Shown here: piece after piece, positions 1 through 64,000 of the stretch
How the letters are laid out: each line of letters opens with the position of its first letter
Numbering within the stretch: position 1 is the stretch's first letter
DNA from: an uncultured Spirochaetia bacterium
GTDB lineage: Bacteria > Oederibacteriota > PGYV01
Direction of reading: 5' to 3'
Assembly: GCA_964417645.1 (NCBI GenBank)
Contig: CAYQIS010000003.1
Location: forward strand, 19,568-83,567
Length of the DNA stretch: 64,000 nucleotides
The notes under the pieces: model-generated
What the model was told of the DNA's origin: nothing
Seen by the model: only the letters and a program-made list of their open reading frames with translations
Databases searched by the model: none
Position numbers and translations under genes: made by a program

Positions 1-1
1 G

Positions 2-469
2 CTTTCAGGTTCTTTTATGGTTTATAAAGGTTTTTTTTTGCAGGGCGCTTTAATAATTGCTTTTTCCAGTATTTTTGACATGGTGGACGGCGCTCTTGCA
101 CGAAGGACAAACCAAAAAAGCAGGTTCGGCGGTTTTCTTGACTCAACAACTGACAGGATAAGCGAAGCAGGTATTTTTTTGGCGGTTCTGGCGTTTTACC
201 TGAATGCCGGTGATAAAACAGCCGTAATCTTGTCATATCTGGCAATGTTTCTGGGATTTATGGTAAGCTACCTGCGTGCCCGGGCCGGAGGTCTTAAAAT
301 AGACTGCAGCAGGGGGCTTTTTACAAGACCCGAAAGAATGATTGTCATACTTTTGGGGCTGCTTACAGGATTTGTAAAACCCGCGCTGGCTGTGATTGTT
401 TTCGGTTCTTTGTTTACAGTTATTCAGCGGTTTATGCTTGTCAACGAACAGGCAAAAAATATAAAGTAA
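2..469 (+). CDS. pgsA: CDP-alcohol phosphatidyltransferase (phosphatidylinositol-phosphate synthase-like), 5' end outside window
   Basis: Motif DMVDGALAR...G..LDSTTDR; frame is open back to the window start; lies next to ino1 and patA/pimA-like genes. Confidence 0.85.
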
Positions 470-485
470 AAATGGAGGAAAAGAA

Positions 486-1565
486 ATGGCAAAAATCAGA
501 ATTGCAATCGCAGGAATGGGCAACTGCGCCTGGTCGCTTATTCAGGGCCTTGAGTTTTACAAAGATGTAAAGGACAGTGAATTTGTCCCCGGCTTAATGC
601 ACACAAACCTTGGCGGCTACAGGATAAGAGACATAGAACTTGTGGCTGCTTTCGACGTTGACAAAAACAAAGTGGGAAAAGACGCCAAGGATGCCCTGGA
701 ATCGCCGCCCAACAACACAATTGTTTTTGCAAAAATCAAAAAAACCGGCGTCAAAGTTATGAGAGGTCCGACTTTCGACGGTCTTGGCAAATATTACCGC
801 CAGGTTATTGAAGAATCCGATGAAGCGCCTGTTGATGTGGTTAAAGTGCTCCGAGATACAAAAGCCGACGTGCTTATCAGCTATCTTCCGGTTGGTTCCG
901 AAGAAGCCACAAAGTATTATGCACAGTGCGCAATAGACGCCAAAGTTGCTTTTGTCAACGCAATTCCGGTTTTCATCGCTTCAAATCCCGAATGGGCCGC
1001 AAAATTTAAAAAAGCCGGTGTTCCCGTAATCGGAGATGACATAAAATCCCAGGTGGGCGCCACAATAGTGCACCGCGTGCTTACAAAACTCTTCGGAGAC
1101 CGCGGGGTAAATATACTTCGCACATACCAGATAAATTTCGGCGGAAACATGGACTTCATGAACATGCTTGAAAGAGAAAGACTGCACAGCAAAAAAATAA
1201 GCAAAACAAACGCCGTGCTTTCACAGATGCAAAATGAAATTGACGACAAAGAAGACGTGCACGTGGGGCCGTCGGACCACATTCCGTGGCTTCTTGACAG
1301 AAAATGGTGCCATATAAGAATGGAAGGCGAAAACTTCGGCAAAGTTCCGCTTAATCTGGAATTAAAACTTGAAGTTTGGGATTCTCCAAACTCAGCCGGT
1401 GTTATTATTGACGCTTTGCGCTGCGCAAAAATTGCAAAAGACAGGAAGCTTGGAGGATATATTGAATGGCCTTCGGCTTATTTTATGAAAACGCCGCCTG
1501 TTCAGCATGATGACAATGAAGCTTATCAGATGGTTGAAAAATTTATACAAAACAAGAAAAAATAA
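486..1565 (+). CDS. ino1: myo-inositol-1-phosphate synthase (bacterial type)
   Basis: N-terminal GMGNCAWSL Rossmann motif; [19 protein letters not shown] and WDSPNSAG motifs; SD GGAGG. Confidence 0.95.
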
Positions 1566-2428
1566 TGTTTCTTAATTTTTTGGAAATACTGTTAAAAAAT
1601 ATCCCGCGAAAAGCGGGATATTTTTTTTTCAGGCTTGCAGGAAGGATTTTGTCTCATATACCTTCAAAAAGACAGCGCAATGTAAACGCCACTTTGTTTG
1701 CCGTAACAGGAATCAAAAATTATTCCTCTATACGCGCCAAAATTTACGAGACATATGCATCATATTATTATGAACTTTTTCTGGACAACAAAGAACTTTT
1801 AAAAAAAGTTGATTACTCGGCTTATGAAAACTCCGCAAAAACCATAAAAAGACTTTTGGAAAAATACGGAGGCTGCATTATGGTCAGTCTTCATTACGGG
1901 AACTGGGACCTTGCGGGCTCTTTTTTGGCGTCACTTTTTCCGGGACAAGTCACAGTTGTTGTTGAAGAGCTGTCGCCAAAAGTTTTTAAGTGGTTTACAA
2001 AAACAAGAAGTTCCTGGGGAATGAAAGTTCTTAAATCAACAGACTTAAAAGGTATGTTAAAGTCTCTTAAAGATAAAAATATACTTGTTCTTCTTGGAGA
2101 CAGGGACCTTGAAAAAAACGGCTATAAAATTGAAATGTTCGGCAGAAAAGCGCATCTGCCCTCGGGACCTGCAAAGCTTGCTTTAATGGCAAAAGTCCCT
2201 GTTGTGTTTTCCGTATTTGAGCGCATCAATGAAAACGGCTTTGAATTCAGGCCTTCCGGGGCTATAATATTAAACGATCCGCCGCTTGAACGCACGGAAG
2301 AAAACGCGCTTTTAATTACAAAAAAACTTGTATTAGAATTTGAAAATAAAATTAAATCAAAACCGGAAATGTGGTGTATGCTTCAGAATATATGGGCTGA
2401 AGAAAAAAAGCCCGTAAACAAAAAATAA
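1565..2428 (+). CDS. lipid acyltransferase, PatA/LpxL family (PIM acyltransferase-like)
   Basis: LHYGNWDLAG catalytic motif, LLGDRD, F-G...LPSGPA; TAATG coupling to ino1. Confidence 0.85.
   Translation: MFLNFLEILLKNIPRKAGYFFFRLAGRILSHIPSKRQRNVNATLFAVTGIKNYSSIRAKIYETYASYYYELFLDNKELLKKVDYSAYENSAKTIKRLLEKYGGCIMVSLHYGNWDLAGSFLASLFPGQVTVVVEELSPKVFKWFTKTRSSWGMKVLKSTDLKGMLKSLKDKNILVLLGDRDLEKNGYKIEMFGRKAHLPSGPAKLALMAKVPVVFSVFERINENGFEFRPSGAIILNDPPLERTEENALLITKKLVLEFENKIKSKPEMWCMLQNIWAEEKKPVNKK
1594..1629 (+). terminator. intrinsic-terminator-like hairpin inside the start of the acyltransferase CDS
   Basis: AAAAAATATCCCGC-GAAAA-GCGGGATATTTTTT (14-bp inverted repeat) ending in a run of 9 T. Confidence 0.6.
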
Positions 2429-2440
2429 AAAGGAAAAAAA

Positions 2441-3565
2441 ATGCCTTCATTCAAAAAAATTGCCATATGCACCCCTTATTATTATCCTCTTTTCGGAGGT
2501 GTTCAGGAATATGTTTACCATCTTAAACACGAATATCAAAAACTTGGTTTTACCGTAAAAGTAATTACGGGAAATTTCAGCAGCACTCCCTCACATGATG
2601 AAAATGACGTTATAAGAATAGGCAGAGGCATTCCTTTCATGGTCAACGGCTCCACAGGAAGAATAATATTAATCCGCAGGGGAGAAAAAGTCAGGCAGAT
2701 GCTTGAAAGGGAAAATTTTGACATAATTCATTTCCAGGAGCCTTTTGTTCCGTTTTTGTCACACGACATCATTAAATATTCCAAATCCGTTAACATAGCA
2801 ACTTTTCACGCAAATTTTGAAAGCAACATTTATTACAGATTTGGAAGACACTTTTTAAAACCTTTGTGGGAAAAACTTCACGGTAAAATAGCGGTATCTC
2901 CTTCGGCAAAAAGCAGCATAAGCAGGTACTTTAACGGAAGAGACATTGAAATAATACCCAACGGGGTTTCAACATCAAGGTTTAATCCGGAAGGAAAAAA
3001 AATCGCCAAATTTAACGATGACTTCACAAACATACTTTTTACGGGAAGAATAGAAAAAAGAAAAGGGCTTATTTATCTTATTAAAGCTTTTGCAATTCTG
3101 AAAAAGGATCACCCAAAAACAAGACTTATAGTTCTTGGAAAAGGACCGCTTCAAGAGCGTCTGAAAAAAATGGTTTTAAAAGAAAAAATATCCGATGTTC
3201 ATTTTGAAGGTTTCGTAAAACTTGAAGAATTGGCTGATTATTACAGAACGGCGCACATTTACTGTTCACCTGCTCTTTTTGGCGAAAGTTTTGGTATTGT
3301 CCTTCTTGAAGCAATGGCAAGCGGCATACCCGCTGTTGCTTTTAATATCAGCGGCTACAATGATGTTGTTTCCAATCTTGACGACGGACTTCTGGCAATA
3401 CCGCGGGATGTTCATGACCTGCACGAAAAACTTGATCTTCTTGTTTCTCATCCGGAAATAGCCAAAGAACTGGGACGCCGAGGTTATGAAAAAGCCCAAA
3501 AATTCAGATGGGATATTATAGCCGCAAAAAACATTCAGTTTTATGAAAAATTTTTTAGGAAATAA
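2441..3565 (+). CDS. pimA: GT4 glycosyltransferase, phosphatidylinositol alpha-mannosyltransferase-like
   Basis: PYYYPLFGGVQEYV, HFQEPFVP, ATFH, GRIEKRKG and ESFGIVLLEAMA motifs closely resemble PimA; operon context. Confidence 0.75.
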   Translation: MPSFKKIAICTPYYYPLFGGVQEYVYHLKHEYQKLGFTVKVITGNFSSTPSHDENDVIRIGRGIPFMVNGSTGRIILIRRGEKVRQMLERENFDIIHFQEPFVPFLSHDIIKYSKSVNIATFHANFESNIYYRFGRHFLKPLWEKLHGKIAVSPSAKSSISRYFNGRDIEIIPNGVSTSRFNPEGKKIAKFNDDFTNILFTGRIEKRKGLIYLIKAFAILKKDHPKTRLIVLGKGPLQERLKKMVLKEKISDVHFEGFVKLEELADYYRTAHIYCSPALFGESFGIVLLEAMASGIPAVAFNISGYNDVVSNLDDGLLAIPRDVHDLHEKLDLLVSHPEIAKELGRRGYEKAQKFRWDIIAAKNIQFYEKFFRK

Positions 3566-3570
3566 TCCAG

Positions 3571-4449
3571 ATGACATATACAACAATTAAATTTGCGGTT
3601 TTTTTAATAACCGCTTTGCCAATAAATTTCATATATTGGATTGCAATTAACATAACACATATATTCTTTTTTTTCTGGAAAGAGAAAAAGATCAACACTG
3701 AAAGCAATTACAAAACCATACTGAAAGATATTCTTGGCAGAGAACCTTTGATTGCAGAAATTAAAAATCTTGCTTTTCAAAACCGTGTTCATTACGGAAA
3801 ATTCAGCGCCGAATTTCTTTATCTTCCAAAGCTTGCAAAAAAGGATATTTTTCCGGATATAACAAATAAGGATTCCATAGACCTTGCGCTTAAAAGAGGC
3901 CGCGGCCTTATTATAGGCACACTGCACTTTTCAAACTGGGACATTGCCGGCATTGTAATATCAAAATATTGCAAAAATGTATGGGCGGTTGCCGATGATT
4001 TGGGCGGAGATTTTTCGCGGTTTGTACAGGAAACCCGCGGAAAATACGGCATAAATATAATACTTCCGAATAAAAATCTTAAAGATGTTTATCGCTGTCT
4101 TGAAAATAACGGTGTTTTAAATGTTCTTATAGACAGGCCGGTTTCTGCCGAAGATAAAAACGGCACCGTTATTGACTTTTTTGGAAAAAAAGCGCGGGTA
4201 ACATCTTTCGCCGCAAGACTTGCCCTTAAAACAGGCGCTGATGTTGCCGTGGGCTGGACAGTAAGAGAAAACGGCAAATTCACCGCCTTTTGTTCGGATA
4301 TAATTAAATATAATGCAACAGGCAACACATCGGAAGACATACGCAATCTTACGCAGCTTATGTTTAAAGAAGCCGAAAAAGCCGTCAGAAAAAATCCGGA
4401 ACAGTGGTACATGTTCAGAAAATTTTTTATTGACCAGGAGACAAAATGA
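3571..4449 (+). CDS. second PatA/LpxL-family acyltransferase
   Basis: LHFSNWDIAG, LIDRP, DFFG, PEQWYMF motifs. Confidence 0.85.
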   Translation: MTYTTIKFAVFLITALPINFIYWIAINITHIFFFFWKEKKINTESNYKTILKDILGREPLIAEIKNLAFQNRVHYGKFSAEFLYLPKLAKKDIFPDITNKDSIDLALKRGRGLIIGTLHFSNWDIAGIVISKYCKNVWAVADDLGGDFSRFVQETRGKYGINIILPNKNLKDVYRCLENNGVLNVLIDRPVSAEDKNGTVIDFFGKKARVTSFAARLALKTGADVAVGWTVRENGKFTAFCSDIIKYNATGNTSEDIRNLTQLMFKEAEKAVRKNPEQWYMFRKFFIDQETK

Positions 4450-5225
4450 AAAAAAGAAAATTTTTTACAGACAGCCCGCCCCACGGACACGCCGTAACAA
4501 AAAATAAAGAAAATATCCGAATAGATTCCTTAAAAGGATACGGAAAGGCGGATATTCATATTCATTCTTCCGCAAGCGATGCCGTTGTGACTCCGGAAGA
4601 AATAGTTGATTATGTTGAAAATAATACGGATCTTAACGTTATAGCAATTACCGACCACGATCAAATAAAAGGCGCAATACGCGCAAGAGAATATGCTCTT
4701 GAAAAAAAATACAATCTGCAGGTTATAGTAGGCGAAGAAGTAAGCACTTTAAAAGGTCATTTAATCGGCTTATTCATAAAAAAAAGAATTAAACGCTATA
4801 CAGGCTTAATTGACACGGTAAAATCAATTCACGAACAGGGTGGAATTGCAATAGTTCCTCATCCTCTTTCATGGCTTACAACATCAGTCGGTGAACAGGC
4901 TTTTAAGTCCGTTATTAAAAATAAAACTCCCGGAGTTTATTTCGACGCAGTTGAATTAATTAATCCGGCCATTGCTGGAAAAGTCACGGATGAACGAGCA
5001 CAAAAATTAAATACAATGCTTTGGAAATTACCCGTAACAGGGGGGTCGGACAGCCATTCATTGGACGGCATTGGCTCCGCTTTTACTTTATTCCCCGGAA
5101 AAACAGAAGAAGATTTACGCAAAGCCATACTTGAAGGCACAACTTTATACGGGGGGAAATACTGGAACTTCAGGGAGCATTGGGATTTATTCGTAAAAAA
5201 ATTCAAACGCTTCAAAGTTTTTTAA
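4446..5225 (+). CDS. PHP-domain phosphoesterase
   Basis: DIHIHS..SD, ITDHD, GEEVST, HP, GGSDSH metal motifs; ATGA overlap with the upstream gene. Confidence 0.9.
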   Translation: MKKRKFFTDSPPHGHAVTKNKENIRIDSLKGYGKADIHIHSSASDAVVTPEEIVDYVENNTDLNVIAITDHDQIKGAIRAREYALEKKYNLQVIVGEEVSTLKGHLIGLFIKKRIKRYTGLIDTVKSIHEQGGIAIVPHPLSWLTTSVGEQAFKSVIKNKTPGVYFDAVELINPAIAGKVTDERAQKLNTMLWKLPVTGGSDSHSLDGIGSAFTLFPGKTEEDLRKAILEGTTLYGGKYWNFREHWDLFVKKFKRFKVF

Positions 5226-5227
5226 AA

Positions 5228-5260
5228 AAAAAGCCCCGCGCGGAAAACGCGGGGCTTTTT
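5228..5260. terminator. bidirectional intrinsic terminator between convergent PHP and pckG
   Basis: AAAAAGCCCCGCG-CGGAAAA-CGCGGGGCTTTTT. Confidence 0.85.
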
Positions 5261-5276
5261 GCTGAAAATATTGTAA

Positions 5277-7127
5277 TTAAAATTGATCAGGTGTTACGTA
5301 ATCACCTTTCGCGGCCTTAAGGTCCAAAAGCCTTTTTTTCTGGGCTTCCAATTCTTCAAATACTTTTTCCGGTGTTCCCTTTACGCCTTTATAAACAGCG
5401 ATTATTCTGTCCATCTTGGCAACATTTTCATTAACACGTATCATAAACTGCTCTTTGTAATCCGCTTCGGTAAAATCCTTGTTCAAAAGCTCCTTAAACA
5501 GTTTTTTAAGTATGTCATACTTCGGTATTATCCCCAGGGGCGTTTTTATGCCGTCAATGTCTCCAGATGCCTTTAGTTCCATCCATTTCAGCCATACTCT
5601 TTTATCCTTTACGCCGTTTAGCCATTTGCCTTCCTTATTTCGCAGGAAATAATTTACACCGAATATTTTAGGCACTGTTTTTAAGCCTTTAGGAAATTCC
5701 AAATAACACTCAAGGTATTTTGCCATGGATATTGAAAGAAACTCCAAATTTGACATTAAATTAAACACTCTGTTGCCTTCCTGCCCAATTGTTGCGGCGG
5801 TTGTTTCGGATTCAAGGGATGCTCCCATTGTTATAACGCCATGGTCCCAATTAAACGCTTCGCATACAGGAACCGAGGTGTTGCTGTCACGGCCGCCGTA
5901 AATTATGCCTTTTAATTCAACACCTTTTTTATTGTGAAGATTTTTGTCGCAGTTTTTGAGTTTTTCAAGACTTATTGAATAGCGGGCATTTTTATGGGCA
6001 TAATCTATGGGTTTACCGGTTGCATCGGTTTTTCCTTTAAACCATTCTCCGGAATAGTTAATTCCCCTTTCAGGTTCTGGCTTTTTATCCCCAAGCCAGC
6101 GTGGAGTTCCGTTTTCATCAAGAACATTTCCAAATATAACATCACCGGGTGTTGTAAGGACCTTGTATATCAAAGGGTCGCCTGCTTCATTTATATCCTG
6201 AATAATTCCGAATATGCCGCGCTCAACATTTGCCGCATGAACTTTGCCGTCTATCTTACGGAGATATGCAAGATCATCTCCAACTATTGTTTCGCCTTCA
6301 ACCATTGCGGTTGAAGTTTTTCCGCACATTGAAGGATACGCTCCCGCAAAATAAGAAACTCTGCCTTTTGGTCCTTTAACCCCCATAATAAACATATGCT
6401 CCGCCAGCCAGCCCTCGCGGGAAGCTTTTTGTATAGCAAGTCTTAAAGCAAGTTTTTTAAAACCTACAGACTGCCCGGCATATTGTGTGTTGCAGCTGTA
6501 AACAGTTTCTGTTTTTAAATCCATATATACGCGGCGGTCGGCAACATTCTTACTGTTCATACGCTCGTCAACTTCACCTGTTGCATGTACAACCTTAAAA
6601 AAGCTTGAAGGTTTTGCTTTTTTAAAGGCCTCATATGCCTTCCTGTAAAGTATGTTTTCCGAATGAACCACATAATATGAATCCGTTATCTGAACTGCCG
6701 GAATGTAAAAAGGCGAATCCGTAGGACCAAGGGAATAAAAAAGCACAAACATATCGCGGCCTTTCATAATCCCTTTCATTTTTGAATAAACATCTTTAAG
6801 CCCTTCCTCCCGGTCAATTCCGTTTAAACCCTCGGGAGCTTCCCCGGGTTCAAAAAGAAATTTTGTGTTTTTAGGGTCTCTTCCCTGATCATAAATTCCG
6901 TCGTGATGTATTGTATGACCTTTTATCTTAAGAGCTTTTTCCTCACCCTTTTCTATGGCCATCTTTTTTGCCATTTCTTCATCAGCTTTGCTGTCATTAA
7001 ATACATATATGCCGTCAGGTTCCAGAAGTTCCGCATATTTTGCCACAAATTCCATAAGAACCGGATTTTTAAGGGCTTCAAGCCTTTTATAACTGTCTTT
7101 TCTGCATTTATTTTTAAGTAATTCCAT
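5277..7127 (-). CDS. pckG: GTP-dependent phosphoenolpyruvate carboxykinase
   Basis: YAG..GFKKLALR, WLAEHM, PSMCGKT, VGDDLA motifs; start moved to the ATG at 7127 behind SD GGAGG. Confidence 0.92.
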   Translation of the reverse strand: MELLKNKCRKDSYKRLEALKNPVLMEFVAKYAELLEPDGIYVFNDSKADEEMAKKMAIEKGEEKALKIKGHTIHHDGIYDQGRDPKNTKFLFEPGEAPEGLNGIDREEGLKDVYSKMKGIMKGRDMFVLFYSLGPTDSPFYIPAVQITDSYYVVHSENILYRKAYEAFKKAKPSSFFKVVHATGEVDERMNSKNVADRRVYMDLKTETVYSCNTQYAGQSVGFKKLALRLAIQKASREGWLAEHMFIMGVKGPKGRVSYFAGAYPSMCGKTSTAMVEGETIVGDDLAYLRKIDGKVHAANVERGIFGIIQDINEAGDPLIYKVLTTPGDVIFGNVLDENGTPRWLGDKKPEPERGINYSGEWFKGKTDATGKPIDYAHKNARYSISLEKLKNCDKNLHNKKGVELKGIIYGGRDSNTSVPVCEAFNWDHGVITMGASLESETTAATIGQEGNRVFNLMSNLEFLSISMAKYLECYLEFPKGLKTVPKIFGVNYFLRNKEGKWLNGVKDKRVWLKWMELKASGDIDGIKTPLGIIPKYDILKKLFKELLNKDFTEADYKEQFMIRVNENVAKMDRIIAVYKGVKGTPEKVFEELEAQKKRLLDLKAAKGDYVTPDQF

Positions 7128-7194
7128 AAATGATCCTCCTGTGGACAAAATTTAAAATATTATCCATTTTTTAATCCATTTTTCAAGGCAATAA

Positions 7195-7728
7195 TTATTC
7201 TTCTATACATGAAAGATCCCCTTCTTCCATATTATAAAAAAGAGGGGCAACAGCAAGGTTTGGATATCTTGTCCTTATCCTTTTAACTTCTGAAATTACA
7301 AAATCAAGTTCATCCCCTATTTCAAATATAGGCGCAAAACTGTCAAAATGCTGTTCGGCTGTTTTTTTCTGCCAGCCGGCTTTTACCAAGCCCTTTATAT
7401 AACTTTCTTTTCTGTTATGAAGACCGCACATACCGCAGTCATCATGGCCTATTATTGCAATTGCCTTAACTTTGCCAACAGCAACAGCATAAGAAATTAT
7501 AAAATCACTGTGTTTCATATTTCCGCCTGCGGTTCTTATTACATAAGCAAAATTATCCGGAACATGCAAAGCTTTTCTGTTGTCCATGCACATTCCAACC
7601 AATATTTCCGCTGATTCATAAGGTCTGCCTTCTTCGGCAAAATTATGATAACGTATCAGTGTTTCCACCGGTGTTCCGATATATTTTTTTGGAATATCGG
7701 TTTCTTTATGAATTTGTATTATTCTCAT
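7195..7728 (-). CDS. beta-class carbonic anhydrase
   Basis: CMDNR and GHDDCG zinc-ligand motifs, RTAGG. Confidence 0.88.
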   Translation of the reverse strand: MRIIQIHKETDIPKKYIGTPVETLIRYHNFAEEGRPYESAEILVGMCMDNRKALHVPDNFAYVIRTAGGNMKHSDFIISYAVAVGKVKAIAIIGHDDCGMCGLHNRKESYIKGLVKAGWQKKTAEQHFDSFAPIFEIGDELDFVISEVKRIRTRYPNLAVAPLFYNMEEGDLSCIEE

Positions 7729-7767
7729 AGCATAACGCTCCGTTTAATCAGTATTTTAGGGAATAAG

Positions 7768-7796
7768 AATATACAAATAAACACAGGATAAGTCAA
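7768..7796 (-). promoter_or_regulatory. sigma70-type promoter of the carbonic anhydrase gene
   Basis: TTGACT-N17-TATATT on the minus strand. Confidence 0.6.
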
Positions 7797-7800
7797 ACAT

Positions 7801-8349
7801 TTAGATTTTATTATTTTTTTTATCCATAAGTATATACTGAGAAGCTTCCCATAAAGTTTCGGTGGTAAAATCCGGCTTTTCCCTTTTTTCATAAAAATGC
7901 TTTGCCCCGTGCCCGGATAAAAGATATATTGTTTTTGTTCCGGCTTTTTTTCCCATATTTATATCATGGGGATGATCGCCTATTACCCAGGATTCTCCAA
8001 GATTTATCGGATTTTCTTCGCAAATTTTTCTGATAAAAAAATCAGAGGGTTTCCTGCATAAGCAATTAACATCTTTTGCATGAGGACAATGAAAAACGCG
8101 ATTTATTTTAATATTTTCTTTTTTAAGGCGCTCCAAAAAATATTTATTAAATTCCATATACTGTTCTTCCGAAAAAAAACCTTCTCCAATGCCTGCCTGA
8201 TTGGTTATCACATACAAATCATAATATTTTTGCAACAAAAAAAGAGCTTTTATTGACCCTTTAATAAATACAAGATCATCTTTTTTATAAATATATCCTC
8301 TGTCTTCAATTATTGTTCCGTCACGGTCCAAAAAAAGAGCGTTTTTCAT
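7801..8349 (-). CDS. HAD-IIIA phosphatase, GmhB/histidinol-phosphatase family
   Basis: FLDRDGTI, TNQAGI, CPH....C.CRKP, IGD..D motifs. Confidence 0.88.
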   Translation of the reverse strand: MKNALFLDRDGTIIEDRGYIYKKDDLVFIKGSIKALFLLQKYYDLYVITNQAGIGEGFFSEEQYMEFNKYFLERLKKENIKINRVFHCPHAKDVNCLCRKPSDFFIRKICEENPINLGESWVIGDHPHDINMGKKAGTKTIYLLSGHGAKHFYEKREKPDFTTETLWEASQYILMDKKNNKI

Positions 8350-9509
8350 ACTTTAATTTGCGATTTATATAAAATAAAAATTCCTGTAACAGAAGCAAGC
8401 AGTGTCATAAGAAAAACATTGCTGTAAGTTCCGCTTATATCCCTTATTAACCCGGAAATCAAAATACCCGTAAAAGCAGCCGCTCCATAAGCGGTGAAAA
8501 CAAAACCGTAAACTTTTCTGTAATTTTCAGATCCAAATATTTTTGCCGTGGCAACAGGAGCCAAAGCAAGCCATCCGCCAAGACTGAACCAAAGCATACA
8601 AAAAGAAATATAGAATAACACTTTCAAGCTGCCGTTAATCAGCATACCTGTTACAGATGCTGTTATTATTATGACAAAATTTAAAATTGCCGTGTTTTTA
8701 AATCCGGCTTTATCGGTTAACATTCCGAATAAAGGCCTGCCCAATCCGTTGAAAGCCGCAAATAATGACACTGCCGCGGCGGCTCCTGCAGGCGTAAGTC
8801 CGGCAAGTTCCTGCGCAAGCGGGCCTGAAATTCCTATTGCTGTAAGTCCTGACAATGCTCCAAGAGCATAAACAATCCATAAAATTCTGAAATTATCCTG
8901 AGAAATTAAATTTTTTAAATTTTCAATCAATGAAGCATTATCCGCAATATTATCCTCAATTTTTCTGTTTTTAATAAATATTCCAAGTATTGAAACAATA
9001 ACAAGAAAAAACACACCCGTTAATTTAAATGTATTGCTTAAACCGTATAATTCTATTGCTTTTTCAAGAACTGGTGCCGTAATTATTGCCGATAACCCGA
9101 ATCCGGACAAAACCAAACCTACGGCAAGACCGCGGTTTTTCCCATACCACTCCATTACCGCAGCCATTGGTATTCCATAAACTATTCCTATTCCGGCTCC
9201 CACAAAAAACCCGTAAAAAAAAGTTATCATCCATATGTTTTTGACAAATCCGGACAATGCCCATCCAAGACCTATGAATAAAGCCCCGATAAAAATTAAT
9301 TTTTTATGTTTTATTTTCCCTATATATTTTCCCGTAAAAAGCATTGTAATTGAATAAACAATAAGCAAAACCATAAAAGGAAGTCCGCTTTCAAACGCGC
9401 CTATTAACAGCTCGTTTTGTAAAGGCTTTCTGAAAATACTCCATGAATATACCGAACCAAGGCATAACATTATAAAAAATCCCGCGGGAACAATAAATGT
9501 TTTTGCCAT
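8346..9509 (-). CDS. MFS transporter, oxalate:formate antiporter (OFA)-like
   Basis: LGSVYSWSIF, GIGIVY..P, GLAVG..LSGFG, NGLGRPLFG, YGFVFTAYG; about 12 hydrophobic segments. Confidence 0.85.
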   Translation of the reverse strand: MAKTFIVPAGFFIMLCLGSVYSWSIFRKPLQNELLIGAFESGLPFMVLLIVYSITMLFTGKYIGKIKHKKLIFIGALFIGLGWALSGFVKNIWMITFFYGFFVGAGIGIVYGIPMAAVMEWYGKNRGLAVGLVLSGFGLSAIITAPVLEKAIELYGLSNTFKLTGVFFLVIVSILGIFIKNRKIEDNIADNASLIENLKNLISQDNFRILWIVYALGALSGLTAIGISGPLAQELAGLTPAGAAAAVSLFAAFNGLGRPLFGMLTDKAGFKNTAILNFVIIITASVTGMLINGSLKVLFYISFCMLWFSLGGWLALAPVATAKIFGSENYRKVYGFVFTAYGAAAFTGILISGLIRDISGTYSNVFLMTLLASVTGIFILYKSQIKV

Positions 9510-9524
9510 TCCCTGTTTTCCTCC

Positions 9525-11384
9525 TTAATTTAAAATACCTGAATAATCTTCAACACTTCCTTTTGATTCAAAACATTCTATTATTTCCATTCCTTTTTTG
9601 GACAGCTGCGGCGTTTTAAATTTTTTAAGCTCCTTGTCAAAAAATTCATACAGCATTTTTTCTCCGAATTGAAATGCTTCTTTACCGACTTCAGGCTGAA
9701 GACTTACATCTATAAGAAAATCAGGAATTGATATTCCCTCAACTTTAAGTTCTTTTCTTATATAACCAAGAAGCGGGGTTCCGGCTTTTTTTAATTCTGA
9801 TTCTTCAAATTTTCTTCCGCCTCTTCTTGCAAGATATTCCCTTACAAACCACTGCGGCATAAAACCTGTTTTCCAGGCGCCTACATATTGATTCGGAAAA
9901 AGAACATTACACGTGTTATTATTTTTTATAAATTGTTCCAGAAGCATGTTGGCGTGTTTAACCGGACTCCCTGTTAAAAACGGACCGTAAGTTCCGATTC
10001 CTTCACTGCTCATTCCTTCGGAACTTATTATGCTTGGATTATCATGTCCGCGGGGCGCAACCAGTCTCCATAACCAAGCCAATGCGGGAGGTAATATGTG
10101 AAAAAAACCTATTATTCCATAAGAAGGATTTTTGGAAGTGCAAGGAGGCGTTCTTATGCCAAAACTTCTGTAGTCTATTGCCGTTTCGGAGTTCTCAATA
10201 TTTGGAATAAGCTCTCTGGGAAAAATCACTCTTGGATTGGGGCATCTTTTTGAAGGCGCGTCTTCAATATGTTCCCAAATAAGGCATGTTGATCCTGCAA
10301 CAGCCTGAATATTAAGAAATATCATGGGCTTTGACGGATGTATGCACATTTTTTCAAAATGAGGATTCATTCCGTAATGTTCAATATGATTTACTCTTAC
10401 AAACCAAGCATTTTCCGCGTCCATTACATGAAGTTTTCCGTCATTTTTTTGTATTGAAGTGTGACAAATTGACATATCATCGGTAACAGGATGTATTTCA
10501 CATTCATTTATAAGTGACGTTTCTATCACCTTTCCGTCAATTATATTCTCGGCAATTCTCATTTTGCTGTTTTCGGTGTGCTCCATATATTCGTTCATCT
10601 CGCTTTTTCCGCCGCCGCTTGCGCCTTCATGAAGTATTGTTATTGAATTATCATAAGGGGTAATAAGTTTTGTTGAAGACGCATGAAGAGTAAGCCATCC
10701 TTCTTTTTCCCCTATGGAAAGAAGCGCCCCATATATGCCTTTTTTTGCGCTTGGCCCCGGATAAAGATTATAGGAAAAAATTTCATAAAGATTTTCTGTT
10801 CTGTTATGAACCACCACCTGTTTTCCTGAAAAATGTGTATGTCTGAACACAGGGGCCAAATATATTATTATTTTTGGAGAAAATTCACGGTTTAAATCCG
10901 CTTCATTCATTAAATTCTGTAAATCAGCAACGGCCATGGCAAAAAAAGCGCAGTTAAGAGGACCAACAAAAAGAGACTGAATTTTTACCGGATCCCTTCC
11001 CGTTATAAAAGGCATTACAATTACATCTGTTTCAGAAAACCATTTAATTGTATCTTTTCTAAAATCAGGAAAATCCATTTTAAACACATCTTTAAATCTT
11101 GGTTTGTCGGATTCAAATTCATCCCCTACAAATGTACAATTTGGATCCCTTCTTCTCATATATGGTTCCTGATAATTTACCGCAACACCGTTTTTACATA
11201 GTGTAACATCGGCTTCCTTAAACTTTTTACCCTGTGATGTTTCGGAAAAAACTTCAAACTGATTCAAACCGTTTCCTGTTGCAAGTTTTATAAGGTCTTC
11301 CCTGCTTTTTGGAAAAACGCAGGATTTTGATTTAAGCAGTGCATCCTTTAATTCTTTTGGTATGTTCCAGTCATTTATACTCAT
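9525..11384 (-). CDS. DUF4914-family protein (PEPCK-like fold)
   Basis: NYQEPYMRRRDP, P-loop HEGASGGGKSE, TDDM, AENAWF, CPNPR motifs; SD GGAGG. Confidence 0.8.
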   Translation of the reverse strand: MSINDWNIPKELKDALLKSKSCVFPKSREDLIKLATGNGLNQFEVFSETSQGKKFKEADVTLCKNGVAVNYQEPYMRRRDPNCTFVGDEFESDKPRFKDVFKMDFPDFRKDTIKWFSETDVIVMPFITGRDPVKIQSLFVGPLNCAFFAMAVADLQNLMNEADLNREFSPKIIIYLAPVFRHTHFSGKQVVVHNRTENLYEIFSYNLYPGPSAKKGIYGALLSIGEKEGWLTLHASSTKLITPYDNSITILHEGASGGGKSEMNEYMEHTENSKMRIAENIIDGKVIETSLINECEIHPVTDDMSICHTSIQKNDGKLHVMDAENAWFVRVNHIEHYGMNPHFEKMCIHPSKPMIFLNIQAVAGSTCLIWEHIEDAPSKRCPNPRVIFPRELIPNIENSETAIDYRSFGIRTPPCTSKNPSYGIIGFFHILPPALAWLWRLVAPRGHDNPSIISSEGMSSEGIGTYGPFLTGSPVKHANMLLEQFIKNNNTCNVLFPNQYVGAWKTGFMPQWFVREYLARRGGRKFEESELKKAGTPLLGYIRKELKVEGISIPDFLIDVSLQPEVGKEAFQFGEKMLYEFFDKELKKFKTPQLSKKGMEIIECFESKGSVEDYSGILN

Positions 11385-11393
11385 TTTTCCTCC

Positions 11394-11439
11394 AAAAAAA
11401 AAATCCGGTTAAAGCGGATTAAACCGCAATAACCGGATT
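11394..11439 (-). terminator. intrinsic terminator (attenuator) directly before the SD of the DUF4914 gene
   Basis: Minus strand AATCCGGTTA-TT-GCGG-TTTAAT-CCGC-TT-TAACCGGATT, then a T-run, then GGAGG. Confidence 0.8.
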
Positions 11440-11511
11440 ATTATATGACAAGCCCGTTTTAAACGTGCTTCTCATCAAATCTTCCAGATAATTTTAACTT
11501 ATCATTTAAAA

Positions 11512-11540
11512 TTTATATACCATAAATGTTTTATTGTCAA
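11512..11540 (-). promoter_or_regulatory. sigma70-type promoter for the DUF4914 leader
   Basis: TTGACA-N17-TATAAA on the minus strand. Confidence 0.75.
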
Positions 11541-11551
11541 ATGTTTATGAT

Positions 11552-11917
11552 CTAATTTATTTCTATTTTTTTATCCATTGTAAAAACTATTATTCTTTCG
11601 CCTGTTTTTGTGCTTATATCGGTGTGCATGGAGACAACCCCGGCACCCGATATCTCTTCTATGTTTTTTTCAAGCATTTTTCTGGAACTTTCAAGAAGTC
11701 TTACCCTTGTCTGTTTCACCAGCATTCTGCCTTCGCCGGGGTCTTTTGCCAATGTTTTTTCGGCTGCGGTAAGAACACCGGTTAAACGAACAAATATAAT
11801 ATCATCCAAAATTGTGACATTTGTATCTTCAGGGCCGCGGCCCATATGTTCTTTTTCAAATTTTATTATATATTCCCTGATTTTTGCTTCTGTCTGGCCT
11901 TTTGATAATTTTTTCAT
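11552..11917 (-). CDS. DUF2294 / MpsC-family protein
   Basis: EKEHMGRGP, LTAAEK.L, VKQTR..L, HTDISTKTGER motifs typical of the family. Confidence 0.85.
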   Translation of the reverse strand: MKKLSKGQTEAKIREYIIKFEKEHMGRGPEDTNVTILDDIIFVRLTGVLTAAEKTLAKDPGEGRMLVKQTRVRLLESSRKMLEKNIEEISGAGVVSMHTDISTKTGERIIVFTMDKKIEIN

Positions 11918-11924
11918 GATTTAT

Positions 11925-11953
11925 ATTTTATATTTCATATTCTTTACAGTCAA
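11925..11953 (-). promoter_or_regulatory. promoter of the DUF2294 gene (near-leaderless transcript)
   Basis: TTGACT-N17-TAAAAT; 7 nt separate the -10 from the ATG; no SD. Confidence 0.5.
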
Positions 11954-12054
11954 TATTGTTTTCAAATAAAACATCCCGTTCCATTTTTAAACACATTTTG
12001 TTTTAAGGTTTAACATAATCAAAAAATCTTTATTAAATATATGGTTTTTTTGTC

Positions 12055-12070
12055 TGGCATATCTTATGCA
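12055..12070 (+). promoter_or_regulatory. putative sigma54 (-24/-12) promoter of hsp20
   Basis: TGGCATATCTTATGCA has GG and GC at consensus spacing. Confidence 0.55.
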
Positions 12071-12115
12071 TATTATTTTATGGAAGTTAAAAAAAATTTA
12101 CAGGAGGTGGGTTTT

Positions 12116-12538
12116 ATGAAACTCATCAGAAGGTCTGATTTTGCAAGACCAACGCTCTTTGGGGATCTGTTTGACGATTTTTTCAGAACAGATATCCCGG
12201 CAGTACGTTCCATGATGCCCGCTATTGACATTGTGGAGGAAAAAGATCATTACACCATTAAAGCTGATCTCCCGGGCATGAACCAGAAAGACATTAAAGT
12301 TGAACTTGATGAAGGAGTTTTAAGAATTTCCGGAGAGAGAAACGAAGAGAAAAAAGAACAGGACAAAGACAATCACTATCGCTACTATGAAAGGTCTTTT
12401 GGAAGCTTCGAACGCCGTTTTGTGCTTCCAAGGGAAGTAAAAGAAGACGCAATAGAAGCAAAGTATGAAAACGGTGTTCTGAAAATCACAATTCCAAAAG
12501 CGGAAACAAGAAAAGCCAAAGAAATAGCTGTTAAATAA
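12116..12538 (+). CDS. small heat shock protein, Hsp20/alpha-crystallin family
   Basis: PAIDI.E, ADLPG, ERSFGSFER.F.LP, A.YENGVL.I.IPK; start moved to 12116 behind AGGAGGT. Confidence 0.93.
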   Translation: MKLIRRSDFARPTLFGDLFDDFFRTDIPAVRSMMPAIDIVEEKDHYTIKADLPGMNQKDIKVELDEGVLRISGERNEEKKEQDKDNHYRYYERSFGSFERRFVLPREVKEDAIEAKYENGVLKITIPKAETRKAKEIAVK

Positions 12539-12550
12539 AAACATTCGTTG

Positions 12551-12587
12551 AAAATAATAACCCCGCTTTAAGCGGGGTTATTATTTT
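12551..12587 (+). terminator. intrinsic terminator after hsp20
   Basis: 17-bp perfect stem AAAATAATAACCCCGCT/AGCGGGGTTATTATTTT. Confidence 0.85.
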
Positions 12588-12649
12588 GTATTTGAATGAT
12601 AATTTTCGCCTGATATAATTAGAATATAAATTATTTAAAGGCGGATTTT

Positions 12650-13057
12650 ATGAATAAAAAAGAAGAAAATGTTGATTTTTTAAATCTTATTCTTATGCTT
12701 AATCAAAATGCTCTTATATATCTTGGAGAATCCCCGCGTTTTATAGGAGGAATAAAAAAATCAAATCTGCCTCTTGCCCGACAGACAATAAATATGATTA
12801 AAGCAATATCGGATAAAACCCGCGGAAATCTGACAGCCGGAGAATCAAAACTTATATTCAGAATACTCGGAGAACTTCAAAAAAAATATGTTATGGCTTC
12901 CGGACTTATGAAACCGGAAACATCCGAAGATAAAAAGGCACAGGCGGTAAAAAAAGTGGCGGAAAAACATGCGGAAAACCTTGATGAGGTTCTTGACAAA
13001 CTTAAAGACAGCGAACTTGCGGAAATGCTGGATGAATTAAAAAAGAACGCCAAATGA
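12650..13057 (+). CDS. DUF1844 domain protein
   Basis: ALIYLGE...NLPLARQTI.M...TRGNL pattern. Confidence 0.7.
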   Translation: MNKKEENVDFLNLILMLNQNALIYLGESPRFIGGIKKSNLPLARQTINMIKAISDKTRGNLTAGESKLIFRILGELQKKYVMASGLMKPETSEDKKAQAVKKVAEKHAENLDEVLDKLKDSELAEMLDELKKNAK

Positions 13058-13557
13058 TATTGCCGGAAAAAATAAACAATATTTCCAAAATAGGGCTGAT
13101 TTCAGACACTCATGTACCTTCACGTTTAAGGTATTTGCCTTCGATTATTCATAAAATATTCAATGATGTTGATGCAATAATTCACGCCGGCGATTTTACT
13201 TCAAAAGATGTAATAACGGAACTTGAATCTGTTGCCCCATTATTCGGAGTTATGGGCAATATGGATCCTCATGAAATTCATTTACCTCAGCAAAAAACAA
13301 TTCTTGTAAACGAAAAATTTCTTTTTGCAATCTGCCATGGAGCAGGACTGCATTCAACAACCGAAGAAAGAATGTTTAATAAATTTAAAGAAATAAGACC
13401 TAATGCAATAATTTACGGGCATACACATATTCCAAAAATATCAAAAAAAGAAGAAATATTGCTTGTTAATCCGGGAAGTTTATGCTCTGCTGAGCCAAGT
13501 GTCGGTCTAATAGTTTTTAATGGAGATATTTTAATACCTGAAATAATTAAACTGTGA
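13054..13557 (+). CDS. metallophosphoesterase, YfcE/MJ0936 family
   Basis: SDTH, HAGD, GNMD, CHG, GHTH, NPGS motifs. Confidence 0.9.
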   Translation: MILPEKINNISKIGLISDTHVPSRLRYLPSIIHKIFNDVDAIIHAGDFTSKDVITELESVAPLFGVMGNMDPHEIHLPQQKTILVNEKFLFAICHGAGLHSTTEERMFNKFKEIRPNAIIYGHTHIPKISKKEEILLVNPGSLCSAEPSVGLIVFNGDILIPEIIKL

Positions 13558-13617
13558 AATTATTTCAACAATATTATAAAAAATCAATAAAAAACCTTAT
13601 TTTTAAAGGATTTTTAT

Positions 13618-13658
13618 TGTGAATTATATGTGGAAAATTGTGGATAACATGTGCAAAT
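13618..13658 (-). promoter_or_regulatory. cluster of four tandem DnaA boxes
   Basis: Plus strand TGTGAATTA, TGTGGAAAA, TGTGGATAA, TGTGCAAAT starting at 13618, 13629, 13639, 13650. Confidence 0.7.
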
Positions 13659-13687
13659 CCAACGAAACATAACGAAAACTTTAAATA

Positions 13688-14884
13688 TTACTTCTTTTTT
13701 CTTTTTTCAAGTTCTTCTTTTCTTTCTTTTTTTATTTCCGCTTCTTCTTTTTTATACTGTTCCTTAACTTCGCCTTCCGTTTCTTTTTCATCTTCCTTAA
13801 CATCCATTATTTTCTCATGATATTCTCGTTTCCATTCATCCTTGGTTTCTTTTACTTTATTTTTCATAACAGGGGCTGTTTTTGTCTCCTTTTTTTCATG
13901 TTTGCCGTAATCATATACTTTTTCTGAATCTTTTATGCATTCAGGTTCTTTTTCATTTACCCGCGTTTTTTGTGCAATTACCGTCTTCACTGGAATTTGT
14001 GTATAAGTTGCGCCTGGCTGCAAAGGCGTATCAGAAGGCTTAACAGGCACAGGCGTACATGTTTCCTGAATTGAAAGCGGAGTATTCGTATATTCAGGCA
14101 ATATCCGGGTACTTGTTGAAATCGGAATATCAACAGCTGTGTTTGTCCCTGAAGCTTGAGCGGATTTTAATATAGCTGTTGGTGATGCAGCAATATAAAT
14201 TATATACGGCGTTTGAGTTGCCGTTGCAGTAACAATTATATATTGAATTTTATTTTCCTGTGACGTTGCCTGCCCGGCAGGCAAAGGAAATGCATTATTT
14301 AGCTGAGGAACCGGGGTTGGAGAAAAAACAGCTGTTAATGTTGCCGTTGGTGTATAAACATATTTTCGCGTTATGTATTTTTCACCGTTTATATATTTGC
14401 CTTCTTCCATAAGCTGGCCGCCTTCATAATATTCTTTGTATTGTCCTGAAAGTTTCCCTTCCGAATACCAATATTCACTTTTTAAATTTCCGTTTTGATA
14501 ATATTCTTTATATTCGCCTTCAAGGATATCGTTTTTATAAGTGTATTGTTTCCAGATTACCCCGTTTATAAAATAAACATTTTGTATAAAATTAAACTGA
14601 TTGTTCAATATTATTGCTTCCGATTTCAGATTATTTCCGTTTTCATAATATTCCCTGGCAATACCATTTATGTTCTCGCCTGTTTTTATAAAGCCTTTAC
14701 CTTCTTGAGCTGTCCAAACAGCAATTTGGACCTGATTTTTATAAAAAATATATTTACCCGAGCTGTAAACATAAACAATTCCGGGAACGGCCCCTTTATA
14801 GGGGCAATCTTTATATTCAGGAGTGCATGATATAAATAAAAAAATTGTTAAAATCAAAAACAAAGAAAGTATATTTTTTTTCAT
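13688..14884 (-). CDS. lipoprotein with MORN-variant (YwqK-like) repeats, Thr/Pro-rich linker and charged C-terminus
   Basis: Lipobox FISC; G.YKEYY.NG.L repeats; TPTAT/TP-rich segment. Confidence 0.75.
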   Translation of the reverse strand: MKKNILSLFLILTIFLFISCTPEYKDCPYKGAVPGIVYVYSSGKYIFYKNQVQIAVWTAQEGKGFIKTGENINGIAREYYENGNNLKSEAIILNNQFNFIQNVYFINGVIWKQYTYKNDILEGEYKEYYQNGNLKSEYWYSEGKLSGQYKEYYEGGQLMEEGKYINGEKYITRKYVYTPTATLTAVFSPTPVPQLNNAFPLPAGQATSQENKIQYIIVTATATQTPYIIYIAASPTAILKSAQASGTNTAVDIPISTSTRILPEYTNTPLSIQETCTPVPVKPSDTPLQPGATYTQIPVKTVIAQKTRVNEKEPECIKDSEKVYDYGKHEKKETKTAPVMKNKVKETKDEWKREYHEKIMDVKEDEKETEGEVKEQYKKEEAEIKKERKEELEKRKKK

Positions 14885-15324
14885 CTCCTGCCTCCTTTCT
14901 TTGTTTTAAAATTTTTTTTTGATATAACATTTCCGTTTATGTCATATTCCGTAAATGTTCCATAAGGCTCTCCGTTGACATAATAGCCCTCTTTCTTAAG
15001 CATACCTGTTTCATAATATTCAAAATAATTATAATTAAGTTTGTTGTCTTTATAAATCATTTCCGCCATCAAAGAACCGTCGGGATAAAATTTTCTTACA
15101 ATTCCGTTTATGGCAATTCCTTCCCGCTTTATGCTTCCGTCTCTTCCTATTATCCATGTCGCCACTTCTTTTTTTCCCTCATAAAATATAATCTTATCCT
15201 CTGCTTCCTGCATCCATGTTCCCTGATATTTTAAATAAGGTTTTGGCGGACAGTTATATACCGTATATCTGCAGGATGAAAATGCCAATAAAATCATAAT
15301 TAAAACAAAAAATATTCTTGCCAT
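14881..15324 (-). CDS. small lipoprotein with MORN-variant repeats
   Basis: Lipobox FSSC; FYPDGSL / YYETGML repeats; start moved to 15324 behind GGAGG. Confidence 0.7.
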   Translation of the reverse strand: MARIFFVLIMILLAFSSCRYTVYNCPPKPYLKYQGTWMQEAEDKIIFYEGKKEVATWIIGRDGSIKREGIAINGIVRKFYPDGSLMAEMIYKDNKLNYNYFEYYETGMLKKEGYYVNGEPYGTFTEYDINGNVISKKNFKTKKGGRR

Positions 15325-15346
15325 ACATCCTCCGATTATTTTATTT

Positions 15347-16540
15347 TCAATCAATGCTTTTTCTTAGTACCGAAAAGGATTCTATGTTGCCTGTTTTAAA
15401 CTTTATTTTATAGACGGATTTTCCTGATGTTTTGGTTACTTCAATGCCGCTTTCATCAAAAATACCCGTCACTTCGTCATTTTTCTTTCCTTTTGGCGAA
15501 AAAATTTCAATTTTGTCTCCTAATCTTATTACATTTCTCACAATAACTTCGGCTTCTTTAACTCCTCCTGCGATTGTATGTCCAAGGTAAACAGAATCTG
15601 CGCTATAATCGGATGTGGCGTAATTTTGCCTTATTTCTCCGTCATCAAAATAAAAACCTGTTGTATATTCCCTGTGGGAAATCTTATTTAATTCGCTTTT
15701 TAAAATTTCATCGGCATTAAAGCCGGCATCGATGCATTTTCTGTATGCATTGGTTACAGCCGCAACATAATGAATTCCTTTCATTCTTCCTTCTATCTTA
15801 AAACTTTCTATACCGGCCTCATAAAGTTCGCCGAGTTTTTCCAGAAGATTCAAATCTTTTGAATTAAATATATATGTCCCTCTTTCATCTTCAACTACGG
15901 GAATTTTTTCTCCGGGTCTTTTGGCTTCAATCAATTCATAGCTCCATCTGCACCCTTGCGTGCATTCTCCGCGGTTTGCATCACGTCCTGTCATATAATT
16001 GCTTATAAGGCATCTGCCCGAATATGATATGCACATTGCACCGTGAACAAAAGCTTCAAGTTCAATATCAGGAAGTTTTTCTTTTATTTCCTTTATTTCT
16101 TTAACATTTAATTCTCTCGCCAAAATAACCCTTTTTGCGCCCAATTCTTTCCACATCTTAACTTCCATATAGTTAAGATTATTTGCCTGAACAGAGACAT
16201 GTATCGGCAGACTTATTTTTTCTTCCCTTATTATTTTAAGCACTCCCAAATCTGAAATAATAATTGCATCGGGCTTTATTAAGTCAAGAAACTTTAAATG
16301 CTGTCTTATTTTTGGAATATCCGAATTGCGTGGAAAAATATTTACTGTCATATATATTTTTTTTTTGAATGAATGAGTATATTCAACAGCTTCTTTGAGT
16401 TCTTCTTCCGTAAAATTATCCGAAAAATTGCGAAGCCCTGTACCCTTGCCAGAAGCATAAACCGCATCAGCTCCAAAAGCCAAAGCAAATTTTAATTTTT
16501 CAAAGTTTCCCGCGGGAGAAAGCAATTCCGGTTTTGACAT
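15347..16540 (-). CDS. U32 peptidase family protein (TrhP-like tRNA hydroxylation)
   Basis: PELLSPAG, GADAVY, HGAMCISYSGRC, KIEGR motifs. Confidence 0.88.
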   Translation of the reverse strand: MSKPELLSPAGNFEKLKFALAFGADAVYASGKGTGLRNFSDNFTEEELKEAVEYTHSFKKKIYMTVNIFPRNSDIPKIRQHLKFLDLIKPDAIIISDLGVLKIIREEKISLPIHVSVQANNLNYMEVKMWKELGAKRVILARELNVKEIKEIKEKLPDIELEAFVHGAMCISYSGRCLISNYMTGRDANRGECTQGCRWSYELIEAKRPGEKIPVVEDERGTYIFNSKDLNLLEKLGELYEAGIESFKIEGRMKGIHYVAAVTNAYRKCIDAGFNADEILKSELNKISHREYTTGFYFDDGEIRQNYATSDYSADSVYLGHTIAGGVKEAEVIVRNVIRLGDKIEIFSPKGKKNDEVTGIFDESGIEVTKTSGKSVYKIKFKTGNIESFSVLRKSID

Positions 16541-17145
16541 TAAAAATCCTTTCTTTCAGATATTGCCTGTGAAAGCGTGATTTCATCAATATAGCTTATA
16601 TCCGAACCGGTGGGAATACCCTTGGCCAGTCTCGTAATTCTTACAATTTTTCCGGAATCTTTCAGAGCTCTGCTTATATAAAGCGACGTTGCATCGCCTT
16701 CAACAGTATGATTAAGCGCAAGCATTATTTCGGATGAATTCTCGCTGTTTGATCTTTCCACAAGTTCCCTGATCTTCAAATTTTCCGGCATTATATTATT
16801 AAGAGGGTTTATAAGACCGTGTAAAACATGATAAGTGCCTTTATGTATGCCGGTTTTTTCAATTGTTATTACATCTTCGGGCGATTCAACCACGCATATA
16901 ATGCCGTTTGATATGGATTGTCTTTGTTTGCATATTGTACAAACATTCTCATCGCTTATATTGTAGCAAACGGAACAAAATTTAAGATCAAGTATTCCGT
17001 TTAAAGATTCAACAAGCGCATTTATTGTTCTTTCGCCTTTTTTTGCAACGGCAAGAGCTGTCCTCTCCGCCATTTTAGGACCTATACCCGGCAGCTTTGA
17101 TATTTCGTTTATTAATTTCTCAAGCTTAAACGGGTAGCGGGTCAT
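16540..17145 (-). CDS. recR: recombination mediator RecR
   Basis: LPGIGPKMAER, C4 zinc finger, TOPRIM, EGDAT, RLAKGIP.G. Confidence 0.96.
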   Translation of the reverse strand: MTRYPFKLEKLINEISKLPGIGPKMAERTALAVAKKGERTINALVESLNGILDLKFCSVCYNISDENVCTICKQRQSISNGIICVVESPEDVITIEKTGIHKGTYHVLHGLINPLNNIMPENLKIRELVERSNSENSSEIMLALNHTVEGDATSLYISRALKDSGKIVRITRLAKGIPTGSDISYIDEITLSQAISERKDF

Positions 17146-17150
17146 AATTT

Positions 17151-17474
17151 TTAAAAAATTCCCGGAAAATTTATTCCGCCGGTTATTTTTTTCATTTCTT
17201 CTTCCGCAGTTTCATTTGCTTTATTAAGAGCTTCATTTGCGGCGGCTGTTATCAAATCTTGAATCATTTCAACATCTCCTCCGGAAATAAGCTCTTTATC
17301 TATCTTCACCGAAAGTATTCTTTTGTCACAGCTGGCCGTTACCGTTACCGCCCCTCCGCCGGAAGAAGCTTCAACATTTATATTTTTAAGATTCTCCTGA
17401 ACTTGGGCAAGTTTTGCCTGCATCTGCTGAGCCTGTTTCATAATTTGATTTATATTTCCCATTCCTCTCATCAT
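17151..17474 (-). CDS. ybaB: YbaB/EbfC nucleoid-associated protein
   Basis: MKQAQQMQ, SGGGAV, D.EMIQDLI.AA; dnaX-ybaB-recR synteny. Confidence 0.93.
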   Translation of the reverse strand: MMRGMGNINQIMKQAQQMQAKLAQVQENLKNINVEASSGGGAVTVTASCDKRILSVKIDKELISGGDVEMIQDLITAAANEALNKANETAEEEMKKITGGINFPGIF

Positions 17475-19150
17475 TGTTTGTTACCTCCGGTTTTTTTCAC
17501 CTCAACACTTTTTATCTTAAAAACTTTTCCAAGATTTTTTATTACAGGATTGTTCATTGCTTCTTCCTGTGTAACTTCCTTTTGAATTTGGTATTTTTTT
17601 CTGTATTCATTTTTTTCATAAAAAACAGGCCTTACTTCCGTTTTAAATTCGGAGCTTAAAGCCAGCTTTATGCTTTCCGAATTCTTTTTTAATATACTTA
17701 CCGTAAAAGGATTTTCTCCTATTATCGTAAGAACAGGGGCTTCATATGATACTATTCCCGCTTTTAACAAAGCGCTTTGTGTGTCTTCATCAATCAAATC
17801 TTTTGCTTTTTCGCAAAAACTTTCCCATCTGCGCTCAATTATTTCTTGTGTAAGCTTTTCTATTTTTTCCTCTTCTTCTATTTCAAAAGCAACAAGGCCT
17901 TTTTCATTTTCTGCTTTAATGTCATCCTTTTGCGATCCCTTTTCCTCAATTTCAATTTTACGGTCCAACTGAACATTAAAATTATTTTCTTTTATTTTTT
18001 CCTGTGTTCCGGATTGCGTTTGATTAACTGTTATTGTAACCGTCTTGGGGGCATTAACGGGTCCTGCAACGGCTTCCGCCATAAAAAGTTCAAGAGCAAT
18101 ACCGGGAACAAAACTTTTGCTTACTCTGCTTTCGGCGTCAATGGCTTTTTGGAGCATAAACATAATGTCATTAATATCCGCTTCTTCCGATTCTTTTTTC
18201 ATTATGGAAATATCCGCATCCGTTGCCTGAATAAGGGAAACGTCTCCTGTTGTTTTTAAAACAAGAATATTTCTTAAACGTTCCTGAATGCCGCGGATAA
18301 AATTTCTTATATCATACCCGTTTTGTATTACAGACTCCGCTTCTCTTACGGCCGAAGTAATATCTTTTTTTAAAAAAGCGCTCACTGCAGACTGTATTCT
18401 GTCTGATTCTATTGAACCAAGCATCTCCGCAACAAGCTTTGCGGTAAGTTTTTCTGAACCTGCATATGTCACCGCCTGATCAAAAATTCTCTGCCCGTCT
18501 CTCATCGCGCCATCAGCGGCTTTTGCTATTTCATAAAGAGCTTTTTCCTCATATTGTATGTTCTCTTTTTCTGCTATCATCTTTATATTCTCAATTATTG
18601 TATTTATAGCCGCACGTTTAAATCTGAAATGCTGACAGCGGGAAAGAATCGTCTGGGGGATGTTTTGCGGATCAGTTGTTGCAAGTACAAATATTACATG
18701 CTTTGGCGGTTCTTCAAGAGTCTTTAAAAGTGCATTAAATGCCTCCGTGGTAAGCATATGCACTTCATCAATAATATATACCTTATATTTTCCTCCTGAA
18801 GCCGAAAATCCAACCTGCTCGCGAAGTTCTCTTATTCTGTCAATACCGCGGTTTGAAGCTCCGTCAATTTCAATCACATCCATGGAGCTTCCGTTTTTTA
18901 TTTCCTGGCAAGATGTGCATTTCCCGCAAGGTGTAACTGTTGGCCCTTCCTTGCAATTTAGAGCTTTGGCAAGAACTCTTGCGGTGGTTGTTTTTCCCAC
19001 GCCTCTTGGTCCGGAAAAAATATACGCATGCATAATACGATTTAACTGAATTGCGCGTTTTAAAGGTATTACAACCTGATCCTGTCCCATAATTGCGTCA
19101 AAATCCTGGGGTCTGAACTTTCTGGTAAAAACAAGATAATTTTCGCTCAT
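17471..19150 (-). CDS. dnaX: DNA polymerase III subunit gamma/tau
   Basis: RKFRPQ, GPRGVGKT, IDEVHML, NALLKTLEEPP, SRC; start probably 19150. Confidence 0.96.
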   Translation of the reverse strand: MSENYLVFTRKFRPQDFDAIMGQDQVVIPLKRAIQLNRIMHAYIFSGPRGVGKTTTARVLAKALNCKEGPTVTPCGKCTSCQEIKNGSSMDVIEIDGASNRGIDRIRELREQVGFSASGGKYKVYIIDEVHMLTTEAFNALLKTLEEPPKHVIFVLATTDPQNIPQTILSRCQHFRFKRAAINTIIENIKMIAEKENIQYEEKALYEIAKAADGAMRDGQRIFDQAVTYAGSEKLTAKLVAEMLGSIESDRIQSAVSAFLKKDITSAVREAESVIQNGYDIRNFIRGIQERLRNILVLKTTGDVSLIQATDADISIMKKESEEADINDIMFMLQKAIDAESRVSKSFVPGIALELFMAEAVAGPVNAPKTVTITVNQTQSGTQEKIKENNFNVQLDRKIEIEEKGSQKDDIKAENEKGLVAFEIEEEEKIEKLTQEIIERRWESFCEKAKDLIDEDTQSALLKAGIVSYEAPVLTIIGENPFTVSILKKNSESIKLALSSEFKTEVRPVFYEKNEYRKKYQIQKEVTQEEAMNNPVIKNLGKVFKIKSVEVKKTGGNKQ

Positions 19151-19165
19151 ATTATCCTTTTTCAA

Positions 19166-19253
19166 GGGACACCGGCAACACCCCGGAAAATCCTTTTACC
19201 GCTGCTCCCTTCCGGGCCTGACGGGGTTCAAGGCTGCCGGGTGTGCCGGGCCC
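19166..19253 (-). ncRNA. ffs: small signal recognition particle RNA (4.5S)
   Basis: Minus strand contains the CCGTCAGGCCCGGAAGGGAGCAGCGG domain IV inside a long GC-rich hairpin; canonical position upstream of dnaX. Confidence 0.92.
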
Positions 19254-19257
19254 ATTT

Positions 19258-19968
19258 TTATTTTTTTTCAGCCGTAGCTATCAGTGATTGTCCCATGAAA
19301 GGTTTAATCACAGATTCCGTTAATTTTACGACAGGCAGCACATACCTGTCAAATATCCTTGCCTGATTAATGGGTATTTTTTTTTCCTTAAATATTCTTC
19401 CGCTTATAAACCATCCGAACATACCCGGTAAATTACTGTAAAAAATTTCCTTTATTTCCATTTGGCTGTTTTTAAATAACTTTTCAATATCTTTTTTTTC
19501 ATATCTTTTATGGTGACCAAGGGCCCGGTCTGTTTCACCATAAATCCACTGCATGGCAGGCACCAAGATTATAAATTTACCGCCTTTTTTAAGGGCGGCG
19601 CAGGCATTTTTTACGGCTTTTGAATCATCTTTTATATGTTCCAAAACATTAAGCATAACAACCGTATCATATTTTTCTTTAATTATTTTCTTATTAGGTT
19701 TCATGATGTCCATTTTAATAATTTTTACCTTACGAGATTTTAAATATTTTTTTTTGGCATATTTAATATATGAATCATCTATATCTGTTGCCGTAACATT
19801 AACAGCATCCTTAATTAAATAATCTGTTATATTTCCGATTCCGCAGCCTATTTCAAGAACTTTTCCTCTTACGTGTTTTTTTATATTGTTGTATATCCAT
19901 TCGTTATATGAAGCAAGTTCTTTAATTTTATGAAGGGAATCCGTGAGACTTTTGGAATTTTTTATCAT
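19258..19968 (-). CDS. class I SAM-dependent methyltransferase
   Basis: VLEIGCGIG, NVLEHI, D..LGH..RY; TGATG coupling puts the start at 19968. Confidence 0.85.
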   Translation of the reverse strand: MIKNSKSLTDSLHKIKELASYNEWIYNNIKKHVRGKVLEIGCGIGNITDYLIKDAVNVTATDIDDSYIKYAKKKYLKSRKVKIIKMDIMKPNKKIIKEKYDTVVMLNVLEHIKDDSKAVKNACAALKKGGKFIILVPAMQWIYGETDRALGHHKRYEKKDIEKLFKNSQMEIKEIFYSNLPGMFGWFISGRIFKEKKIPINQARIFDRYVLPVVKLTESVIKPFMGQSLIATAEKK

Positions 19969-20669
19969 CAGTCGGTAAACCTGTATTTCAATAATGCCCA
20001 AACCGCCTTAAAACCGTCAATTGATTTAATTTTTTTTCCTTCGGCTACCGATCGTCCAAAATAACTTATTGGAACCTCATATATCCTGAAATTTTTTTTA
20101 AGCAGCTTGGCTGTGATTTCCGGTTCAATTTCAAAACCTTTTGATTTTATATCTATTGATTTAATAACATTTGCCCTGAACATTTTATAACAGGTTTCCA
20201 TATCCGTGAGAATTGTATTATAAAGAATATTTGTAATCAAATTTAATACTTTATTGGCTATATAATTAACAAACATAAATGCTCTGTGAGGCCCAAGGAA
20301 CCTTGAACCATATACAACATCCACTTCATTGTGCCTGAAAGTTGCAAGCATTATTTTATAATCTTCCGGATCATATTCAAGATCTGCATCCTGAATAATT
20401 ATAAAATCCCCTTCAGCTTTTGCAATTCCTTCTTTTAATGCGGCGCCTTTACCCGAATTTTTTTCTTTAAGAATAAGTGTGATCCATTTCTGACCAGCAC
20501 ATATTTTTTTTAATTTTTCCCTGGTTCCGTCTGTTGAACAATCATCAACTATTATTAATTTTTTTTCAATCCCCTCAAGCTTTACGGCTTTAACCCTTCT
20601 TATAATTTCTTCTATTGTGGCTTTTTCGTTGTATACGGGCATTACAACACATAAAACCTTTTTTTTCAT
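19968..20669 (-). CDS. GT2 glycosyltransferase (polyprenol-phosphate glycosyltransferase-like)
   Basis: MPVYNE, VDDCSTDGT, GKGAA, QDADLEY, GSRF, TDMETCYK. Confidence 0.9.
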   Translation of the reverse strand: MKKKVLCVVMPVYNEKATIEEIIRRVKAVKLEGIEKKLIIVDDCSTDGTREKLKKICAGQKWITLILKEKNSGKGAALKEGIAKAEGDFIIIQDADLEYDPEDYKIMLATFRHNEVDVVYGSRFLGPHRAFMFVNYIANKVLNLITNILYNTILTDMETCYKMFRANVIKSIDIKSKGFEIEPEITAKLLKKNFRIYEVPISYFGRSVAEGKKIKSIDGFKAVWALLKYRFTD

Positions 20670-22477
20670 TTTAAACTCCTGATTTTTAAAAACTTATATA
20701 TGATATATCCCGCCAATAATGCATAAAAAACGGTTATTATTATTGTTTGAGGCGTAATTTTATCACGATATGTCGGAAAAAGCCACAGCAAATACCCGGC
20801 TTTTGTGCTTATTAATGAATATATTTTATCTTTGGATGCCGCATATCTTAAAAAGGGTAAAATCGAAAGAATTGCCGAAAAAAACACGGAAAACAGTACT
20901 GTTATTTTTACCGTATTATTTTTTTGAAGATTATTTTTTGAAATAAAAACAGCTGCATATACCGCCCATACACAGGCTGCCGGTATCAATTGTCTTGCGG
21001 GAGCCATTGAACCTGTCCAGTCATTCCATACAAGAAACAAACAAAAATAAGGAATTGTAAAATAAAAAGGAAGCAATTCAATATGTTCTTTTTTTGCAGT
21101 CATAAATATGACACCCGTAAAAGACAAAATAAAAACTGGCGAGAAAAAAAACAGGCCATAATCCCTGTCGAAAAATATTGCAAAAAATGCTTTTATGATA
21201 TGAAAAAGATTAAAATCAAAAAAGAAAGATGAACTCACATAAATATTTTTCATTCCTGTAAAAGCAAAAAATCCAAAAATCGAATAATAATAAATAATAT
21301 AAAGAGATATAAAAACAAAAAATATTATATTTAAAAATATTGCCTCTTTTGCATTAAACCGCTTTTTTACAATAACCGCAATAATCCAGGCTGCCCAAAA
21401 AATTCCGGAAAAAACAAACATTTTCGGATGCAGCCAAACAAGAAATCCTGTGCAGATAAAAAAAATAATGTCAGATTTTATTTCTTTCTTTTCACCTCTA
21501 AAAATATCTCTTATAAAAAAAGCGCAATAAACAACAGCACACGCCGATGGCATTTCGGTAAGTATAAGTGAAGCGCCTGCGGAAAAAGGTATGATAACCG
21601 AAGTGATTATTGCCGAAGCAGCGGCTGTTTTTTCGTCAGAACCGGATGATATTGATGCTTTAAAAATAAGCACAGCCAAAATTGCAGCAAAAAACGCAAT
21701 TAAAAACTGGGCTCCGTATCTTCCTGCAATCATATAAGGAATTGAAATAAGCAGTGAAATACCCGGATTGTGTATTGAATATATTCCTTTTCCGTTTTTC
21801 CCCGCAGTATTGTGAATATTTTTATATTCAAGTTCGGAAGGATAAAAATTTCTGTATGTTTTTTCAAAAACATAATCATTCTCAAGGTTCATATCATGAT
21901 CTTTTACAAGGCTCTGAGCCATTAAAAGATAATGCGGCTCGTCGCCTGTCGGCGGATAAATAAATGTGTTATAAATCCCGGAAATCAATCCAAATATAAA
22001 AACCGAAATAAAAATAAATTTAGCGGAAAAAGCCGATGAATCCGCGGCTTCTTTTGCCAGCATAAGCATAAACACAAACAAAGGGAAAATAACAGCCGCT
22101 CCCGCACTTAAAAGAGCCGAATAAGAATCCATATTAAGTGAAACAAAACCGGTTTTAAAAAAACTTATGTTTCCAAGCATGCTGAATTTAATCAAAGATA
22201 ATTTACCGCCGTAAATTAAAGAAAAAACAATAAAAGGCAATGCAAAAAATGATGAAACTGTTATTAACCGGGATGCGCCTTTATTTTTTAAAAAAATATA
22301 TTTTTCGGCAATTAAAGAAAAAAGTAAAAAAATCAAGCTTGTTATAATTCCAAATACGGCAATATATCCGGAAGAAATATTCAATCCCGGAAATTTTGAT
22401 ACAGCATAATATATTGCAATTCCGGTAAAAAAACCTGCAGATGCGGAAATTGAAAAATTATTTTTTCTTATTTGCAT
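20666..22477 (-). CDS. polytopic membrane protein, GT-C/PMT-like glycosyltransferase
   Basis: Many TM segments; GDEPHY loop motif; next to a GT2; start moved to 22477. Confidence 0.7.
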   Translation of the reverse strand: MQIRKNNFSISASAGFFTGIAIYYAVSKFPGLNISSGYIAVFGIITSLIFLLFSLIAEKYIFLKNKGASRLITVSSFFALPFIVFSLIYGGKLSLIKFSMLGNISFFKTGFVSLNMDSYSALLSAGAAVIFPLFVFMLMLAKEAADSSAFSAKFIFISVFIFGLISGIYNTFIYPPTGDEPHYLLMAQSLVKDHDMNLENDYVFEKTYRNFYPSELEYKNIHNTAGKNGKGIYSIHNPGISLLISIPYMIAGRYGAQFLIAFFAAILAVLIFKASISSGSDEKTAAASAIITSVIIPFSAGASLILTEMPSACAVVYCAFFIRDIFRGEKKEIKSDIIFFICTGFLVWLHPKMFVFSGIFWAAWIIAVIVKKRFNAKEAIFLNIIFFVFISLYIIYYYSIFGFFAFTGMKNIYVSSSFFFDFNLFHIIKAFFAIFFDRDYGLFFFSPVFILSFTGVIFMTAKKEHIELLPFYFTIPYFCLFLVWNDWTGSMAPARQLIPAACVWAVYAAVFISKNNLQKNNTVKITVLFSVFFSAILSILPFLRYAASKDKIYSLISTKAGYLLWLFPTYRDKITPQTIIITVFYALLAGYIIYKFLKIRSLK

Positions 22478-23150
22478 TTTTCTCCCTGAACCAGCTCTGC
22501 GGCCTGGAAGATAACACATAAACTTTTACATTTTTCTTTCTTCCCCAATTAAGCGCTTCCTGTGTGGTATTATAACAAAGATCTATCCTATTTCCTTTAA
22601 TAGCGCCGCCTGTATCGCCTGTCCATGCAAAACCATAACCTTCAACATAAATTAAAGATCTTAAAGCTATTACTTTAGGGTCAACAGCGGCTATTCCGTG
22701 CCTTGTACGCCATCCAAGTTTTGTAATACCCGCCCAATTTAGCGTGTTATCTTCCGGAGAACTGTCATAAGCCGTTGCTTCCATCTTATGAACAAATTGA
22801 GCGTAAGTAACTTTCGGAACCGTTACGGGATTTTTTTTATTTGATATGCCTTTTAACATAAAACCCTGAACAGGTTTTTTTATAATTTTTGATTCATATA
22901 ATTTTATGCTTTTTATTTTATTTTTTCCCAATAAATATTCTTTATAAACAGAATTTCTGTAACCGTCTTCGCCTTCTTTCAGCCAAACTTCCCATCCTTT
23001 TTCAATAAAATTGCTTTTTTTTATTAACGGCTGTATCGTTATTGATTCTTTTTTTACAATGTTTCTTTCGTTAATCATTACTGCCGTAAAGCAAAAAGAA
23101 AACCAAATACAAACAAAAAAACCTACAATTAAATTAAAAATTTTTGTCAT
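22458..23150 (-). CDS. 3D-domain cell-wall enzyme (membrane-anchored)
   Basis: ATAY, IAAVDPKVI, GDTGGAIKGNRIDL. Confidence 0.88.
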   Translation of the reverse strand: MTKIFNLIVGFFVCIWFSFCFTAVMINERNIVKKESITIQPLIKKSNFIEKGWEVWLKEGEDGYRNSVYKEYLLGKNKIKSIKLYESKIIKKPVQGFMLKGISNKKNPVTVPKVTYAQFVHKMEATAYDSSPEDNTLNWAGITKLGWRTRHGIAAVDPKVIALRSLIYVEGYGFAWTGDTGGAIKGNRIDLCYNTTQEALNWGRKKNVKVYVLSSRPQSWFREKNANKKK

Positions 23151-24214
23151 ATTATCATCTTTCTTGTAATAACAGAATAAATTTCATGCGTGCCTGTCTT
23201 GCCTTTAACCTCCACGGGCGGAAGAACTTCAACATTAACCAATGGCTCAACCAGAATATAAACTTCCCTTGAAATTATAACTTCGCCGTCTTTGGCCTTG
23301 CTGCAAAGCCGGCTTGCGAAATTCACGGCATCTCCTATTACCGTGTATTCCATTCTTTCCTCTGACCCCATATTTCCCGTTACAATTTCTCCTCTTGCAA
23401 TTCCCACTCCAAGTCCAAGTTTTAAAGTAGGGTCAATTGTGTCAATCCATTCCCTCATTTTTAATTTAAACTGTGTCTGTATGTCAAGCCCAGATATTAC
23501 GGCTTTATCCGCGTCCATGTAATCTATGTATTTTGGAGCTTCTTCAAAAACAGCCAAAATTGCGTCCCCTATATATTTATTGACCCTTCCCCTGTTCTTT
23601 GTAATTATCGCCGTTGCAAAAGTAAAATAATCATTCAAAATTTTGACAACATCATGAGGATCGTGATTCTCCGTAAAAGATGTAAAACCCCTTAAATCAC
23701 AAAAAAGAATTGTTGCATTCTTTTTCTTTCCGCCAACATATATTTCATGTATATTTTTTGTTTCTATTTCGGCTTTTAAAGAAGGATCAAGATATGTCTG
23801 CAGCGTTTTTGAATATTTGTCTTTTTCTTTTTTTAATTTAAAATAATTGTGAACAAAATTATCAAAAACCTCCATTATATCTTCGTAAACATGATTAAAT
23901 CTTCTGCGTTTTTTAACCTTGTATCCCGGAGGCAGAAGTTCTTTACATCTCATTTCATATAAAAGAACCTTAAAAACGTTTCTTGCAAAACTGTTTAAAA
24001 AACTTACCGTAAGCAGATATATAAGCAAACCCAAATAAAATATTCCAAGAAATGCCATAACTATAATGTCATTCCATACTCCAAGGCTAATATATTGATG
24101 AGCAAGTTTTCGTGTTTCTTCGTATAAAGGCTGAAATCCAAAAGAAATCAACAATCCTGCCGCCATGCTTGTAAGGAGCACCTGCCCTATTGTTGCCTTT
24201 CTTTTACGGGCCAT
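23147..24214 (-). CDS. membrane-bound class III adenylate cyclase
   Basis: LFCDLRGFT, KYIGDA, YTVIGDAVNFASRL; two N-terminal TM segments. Confidence 0.9.
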   Translation of the reverse strand: MARKRKATIGQVLLTSMAAGLLISFGFQPLYEETRKLAHQYISLGVWNDIIVMAFLGIFYLGLLIYLLTVSFLNSFARNVFKVLLYEMRCKELLPPGYKVKKRRRFNHVYEDIMEVFDNFVHNYFKLKKEKDKYSKTLQTYLDPSLKAEIETKNIHEIYVGGKKKNATILFCDLRGFTSFTENHDPHDVVKILNDYFTFATAIITKNRGRVNKYIGDAILAVFEEAPKYIDYMDADKAVISGLDIQTQFKLKMREWIDTIDPTLKLGLGVGIARGEIVTGNMGSEERMEYTVIGDAVNFASRLCSKAKDGEVIISREVYILVEPLVNVEVLPPVEVKGKTGTHEIYSVITRKMII

Positions 24215-24215
24215 T

Positions 24216-24863
24216 TCAACCTCCTGCCAATTTTAAAAGCTTTTTCACGCTTACTTCTTTAAGGTCTTTAACGGTCAAATCTGCACCTTTAAGCGCGTGC
24301 TCCCTTGAAACCCCCACGCATTTAATTTTAGCCGCAACAGCGGCATCTATGCCTGCCTGAGAATCTTCTATTACAATGCATTCCTCCGCCTTTAATTTTA
24401 ATTTTTTTGCGGCTTTTAAAAATATATCCGGATATGGTTTTCCTCTTTTTACTTCAGAACCTTCCGCATCCGCATCAAAAAGATCATATATCCCTTCCGA
24501 TTCAAGAATGTGTCTTGCATTTTTGCTTGATGATGCCATACAAAGCAATATACCGGCTTTTTTAAGGTCTTTCATTAACTTTACCGTTGATGAAAATTTT
24601 TTAACACCTTCTTTTTTTAAAAAACCGTTAAAATATATCTGTTTTTCTTCACAAATTTTCTTTACGGTTTTCTCATCAAGACCTGGAAAAATTTTTAATA
24701 CTCCTTTAGCTCTTGGCATACCGTCAATTTTATTTTTAAAATCCAGAAAAGTAAATTTTTTTATTCCATAATTTTTAAACGTTTCTTTCCAGGATTTATG
24801 ATGAACAGGAGCTGTATCTATTATAACACCGTCAACATCAAAAATAACGCCTTTCAAGCCCAT
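24216..24863 (-). CDS. HAD hydrolase, beta-phosphoglucomutase family
   Basis: FDVDGVIIDT, SSSKNA, GKPYPDIF, IEDS..G; TAATG coupling to crp. Confidence 0.88.
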   Translation of the reverse strand: MGLKGVIFDVDGVIIDTAPVHHKSWKETFKNYGIKKFTFLDFKNKIDGMPRAKGVLKIFPGLDEKTVKKICEEKQIYFNGFLKKEGVKKFSSTVKLMKDLKKAGILLCMASSSKNARHILESEGIYDLFDADAEGSEVKRGKPYPDIFLKAAKKLKLKAEECIVIEDSQAGIDAAVAAKIKCVGVSREHALKGADLTVKDLKEVSVKKLLKLAGG

Positions 24864-25528
24864 TATGAACACAACTCCTTTAATTTTTCTTCATCCTTTA
24901 TAACTATTTTTCTGTTTTTCACCGATATAAGACCTTCTTTCACCATCTGTTTTAATGTTCTTGTTGTGGTTTCTCTTGTAAGTCCCGCAAAATCACCAAT
25001 GTCCTGATGGGTAAATTTTACTTTTCCAACTTCATCTTTAAAATCCATTATAACGCATGCAATTCTGCTTTTTGCATCGCCCAAAGCAAGAACTTTAATA
25101 TCTCTGTCAGCTTTTGCAAGTCTTTCAGAAAGCGTTTTTATTATTTGAAGCGAAATTGACGGTTCTTTATAAACCAAATTTTCAAAATCCGCTCTTGATA
25201 TTGACAGAGTGACAGTGTCTTCCATTGCTTCTATTGTTGCCGTTCTTGCCTCTTTGGTAAGAATCGACATCTCTCCAAAAATATCTTTTTCCTTTAATAT
25301 TGCAAGGGTTTTAATTTTTCCGTCCCTGCCGTATTTAATAACTTTTACTTCTCCCGATACAATTATATGAAGAGAATCGCCTTCATCTCCTTCGTTGAAA
25401 ATTATTTCACCGGATTTAAAATATCTTTCTTTGGCACATTTAAAAATTAAATTTAGTCCTTTTTTTGAAACACCCGAAAATAAATAATTTAATTTTAAAT
25501 ATTTTAAAAACTTTTTCTCTTGTGCCAA
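24863..25528 (-). CDS. Crp/Fnr-family transcriptional regulator
   Basis: cNMP site FGEMS...RTAT; HTH THQDIG..AGLTRETTTR. Confidence 0.92.
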   Translation of the reverse strand: MAQEKKFLKYLKLNYLFSGVSKKGLNLIFKCAKERYFKSGEIIFNEGDEGDSLHIIVSGEVKVIKYGRDGKIKTLAILKEKDIFGEMSILTKEARTATIEAMEDTVTLSISRADFENLVYKEPSISLQIIKTLSERLAKADRDIKVLALGDAKSRIACVIMDFKDEVGKVKFTHQDIGDFAGLTRETTTRTLKQMVKEGLISVKNRKIVIKDEEKLKELCS

Positions 25529-25542
25529 AAAAAACTCCGATT

Positions 25543-28486
<2,944 letters not shown>

Positions 28487-28487
<1 letters not shown>

Positions 28488-29896
28488 TATTCGCTCAAAA
28501 ACAAAGGCACATCAAAATAAACCATGCCTGAAATGTAAAAAGCCGCACTGTTTATGGCTCCGGTATTTGACAAAGCAATATTATAATCAGCTCCTGATTT
28601 CAGCGAAAAAAATTTTAAAATAAACCACTCCGCCCCCAGACCTGCAGAAGCGGCATAATTTAATTCAGGTTTTTTTATTGTTGTTCCGTCTTTAAATTTA
28701 TATTGTCTTGAAATCATTACCAAGCCGTTTCCTATTTTTGCAAATGGGACAAAATATACGTCTTTTTTCCAGCCTATATAAGAATAAGCATTAATCATCA
28801 TTTCCGTAAGAGAAATTTCATAATCATAAATATTTTTGTCTTTATTGCTCATAATAAAATTCTTCCCTTCAACTCCAAGCATAAACCAGCCGTTTAAATT
28901 AAGCAAAAACTCGGCATTTAATCCAAAACCTAAAGAATTTTCTTTTGCCACATTCTCGGGTATAAAAGGCATGAAACCCGTAAAACCAGGCCCGATTCCA
29001 AGCTTTGGGTTTTCATCCCGTATTTTTTTTAAAGAAAGCAAATATTTCACCAACTGTTGTATCTGCGGCGTAAGTTTATAAGAAGCATACGGGGCGGAAG
29101 AATATGGCCTGTAATTTATTTCTCCAAGTTTTGTGTTGTTTCTCTTTCCAAAAAAACCTTTAATTATCTGATTTTCATCAGCTGTTCCCCAATAATTATC
29201 TTTGGCTTCAATATTAACCGGCGTATAATTTGTTATATCCACGGTATTTTCTTCAAAATTATTTTTCTCAACAGAAAATTTTGTATTTGTAAGTTCCTGA
29301 AAATATAAAGCATATTTATTTTTTTTGAAAGTATTGCCTGTTATTGTAAAAGCCATTTCTTTGCCTTCCGCATAAATTCCATAGGTGTTGTTTAAAAAAT
29401 AATTGTCTTTTATAACGGCTTTTGCAAAATGTGAAAGCATAACACCAGTTGAATTAACCATATAATTATTGTTATAAAGCAGGCTTCCGCCTTCGACTTT
29501 TATGGAAGCCCTTATTATCACACAAAATTCCATTATATTTTTATATTTGCCTTCAAACAAGAATCCGTCATAAAAAGAGCTTCCGTCGTAAGGCATAAAT
29601 CTTACCGGATTTTCAGGCAGACCCTTTGCATACATTGCTCCTTTTACAACAATTCTGCCCTTTTCGCCAAATTTAACTGTTGTACCGGGCTGTATGTTAA
29701 GAACGCCCTTGGGACCAATTACAATTTCTTCATTAATAACATATGGCGAATTCTGTGCTGTCCAAAATTCTTTTTTTTCAATCAGCTGCATTGGTTTTGT
29801 TTCATTTGCGGCAAGCCTTGGCTTATCCCATGCGGCATTTAAAATTAAAGGGAAAGATATTATGCCTGTAATAATAAGAGCTGCAATTTTTTTCAA
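28487..29896 (-). CDS. secreted protein with right-handed beta-helix and C-terminal beta-barrel-like domain
   Basis: Signal peptide; SPY...L.IQPGT.V.F...G...NPV.F; NYWG; alternating aromatic strands at the C-terminus; TTG start. Confidence 0.65.
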
Positions 29897-29910
29897 AAAA
29901 ACACACCTTC

Positions 29911-32577
29911 CTATAAAATGTCTGACCCTTTGTCATCCTGAAGGTCCGGCAAAGGCGGAAGTTCATCCGGCAATTTTGCATCCATAAGTTTATCAGGTAC
30001 TTTTATTCCCGCGCCGGGAATTGTTGCCGCGGGAGTGCTGTCTTGTGATGCAGATTTCGAAATAATTTCACTGACTTTTGGAACTTCCGGAAGATCAACA
30101 GAAAGCGGCAGATCTGTTATTAAGCTGTTTGTCTGAATTTTAACGCTTTTAATGAGTTCTTGTTTTTTTTGTACGGGCTCGGTTTCAATTCCCATCGAAG
30201 CCAGATTATTCATAATCTTTGGTCTGTCAGACGGGATATTTGACGTTGGTTTGGCATCAAAAGTGTTTCTTGCAATTTTAAATCCTGAAACCGGCGGCTG
30301 CTCTTTTATATTTTTTCCGGATTCTTCGGAAGGGCTTAAATTGGAATTTAAATTGTCTTTTATTGCCGAAGATTCTATAATTATTTCCGGTGTTTTTATT
30401 TCCGATTTTAATTCCTGTGATTTTATTGAATTTCCGCTTTTTAATTCTTTGGGCAACATTATTACGAATGTTTTTCCTTTTCCTATCTCAGATTCAACCC
30501 AAATATCTCCGTTCATATTTCTCATGACTGATTTAATAATAGGAAATCTTAAACCCGTATTTGAAAATTCAGGACCGGCAGGTGACTCTGTTCCGTGGAA
30601 ATTAATAAAAAGCTGTTCTGTTTTTACTTTTGGCAGACTCATTCCAAAATCTGAAATTCTTAAATAAACGGCTTTGTCATCATCTGATGTTTTAATTATT
30701 ATCTGCCCGCCTCTGGGAGAAACTTTAATTGCCTGCGTAATAAGCTGAGAAAGCACATTTGATATTCTGGAAGAATCTCCAAGCGCCATGGCAAGTGAAG
30801 GCGCAAAATTTTGTTTAATCTCAACTTTTTTGACATCGGCCTGCGGCTGTATGGAAAGCAAAATATCGGATACTATTGTGTTTAAATCAACAGGCTGCTT
30901 GTTAATTGCAATATCACCTTTTTCAAGCCTTGCAAGTTCCGTTAGGTCATTAATCAGTCTTTCAAGCCTTGCGGATTTGTTGATTACAACTCCAAGAAAC
31001 TGCTGCTGCGCATCGGTTATTTTGCCCTCTCCTCCAAGAACCGAAGATATATAGGTTTTAATAACAGACAAAACACCTTTTAATTCCGTGTTCATCATTA
31101 AAACCGCTTCCATCCTCATATTTTCTTTTTCTGCCGGTATTTTTGATTCCTGCGCCTTTTTAATATCCGCTTCAAGAGACTCTATTTTTTTGCGCATTTC
31201 ATTTATCTTTTTTTCCGCTTCCTGATTGGCAGCTTTAATTTTTTCTTCGGACTCTTTTAAAATTTTTTCCATCTCATTTTTTGTTTTTATAACCTGCTCC
31301 TGAGCGCTTACTTTTGCATTCTCGGCATTTTTAACCGCATTTCTCAATTCGGAAATTTCATGATCGGCTCTGGAAGCTTCTTTTGAAAGTTCCTCTTCAA
31401 GTTCTTTTCCCATCTGTGACAATTTTTCCGCTTTATCTTCGGCCGCTTTCAGTCTTCCTTTTAAAATTACCAAAGCGTCCGTAAGCTTTTTAAAATCCCC
31501 TTCGGCAGGAGGAAGCAATGTTTCAAAAATATCATCATCTATTCTTGCAATGGCAGATACAACTTTTTTTAAAGGATATGAGCCGGAACCGGCGGCGGAA
31601 AAAACAAGAATAAATCCTATAACCGCCGAACCTGCCAGAATAAACAATACCGGTATGCCGTATAATGTTGAATTAACAAAAGGTTCATATTTATTTTCCT
31701 GTACGGAAGAAAGCGATTTATAATCCGAATATGGCGTAAAAACACACGGCATCATCATTATTTCCCTCATTTTTGTATAGCCCAATATGCCAAGCAGATT
31801 ATTATATTTTGCCTCTCTCACATTTGTGTCCGGAACTTCCCTTGTCATTAACGGTTTTAAATCATTGTTATCATTGATGTTTTCCGTCATTTCTTTTGAT
31901 CTGTCAGAACTTAATATTACAAGGCCTGTTGGATCGGTGATAAAATTATATCCGCGCGGAGACTGCAGCTGTTTTCTTATTTTATCAAGCATTTCGCTTA
32001 AATCTTCTCTTACATAAATAACTGACACTATTTGTTCTTTATTGTCAATTACAGGTATGTAGTATTCTCCGGTTCCCTCTTTTAAATTTCTTGTTATTAC
32101 AATTTTTTTTGAATTAATGGAAGCTGTAAAAGCCTCTTTGCCGGTATGCTTTATTTTTTCAAGACCTTTTCTGTTTACGGCTATTGAATTGCCGTTTGTC
32201 AAAAGAAGCGCCGATTCAGCGCTTAACTTTGCGGAAAGTGCAAGAAACTGTGAAATAATTTTTTGTTTTGAAGCCGGTTTGCTGTAGCTTGAATTTTTTA
32301 TAATCGGATCATTTGCCGGACCTCCAAAACGTTCAAGAATTCTTTTTTCGGAAAGCTCCAAAAGCATCGAGGAAATTTCGCTTACTTTTTGCGCAACCTG
32401 TGATTTTATAAGCTCTCGCTCTGTTTTATTTTCAGTTTCAATGATATTTGCCTGCAGTTTTTTTATTTGCGCCAGCCTTATATTGTCATTTTCAATAATA
32501 AGCCAAACCGGCGTTCCAAAAAGCAAAATTACAGCAGCAAATAATAAAATCTTGACCATCAATGAGCTTTTGCCCAT
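29911..32577 (-). CDS. membrane sensor histidine-kinase-like protein with degenerate catalytic boxes
   Basis: TM, periplasmic Cache-like, TM, coiled coil, HisKA/HATPase-like, disordered tail; H-box NTELKG, N-box SQLITQAIK. Confidence 0.8.
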   Translation of the reverse strand: MGKSSLMVKILLFAAVILLFGTPVWLIIENDNIRLAQIKKLQANIIETENKTERELIKSQVAQKVSEISSMLLELSEKRILERFGGPANDPIIKNSSYSKPASKQKIISQFLALSAKLSAESALLLTNGNSIAVNRKGLEKIKHTGKEAFTASINSKKIVITRNLKEGTGEYYIPVIDNKEQIVSVIYVREDLSEMLDKIRKQLQSPRGYNFITDPTGLVILSSDRSKEMTENINDNNDLKPLMTREVPDTNVREAKYNNLLGILGYTKMREIMMMPCVFTPYSDYKSLSSVQENKYEPFVNSTLYGIPVLFILAGSAVIGFILVFSAAGSGSYPLKKVVSAIARIDDDIFETLLPPAEGDFKKLTDALVILKGRLKAAEDKAEKLSQMGKELEEELSKEASRADHEISELRNAVKNAENAKVSAQEQVIKTKNEMEKILKESEEKIKAANQEAEKKINEMRKKIESLEADIKKAQESKIPAEKENMRMEAVLMMNTELKGVLSVIKTYISSVLGGEGKITDAQQQFLGVVINKSARLERLINDLTELARLEKGDIAINKQPVDLNTIVSDILLSIQPQADVKKVEIKQNFAPSLAMALGDSSRISNVLSQLITQAIKVSPRGGQIIIKTSDDDKAVYLRISDFGMSLPKVKTEQLFINFHGTESPAGPEFSNTGLRFPIIKSVMRNMNGDIWVESEIGKGKTFVIMLPKELKSGNSIKSQELKSEIKTPEIIIESSAIKDNLNSNLSPSEESGKNIKEQPPVSGFKIARNTFDAKPTSNIPSDRPKIMNNLASMGIETEPVQKKQELIKSVKIQTNSLITDLPLSVDLPEVPKVSEIISKSASQDSTPAATIPGAGIKVPDKLMDAKLPDELPPLPDLQDDKGSDIL

Positions 32578-32589
32578 GACGCCTCCTTG

Positions 32590-35088
32590 TTATTCCGTTT
32601 CTTCTTCGTCTTCTTTTTCCGCAACACGAGCAACAGCGCTTACGCGTTCTCCTTCTTTCATCTTAATAAGCCTTACACCCTGTGTATTTCTGCCTATTGT
32701 TTTTATATCTTTTATTTTTGTTCTTATTAAAGTTCCGCTGGTTGTAATTATCATAAGCTCATTTGTGTCATCAACAAGTTTTATATCTATAACATTGCCT
32801 GTTTTTTCGGTCACTTTCATATTTATAAGACCTTTTCCACCTCTTGATTGTTCCCTGTATTCGCTTATCTCAGTCCTTTTTCCAAAACCCAATTCTGTCA
32901 CGGTCAATAAAGTTAAATTTTTCTGTCCTGCGGGAAGTATGGTAACTCCCACGACAACATCTTTCTTGTCAAGATTTATTCCGCGTACACCCATTCCCGT
33001 TCTTCCGACTTCTCTGAAATCTTTAACTTTGCTTCTGATTGCCATTCCTTCAAGAGTTGCTATAAATATTTCGTCATTTTCGCCGGCAATTTTTGTATCT
33101 ATTAAAGTGTCATCATCATTAAGTGTTATCGCTATAATTCCCCCGCTTCTCGGGTTGCTGAACAAAGACAATCTTGACCGTTTAATTAAGCCTTTTCTTG
33201 TGCTCATTATAAGAAATTTATCTTCGGAAAAATTCTTTACGGAAACATAAGAAGCTATTTTTTCCCCTTCCTCAAGTTTAATCAAATTGACTATTGCTTT
33301 GCCCTTTGTCTGTCTTGCGGCTTCAGGAATTTCATAAACTTTAAGCCAGTGACATTTTCCTTTATTTGTAAAGAATAAAATATATTCATGTGTGTTCGAA
33401 ATAAACAGATCTTCCACAAAATCTTCATCTTTTGTTGCCATTGCCATAATTCCGCGGCCTCCGCGTTTTTGCGCTTTATAAGTGCTTACGGCCGTTCTTT
33501 TAATAAAACCGTTATGTGAAATTGTGACAACCATGTCTTCTTCCTGTATTAAATCTTCAACGCTTACTTCTTTTTCTTTTTCTATTATCTGTGTCCTTCT
33601 TTCGTCCGCAAATTTATTCTTTACTTCAAGAAGTTCCTCTGCCATAAGTTCAAATATTTTCTTTTCACTTGCCAGCAATGATTTTAATTTTTCTATTAAT
33701 TTAATCAGCTCTTTGTATTCATTTTCAATTTTCTCCACTTCAAGGGAAGTAAGCTGTTTTAATGTCATGTCAAGAATTGCCTGAGCCTGAACAGGGGTTA
33801 ATTTAAAAGCTTCAATTAAAGCCTGTTTGGCTGTTTCGGTGTTTTCGGATGCCCTGATTATTTTTATCACTTTATCAAGATATTTAAGCGCAATTTTTAA
33901 TCCTTCCAATATATGCGCTCGGCGTTCGGCTTTATCAAGCTCGAATTTTGTTCTTCTTATAATGACTTCTTTTCTGAACGCAATAAAATTTTCTATCAGT
34001 TCTTTTATATTTAAAATTTTTGGCTTTCCGTTTACAATTGCAAGAAAAATAATTCCAAATGTTGTTCTAAGCGCCGTATGTTTATAAAGCTGATTTAATA
34101 TTATTTCAGGATTGTCATTTCTGCTTACCTCTATTACAGCCCTTATTCCTTCTTTGTCCGATTCGTCCCTTAAATCCGTTATACCGTCTATTTTTTTATC
34201 CCTTACAAGTTCGGAAATATTTTCAAGAAGCTGCGCTTTATTCACCATAAACGGAAGTTCGGTTATTACAATTTGTTTTTTTCCTTTTTTTGTTTCTTCA
34301 ATTTTTGCTTTGGCCTGCATTGTAACGGAGCCTTTGCCTGTTGTATAAGCCTGTTTTATGCCTTCTCTGCCTATTATATAGCCCGCTGTCGGAAAATCAG
34401 GGCCTTTAATATATTGAAGCAGTTCTTCGGGTTTAATATTTCTTTCCCTGTTTTTTATAAAATAAACCACAGCATCAATTACTTCGCCAAGATTATGCGG
34501 GGGAATATTCGTTGCCATTCCAACGGCAATTCCCGCGCTTCCATTTACAAGAAGATGCGGAAAAGTCACCGGAAGAACGGACGGTTCTTTGTTTGACTCA
34601 TCGTATGTGGGAATAAAATCCACTGTATTTTTGTCTATACCCTGCACAAGTTCTTCTGCTATCTTTGACATCCTGGCTTCCGTATAACGCATGGCTGCAG
34701 GGGGGTCTCCGTCAACCGATCCAAAATTACCCTGCCCGTCAATCAGCGGCATCCTGAAAGAAAAATCCTGCGCCATTCTTACCATTGTGTCGTAGATTGA
34801 TGAATCACCGTGAGGGTGATAATTACCCATTACTTCACCGACTATTTTAGCCGATTTTCTGTAAGGCTTATTATGAAGAAGTCCCATGTCATATAAGCCG
34901 TAAATTATTCTTCTTTGAACCGGTTTTAACCCGTCGCGAACATCCGGCAAAGCACGTCCTACAATAACGCTCATTGAATAATCAAGATAAGAGGTCTTCA
35001 TCTCCTCTTCTATTGAAGCCTGGATAATTTTTCCGTGTATTTCCTGATCAGGTATTAAATTATTTTCTTTATTGTTCTCGTCCATCAT
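32590..35088 (-). CDS. gyrA: DNA gyrase subunit A
   Basis: [29 protein letters not shown], GyrA-box QKRGGRG, acidic tail. Confidence 0.97.
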
Positions 35089-35097
35089 TTACCCCGC

Positions 35098-36201
35098 TTA
35101 TTTTCTGATAGGCATAATTACATATAAAAGATTGGAATCTCCGGTAGGTTTCATAACGCCGGGATTCATTGAACTTATCAAATTTAATTCTATTTCATCC
35201 GTTTCAACGGCTTTTAAAAAATCCATTATATAAACAGCATTATAAGAAACTTCCATCGGGTCACCTTCATATTTTATGTCTATTTCTTCATTTGCTTCGC
35301 CTTCATCCGCCGTTTGAACACACAAATGCATTTTTCCTTTTTCAAATTTAAAAACAATGATTTTGCTTTTTTCAGAAGTAATGACGGCGGCGCGTCTTAT
35401 GGCTGAAGCAAGCTCTTCTTTTGATATTACTGCGGTCATATTAAAATCTTTTGGAATAACTTGATTATAGTTTGGATAATTCTCATCTATTACTCTTGAA
35501 ATTATTTCTATATTTTCAAGTTTAAACTCAATTATCTTTTCATAAAAATTTATTACAACATCTTTTTCGTCATCGTTAAGAACTTTTGAAATTTCCGATA
35601 TTGTTTTTAAAGGCACTATATATTCAAATTTGGCTTTAACCGTATTTTTTCCTTCTGTTTTATAATATGCCAGTCTGTGCGCGTCTGTTGCAACAGCTTC
35701 AATTTTGGAGCCGTCAAATTTAAAAAATACTCCGTTTAAATTTCTTTTTGTTGAATCCTTAAGCGCCGCATATGAAATATTGTTAATGATGTCTTTCAGC
35801 AGTTTTTGCTGTATTTTTATAGTTTCAAGCTTTTTATCATCAAGCTGAAGAGCGGGAAAATCATCCGCGGATAAACCGGGCATTTTATAATTTGATTTTT
35901 TAAATTTTACCTGAATATTGTCATTTTTATCGGATTCAATGATAATTTCCGTATCAGGCAGTTCTTTTATAAGTGATATTATTTTTTTAGGTATTGTTGT
36001 TTTTCCTTCTTCTTTTACACTTTCAACCTTACATTTTACTTTTGCGCTGATGTCCATGTCTGTTGCCGTTAGATTAAGCGTGTCTCCTTCGGCTTCAAAA
36101 AGTATATTTGACAATAAAGGCAGTGTTGCCCCCGTTGATATAAAATATTGTACAATTTGAAGAGAATTTAAAATTTCCTGTTTATTTGTTTTAATCTTCA
36201 T
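35098..36201 (-). CDS. dnaN: DNA polymerase III beta clamp
   Basis: LPLLSNIL, ATDAHRLA, YPNYNQVIP, C-terminal MPIR. Confidence 0.96.
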   Translation of the reverse strand: MKIKTNKQEILNSLQIVQYFISTGATLPLLSNILFEAEGDTLNLTATDMDISAKVKCKVESVKEEGKTTIPKKIISLIKELPDTEIIIESDKNDNIQVKFKKSNYKMPGLSADDFPALQLDDKKLETIKIQQKLLKDIINNISYAALKDSTKRNLNGVFFKFDGSKIEAVATDAHRLAYYKTEGKNTVKAKFEYIVPLKTISEISKVLNDDEKDVVINFYEKIIEFKLENIEIISRVIDENYPNYNQVIPKDFNMTAVISKEELASAIRRAAVITSEKSKIIVFKFEKGKMHLCVQTADEGEANEEIDIKYEGDPMEVSYNAVYIMDFLKAVETDEIELNLISSMNPGVMKPTGDSNLLYVIMPIRK

Positions 36202-36471
36202 TAAACAAAATCCTCCTTATAAGGTTTTTAACAATATAAATTATATTTATATTTTTATTAAATAATTTTAGATATAGTTATTATATTGTTAATAAGTGTG
36301 ATAACTTAAAAAAAATCTTAATTTAATAAAACTTTTTATTTTTGTTAATGTGAAATATTACTGTATTTTAATACAAAAAAACTGTTTTATCCACAAAAAA
36401 ATGGACAGTATTTTTTATCAACAGGATATCAACATGATAACAGGAAAATATCAACAAAATATGGCAAAAAA
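36202..36471. other. probable oriC segment (dnaA-dnaN intergenic)
   Basis: Very AT-rich; TTATCCACA at 36387-36395, TTATCAACA at 36415-36423, ATATCAACA at 36426 and 36448; AT-rich DUE-like stretch near 36235-36295. Confidence 0.7.
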
Positions 36472-37812
36472 TCATTTTTTAATTCTGTTTATTATTTCGT
36501 TTATTTCTGTTTTAAATTTTTCGTCTGATTTTATAAGATTATCAACTTTTGATATTGCATGCATCACGGTTGTATGGTCTTTTCCGCCAAAATACTGTCC
36601 TATCTGCATTAATGAATAATTTGTCAATTCTCTTGTTAAATACATTGCAACCTGTCTTGCCATTGCAATATTCTCGTGCCTTTTTTTTGAAAGCATTTCC
36701 TGAACTTTTATATTATAAAAATCGGAAACAACAGTCTGAATAAAATCAACGCCTATCTTTTTTTCCTGCTCAAATTTTGGATTTCTTATTTTTATTGCTT
36801 TTTTTGCAAGTTCAATTGTCATTTCTTCCGGTTTGCCTTCAGAAAGCTGTTTAAAGGTGACAAGAGTGCCGTTTAATTCTCTGATATTGCTGTTTATATG
36901 TTCAGCGATGAAAGCTATTACATTATCAGGGACTTTGATATTTTCTTCTTTGCATTTTTGATATAAAATTGCGACGCGGGTTTCAAAATCAGGCGGCTGA
37001 ATGTCAACAATCATTCCAGCGGAAAAACGTGATGTCAAGCGGTCTTCAATTTCAAGCTGACTTGGCGCGACATCGGAAGTGATAACTATTTGTCTGTTTA
37101 AATTTGTAAGTTCATTGAATGTGTGAAAGAATTCTTCCCTGGTTTTTTCGCCTTTTTGAAGGTATTGGATATCATCAACCAAAAGCAAATCAGCGCTTCT
37201 GTAACGATCCCTGAATTCTTCCATTTTGTTGTCTCTCATTCCCTGAACGGCTTCATACAAAAATTTTTCCGCTGTCACAACCATTATTTTTTTTGAAGGG
37301 TCTTTTTCATGCACATAGGTGCCTATGGCGTGTAAAAGATGAGTTTTTCCAAGACCGACGCCGCCGTAAATAAAAAGAGGATTATAGCTTTGACCCGGAG
37401 CTTCCGCAACGGACATACATGCGCCATGGGCAAAACGGTTTCCTGTGCCTATAATAAAATTATTAAATCTGAAATTTGCGTTTAAAGAAGGAATATTTCC
37501 TGAGGAAAAAAGGGGCAGGGGCATTTGTTTTACTTCAATGGTAATTTTTTCCGATATGTCTTTTTTTGATTCCTTTGCGGTTTCAATGTTTATTGAAGGT
37601 TTAAAGTTAAAAGTGTTTTCAAAAATATCTTCAAGCTCGTTTTTATATTTATTTAATGTTTTAACATGCAGATTGCTTTTTACAAAAATATTAAGCTTAT
37701 TGTCGGCTTCATTATAAACCGCATCGGATCCTTCAAGCCAAAGTGAAAGACTTTGATTTTCTGTTTTTACTTTTTCAAGCAGATTTTGCCAAATAAATTC
37801 TTTTGATTTCAT
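36472..37812 (-). CDS. dnaA: chromosomal replication initiator DnaA
   Basis: NPLFIYGGVGLGKTHL, DDIQ, EEFFHTFN, RELNG, GGKDHTTV. Confidence 0.98.
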   Translation of the reverse strand: MKSKEFIWQNLLEKVKTENQSLSLWLEGSDAVYNEADNKLNIFVKSNLHVKTLNKYKNELEDIFENTFNFKPSINIETAKESKKDISEKITIEVKQMPLPLFSSGNIPSLNANFRFNNFIIGTGNRFAHGACMSVAEAPGQSYNPLFIYGGVGLGKTHLLHAIGTYVHEKDPSKKIMVVTAEKFLYEAVQGMRDNKMEEFRDRYRSADLLLVDDIQYLQKGEKTREEFFHTFNELTNLNRQIVITSDVAPSQLEIEDRLTSRFSAGMIVDIQPPDFETRVAILYQKCKEENIKVPDNVIAFIAEHINSNIRELNGTLVTFKQLSEGKPEEMTIELAKKAIKIRNPKFEQEKKIGVDFIQTVVSDFYNIKVQEMLSKKRHENIAMARQVAMYLTRELTNYSLMQIGQYFGGKDHTTVMHAISKVDNLIKSDEKFKTEINEIINRIKK

Positions 37813-38049
37813 ATAATAAAACCTTTCTTTTTAATTAACAACTTATCCACAAAATTTTTTAATATTATTGAACACATAATTTACCTTAAATATAAGGCAA
37901 AAAATAAGTTTTCCACATAATTTAAATATTTTATTAACAATATTCCAAATTATTTTTTGTCATATCAAAGATTTTAAAATAAAAGTTTTTACAGCTTTTA
38001 ACGCGTTATTATATATCATAAGGTCCGGCTGTCAAGGCATATTTTTATA
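37813..38049. other. dnaA upstream region with DnaA boxes (oriC part or autoregulation)
   Basis: TTATCCACA at 37843-37851, TTTTCCACA at 37909-37917; AT-rich. Confidence 0.65.
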
Positions 38050-38625
38050 TCAGTATCTCGTTAATGCAGTAATTTTTACGGCATCATAATTGAAGGATAT
38101 TTTTATATCAGGGGGAAAGACATTATGAAGCCAAAAAAAGTCCGCTGCGGTATATCCAAGCAGAACAGCGGTTATTGAAGACATTATTATGCATCCTGAC
38201 AACCTGTCTTCAACGGATTTTTTCTTGTTTAACAGGTATTTGTAATTATCGTATGTTGTATTGTTAACTTCATCGTAAATTTTGTTATAGTTATTTATTT
38301 GCATCAAATAATCACTCCATAAAAAAGCCGTTAAACCGGCTGATATTGAGTCTGAAATTATCAGAATTCCAGCGGGTATATTGTCTGAGGGAGTGCTTTC
38401 ATAAACGTTGCTGCCTGTATTTGTGACTCCGGCTGGAGAAGGTTTAAACGAGTTAATAATGGCGTCAATTATCGTGCCGTTTGATTTGGAATCAGAGGCG
38501 GCGTTAATTGTGGAGGAAACAGGTTCTGTCTGCGCTGTTAAAGTTAAGGCTGCAGGCACATTTTCTGAATATATCAGCGAAACAGCCGCCAGAAATATGA
38601 ATGCGGATAAAAAAACTTTTTTCAT
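38050..38625 (-). CDS. hypothetical exported/membrane protein
   Basis: Signal peptide MKKVFL..., two hydrophobic helices; SD AGGAG. Confidence 0.65.
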   Translation of the reverse strand: MKKVFLSAFIFLAAVSLIYSENVPAALTLTAQTEPVSSTINAASDSKSNGTIIDAIINSFKPSPAGVTNTGSNVYESTPSDNIPAGILIISDSISAGLTAFLWSDYLMQINNYNKIYDEVNNTTYDNYKYLLNKKKSVEDRLSGCIIMSSITAVLLGYTAADFFWLHNVFPPDIKISFNYDAVKITALTRY

Positions 38626-38644
38626 TTTAGACTCCTTAAAAAAC

Positions 38645-38674
38645 AAACTCCGGGTAAATTTTTACCCGGGGTTT
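38645..38674 (-). terminator. terminator-like hairpin after the OMP pair
   Basis: AAACTCCGGGTAAA...TTACCCGGGGTTT inverted repeat. Confidence 0.65.
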
Positions 38675-38689
38675 TTATTTTTAATTTTT

Positions 38690-40012
38690 TTATTTCCAGT
38701 TATAAACCAAAGCCACACCCTGATTTAAATCAACAGATGCATTTGATATGAAATTAGGCCCTGTTATAAATATTTCAGGGTTAATATACATATCAAGCCT
38801 TAAATCGCCTATTACGCCTGTTAATCCGAATGCATAGGTCATAAAAGGTTCAATAGTCTGTGAATCAGATACAGAATCAAGAGTGAATTTGGTTGTTTTG
38901 GAACCGTCTGCCGCCTGGTAGCCGTTTTTATAGCCGTCAAGGTTAAGAATATCCATCCCTGCGCCGGCATTAAACGACCAAGTTTCATTAAGCTTGCCTG
39001 TTACTGCAATATTTAAAGGAACAGAAACAAAGGAATACTGGTCATAATCATCATTGTAATAACCTTTATAGTTATACACAAAATCTTCATAATAATAAAG
39101 CGGCATTGTTCTTCCCATAAGCGACAAACCGGTTGCAAGCCTGACTTTTAAAGTGTCGCCCGCCTTAATTGTTTTTCCGACAAGCGCTTTAAAATTAAGC
39201 TCGCTGTTGTAATAAACATTCTGATAGTCGTCCCACCATTGACTGGTTCTTGTTATGTCCCAGCCTTGAAGCCAGTTGGCCATGGCAACAACATAAAGGT
39301 CATCGGAAAAATTCAATCTGCCCGCAATATCAAAGTTCATTTTTGATGTTTCATAAGTATATGTTGAATTCCACTGTGAAGAACTGTTGTAGTAATTGTC
39401 TTCCTCAACATTGTTATAAAACATAAACCCAAAAGCAAGGTCAACAGGCATCCCTATTTTTAACGAAGACCCAAGTCTTGCGCTGAAATACTGGGAATTG
39501 TCAAACCCGTCGTGCGGCTATGCGCTGTAATTGTTAAGATAATCATAACTTGAATTATTACAGCCGTATTGAAGGCCTGCGCCTACAGGAATACCCCCAA
39601 AAGTATTTGCATACGAAAGACCGACAATATTGCTTAAATTGGTTGAACCTATGTAAATAAGCGGATACAAAAGTGTTGGCTGAACAGAAACGCCTATTAC
39701 GCCAAGGTCTGTATTCAAGGTCACTGAACCTGAAATATTATCTCTTGTGAATGGATCATTGTTGCTATCAAGATAAGTATAGAAATCATAGATATATTCA
39801 AACATTACCGAATTGCCAAGAGACGGAAGATTTGAAACAAACACAGAAACATCAGAAACGCTTCCGGGAATAAGCACACCGGGATAATGCGCTTCGGCAG
39901 CTTCCTGTGTAAGTGTCCTTATTCCGCTTTCGGCAACGGGCTTGGCTGCAGCGGCAAATACGGGTGCTGCCGCAAGAACAGCCGTTAAAAGAATGGCCAA
40001 AATCTTTTTCAT
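38690..40012 (-). pseudogene. outer-membrane beta-barrel-like protein interrupted by one in-frame TAG (39518-39520)
   Basis: ORFs 39518-40012 and 38690-39451 share one frame with no other stop between them; the joined product aligns by eye with the paralog at 40074-41357. Confidence 0.8.
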
Positions 40013-40033
40013 TAAATCCTCCCGTTGTTTTAT

Positions 40034-40062
40034 ATCACCCGCCCGGTAAACGGGCGGGTGAT
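40034..40062. other. intergenic 12-bp stem-loop between the OMP paralogs
   Basis: ATCACCCGCCCG-GTAAA-CGGGCGGGTGAT; no U-tract on the coding (minus) strand. Confidence 0.7.
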
Positions 40063-40073
40063 TTTACCGCTTT

Positions 40074-41357
40074 TTATTTCCACTCGTAAACGAGCGCTAT
40101 GCTGTTGTTAAGGTCATCGCTGTAATTGGAAATAAAGTTAGGACCTGCCATCAGAATTTCAGGGTCAATGTACATATCTATCCTGAAGTCGCCGATTTTG
40201 CCTGTTAAACCGATTGAGTAACCAAGATATGGTGATATATTTATGTCTGTATGTATGTTATTATCTTTGTAAGAAGGCTTCTGTGTATTAGGATTTTCGC
40301 TGTATTTTGTTACATAATTATTAAAGTTTATTGCGTAGAAGCTTGCGCCTGCGCTGAATGTCCATGTTTCATTAAGTTTTCCTTTTATTGCAATATTTAC
40401 AGGAACATAGCAATAAAATTCATTCCATGTTGTTGTTTCATATGTTTTTACGCCTGTGTTTTTATTTTCTGTAACCTTGTCATCGGATGCTGTTACATTT
40501 CCCAAAAGACCTGCTGAAAGAAGGACAGAAAGTGTGTCAGTTGCTTTTATTGTTTTTCCAATAAGAGCGGAAAAATCAAGCGCATTGTTGCTGTTTGTAA
40601 AAACAGAGTTTGTATCGCCTGCATCCGTAAAATCGCCGTCATTGTTTGCGTCTGTTTTTGTAATATTATTTACTCCGCCGTTTTTAAAACCAAGCCCTGC
40701 GCTTACAAGAAGGTCTTTGGTGAGCGCAAGCCTTGCGTCAGCTCCAATTCTCATATTTCCATAGGATGTGGAGCTGTCACCAACTATTGTTCCTGATGCA
40801 TTTTTATTTTTTGTGGCATCGCCGGAATTTATTGTTCCAAAGTTAAGAGCAAGGTCAAGACCTGTAAGGCCAACAGTTCCTTTTAAACCCAAATACTGAT
40901 AAAATTTTGAATATTTATCAGACGAGTTTGATGCATAAAGGGCAGGATTCTTGTTTTCGTCATATAAAGAATTAACACCATACAAAACAGCAACACCAAG
41001 TTTTCCGAAATTCATGTCTCCGGCCCATGCCAAACCAAGCACCATGCTTGGATAGTCCGGATCTATTCCGTCAAGATAAATATATTCGGTATGGCTTGCT
41101 GATACTGCAAATGTTCCCATGTCTGTTTTTAATGAAACAAGGCCTAAAAAGTCTCCTCCGCCTAAGTCTTCAATTAAAGCCGAATTGCCAAAAAGAGCGA
41201 TGTCTGTTACAAATGTGTTTGCGCCTGTAAGGCTTCCGGGATTAAGAACGCCGGGATACAAGGCCATTGATGATTCCTGCGTGTAGCTTGTAATTCCTGC
41301 GAATGCGCCTGAAGTTAAAAGCGCAAGTACTGCAAAAACAGCCAAAAATTTCTTCAT
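40074..41357 (-). CDS. outer-membrane beta-barrel-like protein
   Basis: Signal peptide; amphipathic strands; C-terminus GPNFIS...ALVYEWK. Confidence 0.7.
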   Translation of the reverse strand: MKKFLAVFAVLALLTSGAFAGITSYTQESSMALYPGVLNPGSLTGANTFVTDIALFGNSALIEDLGGGDFLGLVSLKTDMGTFAVSASHTEYIYLDGIDPDYPSMVLGLAWAGDMNFGKLGVAVLYGVNSLYDENKNPALYASNSSDKYSKFYQYLGLKGTVGLTGLDLALNFGTINSGDATKNKNASGTIVGDSSTSYGNMRIGADARLALTKDLLVSAGLGFKNGGVNNITKTDANNDGDFTDAGDTNSVFTNSNNALDFSALIGKTIKATDTLSVLLSAGLLGNVTASDDKVTENKNTGVKTYETTTWNEFYCYVPVNIAIKGKLNETWTFSAGASFYAINFNNYVTKYSENPNTQKPSYKDNNIHTDINISPYLGYSIGLTGKIGDFRIDMYIDPEILMAGPNFISNYSDDLNNSIALVYEWK

Positions 41358-41546
41358 TACGAGTACCCTCCAAATTTTTTTTTGCGGGACTGATTGACTT
41401 TTAGGTTCCGGTTTGCCCCATTTATTCCGGGACCTTTTTTCGCTTACTTTTCACCTCCCTTTTGGGGATTTTAATGAAACATAAAGCTAAAAAAGTTTTA
41501 ATCAGTATTTCCGGTAAGATTATTCCTCAATTCCCAATATGAAAAC

Positions 41547-41575
41547 ATATTATCATATGGCTGAATGGCTGTCAA
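41547..41575 (-). promoter_or_regulatory. sigma70-type promoter of the OMP pair (about 185-nt leader)
   Basis: TTGACA-N17-TAATAT on the minus strand. Confidence 0.65.
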
Positions 41576-41688
41576 GGATATGTACAGTATAAAATTCATC
41601 AAGGTATTGATATGCAGGGTGTAGATGTGTTAATATTTGACCGGATATAAGGGATAAACAGTAAAAAATTTCAGGAGGCAAAACAATT

Positions 41689-42108
41689 ATGGAAAAAGGG
41701 CTTAAACTTTTACTTGCAGGGGTTATAGCGGGAATAATACTGTTTGTTGCTGCAGGTATATCTTATAGGTATACTGGGGAAATAGTTGACCCTTCATTAA
41801 GAGCTCTTTTTAGGGAAACGGTTTCAATGAAGTGGTTTCATAAGCTTCTTTTATTAAACGCAGGAATGGGGATTATGATGGCGGTATTTTTTGCCCTTTT
41901 GCAGAACGGTATACCGGGTCAGGGCATGGCAAAAGGGATAATGTGGGGTTTTATAATATGGTTTATAATTGTTACCCAGCCTCTTATTTTTCAGCTTGTA
42001 AACGGACAGTTTTCATCAGAAAAACTTTTAACATGGCTTACACAGGGTCTTGTAAGCTATGTTGCCGCAGGGCTGTCAATATCCTTGATTTATAAAACAG
42101 GAAAGTGA
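41689..42108 (+). CDS. small 4-TM membrane protein
   Basis: Four hydrophobic segments; SD AGGAGG. Confidence 0.7.
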   Translation: MEKGLKLLLAGVIAGIILFVAAGISYRYTGEIVDPSLRALFRETVSMKWFHKLLLLNAGMGIMMAVFFALLQNGIPGQGMAKGIMWGFIIWFIIVTQPLIFQLVNGQFSSEKLLTWLTQGLVSYVAAGLSISLIYKTGK

Positions 42109-42962
42109 TGTTTAAAAAAGCAAAGGATATTCTTTTTTCACTGAGGCCTTCAAGGCATATACATTACACTGTTTTATTTATAATCGGATATCTTGCATAT
42201 AATGGTTTTTCTTTTGAAAATAAATGGCGCTTTATTCAGGGCATTGCTGTAATAAACCTGCTTTTTGCTTCCGCGCTGCTTGTTAACAGCATCTATGATG
42301 CTGAAATAGACGGAATAAACAGAAAACCAAACATGGTGAATATAATAAAAAGCCATGAAAAAAACTGGTTTACTCTTTACGGTTTTTTGCTTTTTATTCT
42401 TTTTGGAATTTCTCTTTTAAACGGAATAACACAGTTTATTGTTTGTTTGATTCTTTCTTTAATGTCTTATTTTTATTCCGCGCCTCCTTTAAGATTAAAA
42501 AAGATTTTCATTTTAAATCTTTTGATTATTGCTGTGGCTGCAACAGGAACGGTATTCTTGGCATATATATGGACAGAGCCTGAAAAAGCATTTCCCACTT
42601 TTAATTTTAAAGCCGCCGTAATGATGACAATTCTTCTTGCGGCGGCTTTCAGCGTAAAAGACGTAAATGATTATGAAGGCGATTTAAAAGGCGGCATAAT
42701 TACCATAATGACATTGTTCGGAGAACGTAAAGGAAGATATATTACGGCCATTCTTGCGGCAGCGGCTTATTTTTTAACGCCTTTTGCAATAAATAAATTT
42801 AATTTAACGCCTTATTCTTTTGCCGCCGGCATATTGACTTTTTTGGCGGTAATTTTTGGGAAAAAAGTAAACGAGACTTTTGTTTTTATTGTTTTATATG
42901 TTTTTCTGGGTATATATCTTTTTTTTAATCCCATTCAACCAGAAATGCAATACCGCCCGTAA
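42105..42962 (+). CDS. UbiA-superfamily prenyltransferase
   Basis: NSIYDAEID and KDVNDYEGD Asp-rich motifs; YSAPPLRLK. Confidence 0.85.
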   Translation: MMFKKAKDILFSLRPSRHIHYTVLFIIGYLAYNGFSFENKWRFIQGIAVINLLFASALLVNSIYDAEIDGINRKPNMVNIIKSHEKNWFTLYGFLLFILFGISLLNGITQFIVCLILSLMSYFYSAPPLRLKKIFILNLLIIAVAATGTVFLAYIWTEPEKAFPTFNFKAAVMMTILLAAAFSVKDVNDYEGDLKGGIITIMTLFGERKGRYITAILAAAAYFLTPFAINKFNLTPYSFAAGILTFLAVIFGKKVNETFVFIVLYVFLGIYLFFNPIQPEMQYRP

Positions 42963-43452
42963 AATCAAGTTCGGTTACCCGGATATTTTGGGCGCTTGTG
43001 TTGACAATGCCCTGCTTTAGCCATCCAAGCAGCCTTTTTGAAACAAAACGGTCATCTGGAAATCCGGAAAAAAACATTTTAACTTTGTTGTCCCTGATAT
43101 GTTCTATGCGCACCGCCGCTTCCGTATAATATGAAGAAAGAATTGCGGGCGCGGTATTTATCAAACCGTAAGGCGGCATATTTTTAAAAAGTCTGTGTGT
43201 TGTTTCCATTGCCTGGTTTGCGGAATATGCCCCGGTTTCTTCCGATATTCTTCCGTCATTAAAACCGAAATATTTTTCAACTTCGGCAAGAAGATAAATA
43301 AATTCTTCAACAGGAATCCATTCAAGAGCGTTTGAGGAGGATAATTTTTTGATTTTAGATGCGGAGTTGATAAAGTGATTTGTTTTTTCGGTTCCGAATT
43401 TGTTTTTTAAAAAATTGAATGTGTTAACAAAAAGAATGCCTTTTGCTTGCAT
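42925..43452 (-). CDS. DUF2378/V4R-related small ligand-binding protein
   Basis: KG.LF...L...G, W.P, G...A pattern resembles this family. Confidence 0.5.
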   Translation of the reverse strand: MQAKGILFVNTFNFLKNKFGTEKTNHFINSASKIKKLSSSNALEWIPVEEFIYLLAEVEKYFGFNDGRISEETGAYSANQAMETTHRLFKNMPPYGLINTAPAILSSYYTEAAVRIEHIRDNKVKMFFSGFPDDRFVSKRLLGWLKQGIVNTSAQNIRVTELDFTGGIAFLVEWD

Positions 43453-43551
43453 TTTTACCGCCGGCCGGTTAAAGTTTTAATATCATAATGCCTGAAAAGA
43501 TTCCGGCAGAAAAATAATATCACATAATATTTTGGAAGTCAAATAAAGCCG

Positions 43552-44862
43552 TTATTCGGCTTTAATTTTTTGGAAAAGGCCCTCTCCCGTTATTTCTTTC
43601 ATTTCCTTGATGGCGCAAAGTTCGCCGCACATTGTGCAAACTTCATTATTGCCGGGTTTTGAACTTTCTCTCATTTTTCTTGACAGGGCGGGATTAATTG
43701 AAAGGGATATTTGTTTTTCCCAGTCAAGTGCTTTTCGCGCTTTTGCCATTTCATTGTCCCATTCAATTGCGCCCGGTATTCCCTTTGCGATATCAGCGGC
43801 GTGAGCGGCAATTCTTGAAACTATAACGCCTTCCCGCACTTCTTCTATATCTGGAAGCTTCAGGTGTTCTGCTGCGGTCACATAACACAAAAAGTCGGCG
43901 CCGCTCATTGCTGCCAAAGCGCCCCCTATGGCTGATGTTATATGGTCATATCCGGGCGCTATATCGGTGACAAGAGGCCCAAGAACATAAAAAGGCGCGT
44001 TATTGCATAATTTTTTTTGTATCTGCATATTTGTTGCTATCTGATTTAAAGGCACATGGCCGGGGCCCTCTATCATAACCTGCACATTTTTTTCATATGC
44101 CCTTTTTGCAAGTTCGCCGAGAGTTATAAGTTCTTCAATTTGCGCCCTGTCGGTTGCGTCAGAAAGGCAGCCGGGGCGCATGCCGTCCCCTAAAGACAGT
44201 GTTACATCATATTTATACGCAATATCAAGCAGTCTGTCATATTGTGTAAAAAGAGGATTTTCGGTTTTATTTTTCATTATCCATACGGCAAGCAGTGTTC
44301 CTCCGCGGCTTACCATATCAAGCATTCTTCCCTGATTGATAAGTGTGTCTATTGAACGCTTTGTAACTCCGCAATGGACAGTTATAAAATCAATTCCTTC
44401 TTTTGCCTGATTTTCAATTGCCGTAAACAGGTCTTCTTCCGTCATTTGTTCAAGTTTTCGGCCGCTTTTTATTACATCGATAACCGCCTGGTAAACTGGA
44501 ACAGTGCCTATTGGAATTGTTGATTTTTCGGTTATTTTTCTTCTTATGTTTGTAATATCACCGCCGGTTGAAAGATCCATTACAGTATCGGCCCCGGCTT
44601 CCGTACAAACACGCAGTTTTTCAAGCTCATTTTCAACGGAACAAATATATTCCGAACTTCCTATGTTGGCGTTTACTTTTGTTTTAAGCCCCCTGCCAAT
44701 ACCGGTTGCTTTTATATTTTTATGATTTATGTTTTTTGTTATTACTATTTCCCCGGCGGCAATCCTTTTTACAAGCTCGTTAATATTAAAATTTTCATTT
44801 TTTGCAACTTCCGCCATTTCAGGCGTTATTATGCCTTTTTTTGCGGCTTCAAGCTGTGTCAT
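43552..44862 (-). CDS. thiC: phosphomethylpyrimidine synthase
   Basis: KVNANIG, MDLSTGGD, SRGG, LGDGMRPG, EGPGH, YDHI, C-terminal CTMCG.LC. Confidence 0.92.
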   Translation of the reverse strand: MTQLEAAKKGIITPEMAEVAKNENFNINELVKRIAAGEIVITKNINHKNIKATGIGRGLKTKVNANIGSSEYICSVENELEKLRVCTEAGADTVMDLSTGGDITNIRRKITEKSTIPIGTVPVYQAVIDVIKSGRKLEQMTEEDLFTAIENQAKEGIDFITVHCGVTKRSIDTLINQGRMLDMVSRGGTLLAVWIMKNKTENPLFTQYDRLLDIAYKYDVTLSLGDGMRPGCLSDATDRAQIEELITLGELAKRAYEKNVQVMIEGPGHVPLNQIATNMQIQKKLCNNAPFYVLGPLVTDIAPGYDHITSAIGGALAAMSGADFLCYVTAAEHLKLPDIEEVREGVIVSRIAAHAADIAKGIPGAIEWDNEMAKARKALDWEKQISLSINPALSRKMRESSKPGNNEVCTMCGELCAIKEMKEITGEGLFQKIKAE

Positions 44863-45290
44863 ATATTTTTACCCGCCTTAAGCATGAATTTTTTCTCCAA
44901 AACATATGTTTCATACCGTAATTCTTTAAAAAGAAAGGAAGCTTTTTTATTTATAAGTTTTGATATTTCTTCAAGAACACGAAGGCTTTCCTGCGACCTT
45001 TTAAAATTTGAAAGAATTATATCGTAAAGATTTTTACGGTTAAATTCCGATTTTTGTTTAATATGTCTTCCTTTATCCGAAGCGCTGTTTCTTGATTCCA
45101 GATAATCTGAAATTTCATGACCAAGTTTTTTTGATGCAAAAGTTATTCCGTGCCTTATTTTTTTACTCATTGAAGTAAGGGTTTTATCTTTAAAAATAAA
45201 CCTTGATATGTCTTCTGTAACCCGCAGCCCTTCCCTTGAACGGTTGACATTTGCGTCTATAACCGCAAGAATTCCTTTCTTTATCTCCAT
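44859..45290 (-). CDS. stand-alone ThiD2-type domain (as found N-terminal to some ThiE proteins)
   Basis: DANVNRSREGLRV.ED, N..RSQESLRVLEE, LRY..Y. Confidence 0.75.
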   Translation of the reverse strand: MEIKKGILAVIDANVNRSREGLRVTEDISRFIFKDKTLTSMSKKIRHGITFASKKLGHEISDYLESRNSASDKGRHIKQKSEFNRKNLYDIILSNFKRSQESLRVLEEISKLINKKASFLFKELRYETYVLEKKFMLKAGKNI

Positions 45291-45511
45291 TTTCCTTCCT
45301 TAAGGCTTTTTATTGCTTCCGATAAAAAAGTTAAGGGTGAAATTCCTTCATCAAACCATTTGCCTATTATATATCCAAGAAGGCAGAATAAAAGGATAAT
45401 AAGGGTTTTTGCAATACCGAATATTACAATCAGAAGCGATATGATAAAAGCTGAAATTATTCCGATAATTTTGCCTATATTTAAAAGCAGGAAATGCAGA
45501 AATTCTTTCAT
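45281..45511 (-). CDS. DUF2273 small membrane protein
   Basis: GKIIG....FG..KT..LGY.IG pattern; follows amaP. Confidence 0.75.
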   Translation of the reverse strand: MKEFLHFLLLNIGKIIGIISAFIISLLIVIFGIAKTLIILLFCLLGYIIGKWFDEGISPLTFLSEAIKSLKEGKWR

Positions 45512-45514
45512 TGT

Positions 45515-46072
45515 TTATCTGTCTGCCTGACGAAAAGTCACTTTACTTACTATTACGGTTGGCTTGACAGGCGTGTCAATTCCAAGGGTGTTTCTTATAT
45601 ATCTTATTGTTTCTTCCTGTATTTCCTGTGTTACGTCGGCAACGGGCCTGTCTGAATAAAGAACAACCCGTGCAATCACGTCTATTCTTTTGTTTCTGGA
45701 ATAAACTTTTCCTTTTATATCCTTGACTCCGGGAATAAGATTTTTAATGACCCTTGAAAAATCTTCAAGCGCGGACATCGAAACATAAATGTCGCCAAGG
45801 TCCGATTGAAGCACCACGGTCCTTTCAAGCCGGCGGTTTTCAATATTTCCTATTATTGTAAGAAGAGCGATTGCAACAAGAAAAACTCCCGTGATAAAAA
45901 CAGCCACTCTCCAAGCTGCGGTGGCATTTTTCATATAGTTAATAAATGATTCCGAGGTTTTCATTGCAAAAGCATTTCCGGCGGTATTTACGCTTACAGC
46001 TATCATAAATATTCCCGCAATAATAAATAAAAGAGTGTTGATTATTATGATGATTCTGTTAAAGTATCTCAT
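45515..46072 (-). CDS. amaP: alkaline shock response membrane anchor AmaP
   Basis: Two N-terminal TMs plus an Asp23-like domain; asp23-amaP-DUF2273 synteny. Confidence 0.75.
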   Translation of the reverse strand: MRYFNRIIIIINTLLFIIAGIFMIAVSVNTAGNAFAMKTSESFINYMKNATAAWRVAVFITGVFLVAIALLTIIGNIENRRLERTVVLQSDLGDIYVSMSALEDFSRVIKNLIPGVKDIKGKVYSRNKRIDVIARVVLYSDRPVADVTQEIQEETIRYIRNTLGIDTPVKPTVIVSKVTFRQADR

Positions 46073-46085
46073 TCTTCTTCCTCCG

Positions 46086-46433
46086 TTATTTTGGAGGCCT
46101 TACACCATTAATATTTATATTAACTTTATCAACGATAAGGCCTGTCATTTTTTCAATGGATTTTTTTATTTTATCCTGAACTTTTTCCGCAACTTCCGAA
46201 ACATCATATCCAAAACATATTATTATATTTATGTCAATGCTTACAATGTCATGGTTTAAATATACCTTAACTCCTCGCGTAAAATTTATTACTCCAAATG
46301 ATTCTGCAAGACTTCCAAGAGCTCCGGAATCAATTCCCAAAACTCCTTCGGCGGATTTTGCCGCAACGCATGCAATTTCTCCTATTGCAGAGTCTGACAG
46401 TCTTATTGTTCCCAATCCTGTTTTTTCTTCCAT
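46086..46433 (-). CDS. Asp23/Gls24 family protein (YqhY-like)
   Basis: G.I.LSD.AI..IA, GVKV, V..VQ..I...TGL.V..VNI; follows accC. Confidence 0.88.
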   Translation of the reverse strand: MEEKTGLGTIRLSDSAIGEIACVAAKSAEGVLGIDSGALGSLAESFGVINFTRGVKVYLNHDIVSIDINIIICFGYDVSEVAEKVQDKIKKSIEKMTGLIVDKVNININGVRPPK

Positions 46434-46434
46434 G

Positions 46435-47781
46435 CTATTTTCCCATTTTTTCTATGAAAGATGTTGAATAATTATTGCTTAAAAAATGTTCATTATCAAG
46501 AATTTTAAGATGCAAAGGAATTGTGGTTTTTACGCCTTCAATTACAAACTCGCTTAAGGCCCTTTTCATTCTTACTATCGCTTCGTCCCTGTTTGCTCCC
46601 CTTGCAATAATTTTCGCAACCATGGAATCGTAATAAGGAGGGATGCAATAGCCTTTATAAACATGGGTGTCAACCCTTATGCCTGCGCCGCCGGGAACAT
46701 TGTATTCGGTTATTTTTCCCGGGGAAGGCATAAAGTTATTATCCGGATCTTCTGCATTTATTCTGCACTCTATGGCATGACCGCGAAGCCCTATTTCTTT
46801 GTTTGGAGGCAGCGTGCATTTTTCGCCCGCCGCTATCCTTATTTGTTCCTTGATAAGGTCAAAACCAAGCACTTCTTCGGATACCGTGTGTTCAACCTGT
46901 ATTCTTGTGTTCATCTCCATAAAATAGAAATTTTTGTTTTTGTCCATTATAAATTCTATTGTTCCTGCGCCTTCGTATTTAATATTGCGAATAAGCTTTT
47001 GGGCAACAGAGCACATTTCGCTTCGTATTTTTTCACTTATAAAAGGAGATGGCGATTCTTCTATAAGTTTTTGATGCCTGCGCTGAACGGAACAATCGCG
47101 TTCACCAAGAGTGTAATAAAGGTTGTGTTTTGGATCTCCCATTACCTGTATTTCTATATGACGTGGTTCTTCAACAAATCTTTCAAGGTAAATGTCAGGA
47201 TTGTTGAAGGCTGTTTGAGCTTCCTGTCTTACTATGTTAAAAGCATTGCGAAGCGCGAGTTCTGTATGGGCAACTCTCATTCCGCGGCCGCCGCCGCCCG
47301 CCACGGCTTTAAGCATTATCGGATATCCGACTTTTTTTGCAACTTCAACACAGTCTTCTTCATCTTTTAAAACCCTGCCTGAACCGGGAACAGTGGGAAC
47401 TTTGCTTAATGTTGCGGTCTCTATTGCTTTGGCTTTATCACCCATCATTCGTATTGCTTCAGGCGAAGGACCTATAAATTTAATATTGCATTGTGCGCAT
47501 AATTCGGCAAAATGCGCGTTTTCCGCAAGAAAACCATAGCCGGGATGTATTGCTTCCGCATCAGTCACTTCCGCGGCTGAAAGTATTGCTGGAATGTTAA
47601 GATAACTTGATTTTGGGGAAGCCGGACCTATGCACACGGCATGATCGGCATATCTTACATGCAGCGAATTTTCATCGGCTTCAGAAAAAACAGCAACAGT
47701 TTCAACACCCAATTCCTTGCAGGCCCTTATTATTCTTAATGCAATTTCGCCCCTGTTTGCGATAAGTATTCTGTTAAACAC
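46435..47781 (-). CDS. accC: acetyl-CoA carboxylase biotin carboxylase subunit
   Basis: ANRGEIA, GGGGRGMR, RDCS.QRRHQKL, EMNTRIQVEH, YYDSM. Confidence 0.96.
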   Translation of the reverse strand: MFNRILIANRGEIALRIIRACKELGVETVAVFSEADENSLHVRYADHAVCIGPASPKSSYLNIPAILSAAEVTDAEAIHPGYGFLAENAHFAELCAQCNIKFIGPSPEAIRMMGDKAKAIETATLSKVPTVPGSGRVLKDEEDCVEVAKKVGYPIMLKAVAGGGGRGMRVAHTELALRNAFNIVRQEAQTAFNNPDIYLERFVEEPRHIEIQVMGDPKHNLYYTLGERDCSVQRRHQKLIEESPSPFISEKIRSEMCSVAQKLIRNIKYEGAGTIEFIMDKNKNFYFMEMNTRIQVEHTVSEEVLGFDLIKEQIRIAAGEKCTLPPNKEIGLRGHAIECRINAEDPDNNFMPSPGKITEYNVPGGAGIRVDTHVYKGYCIPPYYDSMVAKIIARGANRDEAIVRMKRALSEFVIEGVKTTIPLHLKILDNEHFLSNNYSTSFIEKMGK

Positions 47782-47801
47782 TTTTTGCCCCTTTCGATTG
47801 C

Positions 47802-48302
47802 TTATATTTTTTCTATTATAATAATGGGCTGATTAAATTCAACAGCCTGGGCGTTTTCAACAAGTATTTCTTTTACCTTTCCTTTAACTTCGGATTTTAT
47901 TTCATTCATAATTTTCATTGCTTCAATTATGCACAAGGTTTTTCCGGGTTCAACCATGTCGCCTACATTTACATAAGGAGCGGCATCGGGTGAAGGCGCA
48001 CGATAAAAAGTTCCGACCATGGGTGATTTAACGGTTGTTTCATTTGGATTTTCGGTTTTTACAGGAGCTGTATTTTGCGCCGGAACCGGAGCCGCAGCAG
48101 GTGCTGATACGGCAGGCTGTGTAATCGCGGGCGCAGCGTATGTTACCGCTCCGGCGGGAACATAAGCCCCTTGTTTTTTTAAGGTTATTTTAAGGTCTTT
48201 TTCTTCGTAAACAAATTCAACAAGTTCGCCTTTTTCCATTACTTTAAGTGCGATATTAAGGGATTCTGAATCTATTTTTGTTTTTGTTTTTTTATCCGGC
48301 AT
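47802..48302 (-). CDS. accB: biotin carboxyl carrier protein
   Basis: SPMVGTFYR, EAMK biotinylation motif, Ala/Pro linker. Confidence 0.96.
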   Translation of the reverse strand: MPDKKTKTKIDSESLNIALKVMEKGELVEFVYEEKDLKITLKKQGAYVPAGAVTYAAPAITQPAVSAPAAAPVPAQNTAPVKTENPNETTVKSPMVGTFYRAPSPDAAPYVNVGDMVEPGKTLCIIEAMKIMNEIKSEVKGKVKEILVENAQAVEFNQPIIIIEKI

Positions 48303-48317
48303 TTTTTCACCTCTTTT

Positions 48318-48881
48318 TTATTTGTTAACCCTTTCAATATATTCTCCGGTTCTGGTGTCTATTCTTATTATATCGCCTTCTTTAATAAAAGGCGGCACAT
48401 TTACAACCGCCCCTGTTTCAACTGTTACAGGTATTGTAATGGAACCGGCAGAATTACCCTTAACACCGGGAGGCGCCGAAACAACTTTTAAATCAACTTT
48501 TGTCGGAAGTCTTACTCCCAAAATTTCTCCCTGATACATAAGCATTGTCATCTGCATTTCTTCCATAAGAAATTGCGCAGAATCGCCAAGCTGTTCTTTT
48601 GTAAATTCGTATTGGTCATATGTTTCAACATCCATAAAATGGAATGTATCGCCGTCTTTATAGCTGTACTGAAGTTTTTTCTCGTCAAGATATACTTCTT
48701 CAAATTTGTCATCAGGGCTGAATGTGCGTTCAACCGTTGTGCCAAGCTTATAATTTTTCATTTTTATTCTTACAAGAGGTGCAAGCCTTGGTCTTTGAAC
48801 ATGTTGATATTGAACTGTTTCCCATATTATGCCTTCATGTTTAAAACATGTTCCAGGCCTTAATTCTGATGCTGATACCAT
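48318..48881 (-). CDS. efp: translation elongation factor P
   Basis: PG.KG.SA, ETGA.V.VP.FI, DTRTGEY..R; pepP-efp-accB synteny. Confidence 0.93.
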   Translation of the reverse strand: MVSASELRPGTCFKHEGIIWETVQYQHVQRPRLAPLVRIKMKNYKLGTTVERTFSPDDKFEEVYLDEKKLQYSYKDGDTFHFMDVETYDQYEFTKEQLGDSAQFLMEEMQMTMLMYQGEILGVRLPTKVDLKVVSAPPGVKGNSAGSITIPVTVETGAVVNVPPFIKEGDIIRIDTRTGEYIERVNK

Positions 48882-48895
48882 GTAAAAAAGCCTCC

Positions 48896-49951
48896 TTATT
48901 CCTTAATTATTAAGTTATCATCAATTTTGTTAAGTTTTTCCGCTTTGCCGTTTTCGGCTGTTATCAGGTAATCGTCTTCGATGCGTATTCCGTACTTTCC
49001 TTTTATATATATGCCGGGTTCACATGTTACGGTCATTCCTGCCATAAATTTTGATGTTTCTTTCTTATTAATATATGGCATTTCATGCACTTCAATTCCT
49101 GTTCCATGACCAAGTGAATGGGTAAAAAGAGCGTCAAGACCGTGTTTCTTAAGGAAATATCGTGCTTTTAAATCAGCTTTTTTTATAATATTTCCGTTTT
49201 TATATAATTTAACAGCTTCTTTTTTCGCCTGCCGAACAATATTATAATGATTTTTAAAACGGGTGTCAATTATACCGAAGGCTATAACCCTTGTCAAGTC
49301 TGAACAGTAGCCCTTATATTTTACACCGCAGTCAAGGAGTATTATGTCGCCTTTTTTAAGTTTTCTGTCGGAGGGCATTGCGTGAGGGGTTGCCGCATTT
49401 TCTGAAAAAACGGATATTGTGGAAAAACTTACACCATCTCCCTTGTTTCTTTTGACGAAACTTTCAAATTCAATGGCAAGCTCATATTCAGTTATTCCTT
49501 CTTTGAGCAATGAAACACAATGAAGTATTGCATTCCCGTTTATTTCAGCGGCTTTTGATATAATATCAATCTCGTTTTTATCTTTTATCATTCTCATTTT
49601 TTTAACTGTGTCACAAATAATTTTTTGTTTATTTTTTATTGAAAGATAAACTGAAAGGGGTGTATCATTTGAAAACATAATACTTTTTGCGGGTTTAATA
49701 ATTTTTGAAATGTCTTTTGCGGGTTCAGGTGAAATAATTATATCGGTTAATCCGGCTATATCAAGATTTTGAGCTATTCCGTCATATCGTTTGTCGGAAA
49801 TAAAGTAATTTTTTCCGTTTAGCGATATTAATCTTCCGTAAGAGCCTGAAAAACCTGTAAGATAAAATAAATCAGAGAAAGAAGCGCATAAATATGCGCA
49901 GTTTTTATTAAGGCTTTCGGAAAGTTTTTTTATTCTGTTTTTATAATTCAA
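48896..49951 (-). CDS. Xaa-Pro aminopeptidase (M24B)
   Basis: LDCG..Y.GYCSD, HSLGHG.G.EVHE, EPG.Y, RIED. Confidence 0.92.
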   Translation of the reverse strand: MNYKNRIKKLSESLNKNCAYLCASFSDLFYLTGFSGSYGRLISLNGKNYFISDKRYDGIAQNLDIAGLTDIIISPEPAKDISKIIKPAKSIMFSNDTPLSVYLSIKNKQKIICDTVKKMRMIKDKNEIDIISKAAEINGNAILHCVSLLKEGITEYELAIEFESFVKRNKGDGVSFSTISVFSENAATPHAMPSDRKLKKGDIILLDCGVKYKGYCSDLTRVIAFGIIDTRFKNHYNIVRQAKKEAVKLYKNGNIIKKADLKARYFLKKHGLDALFTHSLGHGTGIEVHEMPYINKKETSKFMAGMTVTCEPGIYIKGKYGIRIEDDYLITAENGKAEKLNKIDDNLIIKE

Positions 49952-50569
49952 TTATTTTTTCCTTATTATTGCCATATTATATTCAATTATCGGCAGATAA
50001 AAAGGTATCTTTTCGGCAATATCAGAAATTTTGTTTGTAAGATTGATTAAATGTTTGTTGTTTATCGGGCATACCCTTGCCGAAAAATGTTTTATTTCGT
50101 AAGGAAGTCCCGCGGAGGATACAAGTTGTATAAATTTTTTTTGTGTAAAATGCTGATGATTTTTCATTAATGTAAGATGAATATAAAAAACAGGATTATA
50201 TCTGTTTGCTTCAAGCAATATTACAGTGTTTGAAGCCACGCGTATCATTTCTTTTAATGCGGCGAAAGGATCCGAAGCGTGATGAAGCATGTCCTTTTCC
50301 ATTACCGTATCAAAAGAATTTGAAGGATAATCAAGCTTCTCCGCGTTTCCTTTTTTAAATACAATTCCGGTTGAAGCCAGATTTTTCCAGTTATCGCTTT
50401 CAAAAATGTCGGTTGCTTCCGTCCTTTCAAAATGTTCTGAAAAAGGCACGGTATCAAAACCGTCTCCGCAGCCCACATCAAGCAAAGAACTTCCGGTAAA
50501 ATAGGGTTTTACATTTTTTAAAACCCTTTCCCTGTAAGCGCTGACATTAAGAGGAATTTTATTTGTCAT
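49952..50569 (-). CDS. class I SAM-dependent methyltransferase
   Basis: LLDVGCGDG, LHH..DP...L.EM.RV. Confidence 0.85.
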   Translation of the reverse strand: MTNKIPLNVSAYRERVLKNVKPYFTGSSLLDVGCGDGFDTVPFSEHFERTEATDIFESDNWKNLASTGIVFKKGNAEKLDYPSNSFDTVMEKDMLHHASDPFAALKEMIRVASNTVILLEANRYNPVFYIHLTLMKNHQHFTQKKFIQLVSSAGLPYEIKHFSARVCPINNKHLINLTNKISDIAEKIPFYLPIIEYNMAIIRKK

Positions 50570-51587
50570 ATTTTTTAAGCGCAGAGACTATTGAAGCAAG
50601 GCTTTCCGTATTGAAAAGTTTTTTACCTGTTATTTCATTTGTAACAGCCTGATACATTGAAGCAATCAGCATTTTCATTTCCCGGGGAAGCGGCTCGGGT
50701 TTTTCTTTTACAAAAGTCTTCCAGTCATCGCCTTTTTCTTTTTTTGCTTTTTCAACTTCTTCCGCCCATTTTGTTTTTCTGTAAAACCTGCGTGCTATTT
50801 CTTTGCTGATATGAAAACCGTCAAGTGTGAACCGGCATTCATCCGGCGTGCCAAGCACATCAACAAGAATTATTTCTCCTTTGGCGTTTACGCCGAATTC
50901 AAACTTTCCGTCGGCGTTTTCTATTCCGGCCTTTTTTGTTTCTTCAGTAATTATGTTATTTATTGTAATAATCATTTCTTTAAGTTTTTTCATTTTTTCC
51001 GATGATAATGAGGATATTTTTTCCGCTTCATCCCATTTTATATAACGGTCAATATGCTCCAGTTTTGTTGAGACATCAAGAATGGGTTTTTCAAGGCGTT
51101 CACCGGGAACAGGTTCATGATCAAGCCCCAGATCTTTATATGTAATTGAGCCGTTTTTAAGTCTTTTAAATACGGACGCCCCTTCCCCAAGAGTGTTTCT
51201 GTATATCACTTCGAGCGGTATTAAATAATTTTCGCTTATACCTTTGTAAGATGAGTAATCATAAGTGTTTGAATCTTTGTTATAAAAAGGTTTTATTACT
51301 CTTAAAAGACTTACTTTCATTTTGGAGCAAGGGGCATTTATTTCCGAAAAACGCCAAATGCCTTTTTCATCAACCAGACCGCGGAAGTGGCTTTTAATGC
51401 CTTTTTTTTCAAGGACTTCAAAAAAATAAGCCGAAAGCGTGCAAAGTGCTGCGCCTTTTCCCGGTATATGATCAGGCATTTCTCCCCAGTCAAAAACAGA
51501 GTATCTGTCGGAGAAAGAAAAAATACCCTCTCCTTCCGAGCCCTCTTGAGCTGGTTTTATAACAGAGACCTCTTTAACGCTTCCCAT
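50559..51587 (-). CDS. purC: SAICAR synthase, long form
   Basis: SDRYSVFDW, GKG, IPLE.I.R, STK, DGKFEFG, D..GTPDECRF. Confidence 0.88.
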   Translation of the reverse strand: MGSVKEVSVIKPAQEGSEGEGIFSFSDRYSVFDWGEMPDHIPGKGAALCTLSAYFFEVLEKKGIKSHFRGLVDEKGIWRFSEINAPCSKMKVSLLRVIKPFYNKDSNTYDYSSYKGISENYLIPLEVIYRNTLGEGASVFKRLKNGSITYKDLGLDHEPVPGERLEKPILDVSTKLEHIDRYIKWDEAEKISSLSSEKMKKLKEMIITINNIITEETKKAGIENADGKFEFGVNAKGEIILVDVLGTPDECRFTLDGFHISKEIARRFYRKTKWAEEVEKAKKEKGDDWKTFVKEKPEPLPREMKMLIASMYQAVTNEITGKKLFNTESLASIVSALKKYDK

Positions 51588-52104
51588 TTTTCACCTCGTT
51601 TATTTTTTTATATGAAGATTTCATTTCCTTGATAAAAGTTTCATCTGCCATTGATTCGTTTGAAACAGAGCCTGAAGACACAACATTTCCGTCATAAGTA
51701 ATAAACCATTTAATTTCGGATGAATCAACAACGTTAAGAGCGGATGTAACAGATTGTTTTTCACCAAAGTATAATATCACATTTTTTCTTTTCTCGGGTT
51801 TTGTTCCGTTTTTTATTGCGTTTTTTATCACGCCTTCAAAAAAAGGAATTTGTCCAAAAACAGCTATTTGATAATGGCATGAATCTTTCCCAAATAAGGA
51901 AAGATATGCATCAACGAAAGAATCAACGACCCCGTCTTTTGGCCTTGAAAATGTGTAAATATAAAGACAGTAATTTGTTTGTTTGTCAGGAATGGTTAAA
52001 GTATTGCCTGAGGCGTCTTCCGCTTGTATTAAAGGCAGAGATACCGCTGAAAATATGTATGAAGGCATAATAATAAAGACAAAAAGAAGTATTTTTAATT
52101 TCAC
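51574..52104 (-). CDS. hypothetical exported protein, possibly thioredoxin-like fold
   Basis: Signal peptide; GTG start. Confidence 0.55.
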   Translation of the reverse strand: MKLKILLFVFIIMPSYIFSAVSLPLIQAEDASGNTLTIPDKQTNYCLYIYTFSRPKDGVVDSFVDAYLSLFGKDSCHYQIAVFGQIPFFEGVIKNAIKNGTKPEKRKNVILYFGEKQSVTSALNVVDSSEIKWFITYDGNVVSSGSVSNESMADETFIKEMKSSYKKINEVKNGKR

Positions 52105-52125
52105 AGTATTTCCACCGCCTTTTTT

Positions 52126-52287
52126 TCATAAAAAAATAAAAGTGTTTGAAGATATTATTTTCCGGGGAAACAAATATTTTGTCTTGCTCACAGTGTGATT
52201 TAAAAAGTTTGGCAGCGCTGAATTAACGGCCGGCGTGGCAAGCAACACATCGCCTATTGCACCGATTCTAAAAAACAATATGCGCAT
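52126..52287 (-). pseudogene. remnant of a GT9 (heptosyltransferase-like) gene
   Basis: MRILFFRIGAIGDVLLATPAV matches the GT9 N-terminus, then the frame ends after 53 codons; SD GGAG and promoter TTGACA-N17-TATTAT (52325-52353) are intact. Confidence 0.65.
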
Positions 52288-52373
52288 TTTTTCTCCGGCT
52301 ACAGGTTGATTAAAAGCAGTATTCATAATATTATAATGAAGAATTACTGTCAATTAACAAGGAGTGCATTTAT

Positions 52374-53399
52374 TTGAATAAGTTTGACATTTCATATTAT
52401 GATTATGATTTTCCGGAGGAATTAATAGCCCAAAAGCCCGCTGACAGGAGAGAAGATGCGAGGCTTATGGTAATTAACAGAAAAACCGGAGCCATTTCGC
52501 ATCATATATTTTCAGAAATAACAAAATTTTTTGAAAAATCAGATTGTCTTGTAATTAATAACACCAAAGTCATGCCTGCAAGGCTGAAAGGAACAAAAAA
52601 ATCAACGGGAGCGGCGATAGAAGTTCTTCTTTCCTCAAAAAGTGGTATATTTTGGGATGCAATGATGAGAAATTCAAGACGAATCAAGCCCGGTGATATA
52701 ATATATTTTAAGAATGGTCTGGAAGCGGAAATTATTGCAAAACACGGAAAGACAGTGACTGTAAAATTTAATAAATCAGGCGCCGAATTTTATGACATAT
52801 TAAATAAAAGCGGGGAAATACCTCTTCCGCCCTATATAAAGGCCGATATAAATGATAAAGTACACAAAGAACGATATCAGACTGTTTATGCAAAGAATGA
52901 AGGCGCGGCAGCAGCACCTACCGCAGGTCTTCATTTTACAGGGGAGATCTTATTGCAATTAAAAAGTATGGGAGTGAAAATCGTTGAAATTACACTGCAT
53001 ACCGGACTTGGAACATTTGAACCTGTAAATGAAAAGGATATAAGGCGGCATAAAATACATACCGAACATTATGAAATAAGCAAAGATGCTGCGGAAAAAA
53101 TAAACATGTCAAAAAGGGTGGTTGCTGTAGGAACAACATCTTTAAGAGCGCTTGAGACGGCATCAAATGAACAGGGTGTGGTGATGGAAAAATCAGGTGA
53201 AACAGGATTATTTATATATCCAGGTTATAGATTTAAAAGAGTTAATGCTTTAATAACAAACTTTCATCTGCCAAAAACCACTTTACTTGCTCTTGTATAT
53301 GCTTTTGGAGGAGAAGAACTTATAAAAAAAGCATATGAACAAGCAGTCAAAAACAAATATAGGCTTTTTTCTTACGGAGATGCAATGCTTATATTATGA
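52374..53399 (+). CDS. queA: S-adenosylmethionine:tRNA ribosyltransferase-isomerase
   Basis: IAQKP, NNTKV.PARL, PLPPYI, AAPTAGLHF, TNFHLP, FSYGDAM. Confidence 0.96.
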   Translation: MNKFDISYYDYDFPEELIAQKPADRREDARLMVINRKTGAISHHIFSEITKFFEKSDCLVINNTKVMPARLKGTKKSTGAAIEVLLSSKSGIFWDAMMRNSRRIKPGDIIYFKNGLEAEIIAKHGKTVTVKFNKSGAEFYDILNKSGEIPLPPYIKADINDKVHKERYQTVYAKNEGAAAAPTAGLHFTGEILLQLKSMGVKIVEITLHTGLGTFEPVNEKDIRRHKIHTEHYEISKDAAEKINMSKRVVAVGTTSLRALETASNEQGVVMEKSGETGLFIYPGYRFKRVNALITNFHLPKTTLLALVYAFGGEELIKKAYEQAVKNKYRLFSYGDAMLIL

Positions 53400-53483
53400 C
53401 AGGAATGCAATAACATTTTCTTATATTGACATTGCAAATAAAAGAATATAGTATATTAAAAAATACCCTGAAAAGAGGTAAAA

Positions 53484-54554
53484 ATGGGCGGAAAAAAGCT
53501 AATCTTACCGGTAATTTTAATAATTTTTACGCTTATTTCTGATTTAATTTCGGCACCACAAGCTGAACAGCCTCAAAAGATGTCAAATGTGGTTATTTAT
53601 ATAATTGAAGACAGCAGGGGAAATTATCAAATTGGGATTATGGATGCCGAAGGAAAAAATAAAAAAATATTAACTTCACAAGGCAATAATTGGGCCCCTG
53701 AAATTGACTCTTCCGGAAGCAAAATAGCCTTTTTTAGCGACAGAACCGGTCATGGAAATTTGTGGATAATGGACATTGACGGTTCGCAGCAGATTCAGCT
53801 TACAAGAGATGAAACATATATGCCGATAGATCTTTATACCAGAGGGCAAATAGCTTGGACCAAAGAATCTGATGAAGTCTTTTTTATAAAAAACGGAGAT
53901 ATATGGAGCATTGATAAATCAGGATTGTCTTTAAATTCTGTTACGAAAACTCATGATATAGTTTCATTTAAATTTTCGCCAGAAAAACTTAAATTGGTAT
54001 ATGCAAGAGAGAAAACAAAAAAAAATATAGGTTATTGGCTTATGAATCCTGACGGGACACAAGTACAGCAGATTGCCCAAAGCGACATACGCACAGCCGC
54101 TTATGATTGGATTGACAATGAAACTTTGGTATATTTTACAAATAACACACTTACCATATTAAAAGTGATTGGTTTTGAAAGAAAAAATATAATATCAATA
54201 ACTTATCCCGCCATAGAACTTACATGCGGTTCATCAAATGACGGAAAAGAAAAATTTATTGCTTATGTAAATTCAACTGATGGCAGTAGCCAGGATTTAT
54301 GGATGATAAAAGATATAAATTCAAAACCGGTAAAAATCACTTTTGAAGGAGCTTTAAATCCGGATTCAATTTACGGAGATCCAAACGTATATTATGTTAA
54401 AGACAACGATATTTACAGTGTAAATGCATTTAAAGGCGGTTCAAAAAAATTAACACATTATTTCAAATCTTTTTATCCTGTGGCTGCCAGAGTTAAGGAA
54501 TACGGTACAGAAGAGCGGCATGAACAAACAGGCGGAAAAAATGACAAATCATAA
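53484..54554 (+). CDS. TolB-like beta-propeller protein (PD40 repeats)
   Basis: Signal peptide; P....G..IAF.SDR.G..NLW.M..DG repeats. Confidence 0.8.
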   Translation: MGGKKLILPVILIIFTLISDLISAPQAEQPQKMSNVVIYIIEDSRGNYQIGIMDAEGKNKKILTSQGNNWAPEIDSSGSKIAFFSDRTGHGNLWIMDIDGSQQIQLTRDETYMPIDLYTRGQIAWTKESDEVFFIKNGDIWSIDKSGLSLNSVTKTHDIVSFKFSPEKLKLVYAREKTKKNIGYWLMNPDGTQVQQIAQSDIRTAAYDWIDNETLVYFTNNTLTILKVIGFERKNIISITYPAIELTCGSSNDGKEKFIAYVNSTDGSSQDLWMIKDINSKPVKITFEGALNPDSIYGDPNVYYVKDNDIYSVNAFKGGSKKLTHYFKSFYPVAARVKEYGTEERHEQTGGKNDKS

Positions 54555-55944
54555 TAAGCTATTTTTAATCCTTTTATTTACAATTTTATTTTTTCAGGCA
54601 TGCGACAAAAAAAGCCCTGTTATAAAAGTTTTTCCAACGGCAACTCCGACGGTAATACCGCATATAGAAAAAATTGTATATACATATAACGGTTCTTTAT
54701 TTATGACAGATACAGAGGGAAAAACAAAAGAAGAGCTTTTTGCTGACGGCAAAAGCAAATGGTATCCTTCGGTTTCGCCTGACGGATGGTATATTTCTTA
54801 TTGGGCTTTTTCTGAAGGAAATTATAATTTATGGGTTGCTGATTTAAGAAATAAAAAAAATGTGCAAATTACTTTTGACAACGCTCCCATAGAAGGCGAT
54901 ATCCAAAATTTTATGATTAATAACAGCGCTTCATGGAGCGGCGATTCAAAGAATTTAATTTTTTCAAGAAATAAAGATATCTGGAAAATAAGCTTTGAAG
55001 GATATAATTTAATTGCTTTAACGGAAAATCGTAAAAGTATTGCCCCGCAGCTGTCAATGCAGGACATATTGTATTTCACTGTTATAGAAAATAACAGCAC
55101 ACAAAATATATATTTTAAAAATATTGATCAACATCAGGAATATAAGCTCACGAATTATTTTATGAAAAAGGCTGTTTCGTTATCTGTATCTCCTGACGGT
55201 AAAAAGATTATTTATTCGCTTATTGACGGCGACAGCGTTAATATATATCTGTATGATACGGATAAAAAAACAGATATGCCAATTACAAATGACGGCAGAA
55301 GCATGTCGCCGCAATTTTCAAAGGATGGAAAGAGAATCATATTTGTTTCCACAATCAGCAACAGATTTCAGCCTGATATATGGATAATGAAAGCGGATGG
55401 CACAGACAGGCGCAGAATTACAACAGACGGAGGAGTTGCACCATCATGGCTTTATGCATTAACAGCGGAGATGCCTATATTAACACCCACGGTTAATGTT
55501 AAAAGCATAGAAAAGCAGATAATTGTTCCCACAAGCACGCCTAAAATAATAAATTCCCAAAAGTCAATAACCCATACTTCGGATATACAAAAGCAGCCTG
55601 AAAATATAACCGAAATGGCCGCTGATATTAAATTTGATATTGAAAATGAAAATATAAATGCCAATTCAGAACCTTTAAAGTCAGCAGAAAAAACGGATTA
55701 TAAAAATAATACTTTTAATTCAGTTTCTTCCGGAGCAGTAAAAGCAGTTACAGCTGTTAAAGTAATCAAACAAAATACAAAAAATAATAATGTTCAAAAT
55801 AAAAATGTAATTACAGGAAAAAATGAAACAGTTACAGCAAAACCAATCAATTCATCAGAGACCCCAAAACCAACCTTTACACCGGTAAAAGCTGTCCCTT
55901 ATAATTCGGGCAGTGGAAGATCATCTTCCACATCATCTTGGTAA
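54520..55944 (+). CDS. TolB-like lipoprotein with PD40 repeats and a Thr/Ser/Lys-rich tail
   Basis: Lipobox FQAC; SPDG/FSKDG repeats; start may be 54541. Confidence 0.8.
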   Translation: MNKQAEKMTNHNKLFLILLFTILFFQACDKKSPVIKVFPTATPTVIPHIEKIVYTYNGSLFMTDTEGKTKEELFADGKSKWYPSVSPDGWYISYWAFSEGNYNLWVADLRNKKNVQITFDNAPIEGDIQNFMINNSASWSGDSKNLIFSRNKDIWKISFEGYNLIALTENRKSIAPQLSMQDILYFTVIENNSTQNIYFKNIDQHQEYKLTNYFMKKAVSLSVSPDGKKIIYSLIDGDSVNIYLYDTDKKTDMPITNDGRSMSPQFSKDGKRIIFVSTISNRFQPDIWIMKADGTDRRRITTDGGVAPSWLYALTAEMPILTPTVNVKSIEKQIIVPTSTPKIINSQKSITHTSDIQKQPENITEMAADIKFDIENENINANSEPLKSAEKTDYKNNTFNSVSSGAVKAVTAVKVIKQNTKNNNVQNKNVITGKNETVTAKPINSSETPKPTFTPVKAVPYNSGSGRSSSTSSW

Positions 55945-55947
55945 TTT

Positions 55948-57066
55948 TTATTTAATAACAGAACCGTCAGCATTATATTTTACGCAGCGTATAAGCACAC
56001 CTTTATTATAAATTCCTTCCAATTTAATTTTACCGTTTTCATAATAGCTTGTGTAAGGACCGTCTGATATGCCTGAGGAGAAAATTTGTTCAACATGAAT
56101 TTTACCAGAAGGGTAATACATTTTAAAAAGTCCTTCCTCTTTTCCCTGTTTCATTGCGCCTTCAACTTTTAATTTGCCGTTTTTATAATATAATTTATAA
56201 TATCCTTCTTCGATTCCTTCTTTATATTCCCCCTCCACTTTTAATTCTCCGGTCTCATAAAAAAGGCAGTATGGACCGTTTTCTTTTCCTTCGGTATAAT
56301 TGCCTTCCAATTTTATGGAACCGTTTTCATAATATATGATAAATTTTCCGTTTTCTTTTCCGTTAATAAAAGCACCTGTCATTTTAAGATTTCCGTTGGG
56401 ATAATATTTTTGAACAGGTCCGTTTTTAATTCCGTTTTTGTAAGTTTCTTTAACACTTATTTTACCGTCTGGAAAATATAATTTATGAACACCTTCTTCT
56501 TTGCCGTTAATATAAATACCTTCCAGTTTAACTTTGGAATCCGGATAATAAAGTTTGAACATACCTTCAGGCTTTCCGTTTACATAATTGCCTTCAAGTT
56601 TTATGGAACCGTCTTCATAATAAGTTTTATATGGGCCTGTTTTTTCACCGTTTTTAAAAGATTCCAAAAGTTTCAAGTTGCCGTTTTCGTAATAAACTTC
56701 ATTTTGACCTGTCTCTGAAGCAGGATCAAATTTACGAATTATTTTGGGATTCCCGTTAAAATAGTATGATTTAAAATTCCATTCAGGTTCCCCGTTTTTG
56801 TAAAAGAACTCACGGGCTATATTTCCGTTTTCATATTTCCAAATTACTTGACCATCGGCTATATGATTATCGGTATATAAAATTAATGCTGTTTGTCTGC
56901 AGCCGGATTCATCTTTATAAACGGAAGAAACATAACCGTCTATAAAATCACCTTCTTTTGAGATGCTTCCGTCTTCGTTGAATGTCCATACGGCGGCGGT
57001 AAAATTTGTATCTTTGAAAAAAGTTTCGGTTTTTTCTGTTTTAATACTGTGATATTTAATAATCAT
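55948..57066 (-). CDS. MORN-variant repeat protein (12 x 24-aa repeats)
   Basis: Tandem K.EG.Y..YY.NG.LK.EG.Y.NG units. Confidence 0.85.
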   Translation of the reverse strand: MIIKYHSIKTEKTETFFKDTNFTAAVWTFNEDGSISKEGDFIDGYVSSVYKDESGCRQTALILYTDNHIADGQVIWKYENGNIAREFFYKNGEPEWNFKSYYFNGNPKIIRKFDPASETGQNEVYYENGNLKLLESFKNGEKTGPYKTYYEDGSIKLEGNYVNGKPEGMFKLYYPDSKVKLEGIYINGKEEGVHKLYFPDGKISVKETYKNGIKNGPVQKYYPNGNLKMTGAFINGKENGKFIIYYENGSIKLEGNYTEGKENGPYCLFYETGELKVEGEYKEGIEEGYYKLYYKNGKLKVEGAMKQGKEEGLFKMYYPSGKIHVEQIFSSGISDGPYTSYYENGKIKLEGIYNKGVLIRCVKYNADGSVIK

Positions 57067-57177
57067 TTTTCACCGACATAAGTTTTTTTTATATTATCAA
57101 TGTAAATAAAATTAATCAAACAATAAATATATTAACAATAAACTTGATTTTGTGTTCAGCTCTGCCATAATTAAGTT

Positions 57178-57900
57178 ATGAAATGTAATGCAGAACATAT
57201 AATTAAAGCATTAACAGAAACCAAATATAAAAACAGCGAACAATTGGCAAACAAATTACTCATTTACGCAAATGAGCTTATTAATTGGAATTCAAAATTT
57301 AATTTAACATCCATAAAAGAAGGAATGGAAGTAGCCCTGAAACACATTGCCGATTCAATTATACCTTTGTCGAACGGAGTTTTTGAAAGGATTAATCAGC
57401 TTGCAGACTGCGGAACAGGAGCAGGACTTCCTGGCATACCCTTGGCATTGGCTGAAAGTAATTTAAAAATTTCACTTATAGAATCAAACGGAAAAAAAAT
57501 AAAATTTTTACGACATATAAAAAAACTTTTGGATATTAATAATATCAATATAATACAATCACGAACAGAAGTAATTTCACATTCCAAAGAATTTAGAAAT
57601 TTTTTTGACGGAGTAACCATGAGAGCATTTGCAAATTTTTCTTCGGCAATGGAATTAACTGCTGAGCTTGTAAAGCCGGGAGGTAAAATTTTTTATTATG
57701 CGTCAAAAAATCAAGCTGAAAATATAAACGGCACAGAAAAAATTTTAAATGAGATGAAACTGTCAGAGCTGAATAAATTTTATTATAATTTGCCGGATAT
57801 GGCGGGAAGCAGGGCCGTAATTATTTTAACCAAAACAAATAAAGCGGATATTAAGTATCCAAGACCTTATCAAAAGATAAAATCAAATCCTTTAATTTAA
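57178..57900 (+). CDS. rsmG: 16S rRNA m7G527 methyltransferase
   Basis: FNLTS, KHIADS, DCGTGAGLPGIPL, RAF, YPRP. Confidence 0.93.
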   Translation: MKCNAEHIIKALTETKYKNSEQLANKLLIYANELINWNSKFNLTSIKEGMEVALKHIADSIIPLSNGVFERINQLADCGTGAGLPGIPLALAESNLKISLIESNGKKIKFLRHIKKLLDINNINIIQSRTEVISHSKEFRNFFDGVTMRAFANFSSAMELTAELVKPGGKIFYYASKNQAENINGTEKILNEMKLSELNKFYYNLPDMAGSRAVIILTKTNKADIKYPRPYQKIKSNPLI

Positions 57901-57901
57901 T

Positions 57902-57917
57902 TGTTCCACGTGGAACA
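57902..57917. promoter_or_regulatory. parS: parS centromere-like site
   Basis: TGTTCCACGTGGAACA at the core of a 32-bp perfect palindrome (57894-57925). Confidence 0.9.
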
Positions 57918-57995
57918 ATTAAATTTCTGATAAAAAGTTTTTGAACAAATGAAAGATTTAAGATGCTTTTATGAAAATTAAGGAGGCATATAAGT

Positions 57996-59084
57996 TTGAA
58001 GATAAAAAAACTTGCGCTTATAAATTTTCGAAATTATGAAAGTTTTTTTATGGAGCCTGAGGACGGAATTAATGTTATATATGGAAATAATGGTACTGGA
58101 AAAACAAATATTCTTGAAGCAGTTTATTGGATGTCATTTAATAAATCTTTTAGAACATCTGAAGATCAAGCTTTGATTAAACATGAAAATAATTTTTGCA
58201 GCGTTAAAATGGACTGTGATTTATCCGGAATGGAAAAGACTTTTGAAATCAGCTATGACAAAACTACAAGAAAAAAAATTATCAAAATTAATGAAAACCG
58301 ATTAAAAAAGCATTCTGAAATTATAGGTAAAATTCCAACTGTTTTGTTTTCGCCGGAAAATATTATGATAATTAAAGGCGACCCTGTTTTAAGAAGAAAA
58401 CAAATTGATGAACTGGTATCACAAATATATCCCGGTTATTATGATTTGCTTATAAGATATTCCAAAGAAGTCAGCCACAGGAATTATTTGCTTAAAGGAA
58501 TAAAAGAGGGCAGGTTTAAAAAAGAAAGCATAGAAGTATGGAATGATCTTATAACTGAAAAAGGAACGGAAATAGTATGCAAAAGACAAGAAACGCTGAT
58601 AAGCCTTAATGAAATATTGAATGATGAATTAAATTATAGTGATGCAAAGATCAAATTAACATACGAATCGAAAAATTATAAAAGTACAGATATTGATTCC
58701 ATAAAAGAATCTTATAAAAAGCATTTTATTGAAAATTTTAATGAAGAGCTGGCCAGAGGATCCACGACAATAGGTCCTCATAAAGATGATATAAAAATTG
58801 AATATGACGGCAGATCGGCAAAATTATTTGCTTCTGAAGGTCAACAAAGAATAACTGCCATAATGATTAAGCTTGCGGAAGGATTGTTTCTTAAAAAAAG
58901 AATTAACATATATCCGGTTATTTTACTTGATGATTTTTCATCAGAGCTTGATGAATTTAACAGGGATATAATAGGAAAAACATTTTCCGTTTTCAGACAG
59001 ATTTTGGTTACAACAACATCCCTTGAAAATTTAAAAGGATTATCGCCTAAAAAAACGTTCCACGTGGAACATTTAATAAGTTAG
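57996..59084 (+). CDS. recF: DNA replication/repair protein RecF
   Basis: NFRNY, G.NG.GKTN.LEA, GPHKDD, SEGQQR, LLDD.SELD. Confidence 0.95.
   Translation: MKIKKLALINFRNYESFFMEPEDGINVIYGNNGTGKTNILEAVYWMSFNKSFRTSEDQALIKHENNFCSVKMDCDLSGMEKTFEISYDKTTRKKIIKINENRLKKHSEIIGKIPTVLFSPENIMIIKGDPVLRRKQIDELVSQIYPGYYDLLIRYSKEVSHRNYLLKGIKEGRFKKESIEVWNDLITEKGTEIVCKRQETLISLNEILNDELNYSDAKIKLTYESKNYKSTDIDSIKESYKKHFIENFNEELARGSTTIGPHKDDIKIEYDGRSAKLFASEGQQRITAIMIKLAEGLFLKKRINIYPVILLDDFSSELDEFNRDIIGKTFSVFRQILVTTTSLENLKGLSPKKTFHVEHLIS
59056..59071. promoter_or_regulatory. parS: second parS site, inside the recF 3' end
   Basis: CGTTCCACGTGGAACA. Confidence 0.85.
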
Positions 59085-59135
59085 AAAAATATATAAAAAG
59101 TTATATTAATAAAACAAATAAATGTTTACCATGGT

Positions 59136-59164
59136 TTGACCGACGTGTTTTGGTGTGCTAATAT
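59136..59164 (+). promoter_or_regulatory. sigma70-type promoter of the HD-GYP/cyclase operon
   Basis: TTGACC-N17-TAATAT. Confidence 0.55.
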
Positions 59165-59207
59165 CTTTTTGTAAGGGACGGAAACACAGGATTTTTGGAG
59201 GATTGTA

Positions 59208-60485
59208 TTGAAGATTAAAACGCAGATGTTTATAGTCACTTTAATTATAATTTTCATTTCTGTTTCAATAACCACTTTGGTATTGATGAAGGATGCGTTA
59301 TATGTAATTTCAAATGAAAGTGTTGATAAAGGAAAAATACTTGCGGCATATATTGCAGGATCGGCCGCGGATTCTCTTGCGTTAAACGAGGAAGTTTCAC
59401 TTTTGTCGTATATTAATGAAGCAAGCAAAATGAGCGGTATAAGCCTTGTTTTAATCACCGATAATAACGGGTTTATTAAAGCAAGTTCCAATATTGATGA
59501 TTTAAGAAAAAAAGTTTCGGATATTTATCCCATGCTTCCGAATAAAAACGGATTGATTTCATTGGAGATAGCAGGCAAAAAAAATGATCTTATTATGTTT
59601 ATGCATCCTGTAATAATTAAAGACAAAACAAAATCTATATCTGTGGGAAGGGTTTATATAGGACTTGATAATAATTTTATTAACAGCAGGCTTAATGGAT
59701 TTATAATTAAAAGCACATTTGTTGCGGTTGCGGTATTAGTGTTATCAGTTACCATTGTGAGTATTTTTACGTCGAGAATAACAGGGCCCCTTAAAAAACT
59801 TATAGAAGGCACAAAAATCATTGCCGGCGGAAATTTAAAACATAAAATAAAAGTCAATGTAAAAAATGAATTTCAGATACTTGCCAACAGTTTAAATGAC
59901 ATGACATTAAAGCTTTCTGATTATTATGACGGAATACTTTGCGCTTTTACTGCGGCTGTTGATGTTAAAGATAAATATACCCCGGCGCATGCAAAGCGTG
60001 TTGCCAGATTATCCGTTAAATTGGCAGAGAAATGCGGACTTTCAGGTAAAAAAATTGAAAACTTAAGAATTGCGGCTCTTCTTAAGGATATAGGAAATAT
60101 AGGAATTGAAAGGAGAATTTTAAAAAAGAAAGATCCTTTGACTCCGGATGAAATTATTGAAATACAAAGACACCCTGAAACAAGCGCAAAAATAATAAAT
60201 AATATTGAAGCTCTTAAAGAAGTTGTGCCGATTATATTACAGCATCACGAGCGTTTTGACGGTTATGGCTACCCTTTGGGTCTTAACGGTAAAAATATCA
60301 GTATAGAGGCAAGAATTCTTTCCATTGTGGATGCTTTTGATGCTATGATTACCGAAAGGGATCACAGACAGGCAATTAAAAAGGAAGAAGCCATATACGA
60401 GCTTAGGCTTAACAAAGGCAAGCAGTTTGATCCCGATCTTACAGAAAAATTTATAGAGATAATTGAAAAAGAAGAGGCGGCTTGA
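59208..60485 (+). CDS. membrane HAMP/HD-GYP domain protein with the HD dyad changed to KD
   Basis: YTPAHAKRV, LLKDIG, HHERFDG.GYP, DAFDAM; TM-sensor-TM-HAMP N-terminus. Confidence 0.88.
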   Translation: MKIKTQMFIVTLIIIFISVSITTLVLMKDALYVISNESVDKGKILAAYIAGSAADSLALNEEVSLLSYINEASKMSGISLVLITDNNGFIKASSNIDDLRKKVSDIYPMLPNKNGLISLEIAGKKNDLIMFMHPVIIKDKTKSISVGRVYIGLDNNFINSRLNGFIIKSTFVAVAVLVLSVTIVSIFTSRITGPLKKLIEGTKIIAGGNLKHKIKVNVKNEFQILANSLNDMTLKLSDYYDGILCAFTAAVDVKDKYTPAHAKRVARLSVKLAEKCGLSGKKIENLRIAALLKDIGNIGIERRILKKKDPLTPDEIIEIQRHPETSAKIINNIEALKEVVPIILQHHERFDGYGYPLGLNGKNISIEARILSIVDAFDAMITERDHRQAIKKEEAIYELRLNKGKQFDPDLTEKFIEIIEKEEAA

Positions 60486-61984
60486 TGAAAAAAAACAAAA
60501 AAAAGGGCGTAAAAATATCGCTTGGAACAAAATTTAGTTTTATTGTGGGGCTTTTGCTTACCGCAATAATGATAAGTATAACCGTATTTATATATAATCA
60601 TGAAAAAGAAGTTCTTGGAAATGAAGTTAAACAAAGAGGTCTTGCCATTGCGATGAATGTTGCAAACAATGCCTCGGAAGCATTATTAAATTCTGATATT
60701 CTTACACTTTCCATTCTTGCAAATGAAGTTCTTCAGTCTCCAATGAAAGAAAAAACAGATGCTCCTTTGTTACAGCAGGTTATTATGTCATTGAAGGATG
60801 AATTTATCGGAAGAAAAGAAAAAGAAATAATAAAAAACGAAGGAATTGTTGGAGCCGTTATTGTTGATGCCAACGGTTTAATGATGGATCCGAAAAAAGC
60901 GGAACAAAAATATTATCCGCCTTCAGGGGTAAAACCGCTGGAGTTGGGACAGGATTATCTTATACAAGAATATCAGTTTAACGGCAAATCGTATTATGAC
61001 ATTGCAGTTCCAAGCATTGAAAAAATAACTGAAAAAAAAGTTGGTGAAGTTCATTTGACAGTTTCACAGGATGTAGTATCAAAAACAGTTTTAACGGCTG
61101 CCGTTAAAGTGCTTGTTATAATGTCTGTTGCGCTTATTGCAGGAATAATTATTACAATTGTGCTGGTGGCTTTTATGGTAAAACCTGTACAGGAGCTTGT
61201 TAAAGGTGTTAATGCAATCGGACAAGGAAACTATGATGTTCAGATAAAAATTAAAAGCCGGGACGAGTTGGGAGAATTAACGGAAGCATTTAATGCCACC
61301 GCAAAAAGTCTTAAAGAGAAAGAGCTTTTAAAAGGAGCTTTTTCCACTTATGTTTCAGGATCAATTATGGAGCAGATATTAAAAGATCCGGGAAAACTTT
61401 CACTTCATGGAACAAAAGTAAAAGCTACAATGCTTTTTACAGATATCAGAGGTTTTACTTCGATGTCTGAAACAATGGAACCCGAGCAGGTTGTTTCTAT
61501 AATTAATGAATATTTGACATTACAGACAGATAAAGTATTTAAATGGAACGGACTTCTTGATAAATTTGTGGGCGATTGCGTGATGGCTGTTTATGGAGTG
61601 CCTTTTGCAAAACCTGATGACTCTTACAGGGCCGTAAGAACAGCCATGGATATCAGAGAAGGCGTTGAGAAAATGAATTCCATCAGAAAAAAGAAAAATT
61701 TGCATACTGTAGGCATAGGGATAGGAATTAATACAGGTCTTGTGGTTTCTGGAAATATGGGATCACCGCAAAAGATGGATTATACAGTAATTGGGGATAA
61801 TGTTAACCTTGCAGCCAGATTGGAAGCAAATGCCCCGGCCGGACAGATTTGGTGCAGTGAAAGCACATATCTTGAAACACGTGATAAAATAGAATATGAG
61901 GAATTGCCCCCGATTATGGTTAAAGGAAAAAAAGATCCGGTAAAAGTTTATCTGCCGGTTAAATTGAAAGAAGGTGTAATGTAA
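60482..61984 (+). CDS. membrane HAMP class III adenylate cyclase
   Basis: LFTDIRGFT, DKFVGD, YTVIGDNVNLAARLE. Confidence 0.92.
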   Translation: MMKKNKKKGVKISLGTKFSFIVGLLLTAIMISITVFIYNHEKEVLGNEVKQRGLAIAMNVANNASEALLNSDILTLSILANEVLQSPMKEKTDAPLLQQVIMSLKDEFIGRKEKEIIKNEGIVGAVIVDANGLMMDPKKAEQKYYPPSGVKPLELGQDYLIQEYQFNGKSYYDIAVPSIEKITEKKVGEVHLTVSQDVVSKTVLTAAVKVLVIMSVALIAGIIITIVLVAFMVKPVQELVKGVNAIGQGNYDVQIKIKSRDELGELTEAFNATAKSLKEKELLKGAFSTYVSGSIMEQILKDPGKLSLHGTKVKATMLFTDIRGFTSMSETMEPEQVVSIINEYLTLQTDKVFKWNGLLDKFVGDCVMAVYGVPFAKPDDSYRAVRTAMDIREGVEKMNSIRKKKNLHTVGIGIGINTGLVVSGNMGSPQKMDYTVIGDNVNLAARLEANAPAGQIWCSESTYLETRDKIEYEELPPIMVKGKKDPVKVYLPVKLKEGVM

Positions 61985-61986
61985 TA

Positions 61987-63234
61987 ATGGAGGACAGGGC
62001 TGACATATTAAAGACAATAACAAGGCTTGCTCAGGCCGGTGAATGGCAGAAAGTTATTGCTGAATATTCAAAAATACTTGCCAATGAACCCGACAATCCA
62101 ACTTTGCATAATTCCATGGGGGATGCCTACGTTAAGCTTGGTGATTACAAAAAAGCTTTTGAACACTATTTAAAAGTGCTTGAAGATATGCAAAAAAAAG
62201 GAAATACATCCAAACTTGTTTTTTTATATAAAAAAATAGCAAAACTTGATCCTAAAAAATTTGATCTTGAAGGCAAAACATTGCATGAAACTATTTCAAA
62301 AACTGTCAAAGCCCGCGAATTATATGAAAGCGGGGATTATGAAAACGCTTTGCCGGTTATTAAAGAAGCAATAAGACTGGATAAAATGAACCCTGATTTA
62401 TATATGATGGCAGGGGATATAGCCGAAAAATCAACTGACATAGGAAATGCGGTCGAAAATTATGTAAAAGCACTGCGTATTATGGTTGAAAAAAACAAAA
62501 AGGAAGAAGCCATGTGTGTGGCGGAAAAAGTTATAAAGCTTGATCCGGGAAATGTTGACGCCGCAGCCATGAAGGCCGAAGATCTTTTGCTTAAAGGAAA
62601 CAAACAGGAAGCCGAAGATATTTTTAAAGAATTATTGATTACGCTTGCCGAAAAAGAACTTGTTGCATCGGGAAAAGAAATGGCTTACAGGGCCATGCAA
62701 TTAAATATTTCTTACGGCCCTCAATTTTACGCATATTTTTTGTTTAAAGACGGGAAATTTGAAGAAGCAAAAAAAGTTCTTGAAGTTAAATACGATCTTA
62801 CGACAGAAGAAAAACTTCTTTTAGGAAAAATATATTATAAAACATCAGAATTTGACAAAGCAAAAGCTGTTCTCTTGTCTTTGGATCCGGATGTAATTAA
62901 TGAGAATGTTGAAATACTTGAACAAATTGGAGATGTTTATCTTAAACTGAGAGAACACAGACAAGCGTCCGCTTTTTATATGAAGGCTGTAAGGAAGCTT
63001 AAAGAAATTAATGATTTTGACCATATAATAATGATGGCCAATAAAGTTCTTAATGTTGATGCCGACAATCTTGAAGTTCATGAAATAATGCTTGACGTTT
63101 TTAATAAAAAAGGCATCAAAAATAAAATAATTGACACTCTTATCAAATTGGCAACATTATATGAAATTAATAACAGACCCGAAGATGCCATAAGGATAAA
63201 AAATACACTTGCTAAAATGAAAATGGTGCAATGA
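61987..63234 (+). CDS. tetratricopeptide repeat protein
   Basis: Repeated A...Y......P.N...H..GD.Y helical units. Confidence 0.8.
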   Translation: MEDRADILKTITRLAQAGEWQKVIAEYSKILANEPDNPTLHNSMGDAYVKLGDYKKAFEHYLKVLEDMQKKGNTSKLVFLYKKIAKLDPKKFDLEGKTLHETISKTVKARELYESGDYENALPVIKEAIRLDKMNPDLYMMAGDIAEKSTDIGNAVENYVKALRIMVEKNKKEEAMCVAEKVIKLDPGNVDAAAMKAEDLLLKGNKQEAEDIFKELLITLAEKELVASGKEMAYRAMQLNISYGPQFYAYFLFKDGKFEEAKKVLEVKYDLTTEEKLLLGKIYYKTSEFDKAKAVLLSLDPDVINENVEILEQIGDVYLKLREHRQASAFYMKAVRKLKEINDFDHIIMMANKVLNVDADNLEVHEIMLDVFNKKGIKNKIIDTLIKLATLYEINNRPEDAIRIKNTLAKMKMVQ

Positions 63235-63608
63235 ACGCTTTTGTTTGCGGAGTTTGCGGATTAAAAAGCGATATAAAAGACATGTGTTTGAAATGGGGCT
63301 ATAACCCTCAAAAGAAAGAAGCTGCCGGTTTTATAATAACACATGCGTTTGAACCATGCATTAACCATTATTTTGAAAAATCCGATTTTTTAAACAGAAA
63401 ACTTGAACTTGAGTATGTATTTAAAAACATGCCGGAATTTATATATTATATGCGGCGGCTTAAAATTAATGAGAGAGAGCTGAAAGCTGTTGTTAATGAG
63501 ATTGAAAAAGGCAGATCTTATATAAGACGTTTTAATGTAATAAAAAAAGAGGTAAAAAAATTGATTATAATGCTTGAAGGTTCGGGTTCAAAAGATGGAA
63601 TGTGCTGA
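63231..63608 (+). CDS. hypothetical protein
   Basis: ATGA overlap with the TPR gene; N-terminal CxxC. Confidence 0.55.
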   Translation: MNAFVCGVCGLKSDIKDMCLKWGYNPQKKEAAGFIITHAFEPCINHYFEKSDFLNRKLELEYVFKNMPEFIYYMRRLKINERELKAVVNEIEKGRSYIRRFNVIKKEVKKLIIMLEGSGSKDGMC

Positions 63609-64000
63609 TTACAGAAAAAAATTAAAAAATTATGCGGAATCTTCATTAAATTTTGATGAAAAAGAGAAAATAGAAGCTCATATTGAAAAATGTCCTGTTT
63701 GTCTGAGGGAATTGTCAATGTGGCAGGAAGTTATTGAAAAACAAAAAAAGATTGCAAATTTCAATTCGCAAAAAGGACTTGCAGACAGAATAAGGGAAAC
63801 GGGAAAAAAGATGGAAAGAGAAATTTATATGGCGCCTTCTGCAAGACGACTTAATTATGTGGCAAAAACATTGCGTTCACCCGTTGGCTTTATAATATCA
63901 GTGACAACAGCTGTTATTATGGGTCTGGCGGTACTTTTTATTTTGATAAAAAAACAATTAAGCCCTGCATTTTATATTTTAATGATAATAGGAGGTTTTT
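63595..64000 (+). CDS. zf-HC2 (anti-sigma-type zinc finger) membrane protein, truncated by the window end
   Basis: Translated by hand: MECADYRKKLKNY...IEAHIEKCPVCLREL...(TM); frame open to the end; absent from the ORF track. Confidence 0.8.
   Translation, partial: MECADYRKKLKNYAESSLNFDEKEKIEAHIEKCPVCLRELSMWQEVIEKQKKIANFNSQKGLADRIRETGKKMEREIYMAPSARRLNYVAKTLRSPVGFIISVTTAVIMGLAVLFILIKKQLSPAFYILMIIGGF

Follow-up and report, generated by a model that had tools for sequence, protein, structure and literature searches.

Organization of the locus

The window, by which we mean the whole 64-kb stretch of DNA that was analysed, contains a 130-bp spacer that separates two convergent genes and holds an array of four co-oriented 9-mers with the sequence of DnaA boxes. 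Together with the elements on either side of it, the array is part of the following arrangement:

13054–13557, plus strand: Metallophos_2 (YfcE-like) phosphoesterase gene (Pfam), the last gene of the DUF1844–phosphoesterase operon, with its 3′ end adjoining the hairpin and the array
13587–13617, both strands: hairpin with the core CCTT-loop-AAGG (13595–13609), then a T run; this is the AT-rich flank of the array
13618–13626, minus strand: frame site 1, TAATTCACA (plus strand TGTGAATTA), a weak DnaA box with one mismatch to TTWTNCACA and two to TTATCCACA
13629–13637, minus strand: frame site 2, TTTTCCACA (plus strand TGTGGAAAA), an exact match to TTWTNCACA
13639–13647, minus strand: frame site 3, TTATCCACA (plus strand TGTGGATAA), a perfect consensus DnaA box
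13650–13658, minus strand: frame site 4, ATTTGCACA (plus strand TGTGCAAAT), a weak box with one mismatch to TTWTNCACA and three to TTATCCACA
13663–13679, plus strand: direct repeat CGAAAC-ATAA-CGAAAAC adjoining site 4, a conserved accessory element
13688–14884, minus strand: MORN_2 lipoprotein gene (Pfam), converging on the array

The geometry agreed with the initial annotation. All four sites share one orientation, and their 1, 0, 0 and 1 mismatches to TTWTNCACA correspond to the two full and two single-mismatch boxes that had been described. With starts at 13618, 13629, 13639 and 13650, the start-to-start steps are the claimed 11, 10 and 11 bp, leaving gaps of 2, 1 and 2 bp within an array of 41 bp. 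The position between convergent genes was also correct, as the spacer is flanked by the phosphoesterase gene (plus strand) and the MORN_2 lipoprotein gene (minus strand), and so was the very AT-rich flank: positions 13558–13617 have a GC content of 11.7%, compared with 35.6% for the window, and rank among the lowest 0.24% of its 60-bp windows. The absence of a nearby gene start likewise holds for called genes.

Exact matches to TTWTNCACA occurred 15 times in the 64-kb window against an expectation of 10.8, so single boxes are not enriched. The array is the sole phased chain of at least three boxes in the 64 kb, and none of 300 dinucleotide shuffles gave a chain of three.

One open reading frame overlaps the array (13638–13820, plus strand). 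It runs antisense to the Lys/Glu-rich tail of the MORN_2 lipoprotein gene, and no counterpart was found in lineages that lack this gene.

The frame of the array is conserved across lineages

Proteins encoded in the window were matched only on contigs from hot-spring and microbial-mat metagenomes. The nearest named homologues of its DnaA and U32 proteins (55–60% identity) belong to Candidatus Goldbacteria/Goldiibacteriota, and the GTDB labels on syntenic contigs were Goldbacteria, FCPU426, Spirochaetia and Methylomirabilis. Judging from these matches, the source is probably an uncultured, Goldbacteria/FCPU426-like lineage. A first GTDB scan with the window phosphoesterase as query returned no relatives, and the GTDB representatives do not include this genome. 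The gene order dnaA-dnaN-gyrA-histidine kinase-NosD-like-DciA-gyrB-Crp-like-HAD-cyclase-3D, continuing to SRP RNA-dnaX-ybaB-recR-peptidase U32-(array)-phosphoesterase-DUF1844, is shared throughout the clade.

For the comparison of orthologous spacers we used 11 lineages in which the phosphoesterase operon is part of this block (the window, L001, L012, L014, L016, L017, L018, L023, L026, L027 and L028), with DnaA proteins that are 58–85% identical to that of the window where known. Each of the 11 has three or four TGTGnAWAA sites that share a frame of (11)/10/11-bp steps, on the sense strand of the phosphoesterase gene. With a further lineage that has lost the operon (L101, see below), the 11/10/11 frame is kept at the syntenic place in 12 lineages, which answers the check on relatives proposed in the initial annotation in favour of conservation. 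At frame positions 1–4, the mean numbers of mismatches to TTWTNCACA in the 11 lineages were 2.8, 0.45, 0.73 and 1.45, compared with ∼5.6 for random 9-mers from the same loci. Site 1 was box-like (≤3 mismatches) in 8 of the 11.

The frame is rigid, and the strong sites within it change places. Perfect boxes are found at positions 2 and 3 in the window, 3 and 4 in L012, and 2 and 4 in L014 and L023; site 4 is a perfect TGTGGATAA in L012, L014, L016, L018 and L023, and a perfect TTATCCACA occurs in 10 of the 12 lineages. The lengths of the gaps are constant and their sequences diverse (TA, T, CA, A, CC, AA, G, AT, C, GA). In every one of the 12 lineages the sites are all co-oriented, and in all 12 the array is intergenic.

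Within each syntenic locus of 12–21 kb, the array is the sole tandem pair of exact boxes, and 72 unrelated phosphoesterase loci (∼390 kb) contained no such pair. Aligned with its counterpart in L001, the closest relative, the array spacer of the window gave z = 15, whereas the spacers around hsp20 hardly aligned (z of 2–3).

Hairpin, direct repeat and chromosomal neighbourhood

The hairpin next to the array has predicted fold energies of −5.4 kcal/mol on the plus and −6.0 kcal/mol on the minus strand of the window. Stronger orthologous hairpins, followed by T runs, are present in L001 (−16.6 kcal/mol), L012 (−9.7) and L018 (−6.9), and a weak one is found in L017 (−4.2). Across relatives the stem is retained despite altered stem lengths and sequences. 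A strict terminator scan of the window did not call the hairpin at 13587–13617. We classify it as terminator-type, that is, as a weak intrinsic-terminator-like element of the phosphoesterase operon that is readable on both strands in the window. The AT-rich flank that it occupies is short (60 bp), with the hairpin coming first and the T run after it. As the CCTT...AAGG motif is common in the window (19 occurrences versus 11 expected), we rejected the idea that the hairpin is a specific protein site that also occurs upstream of dnaA.

On the other side of the array, the CGAAA direct repeat was also detected in L001, L014, L017, L018 and L026, on the same strand and at the same position (6 of 12 lineages including the window). 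Its form is CGAAA[AC] followed by CGAAAAC at a step of 10–13 bp, and it lies 3–15 bp beyond site 4. The repeat was not enriched across the window and did not match the IHF consensus; what marks it out is solely its conservation beside the array.

Adjacency of the phosphoesterase gene and the array is conserved in 11 lineages, and wherever the operon and array occur together, the array sits 1–25 bp beyond the hairpin and T run. The gene on the facing side changes. MORN lipoprotein genes face the array only in the sub-lineage made up of the window, L001 and L011, and U32 or hsp20 does so elsewhere; the MORN_2 lipoprotein gene is an insertion restricted to the sub-lineage of the window. L012 has an in-place inversion of 1.2 kb that takes in DUF1844, the phosphoesterase gene and the array. 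In L101, the block from Crp to dnaX-ybaB-recR-U32 is intact and the DUF1844–phosphoesterase operon is lost, and the array is kept: beyond U32, the spacer sequence is ATATTCACA tg TTATTCACA t AAAATCACA aa TTATCCACA, again in an 11/10/11 frame, with its orientation to U32 unchanged and an A-run/hairpin remnant adjoining it. L021 and L022 have the operon between suf and che genes, with no box pair within 2.5 kb. No array was found in the outgroup L102, which has dnaX-ybaB-recR-U32 with other neighbours.

The distance from the array to dnaA (36472–37812, minus strand) is 22.8 kb in the window, matching the ∼23 kb given in the initial annotation, and ∼20.7 kb on a 1.2-Mb contig. Because of L101, L021, L022 and the rearrangements of the facing gene, we conclude that the array is tied to a neighbourhood ∼21–23 kb from dnaA rather than to a gene. 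At the same time, its orientation is fixed relative to the hairpin and it follows the operon through the L012 inversion, which could point to a transcription-related role.

The sites correspond to the DnaA boxes of the clade

To relate the array to the DnaA of the same genome, the following features around dnaA are needed:

36202–36471, no strand assigned: dnaA–dnaN spacer, 17% GC, with a conserved perfect box; probable unwinding part of oriC
36472–37812, minus strand: dnaA (Pfam), with the DNA-contact motif of domain IV and the arginine-finger and sensor-2 arginines of domain III kept
37813–38049, no strand assigned: dnaA upstream region, with a promoter-like TTGACA...TATAAT and the conserved boxes TGTGGAAAA and TGTGGATAA

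The DnaA protein of the window aligned over domains III–IV to B. subtilis DnaA (8btg, E = 6e-106), and also to E. coli domain IV (1j1v). It keeps the motifs ARQ...GGKDHTTVMHA, DRLTSRF and IRELNG. By E. coli numbering, we take these to include the base contacts R399 and D433/H434/T435/H439 (1J1V), R281/R285 of box VII and the arginine finger, and R334 of sensor 2. As the contact and oligomerisation residues are kept, recognition of the canonical box and ATP-dependent head-to-tail oligomerisation are expected of this protein.

A logo built from 25 sites in seven lineages reads T25 G25 T24 G22 N A23 W(T17/A8) A19 A18. Read on the opposite strand, this is TTWTNCACA, with the free positions falling on the N and W of that consensus. 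The box variants TGTGGATAA, TGTGGAAAA, TGTTGATAA and TGTTAATAA found in the array recur at conserved positions in both flanks of dnaA, where variants and layout are common to the window, the close relative L020 and the distant L019. From this agreement of sites and protein we infer that the array is very probably bound by DnaA.

The origin probably lies at dnaA rather than at the array

The initial annotation had raised the possibility that the array is part of a split or displaced origin. The analysis did not support this: the skew switches at dnaA, dnaA is itself flanked by box clusters, the array has no conserved DnaA-trios and its AT-rich flank is a terminator hairpin. Calculated per gene on the plus strand, minus-strand genes to the left of the array had a GC skew of −0.154, those from the array to dnaA −0.155, and those to the right of dnaA −0.051; plus-strand genes gave +0.056 to the left and +0.139 to the right of dnaA. 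Nothing changes at 13.6 kb. The pattern fits a transcription component of ∼±0.10 and a replication component of ∼±0.05, the latter of which flips sign at dnaA.

The most AT-rich part of the window is the dnaA–dnaN spacer (5% GC over 60 bp, 14% over 250 bp), followed by the region upstream of dnaA. The boxes there are more widely spread, with four sites over ∼137 bp in the dnaA–dnaN spacer and three over ∼97 bp upstream of dnaA, compared with four over 41 bp in the array, in agreement with the earlier statement that the array is denser than the boxes around dnaA. The upstream region is a second oriC or autoregulatory box cluster. The published rule for an unwinding module (PMC8287927) requires a minimum of three DnaA-trios (3′-NAN-5′, most often GAT) no more than 16 bp from the box, to its 3′ side when the box is read as TTATCCACA. 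We applied it with the trio strand confirmed by the C. difficile example (PMC7561715). The best run at the window array was two, below the three that the rule asks for, and runs of at least three were found in 3 of 11 lineages, two of them without a strict trio. Boxes in the dnaA flanks are followed by runs of four and five.

Taken together, the skew, the ranking of AT-richness, the clusters flanking dnaA and the trio test indicate that the array is not an origin. What it shares with the basal unwinding system of oriC are tandem co-oriented boxes, gaps of ≤3 bp and an AT-rich stretch on the trio side, in the same box-to-AT orientation (PMC8287927), and these are the grounds on which a split, displaced or second origin could be argued. 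In contrast to such a system, the array has no conserved trios (at the array, runs of at least three are absent in the window and in 8 of 11 lineages), its AT-rich stretch amounts to 60 bp of terminator hairpin and no replication-linked skew switch accompanies it, whereas the dnaA–dnaN spacer combines the AT-rich minimum of the window with conserved boxes. We therefore consider the probability that the array is part of an origin to be close to negligible.

A candidate cluster for restraining initiation

The other proposal of the initial annotation, a DnaA titration or regulatory site, is upheld as far as sequence goes by the logo, the DnaA motifs and the frame conserved in 12 lineages; the DARS-type geometry that had been part of the comparison is not. 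On balance, we slightly favour the reading that the array is a compact, origin-proximal DnaA-box cluster that restrains initiation in the manner of datA or of the B. subtilis clusters. Whether it functions in replication control at all we consider an evenly balanced proposition, and the sign of that control would presumably be negative.

A mechanism along these lines can be outlined. With gaps of 2, 1 and 2 bp, domain IV of each DnaA molecule would contact the helix roughly one turn away from that of its neighbour and on the same face. Co-oriented boxes this close together form a layout that supports head-to-tail DnaA oligomers. ATP-DnaA would bind the two exact central boxes cooperatively, and head-to-tail AAA+ contacts might then spread DnaA to the weaker outer sites, giving an oligomer of three to four protomers on double-stranded DNA. 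Since the boxes are followed by neither a DnaA-trio nor an unwinding element, the array would not be expected to open. Lying ∼21–23 kb from oriC, the array would be duplicated within seconds to minutes after initiation. It could then lower the pool of initiation-competent DnaA, either by sequestration or by stimulating hydrolysis of DnaA-bound ATP in the oligomer. Access to the array may be modulated by the terminator hairpin and the CGAAA repeats, through read-through transcription or through a partner protein. The way strong sites change places inside a fixed frame would agree with selection on the oligomer as a unit. Four sites could titrate only a few DnaA molecules per copy, and pure titration would be weak unless the array acts catalytically.

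The strongest competing reading is a transcriptional roadblock or insulator that depends on DnaA. A DnaA-bound array might stop polymerase that reads through from the DUF1844–phosphoesterase operon or arrives from the converging recR-U32(-MORN) unit, so that termination or convergent-transcription interference would be set by the status of DnaA. The constant placement of the array 1–25 bp past the hairpin and T run, together with the weakness of the hairpin in several lineages, would suit such a role, as would the single orientation of the array to the hairpin, its move with the operon in the L012 inversion and the convergent genes that flank it in most lineages. There are also precedents, in the asnC terminator (as cited in PMC11317965) and in the attenuation of read-through at datA (PMC10950094). 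However, a single box suffices for a block, so that the strict four-site 11/10/11 frame is left unexplained. Moreover, L101 retains the array after losing the operon, L021 and L022 have the operon without the array, and the facing gene varies by lineage (MORN, U32, hsp20 or none). A roadblock seems unlikely to us, if still worth serious consideration.

Two further readings keep the array as a protein-binding site and change either the protein or the outcome. Direct repeats at one helical turn are typical of OmpR/PhoB-type regulators, and the array could be bound by such a winged-helix response regulator, or by another protein that recognizes tandem repeats at ∼10.5-bp phasing, with the resemblance to DnaA boxes being coincidental. 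The second phased repeat (CGAAA twice) that adjoins the array may indeed be bound by a non-DnaA protein. For the array itself we find a coincidence quite improbable, given that the 25-site logo equals the DnaA consensus position by position, free positions included, that the perfect TTATCCACA is present in 10 of 12 lineages, that the variants in the array recur in the dnaA flanks, and that there is no conserved promoter or downstream gene that could be the target. Alternatively, the array could promote the release of ADP from DnaA and so stimulate initiation, as DARS sites do. It is a small non-coding cluster about the size of the DARS1 core (PMC5742627), but in that core one of the three boxes, box I, faces the other way from boxes II and III, whereas the sites of the array all point in one direction, which makes a reactivation site very unlikely.

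Readings that do not involve protein-binding boxes were rejected. An RNA element or 3′ UTR was dismissed as there was no Rfam hit of note, RNAalifold predicted no pairs over the array and the gene on the antisense side varies. A TATAAT on the minus strand (13623–13628) has no −35 element and is not conserved in relatives, which led us to discard a promoter; the promoter scan gave 7 hits versus 4.9 expected, that is, no excess. Nor did lineages with a long spacer show a conserved ORF or RNA past the array.

Returning to the cluster that we favour, it would be of interest in several respects. Control of initiation by DnaA-box clusters outside the origin is understood from only a few model bacteria, namely E. 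coli (datA and DARS), B. subtilis and Streptomyces. The array is unusually small and regular (four sites in 41 bp) and comes with 12 natural variants in which the spacing is exact and the strong sites are exchanged. It thereby offers a convenient minimal substrate for asking which protomer number, spacing and site strengths a regulatory DnaA oligomer needs, and it would allow datA-like control without IHF to be probed. For annotation, the lesson is that a dense, phased box array beside AT-rich DNA need not be an origin. No paper was found in the literature on DnaA together with Goldbacteria.

A more far-reaching reading, which we regard as rather doubtful, is that the hairpin, the four-site frame and the CGAAA repeat make up a single minimal module for DnaA control, complete in itself and of a type without earlier description. 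If it were true, a tetrameric DnaA oligomer on contiguous boxes would be loaded or stripped by terminator read-through, and the part that IHF plays at datA would fall to a CGAAA-binding protein. The action of such a module on DnaA-ATP would be catalytic, in a phylum from which the Hda/SeqA/IHF toolkit may be missing, and site turnover in a rigid frame would be a signature of selection on an oligomer and not on single sites.

Comparison with known DnaA-box clusters

In E. coli, DnaA occupies almost only tandem box pairs 2–3 bp apart in vivo, and altering the gap abolishes binding (PMC11317965). These double boxes and the low-affinity arrays of oriC resemble the array described here in having co-oriented 9-mers a few base pairs apart and a mix of strong and weak sites (Stringer, Fitzgerald and Wade 2024, PMC11317965; oriC arrays reviewed in PMC5742627), and cooperative binding that depends on exact spacing would be a further common trait. 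In contrast to the double boxes, the array has gaps of 2, 1 and 2 bp, slightly tighter than the optimum of 2–3 bp, and four sites instead of a pair; unlike either system, it lies neither at oriC nor at a promoter. DARS1 and DARS2 of E. coli are likewise small non-coding DnaA-box clusters, but the DARS core has one inverted box, and no inverted box was found within or beside the frame in any of the 12 lineages. A DnaA/DnaA-box complex that blocks RNA polymerase at the asnC terminator (Schaefer and Messer 1988, as cited in PMC11317965) is similar in that boxes lie at the 3′ end of a transcription unit. It differs in having a single box and a gene-specific role, whereas the frame of the array survives loss of the upstream operon in L101.

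The comparison with datA is closer. This locus inactivates DnaA-ATP and benefits from early duplication (PMC5742627, PMC10950094). It sits directly past the terminator of the glyVXY operon, and read-through there modulates datA (PMC5742627, PMC10950094), while DnaA bound within datA attenuates read-through (PMC10950094). The essential datA boxes, like the low-affinity arrays of oriC, are co-directional, and gaps of 9 or 20 bp prevent contact between domains III (PMC5742627). Shared with the array are thus the co-directional essential boxes, which imply a head-to-tail ATP-DnaA oligomer, a location nearer to oriC than to the terminus and a terminator directly upstream. The two differ in that datA is 183–262 bp long and depends on a site for IHF between its second and third boxes, whereas the array has contiguous boxes and no IHF consensus and lies 20 times closer to oriC. 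Contiguous boxes leave no space for an IHF site between them. The IHF consensus WATCAANNNNTTR was absent from the window module and from five of the six other lineages scanned, with the single match, in L016, overlapping a box, and the array module contains no GATC/SeqA sites. The CGAAA direct repeat occupies the spot where a cofactor site of the datA type might be.

The DnaA-box clusters (DBCs) of B. subtilis provide a further parallel. Those close to the origin restrain initiation, with an effect that depends on dosage and on position relative to oriC, and their deletion leads to early or over-initiation (PMC3245932). Clusters near oriC were predicted to be common in bacteria without SeqA or Hda (Okumura et al. 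2012, PMC3245932), and the same authors could not identify a feature that distinguishes active from inactive B. subtilis clusters (PMC3245932). An oriC-proximal cluster is also reported for Streptomyces coelicolor, as cited in PMC3245932. Compared with the array, the B. subtilis DBCs have more boxes over a longer stretch, and several of them overlap promoters and regulate neighbouring genes; the array, in turn, consists of four contiguous sites in 41 bp with a strictly fixed frame and no promoter. Like the array, the B. subtilis and S. coelicolor clusters are non-coding and intergenic, and lie outside oriC but near the origin. The class to which the array belongs, that of non-origin DnaA-box clusters, is already known, and this member, from a little-studied candidate lineage, stands out for its compactness and its exactly conserved frame.

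Regions flanking dnaA

The replication origin is probably bipartite, with one part on each side of dnaA, in the window as well as in a close (L020) and a distant (L019) relative.

Probable bipartite oriC flanking dnaA
36202-36471 and 37813-38049, window
1806-2066 and 3408-3675, L020
9714-10000 and 11345-11606, L019

The AT-rich minimum of the window is the dnaA-dnaN spacer, within which lies a conserved perfect DnaA box. Upstream of dnaA, we observed a TTGACA...TATAAT-like promoter together with two further conserved boxes, separated by a CCTTA-loop-TAAGG hairpin (window 37884-37897). Given an origin at dnaA, the genes in the 14 kb on its far side (window 38050-52104), every one of which is on the minus strand, would be oriented head-on to the replication forks. 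Skew is near zero across this stretch, and gene orientation changes only at 52.1-52.4 kb.

Repeats and rearrangements around the array

A phased direct repeat, CGAAA[AC] / CGAAAAC, adjoins the last DnaA-box site of the array (window 13663-13679) and is kept at the equivalent place in six of the 12 lineages with the four-site frame (the window, its closest relative L001, L014, L017, L018 and L026). Between the array and the peptidase U32 gene, two MORN_2-repeat lipoprotein genes have been inserted, exclusively in the sub-lineage of the window, L001 and L011.

MORN_2 lipoprotein gene insertion
13688-15354, window
9970-11594, L001
2145-3149, L011

The interval between U32 and the array also holds a nearly perfect long inverted repeat of ~110 bp in L014 (11225-11335; GTCATTGCGAGGAG...CTCCTCGCAATGAC), which could represent a miniature mobile element or else form a large hairpin. 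L012 shows an in-place inversion, with U32 and hsp20 as reference, of the segment (11307-12400) in which the array lies together with DUF1844 and the phosphoesterase gene, so that the orientation of the array with respect to replication direction is flipped there. The contigs with shared synteny (L021-L028) are labelled in their records as Goldbacteria, FCPU426, Spirochaetia or Methylomirabilis, and the taxonomic labels given to these metagenome-assembled genomes are mutually inconsistent.

Other spacers

The spacer directly upstream of dnaX is 94% identical between the window and L001 because it encodes an SRP RNA.

19159-19257, minus strand, window: bacterial small SRP RNA (Rfam RF00169, 70 bits)

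Short GGCAGCTTGG-type tandem repeats were seen in two lineages (L001 8762-8800; L018 ~11330-11370), in spacers that are otherwise unrelated. In the DUF4914-MpsC spacer (window 11385-11551; L001 6828-6997), the two species share 79% identity (alignment score z = 14), far above the neutral-looking spacers in its neighbourhood, and judging from this sequence identity the spacer may contain a regulatory element.

Follow-up and report, generated by a model that had tools for sequence, protein, structure and literature searches.

A predicted histidine pseudokinase with a periplasmic dCache sensor is encoded next to gyrA in Goldbacteria-related bacteria

Histidine pseudokinases are known from few cases, and each of those that we found, DivL, RocA, RetS and PsmA, showed an unexpected wiring principle. 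DivL of Caulobacter crescentus is a pseudokinase of the CckA-CtrA cell-cycle pathway whose essential function is independent of phosphotransfer (PMC4211667; PDB 4q20); it binds DivK~P at its DHp and relays a conformational change (PMC4211667). PsmA of Streptomyces venezuelae is a polarisome histidine pseudokinase, which does not autophosphorylate and binds DivIVA (PMC12963549, 2026). RocA of Streptococcus pyogenes is a membrane kinase-like regulator that acts through RocA-CovS contact (PMC7380576), and RetS of Pseudomonas aeruginosa (PDB 6dk7, 7n0e) signals through RetS-GacS contact. A literature search for a gyrA-linked kinase-like protein, or for kinases of Goldbacteria, found nothing relevant.

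The gene described here lies in the window (the whole stretch of DNA analysed, 64 kb; all features given below are on the minus strand). As the sequence-only reading had claimed, it is intact: the ORF list and the translation show an uninterrupted reading frame of 888 codons with an ATG start (29911..32577, stop codon included). The protein is laid out as a transmembrane segment, a periplasmic dCache domain, a second transmembrane segment, a HAMP-like linker, a long helix, a DHp segment, a CA domain and a disordered tail of 176 residues. Canonical HisKA kinases (HK853/WalK/PhoR/PnpS type) are closest to it by sequence and fold and have the same sensor-TM-linker-DHp-CA order. Unlike them, it has neither the phospho-accepting His nor the two Asn nor the G1/G2 glycines, no gene for a cognate regulator is found nearby, and it carries the disordered tail.

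DivL also has a HisKA/HATPase_c core in which the phospho-His is replaced, and its core is detected by the profile of the new family (E 7e-17) and by Foldseek. However, DivL has Tyr at the His position, where the family has T/N/S/A/G/D/E, and in place of a dCache-TM-HAMP-like input it has PAS domains in the cytoplasm and lacks a periplasmic sensor. The N, G1 and G2 boxes of the new protein are far more degenerate, and its long disordered tail bears a motif at the end. DivL is, moreover, alphaproteobacterial and without gyrA linkage, whereas the new family is Goldbacteria-related and found in a gyrA context. The protein is not a DivL orthologue, and DivL serves as an analogy only. PsmA is likewise a conserved kinase-like protein in which the H-box His and the phosphatase motif E/DxxT/N are missing, but it is cytoplasmic and of the hybrid type, has PAS and receiver-like parts, and is confined to Streptomycetaceae, and not a transmembrane dCache receptor of Goldbacteria-related phyla. 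RocA and RetS are, like the new protein, membrane-anchored kinase homologues, and they signal by contact between proteins instead of by phosphorylation of their own; structurally, the RetS core clearly matches that of the new protein. Both, however, belong to defined two-component circuits in which the partner kinase is known, RetS has retained receiver domains, and neither shares the substitutions, C-terminal motif or linkage to gyrA found here.

The cytoplasmic core is homologous to histidine kinases along its whole length. HATPase_c (PF02518) matched residues 600-711 at 60.1 bits (cut-off 26.4); Pfam HisKA scored 23.0 bits, below its cut-off of 26.9, and the match began at profile position 13, past the H-box. 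The family profile aligned end to end with the DHp and CA of HK853 (E about 1e-38) and covered the HK853 DHp in full, the AF2 model has DHp helices at residues 482-515 and 522-552, and Foldseek matched the core to kinase cores with probability 1.0. The protein cannot be named as any known kinase, because it reaches no NCBIfam equivalog cut-off (the best matches were PnpS, 135 bits versus 400, and WalK, 126 versus 725).

Within this core, the profile alignment equates H260 of HK853, the phospho-acceptor, with T497 (codon 31087..31089), and T264 with G501, both in the DHp (HisKA-like) four-helix-bundle segment (30910..31122, set by the HK853 alignment and conservation). In the degenerate CA (HATPase_c) domain (30442..30909, from Pfam and box mapping), N376, N380 and R430 correspond to Q611, Q615 and G662, the G1 box DxGxG reads D643-F-G645-M-S647, an invariant FHG follows, and the G2 box GxGxG reads N673-T-G675-L-R677-F678. 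The strings quoted by the sequence-only reading were all found (MMNTELKGVL at 494-503, SQLITQAIK at 610-618, DFGMS at 643-647, TGLRF within NTGLRF at 673-678 and ELPPLPDL at 872-879), and it was right that the phospho-His is replaced and that both N-box Asn are Gln. Its statement that all catalytic boxes are lost was too strong: the substitutions at the acceptor position and in the N, G1 and G2 boxes are real, but G1 still has its Asp and first Gly, the N box its Lys (K618) and G2 its central Gly. An alternative acceptor in the DHp was ruled out, as the translation contains no His within residues 486-556. The HisKA phosphatase motif, defined as E/DxxT/N (PMC12963549), is absent as well, since E498 is kept while the H+4 position is G501 (Ala in distant members). 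Judged by these residues, the protein is very probably unable to autophosphorylate and catalytically inactive.

Conservation extends to D643, the G1 Asp that contacts adenine, to K618 of the N box, and to G645 and G675; with the G1 Asp and the central glycines retained, the protein may still bind nucleotide. Constraint on the CA domain is strong throughout (dN/dS 0.026 in the comparison below), the invariant lid segment FHGxESxAGPEF included, which hints at some ligand or activity; H661, the only conserved cytoplasmic His, is located in this lid. These features would suit an enzyme with non-canonical chemistry (an ATPase, a nucleotide sensor, or a Ser/Thr/Tyr-directed kinase like the GHKL anti-sigma kinases) acting through the CA domain and its FHG/GPEF lid. 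We nevertheless consider such an enzyme very unlikely. The Mg-coordinating Asn is Gln at position 615 (without exception in the Goldbacteria-type and 'long' subfamilies; the 'short' subfamily has His there, and the relative P0153 has Ala), and the H-box position holds no conserved acceptor residue. In all members, moreover, Ser and Arg-Phe take the place of two glycines in the G1 and G2 loops, and characterised GHKL enzymes need those glycines for ATP-Mg binding and lid closure.

The degenerate pattern is not peculiar to this genome. About 60 homologues, from Goldbacteria/FCPU426, Firestonebacteria and further relatives, keep it: both the close relatives (~35, 43-76% identity) and the distant ones (more than 25, 19-39%) lack an acceptor His and show the same degeneracy of the N, G1 and G2 boxes, and they comprise at least 30 Goldbacteria-type proteins, ~20 of the FCPU426/Firestonebacteria type, and further subfamilies. 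The acceptor position drifts across the family (T/N/S/A/G/D/E) inside an otherwise invariant helix, and the Arg-Phe (or Lys-Phe) pair of G2 is conserved family-wide; FLGxVINxSARLE, FHG and GLRF form the family signature. A search of a word-indexed database with a mixed-subfamily profile returned nothing beyond the known members and generic kinases.

No other segment of the locus is as conserved as the DHp. Its mean identity among 21 Goldbacteria-type species is 93%, compared with 75% for GyrA, 69% for GyrB, 65% for DnaN and 59% for DnaA in the same species, and residues 501-540 reach 98-99% column identity. Against the closest orthologue (L044, 76% identity), dN/dS was ~0.09 overall, 0.014 in the DHp, 0.026 in the CA domain and 0.21 in the tail, ratios that are only rough because dS was saturated (1.2-2.4 or undefined). 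Strain-level polymorphisms from two metagenome runs, which are unsaturated, affected 27 codons synonymously and 12 non-synonymously; 8 of these 12 changes fall in the tail and none in the HAMP-like linker, the coiled coil or the DHp. A check proposed with the initial reading, namely whether orthologues share the substitutions under purifying selection or have canonical boxes, thus came out in its favour: the substitutions are shared, canonical boxes are absent, and both dN/dS and the polymorphisms indicate purifying selection. The degenerate boxes alone would suggest a histidine kinase that decayed recently and is turning into a pseudogene. The comparative data refute this reading and leave it practically no chance, because the orthologues are degenerate and under purifying selection: the 888-codon frame is intact, the same substitutions occur across several candidate phyla, the DHp is more conserved than GyrA, and synonymous changes outnumber non-synonymous ones between strains. 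As far as sequence comparison can tell, the degenerate state is ancestral and maintained, and the protein is a pseudokinase in the sense of a kinase fold without the catalytic His that is conserved among orthologues under purifying selection.

The input side of the receptor is retained in full. The first transmembrane segment (residues 10-28; 32494..32550) scored 2.68 in a hydropathy scan and is a helix in the AF2 model, and the second (residues 308-326; 31600..31656) scored 2.67; two transmembrane segments are present in all subfamilies. Between them, the periplasmic sensor that had been read from the sequence proved to have a dCache fold (residues ~30-305; 31663..32490), as seen in the AF2 model and by Foldseek. 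It was modelled with a pLDDT of 91 as two five-stranded, PAS-like modules, stacked and preceded by a long N-terminal helix, with a transmembrane segment on each side. Its Foldseek matches to ligand-binding domains were led by DctB, TlpA, Tlp3 and Mlp37 and included McpH (E 1e-8 to 4e-10). Pfam matches to dCache_1 (sub-threshold) and Cache_3-Cache_2 were weak in the protein itself, and dCache_1 was above threshold in P0153 (83.6 bits); dCache, HAMP or GAF domains are detectable in relatives. The linker (residues 335-375; 31453..31575) is a helix-connector-helix, with AF2 helices at 334-344, 351-354 and from 361 onward, a secondary structure compatible with HAMP. No Pfam HAMP (PF00672) match was found in the protein at E < 0.1, and P0153 and another relative, P0170, gave weak matches (19-22 bits versus a cut-off of 25). 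One orthologue carries the NCBI name 'HAMP-containing'. The long signalling helix (residues 376-485; 31123..31452, from the AF2 helix, heptad bias and conservation profile) had been described beforehand as a long coiled coil, rightly so: the AF2 helix is continuous over residues 361-476, and heptad a/d hydrophobicity is 0.52, compared with 0.07 in the worst register. Its N-terminal part (residues 381-420) is 82-88% conserved.

At the other end, the Ser/Lys/Pro-rich tail (residues 713-888; 29914..30441) is disordered, with a pLDDT of 29-50, and its conservation is near zero save at the C-terminal end. It had been described as some 180 residues ending in ELPPLPDL; the disorder and the approximate length (176 residues) stand, but nine further residues, QDDKGSDIL, follow. 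The last 17 residues, ELPPLPDLQDDKGSDIL (872-888; 29914..29964), form a short linear motif by column conservation, in which P874 and P875 are invariant and L873, L876, P877, L879, D881, D882, K883 and G884 are at least 90% conserved. In every subfamily the disordered tail bears a conserved linear motif at its C-terminus, and the motifs of the other subfamilies are analogous and acidic-hydrophobic. A beta-clamp-binding motif (QL[SD]LF type), an idea suggested by the dnaN neighbour, found no match when the tails were inspected.

The most constant feature of the surroundings is gyrA (32590..35088; Pfam DNA_topoisoIV and DNA_gyraseA_C). Its stop codon lies 12 nt upstream of the pseudokinase gene, whose ATG is preceded at 4 nt by a consensus Shine-Dalgarno sequence, AAGGAGG (32582..32588, read directly from the spacer); AGGAGG-like sites precede the gene in most related loci, and a sequence scan found no terminator-like site between the two genes. 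Further upstream on the same strand, identified by translation, are dnaN (35098-36201) and dnaA (36472-37812), an order that is conserved as dnaA-dnaN-gyrA-pseudokinase. This region also contains a perfect sigma-70 consensus (38035-38008) and DnaA boxes at 36387 and 37843. Downstream, Pfam identified a beta-helix/NosD-like secreted protein (28487-29896), dciA (28191-28487) and gyrB (25543-28164). The gene does lie between gyrA and gyrB, as had been stated, but as one of three intervening genes, together with those for the beta-helix protein and dciA, and these neighbours lie downstream of it only in Goldbacteria-type loci.

Indeed, gyrA is the only constant neighbour. The pseudokinase gene follows it in all 45+ loci that have upstream sequence, with a spacer of -4 to 161 nt, usually within 50 nt, including seven stop/start overlaps. 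All other neighbours change between loci: gyrA is preceded by dnaN or gyrB, and the pseudokinase gene is followed by the beta-helix gene, thiE, a convergent gene, archease or a gene without known function. This family-wide adjacency amid changing neighbours is much stronger evidence for a link to replication than was visible to the sequence-only reading. Conserved gene order is, however, no proof of physical or functional interaction, as origin-proximal clusters are conserved for several reasons. Clusters such as dnaA-dnaN-recF-gyrB stay conserved although their members need not all interact, and the linkage could by the same token be a frozen accident, the protein being a membrane scaffold of the envelope or of division in a stable origin-proximal cluster, with no functional tie to gyrase. 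The periplasmic dCache domain and, in Goldbacteria, the adjoining secreted beta-helix protein point to the envelope, and the lineage of locus L048 (whose GyrA, at 62-65% identity to Firestonebacteria, FCPU426 and Omnitrophota, is only loosely placed) retains the pseudokinase gene although a 2.3-kb insertion with four opposite-strand genes parts it from gyrA; co-transcription is thus not obligatory. Against such an accident, which we hold to be unlikely, the pair persists amid reshuffled surroundings at short or overlapping spacing, and the pseudokinase gene is missing from an Omnitrophota genome whose dnaA-dnaN-dciA-gyrB-gyrA cluster is the same, showing that the slot downstream of gyrA is otherwise free to vary. 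Comparison of GyrA from the genomes bearing the gene with that of one genome lacking it gave no distinguishing feature; all GyrA C-termini are short and acidic.

A partner could also be sought among two-component systems. Like RetS, RocA or DivL, the protein might modulate such a network, by heterodimerizing with or allosterically controlling a genuine kinase or by binding a phosphorylated orphan response regulator whose gene lies elsewhere, and its adjacency to gyrA would then give only constitutive or supercoiling-sensitive co-expression. The DHp positions that specify kinase-regulator and kinase-kinase contacts fall in the 93-99% conserved segment, and the cores of DivL and RetS match the family profile (E 7e-17 and 5e-14) with a Foldseek probability of 1.0. 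The tail motifs EFDAIFG, LDDLNxLLG and DLDKLLSDIE may resemble the CheY-binding peptides of FliM (FliM-N) and CheZ (CheZ-C), a lead on which nothing here depends. The characterised histidine pseudokinases that we found all act on partner proteins (PMC4211667, PMC7380576, PMC12963549). However, phmmer searches with the receivers of CheY, Spo0F and PhoB detected no receiver domain in the 64-kb window, in agreement with the earlier remark that no response regulator is nearby; the window holds no second kinase core, and related loci likewise have no receiver in their conserved dnaA-to-cyclase block. A role in two-component signalling, which appears somewhat unlikely to us, would also leave unexplained why the adjacency to gyrA, often with overlapping stop and start, survives the rearrangement of all other neighbours across several phyla.

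We favour the reading, at a probability of about 0.55, that the protein is a histidine pseudokinase acting as a ligand-regulated scaffold, with protein binding as its output and gyrase as a plausible target. The earlier description of a catalytically dead sensor or scaffold is supported as the best reading by the degenerate boxes that orthologues share under purifying selection, and a scaffold or adaptor mode of action is likely from the sequence features, the near-invariant DHp surface and the tail motif being indirect evidence for action through a bound partner. The protein would be a homodimeric inner-membrane receptor that keeps the full HisKA-type input path, from dCache through TM2, HAMP-like linker and coiled coil to DHp and CA. 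Its output would most likely be conformational, given that the DHp is predicted not to autophosphorylate and the HisKA phosphatase motif is absent. Binding of a periplasmic ligand would reposition the DHp/CA core, and the repositioned core would control the binding of a conserved cytoplasmic partner at the near-invariant DHp surface, with the disordered tail and its C-terminal acidic-hydrophobic motif tethering that partner.

The adjacency to gyrA suggests a signalling scaffold tied to chromosome maintenance, the link to replication being drawn solely from gene order. The protein would be translated from the gyrA transcript, and since gyrA is its sole constant neighbour across phylum-level divergence, its partner or pathway may be DNA gyrase (GyrA) or origin-proximal chromosome maintenance. 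It could thereby pass a signal from the envelope or the environment on to supercoiling or replication, or simply be dosed together with gyrase. Gyrase or the replisome is a tentative choice of partner, with the odds somewhat against it. A transmembrane gyrase regulator proper, a repurposed histidine-kinase receptor whose near-invariant DHp/CA core and tail motif would bind GyrA or the holoenzyme and which, on sensing a periplasmic ligand, would adjust supercoiling or hold gyrase close to the origin, is doubtful.

The family departs from the known pseudokinases in combining a complete input path for extracellular ligands with a predicted lack of phosphorylation output, and further in that its presumably dead DHp is more conserved than gyrase and its attachment to gyrA has been kept through phylum-level divergence. 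The hosts are uncultured, but the conserved surface and the tail motif allow partners to be hunted with recombinant protein. If the partner is gyrase or the replisome, the protein would provide a direct, phosphorylation-free route from the envelope to the chromosome and represent a new class of gyrase regulator. Even with an ordinary regulator as partner, the family would be a clean natural example of kinase surfaces retained after catalysis was abandoned.

X, the 888-residue histidine-kinase-like protein, is homologous in sequence and fold to the sensor kinases of the HisKA family, of which the HK853, WalK and PhoR types are nearest to it. It is encoded by an uninterrupted 888-codon ORF with an ATG start (29911-32577, minus strand). 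In Pfam searches HATPase_c scored 60 bits (cut-off 26.4), and HisKA 23 bits, under its cut-off of 26.9, in a match that leaves out the H-box and opens directly after it, at profile position 13. The best NCBIfam models (PnpS, WalK and PhoR) scored 106-135 bits against cut-offs of 334-725; since X falls under every cut-off among them, it is not an equivalog of any named kinase. Alignment of the X-family profile to the Thermotoga reference kinase HK853 ran through the entire DHp-CA core without large gaps (E ~1e-38), and thus fixed the residue equivalences between the two proteins. The phospho-acceptor H260 of HK853 corresponds to T497 of X, E261 to E498, T264 to G501, N376 to Q611, N380 to Q615 and K383 to K618; the G1 motif D411-x-G413-x-G415 becomes D643-F-G645-M-S647, Y429-R430 becomes H661-G662, and the G2 motif G-T-G-L-G-L becomes N-T-G675-L-R677-F678. 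No His was found anywhere in the DHp of the translated sequence.

The sequence-only reading had quoted several strings from X, all of which are present, and had held that all catalytic boxes are lost. This is too strong: the acceptor, the Mg-coordinating Asn and two loop glycines are indeed gone, but the G1 Asp, the N-box Lys and the central glycines are kept. In GHKL enzymes these retained residues touch adenine and phosphate, so X may still bind nucleotide. Nevertheless, X lacked each catalytic membership feature tested and, judged from its residues, both canonical autophosphorylation and the E/DxxT/N phosphatase mechanism are ruled out.

A search of 5.8 billion proteins returned 35 full-length relatives of X at 43-76% identity, mostly from MAGs of Candidatus Goldbacteria/Goldiibacteriota, with scores dropping from 556 to 236 bits for two distant members and then to ~100 bits, the level of generic kinases. 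Among GTDB species representatives, 39 genomes encode a family member; their labels are Goldbacteria/Goldiibacteriota, candidate division FCPU426 or Firestonebacteria, and, for a few, Spirochaetia or Methylomirabilis, evidently in error. Searching 1.8 billion cluster representatives exhaustively with an HMM added the P0158/P0181-type (~1000 residues), P0170 and P0153 (with an extra GAF domain) subfamilies. In databases the members bear only generic names ('sensor histidine kinase', 'ATP-binding protein', 'HAMP domain-containing histidine kinase'). All subfamilies have two transmembrane segments ~300 residues apart, with dCache detectable in several, and share the stretches FLGxVINxSARLE and, mostly, FHG. 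None has a His at the acceptor position; the Mg-Asn position is Gln, His or Ala, G1 is DxG without the third Gly, and G2 is G-L-[RK]-F. The residue at the acceptor position varies, although the rest of its helix is invariant: Goldbacteria have T or N there, the 'long' subfamily S, A or G, the 'short' subfamily and the P0158 type D or E, and P0153 has A. Such drift is what one expects when the role of the residue has been lost but that of the helix has been kept.

The gene is under purifying selection. Against the closest orthologue (locus L044, 76% identity), dN/dS was 0.086 for the whole of X and 0.014, 0.026 and 0.21 for its DHp, CA and tail, compared with 0.021 for gyrA and 0.029 for dnaN, all of these ratios being approximate because dS is saturated. 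Closely related strains are present in two hot-spring metagenomes; 27 of the 39 variant X codons listed are synonymous, and among the 12 that are not, 8 fall in the tail, the HAMP-like linker, coiled coil and DHp being free of them. With the dead state kept in all subfamilies, low dN/dS and a synonymous excess, a recently decayed kinase is excluded. The observation made from the sequence alone, of replaced catalytic residues in an intact ORF, is confirmed. Across 21 Goldbacteria-type species, mean identity to the window protein was 93% for the DHp, 64% for the CA, 51% for the linker/coiled coil, 36% for the sensor and 32% for the tail, against 75% for GyrA, 69% for GyrB, 65% for DnaN and 59% for DnaA; the DHp of X is thus the most conserved protein segment of this origin-proximal locus. 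Compared with the distant subfamilies it stands at 59%, similar to GyrA (61%). The conserved CA, with its nucleotide-contacting residues, might have a residual enzymatic or nucleotide-sensing role, which the missing catalytic residues make improbable. The exact X sequence also occurs in hot-spring and microbial-mat metagenomes of several studies (runs X1-X7), the strain itself being present in the hot-spring mats of runs X1-X5. In run X6, a contig of a related strain, fitting partly and with low likeness, has a joint that skips 230 nt (30857-31088) within X, probably an assembly artefact.

An AlphaFold2 model built on 32 homologues, together with a hydropathy scan, places transmembrane segments at residues 10-28 and 308-326, a confidently folded periplasmic domain at 30-305, a helix-connector-helix at 335-375, a single continuous helix at 361-476 (hydrophobic heptad bias 0.52 versus 0.07 between registers), the DHp hairpin at 482-552, the CA at 561-710 and a tail at 713-888 with pLDDT below 50. 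Modelled separately, the periplasmic domain reached pLDDT 91 and matched the dCache ligand-binding domains of DctB, TlpA, Tlp3, Mlp37 and McpH; the top PDB matches of the full model were the cores of WalK, GacS, HK853, RetS and DivL. HAMP had no Pfam match in the linker of X and only weak matches in relatives. The tail is conserved in neither sequence nor length, yet always ends in a conserved acidic-hydrophobic motif: ELPPLPxLEDDKG(S/T)DII in Goldbacteria, repeated [DE]FDA[IL]FG with a terminal LDDLNxLLGQ in the 'long' type, YDLTSFMG with DLDKLLSDIENID in the 'short' type, and G(D/E)LIE or DEIIE in other members. Proteins are commonly tethered by a docking peptide at the end of a disordered linker, as in the NWETF tail of chemoreceptors. 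The motifs may also resemble the CheY-binding peptides of FliM and CheZ. A beta-clamp-type motif was considered and rejected, none being present in the tails inspected.

In the window X belongs to a tightly packed cluster on the minus strand: dnaA (36472-37812), dnaN (35098-36201), gyrA (32590-35088), X, a gene for a secreted 469-residue beta-helix/NosD-like protein (28487-29896), dciA (28191-28487, overlapping the latter by 1 nt), gyrB (25543-28164), and genes for a Crp-family regulator, a HAD hydrolase and an adenylate/guanylate cyclase (23147-25528). A perfect sigma-70 consensus (TTGACA-16-TATAAT, 38008-38035) lies 5' of dnaA. X starts 12 nt after the gyrA stop codon; this interval contains a consensus AAGGAGG, and no terminator-like site was found in it. 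The beta-helix and DciA arrangement is confined to Goldbacteria-type loci; that the beta-helix protein is a periplasmic companion of the dCache domain of X is pure speculation. The Crp regulator/HAD hydrolase/cyclase block recurs in nearly every locus of the Goldbacteria type, so that the gene string of X includes a conserved cyclic-nucleotide module. Two long, low-complexity, Ser/Phe/Ile-rich plus-strand ORFs, 30152-30667 opposite X and 32441-33250 opposite gyrA, were rejected as genes, being shadows of Lys/Glu-rich coding sequence.

Perfect DnaA boxes (36387-36395 and 37843-37851) flank dnaA. The cumulative GC-skew minimum and a gene-strand switch lie near 50-52 kb, ~14 kb from dnaA, and replication may therefore start at a site that does not adjoin dnaA. 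Two paralogous proteins are encoded close to the dnaA promoter region, on its upstream side (38690-39451 and 40074-41357, both minus strand), with no Pfam match, both ending in ALVY(N/E)WK, the longer with a signal-peptide-like N-terminus; they look like outer-membrane beta-barrels. A bacterial small SRP RNA (RF00169, 70 bits; 19159-19257, minus strand) lies directly upstream of dnaX (17471-19165, minus strand), and an ORF with a TTG start (19258-20001) abuts it.

The main new result of our analysis is the gyrA-X gene order. In all related loci with upstream sequence, save the P0153 lineage, a same-strand gyrA lies directly 5' of X (41 loci gathered in the genome scan and the first two look-ups, together with L044-L047 and the P0172 contig). 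The spacer is -4 to 161 nt, usually below 50, AGGAGG-like sites are common, and the stop and start codons overlap in seven loci. The only break is in the P0153 lineage (L048, complete chromosome OZ218778.1, 7768-9796), where four opposite-strand genes, including one for an ECF sigma factor, separate the two. All other neighbours of the pair vary. The gene before gyrA is dnaN in loci of the Goldbacteria, FCPU426 and Firestonebacteria types; P0170 and P0153 have gyrB there. After X come beta-helix-dciA-gyrB in the Goldbacteria type, thiamine genes and two T2SS-type ATPases in the 'long' type, a convergent gene in the 'short' type, archease in P0170 and P0153, and an unknown gene in P0181. The same cluster, dnaA-dnaN-dciA-gyrB-gyrA, is present in an Omnitrophota genome that lacks X and has a TPR protein in its slot.

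In the 'long' subfamily (L003, L024, L026 and the P0172 contig) the genes after X are thiE, sometimes thiD2, and those for two MshEN/T2SSE ATPases. In L003, L024 and L026 genes for a 165-residue receiver protein and an HD-domain protein follow; this receiver gene, ~4 kb off, is the only one seen near any family member. The MAG of L001/L013 (6904-9978) has a DJ-1/PfpI gene between dnaN and gyrA, and gyrA called as two ORFs (370 and 434 residues), either a frameshift/assembly error or a genuinely split gyrA. GyrA homologues P0401 and P0425, from related uncultured lineages, have 1161-1280 residues with intein/homing-endonuclease domains (PF14528, PF14890).

Goldbacteria (the FCPU426 16S cluster) have been placed beside Firestonebacteria and Elusimicrobia (PMC7031533), and the closest named relatives of GyrA of the P0153 lineage (Firestonebacteria, FCPU426, Omnitrophota) are only 62-65% identical, so the X family spans several phylum-level lineages. 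The gyrA-X pair has stayed together while every other neighbour was reshuffled, often with the translation of the two coupled. Gene order conserved in this way tends to mark proteins that bind each other or share a pathway. On these grounds our tentative choice for the pathway of the partner of X, likelier than any other single one, is gyrase or the maintenance of the origin-proximal chromosome (probability about 0.35). The main rival reading, only slightly less probable, is that X modulates a kinase or regulator of a two-component system whose gene lies elsewhere, and that gyrA gives co-expression only; the 64-kb window contains no receiver domain or second kinase. A linkage of purely historical origin is less probable again, and a residual role of the CA the least probable of the four; these readings partly overlap. 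In actinobacteria gyrA likewise precedes a conserved membrane protein rich in Pro and Ala (Rv0007 in M. tuberculosis), and a membrane protein downstream of gyrA may therefore be a recurrent theme.

X is an intact ligand-binding, membrane-spanning, helix-transmitting receptor, with a DHp-CA core predicted to be unable to perform canonical chemistry, a DHp surface under extreme and a CA under strong constraint, a conserved terminal peptide on its tail and obligate company with gyrA. It would signal through conformation-dependent binding, as do DivL, RocA, RetS and PsmA (PMC4211667, PMC7380576, PMC12963549). By its predicted function X belongs with the histidine pseudokinases, although it is not an orthologue of DivL, PsmA, RocA or RetS, differing from each in replacement residue, domain set, topology, lineage and gene context. 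In the papers searched, no kinase-like protein linked to gyrA is described, and Goldbacteria kinases are not treated. The earlier interpretation of X as a dead sensor or scaffold is supported. Two results strengthen the finding: the dead state is conserved family-wide across phyla, and the linkage to gyrA is universal. Specialists in two-component systems would be surprised by the gyrA coupling and by a DHp that is better conserved than gyrase.
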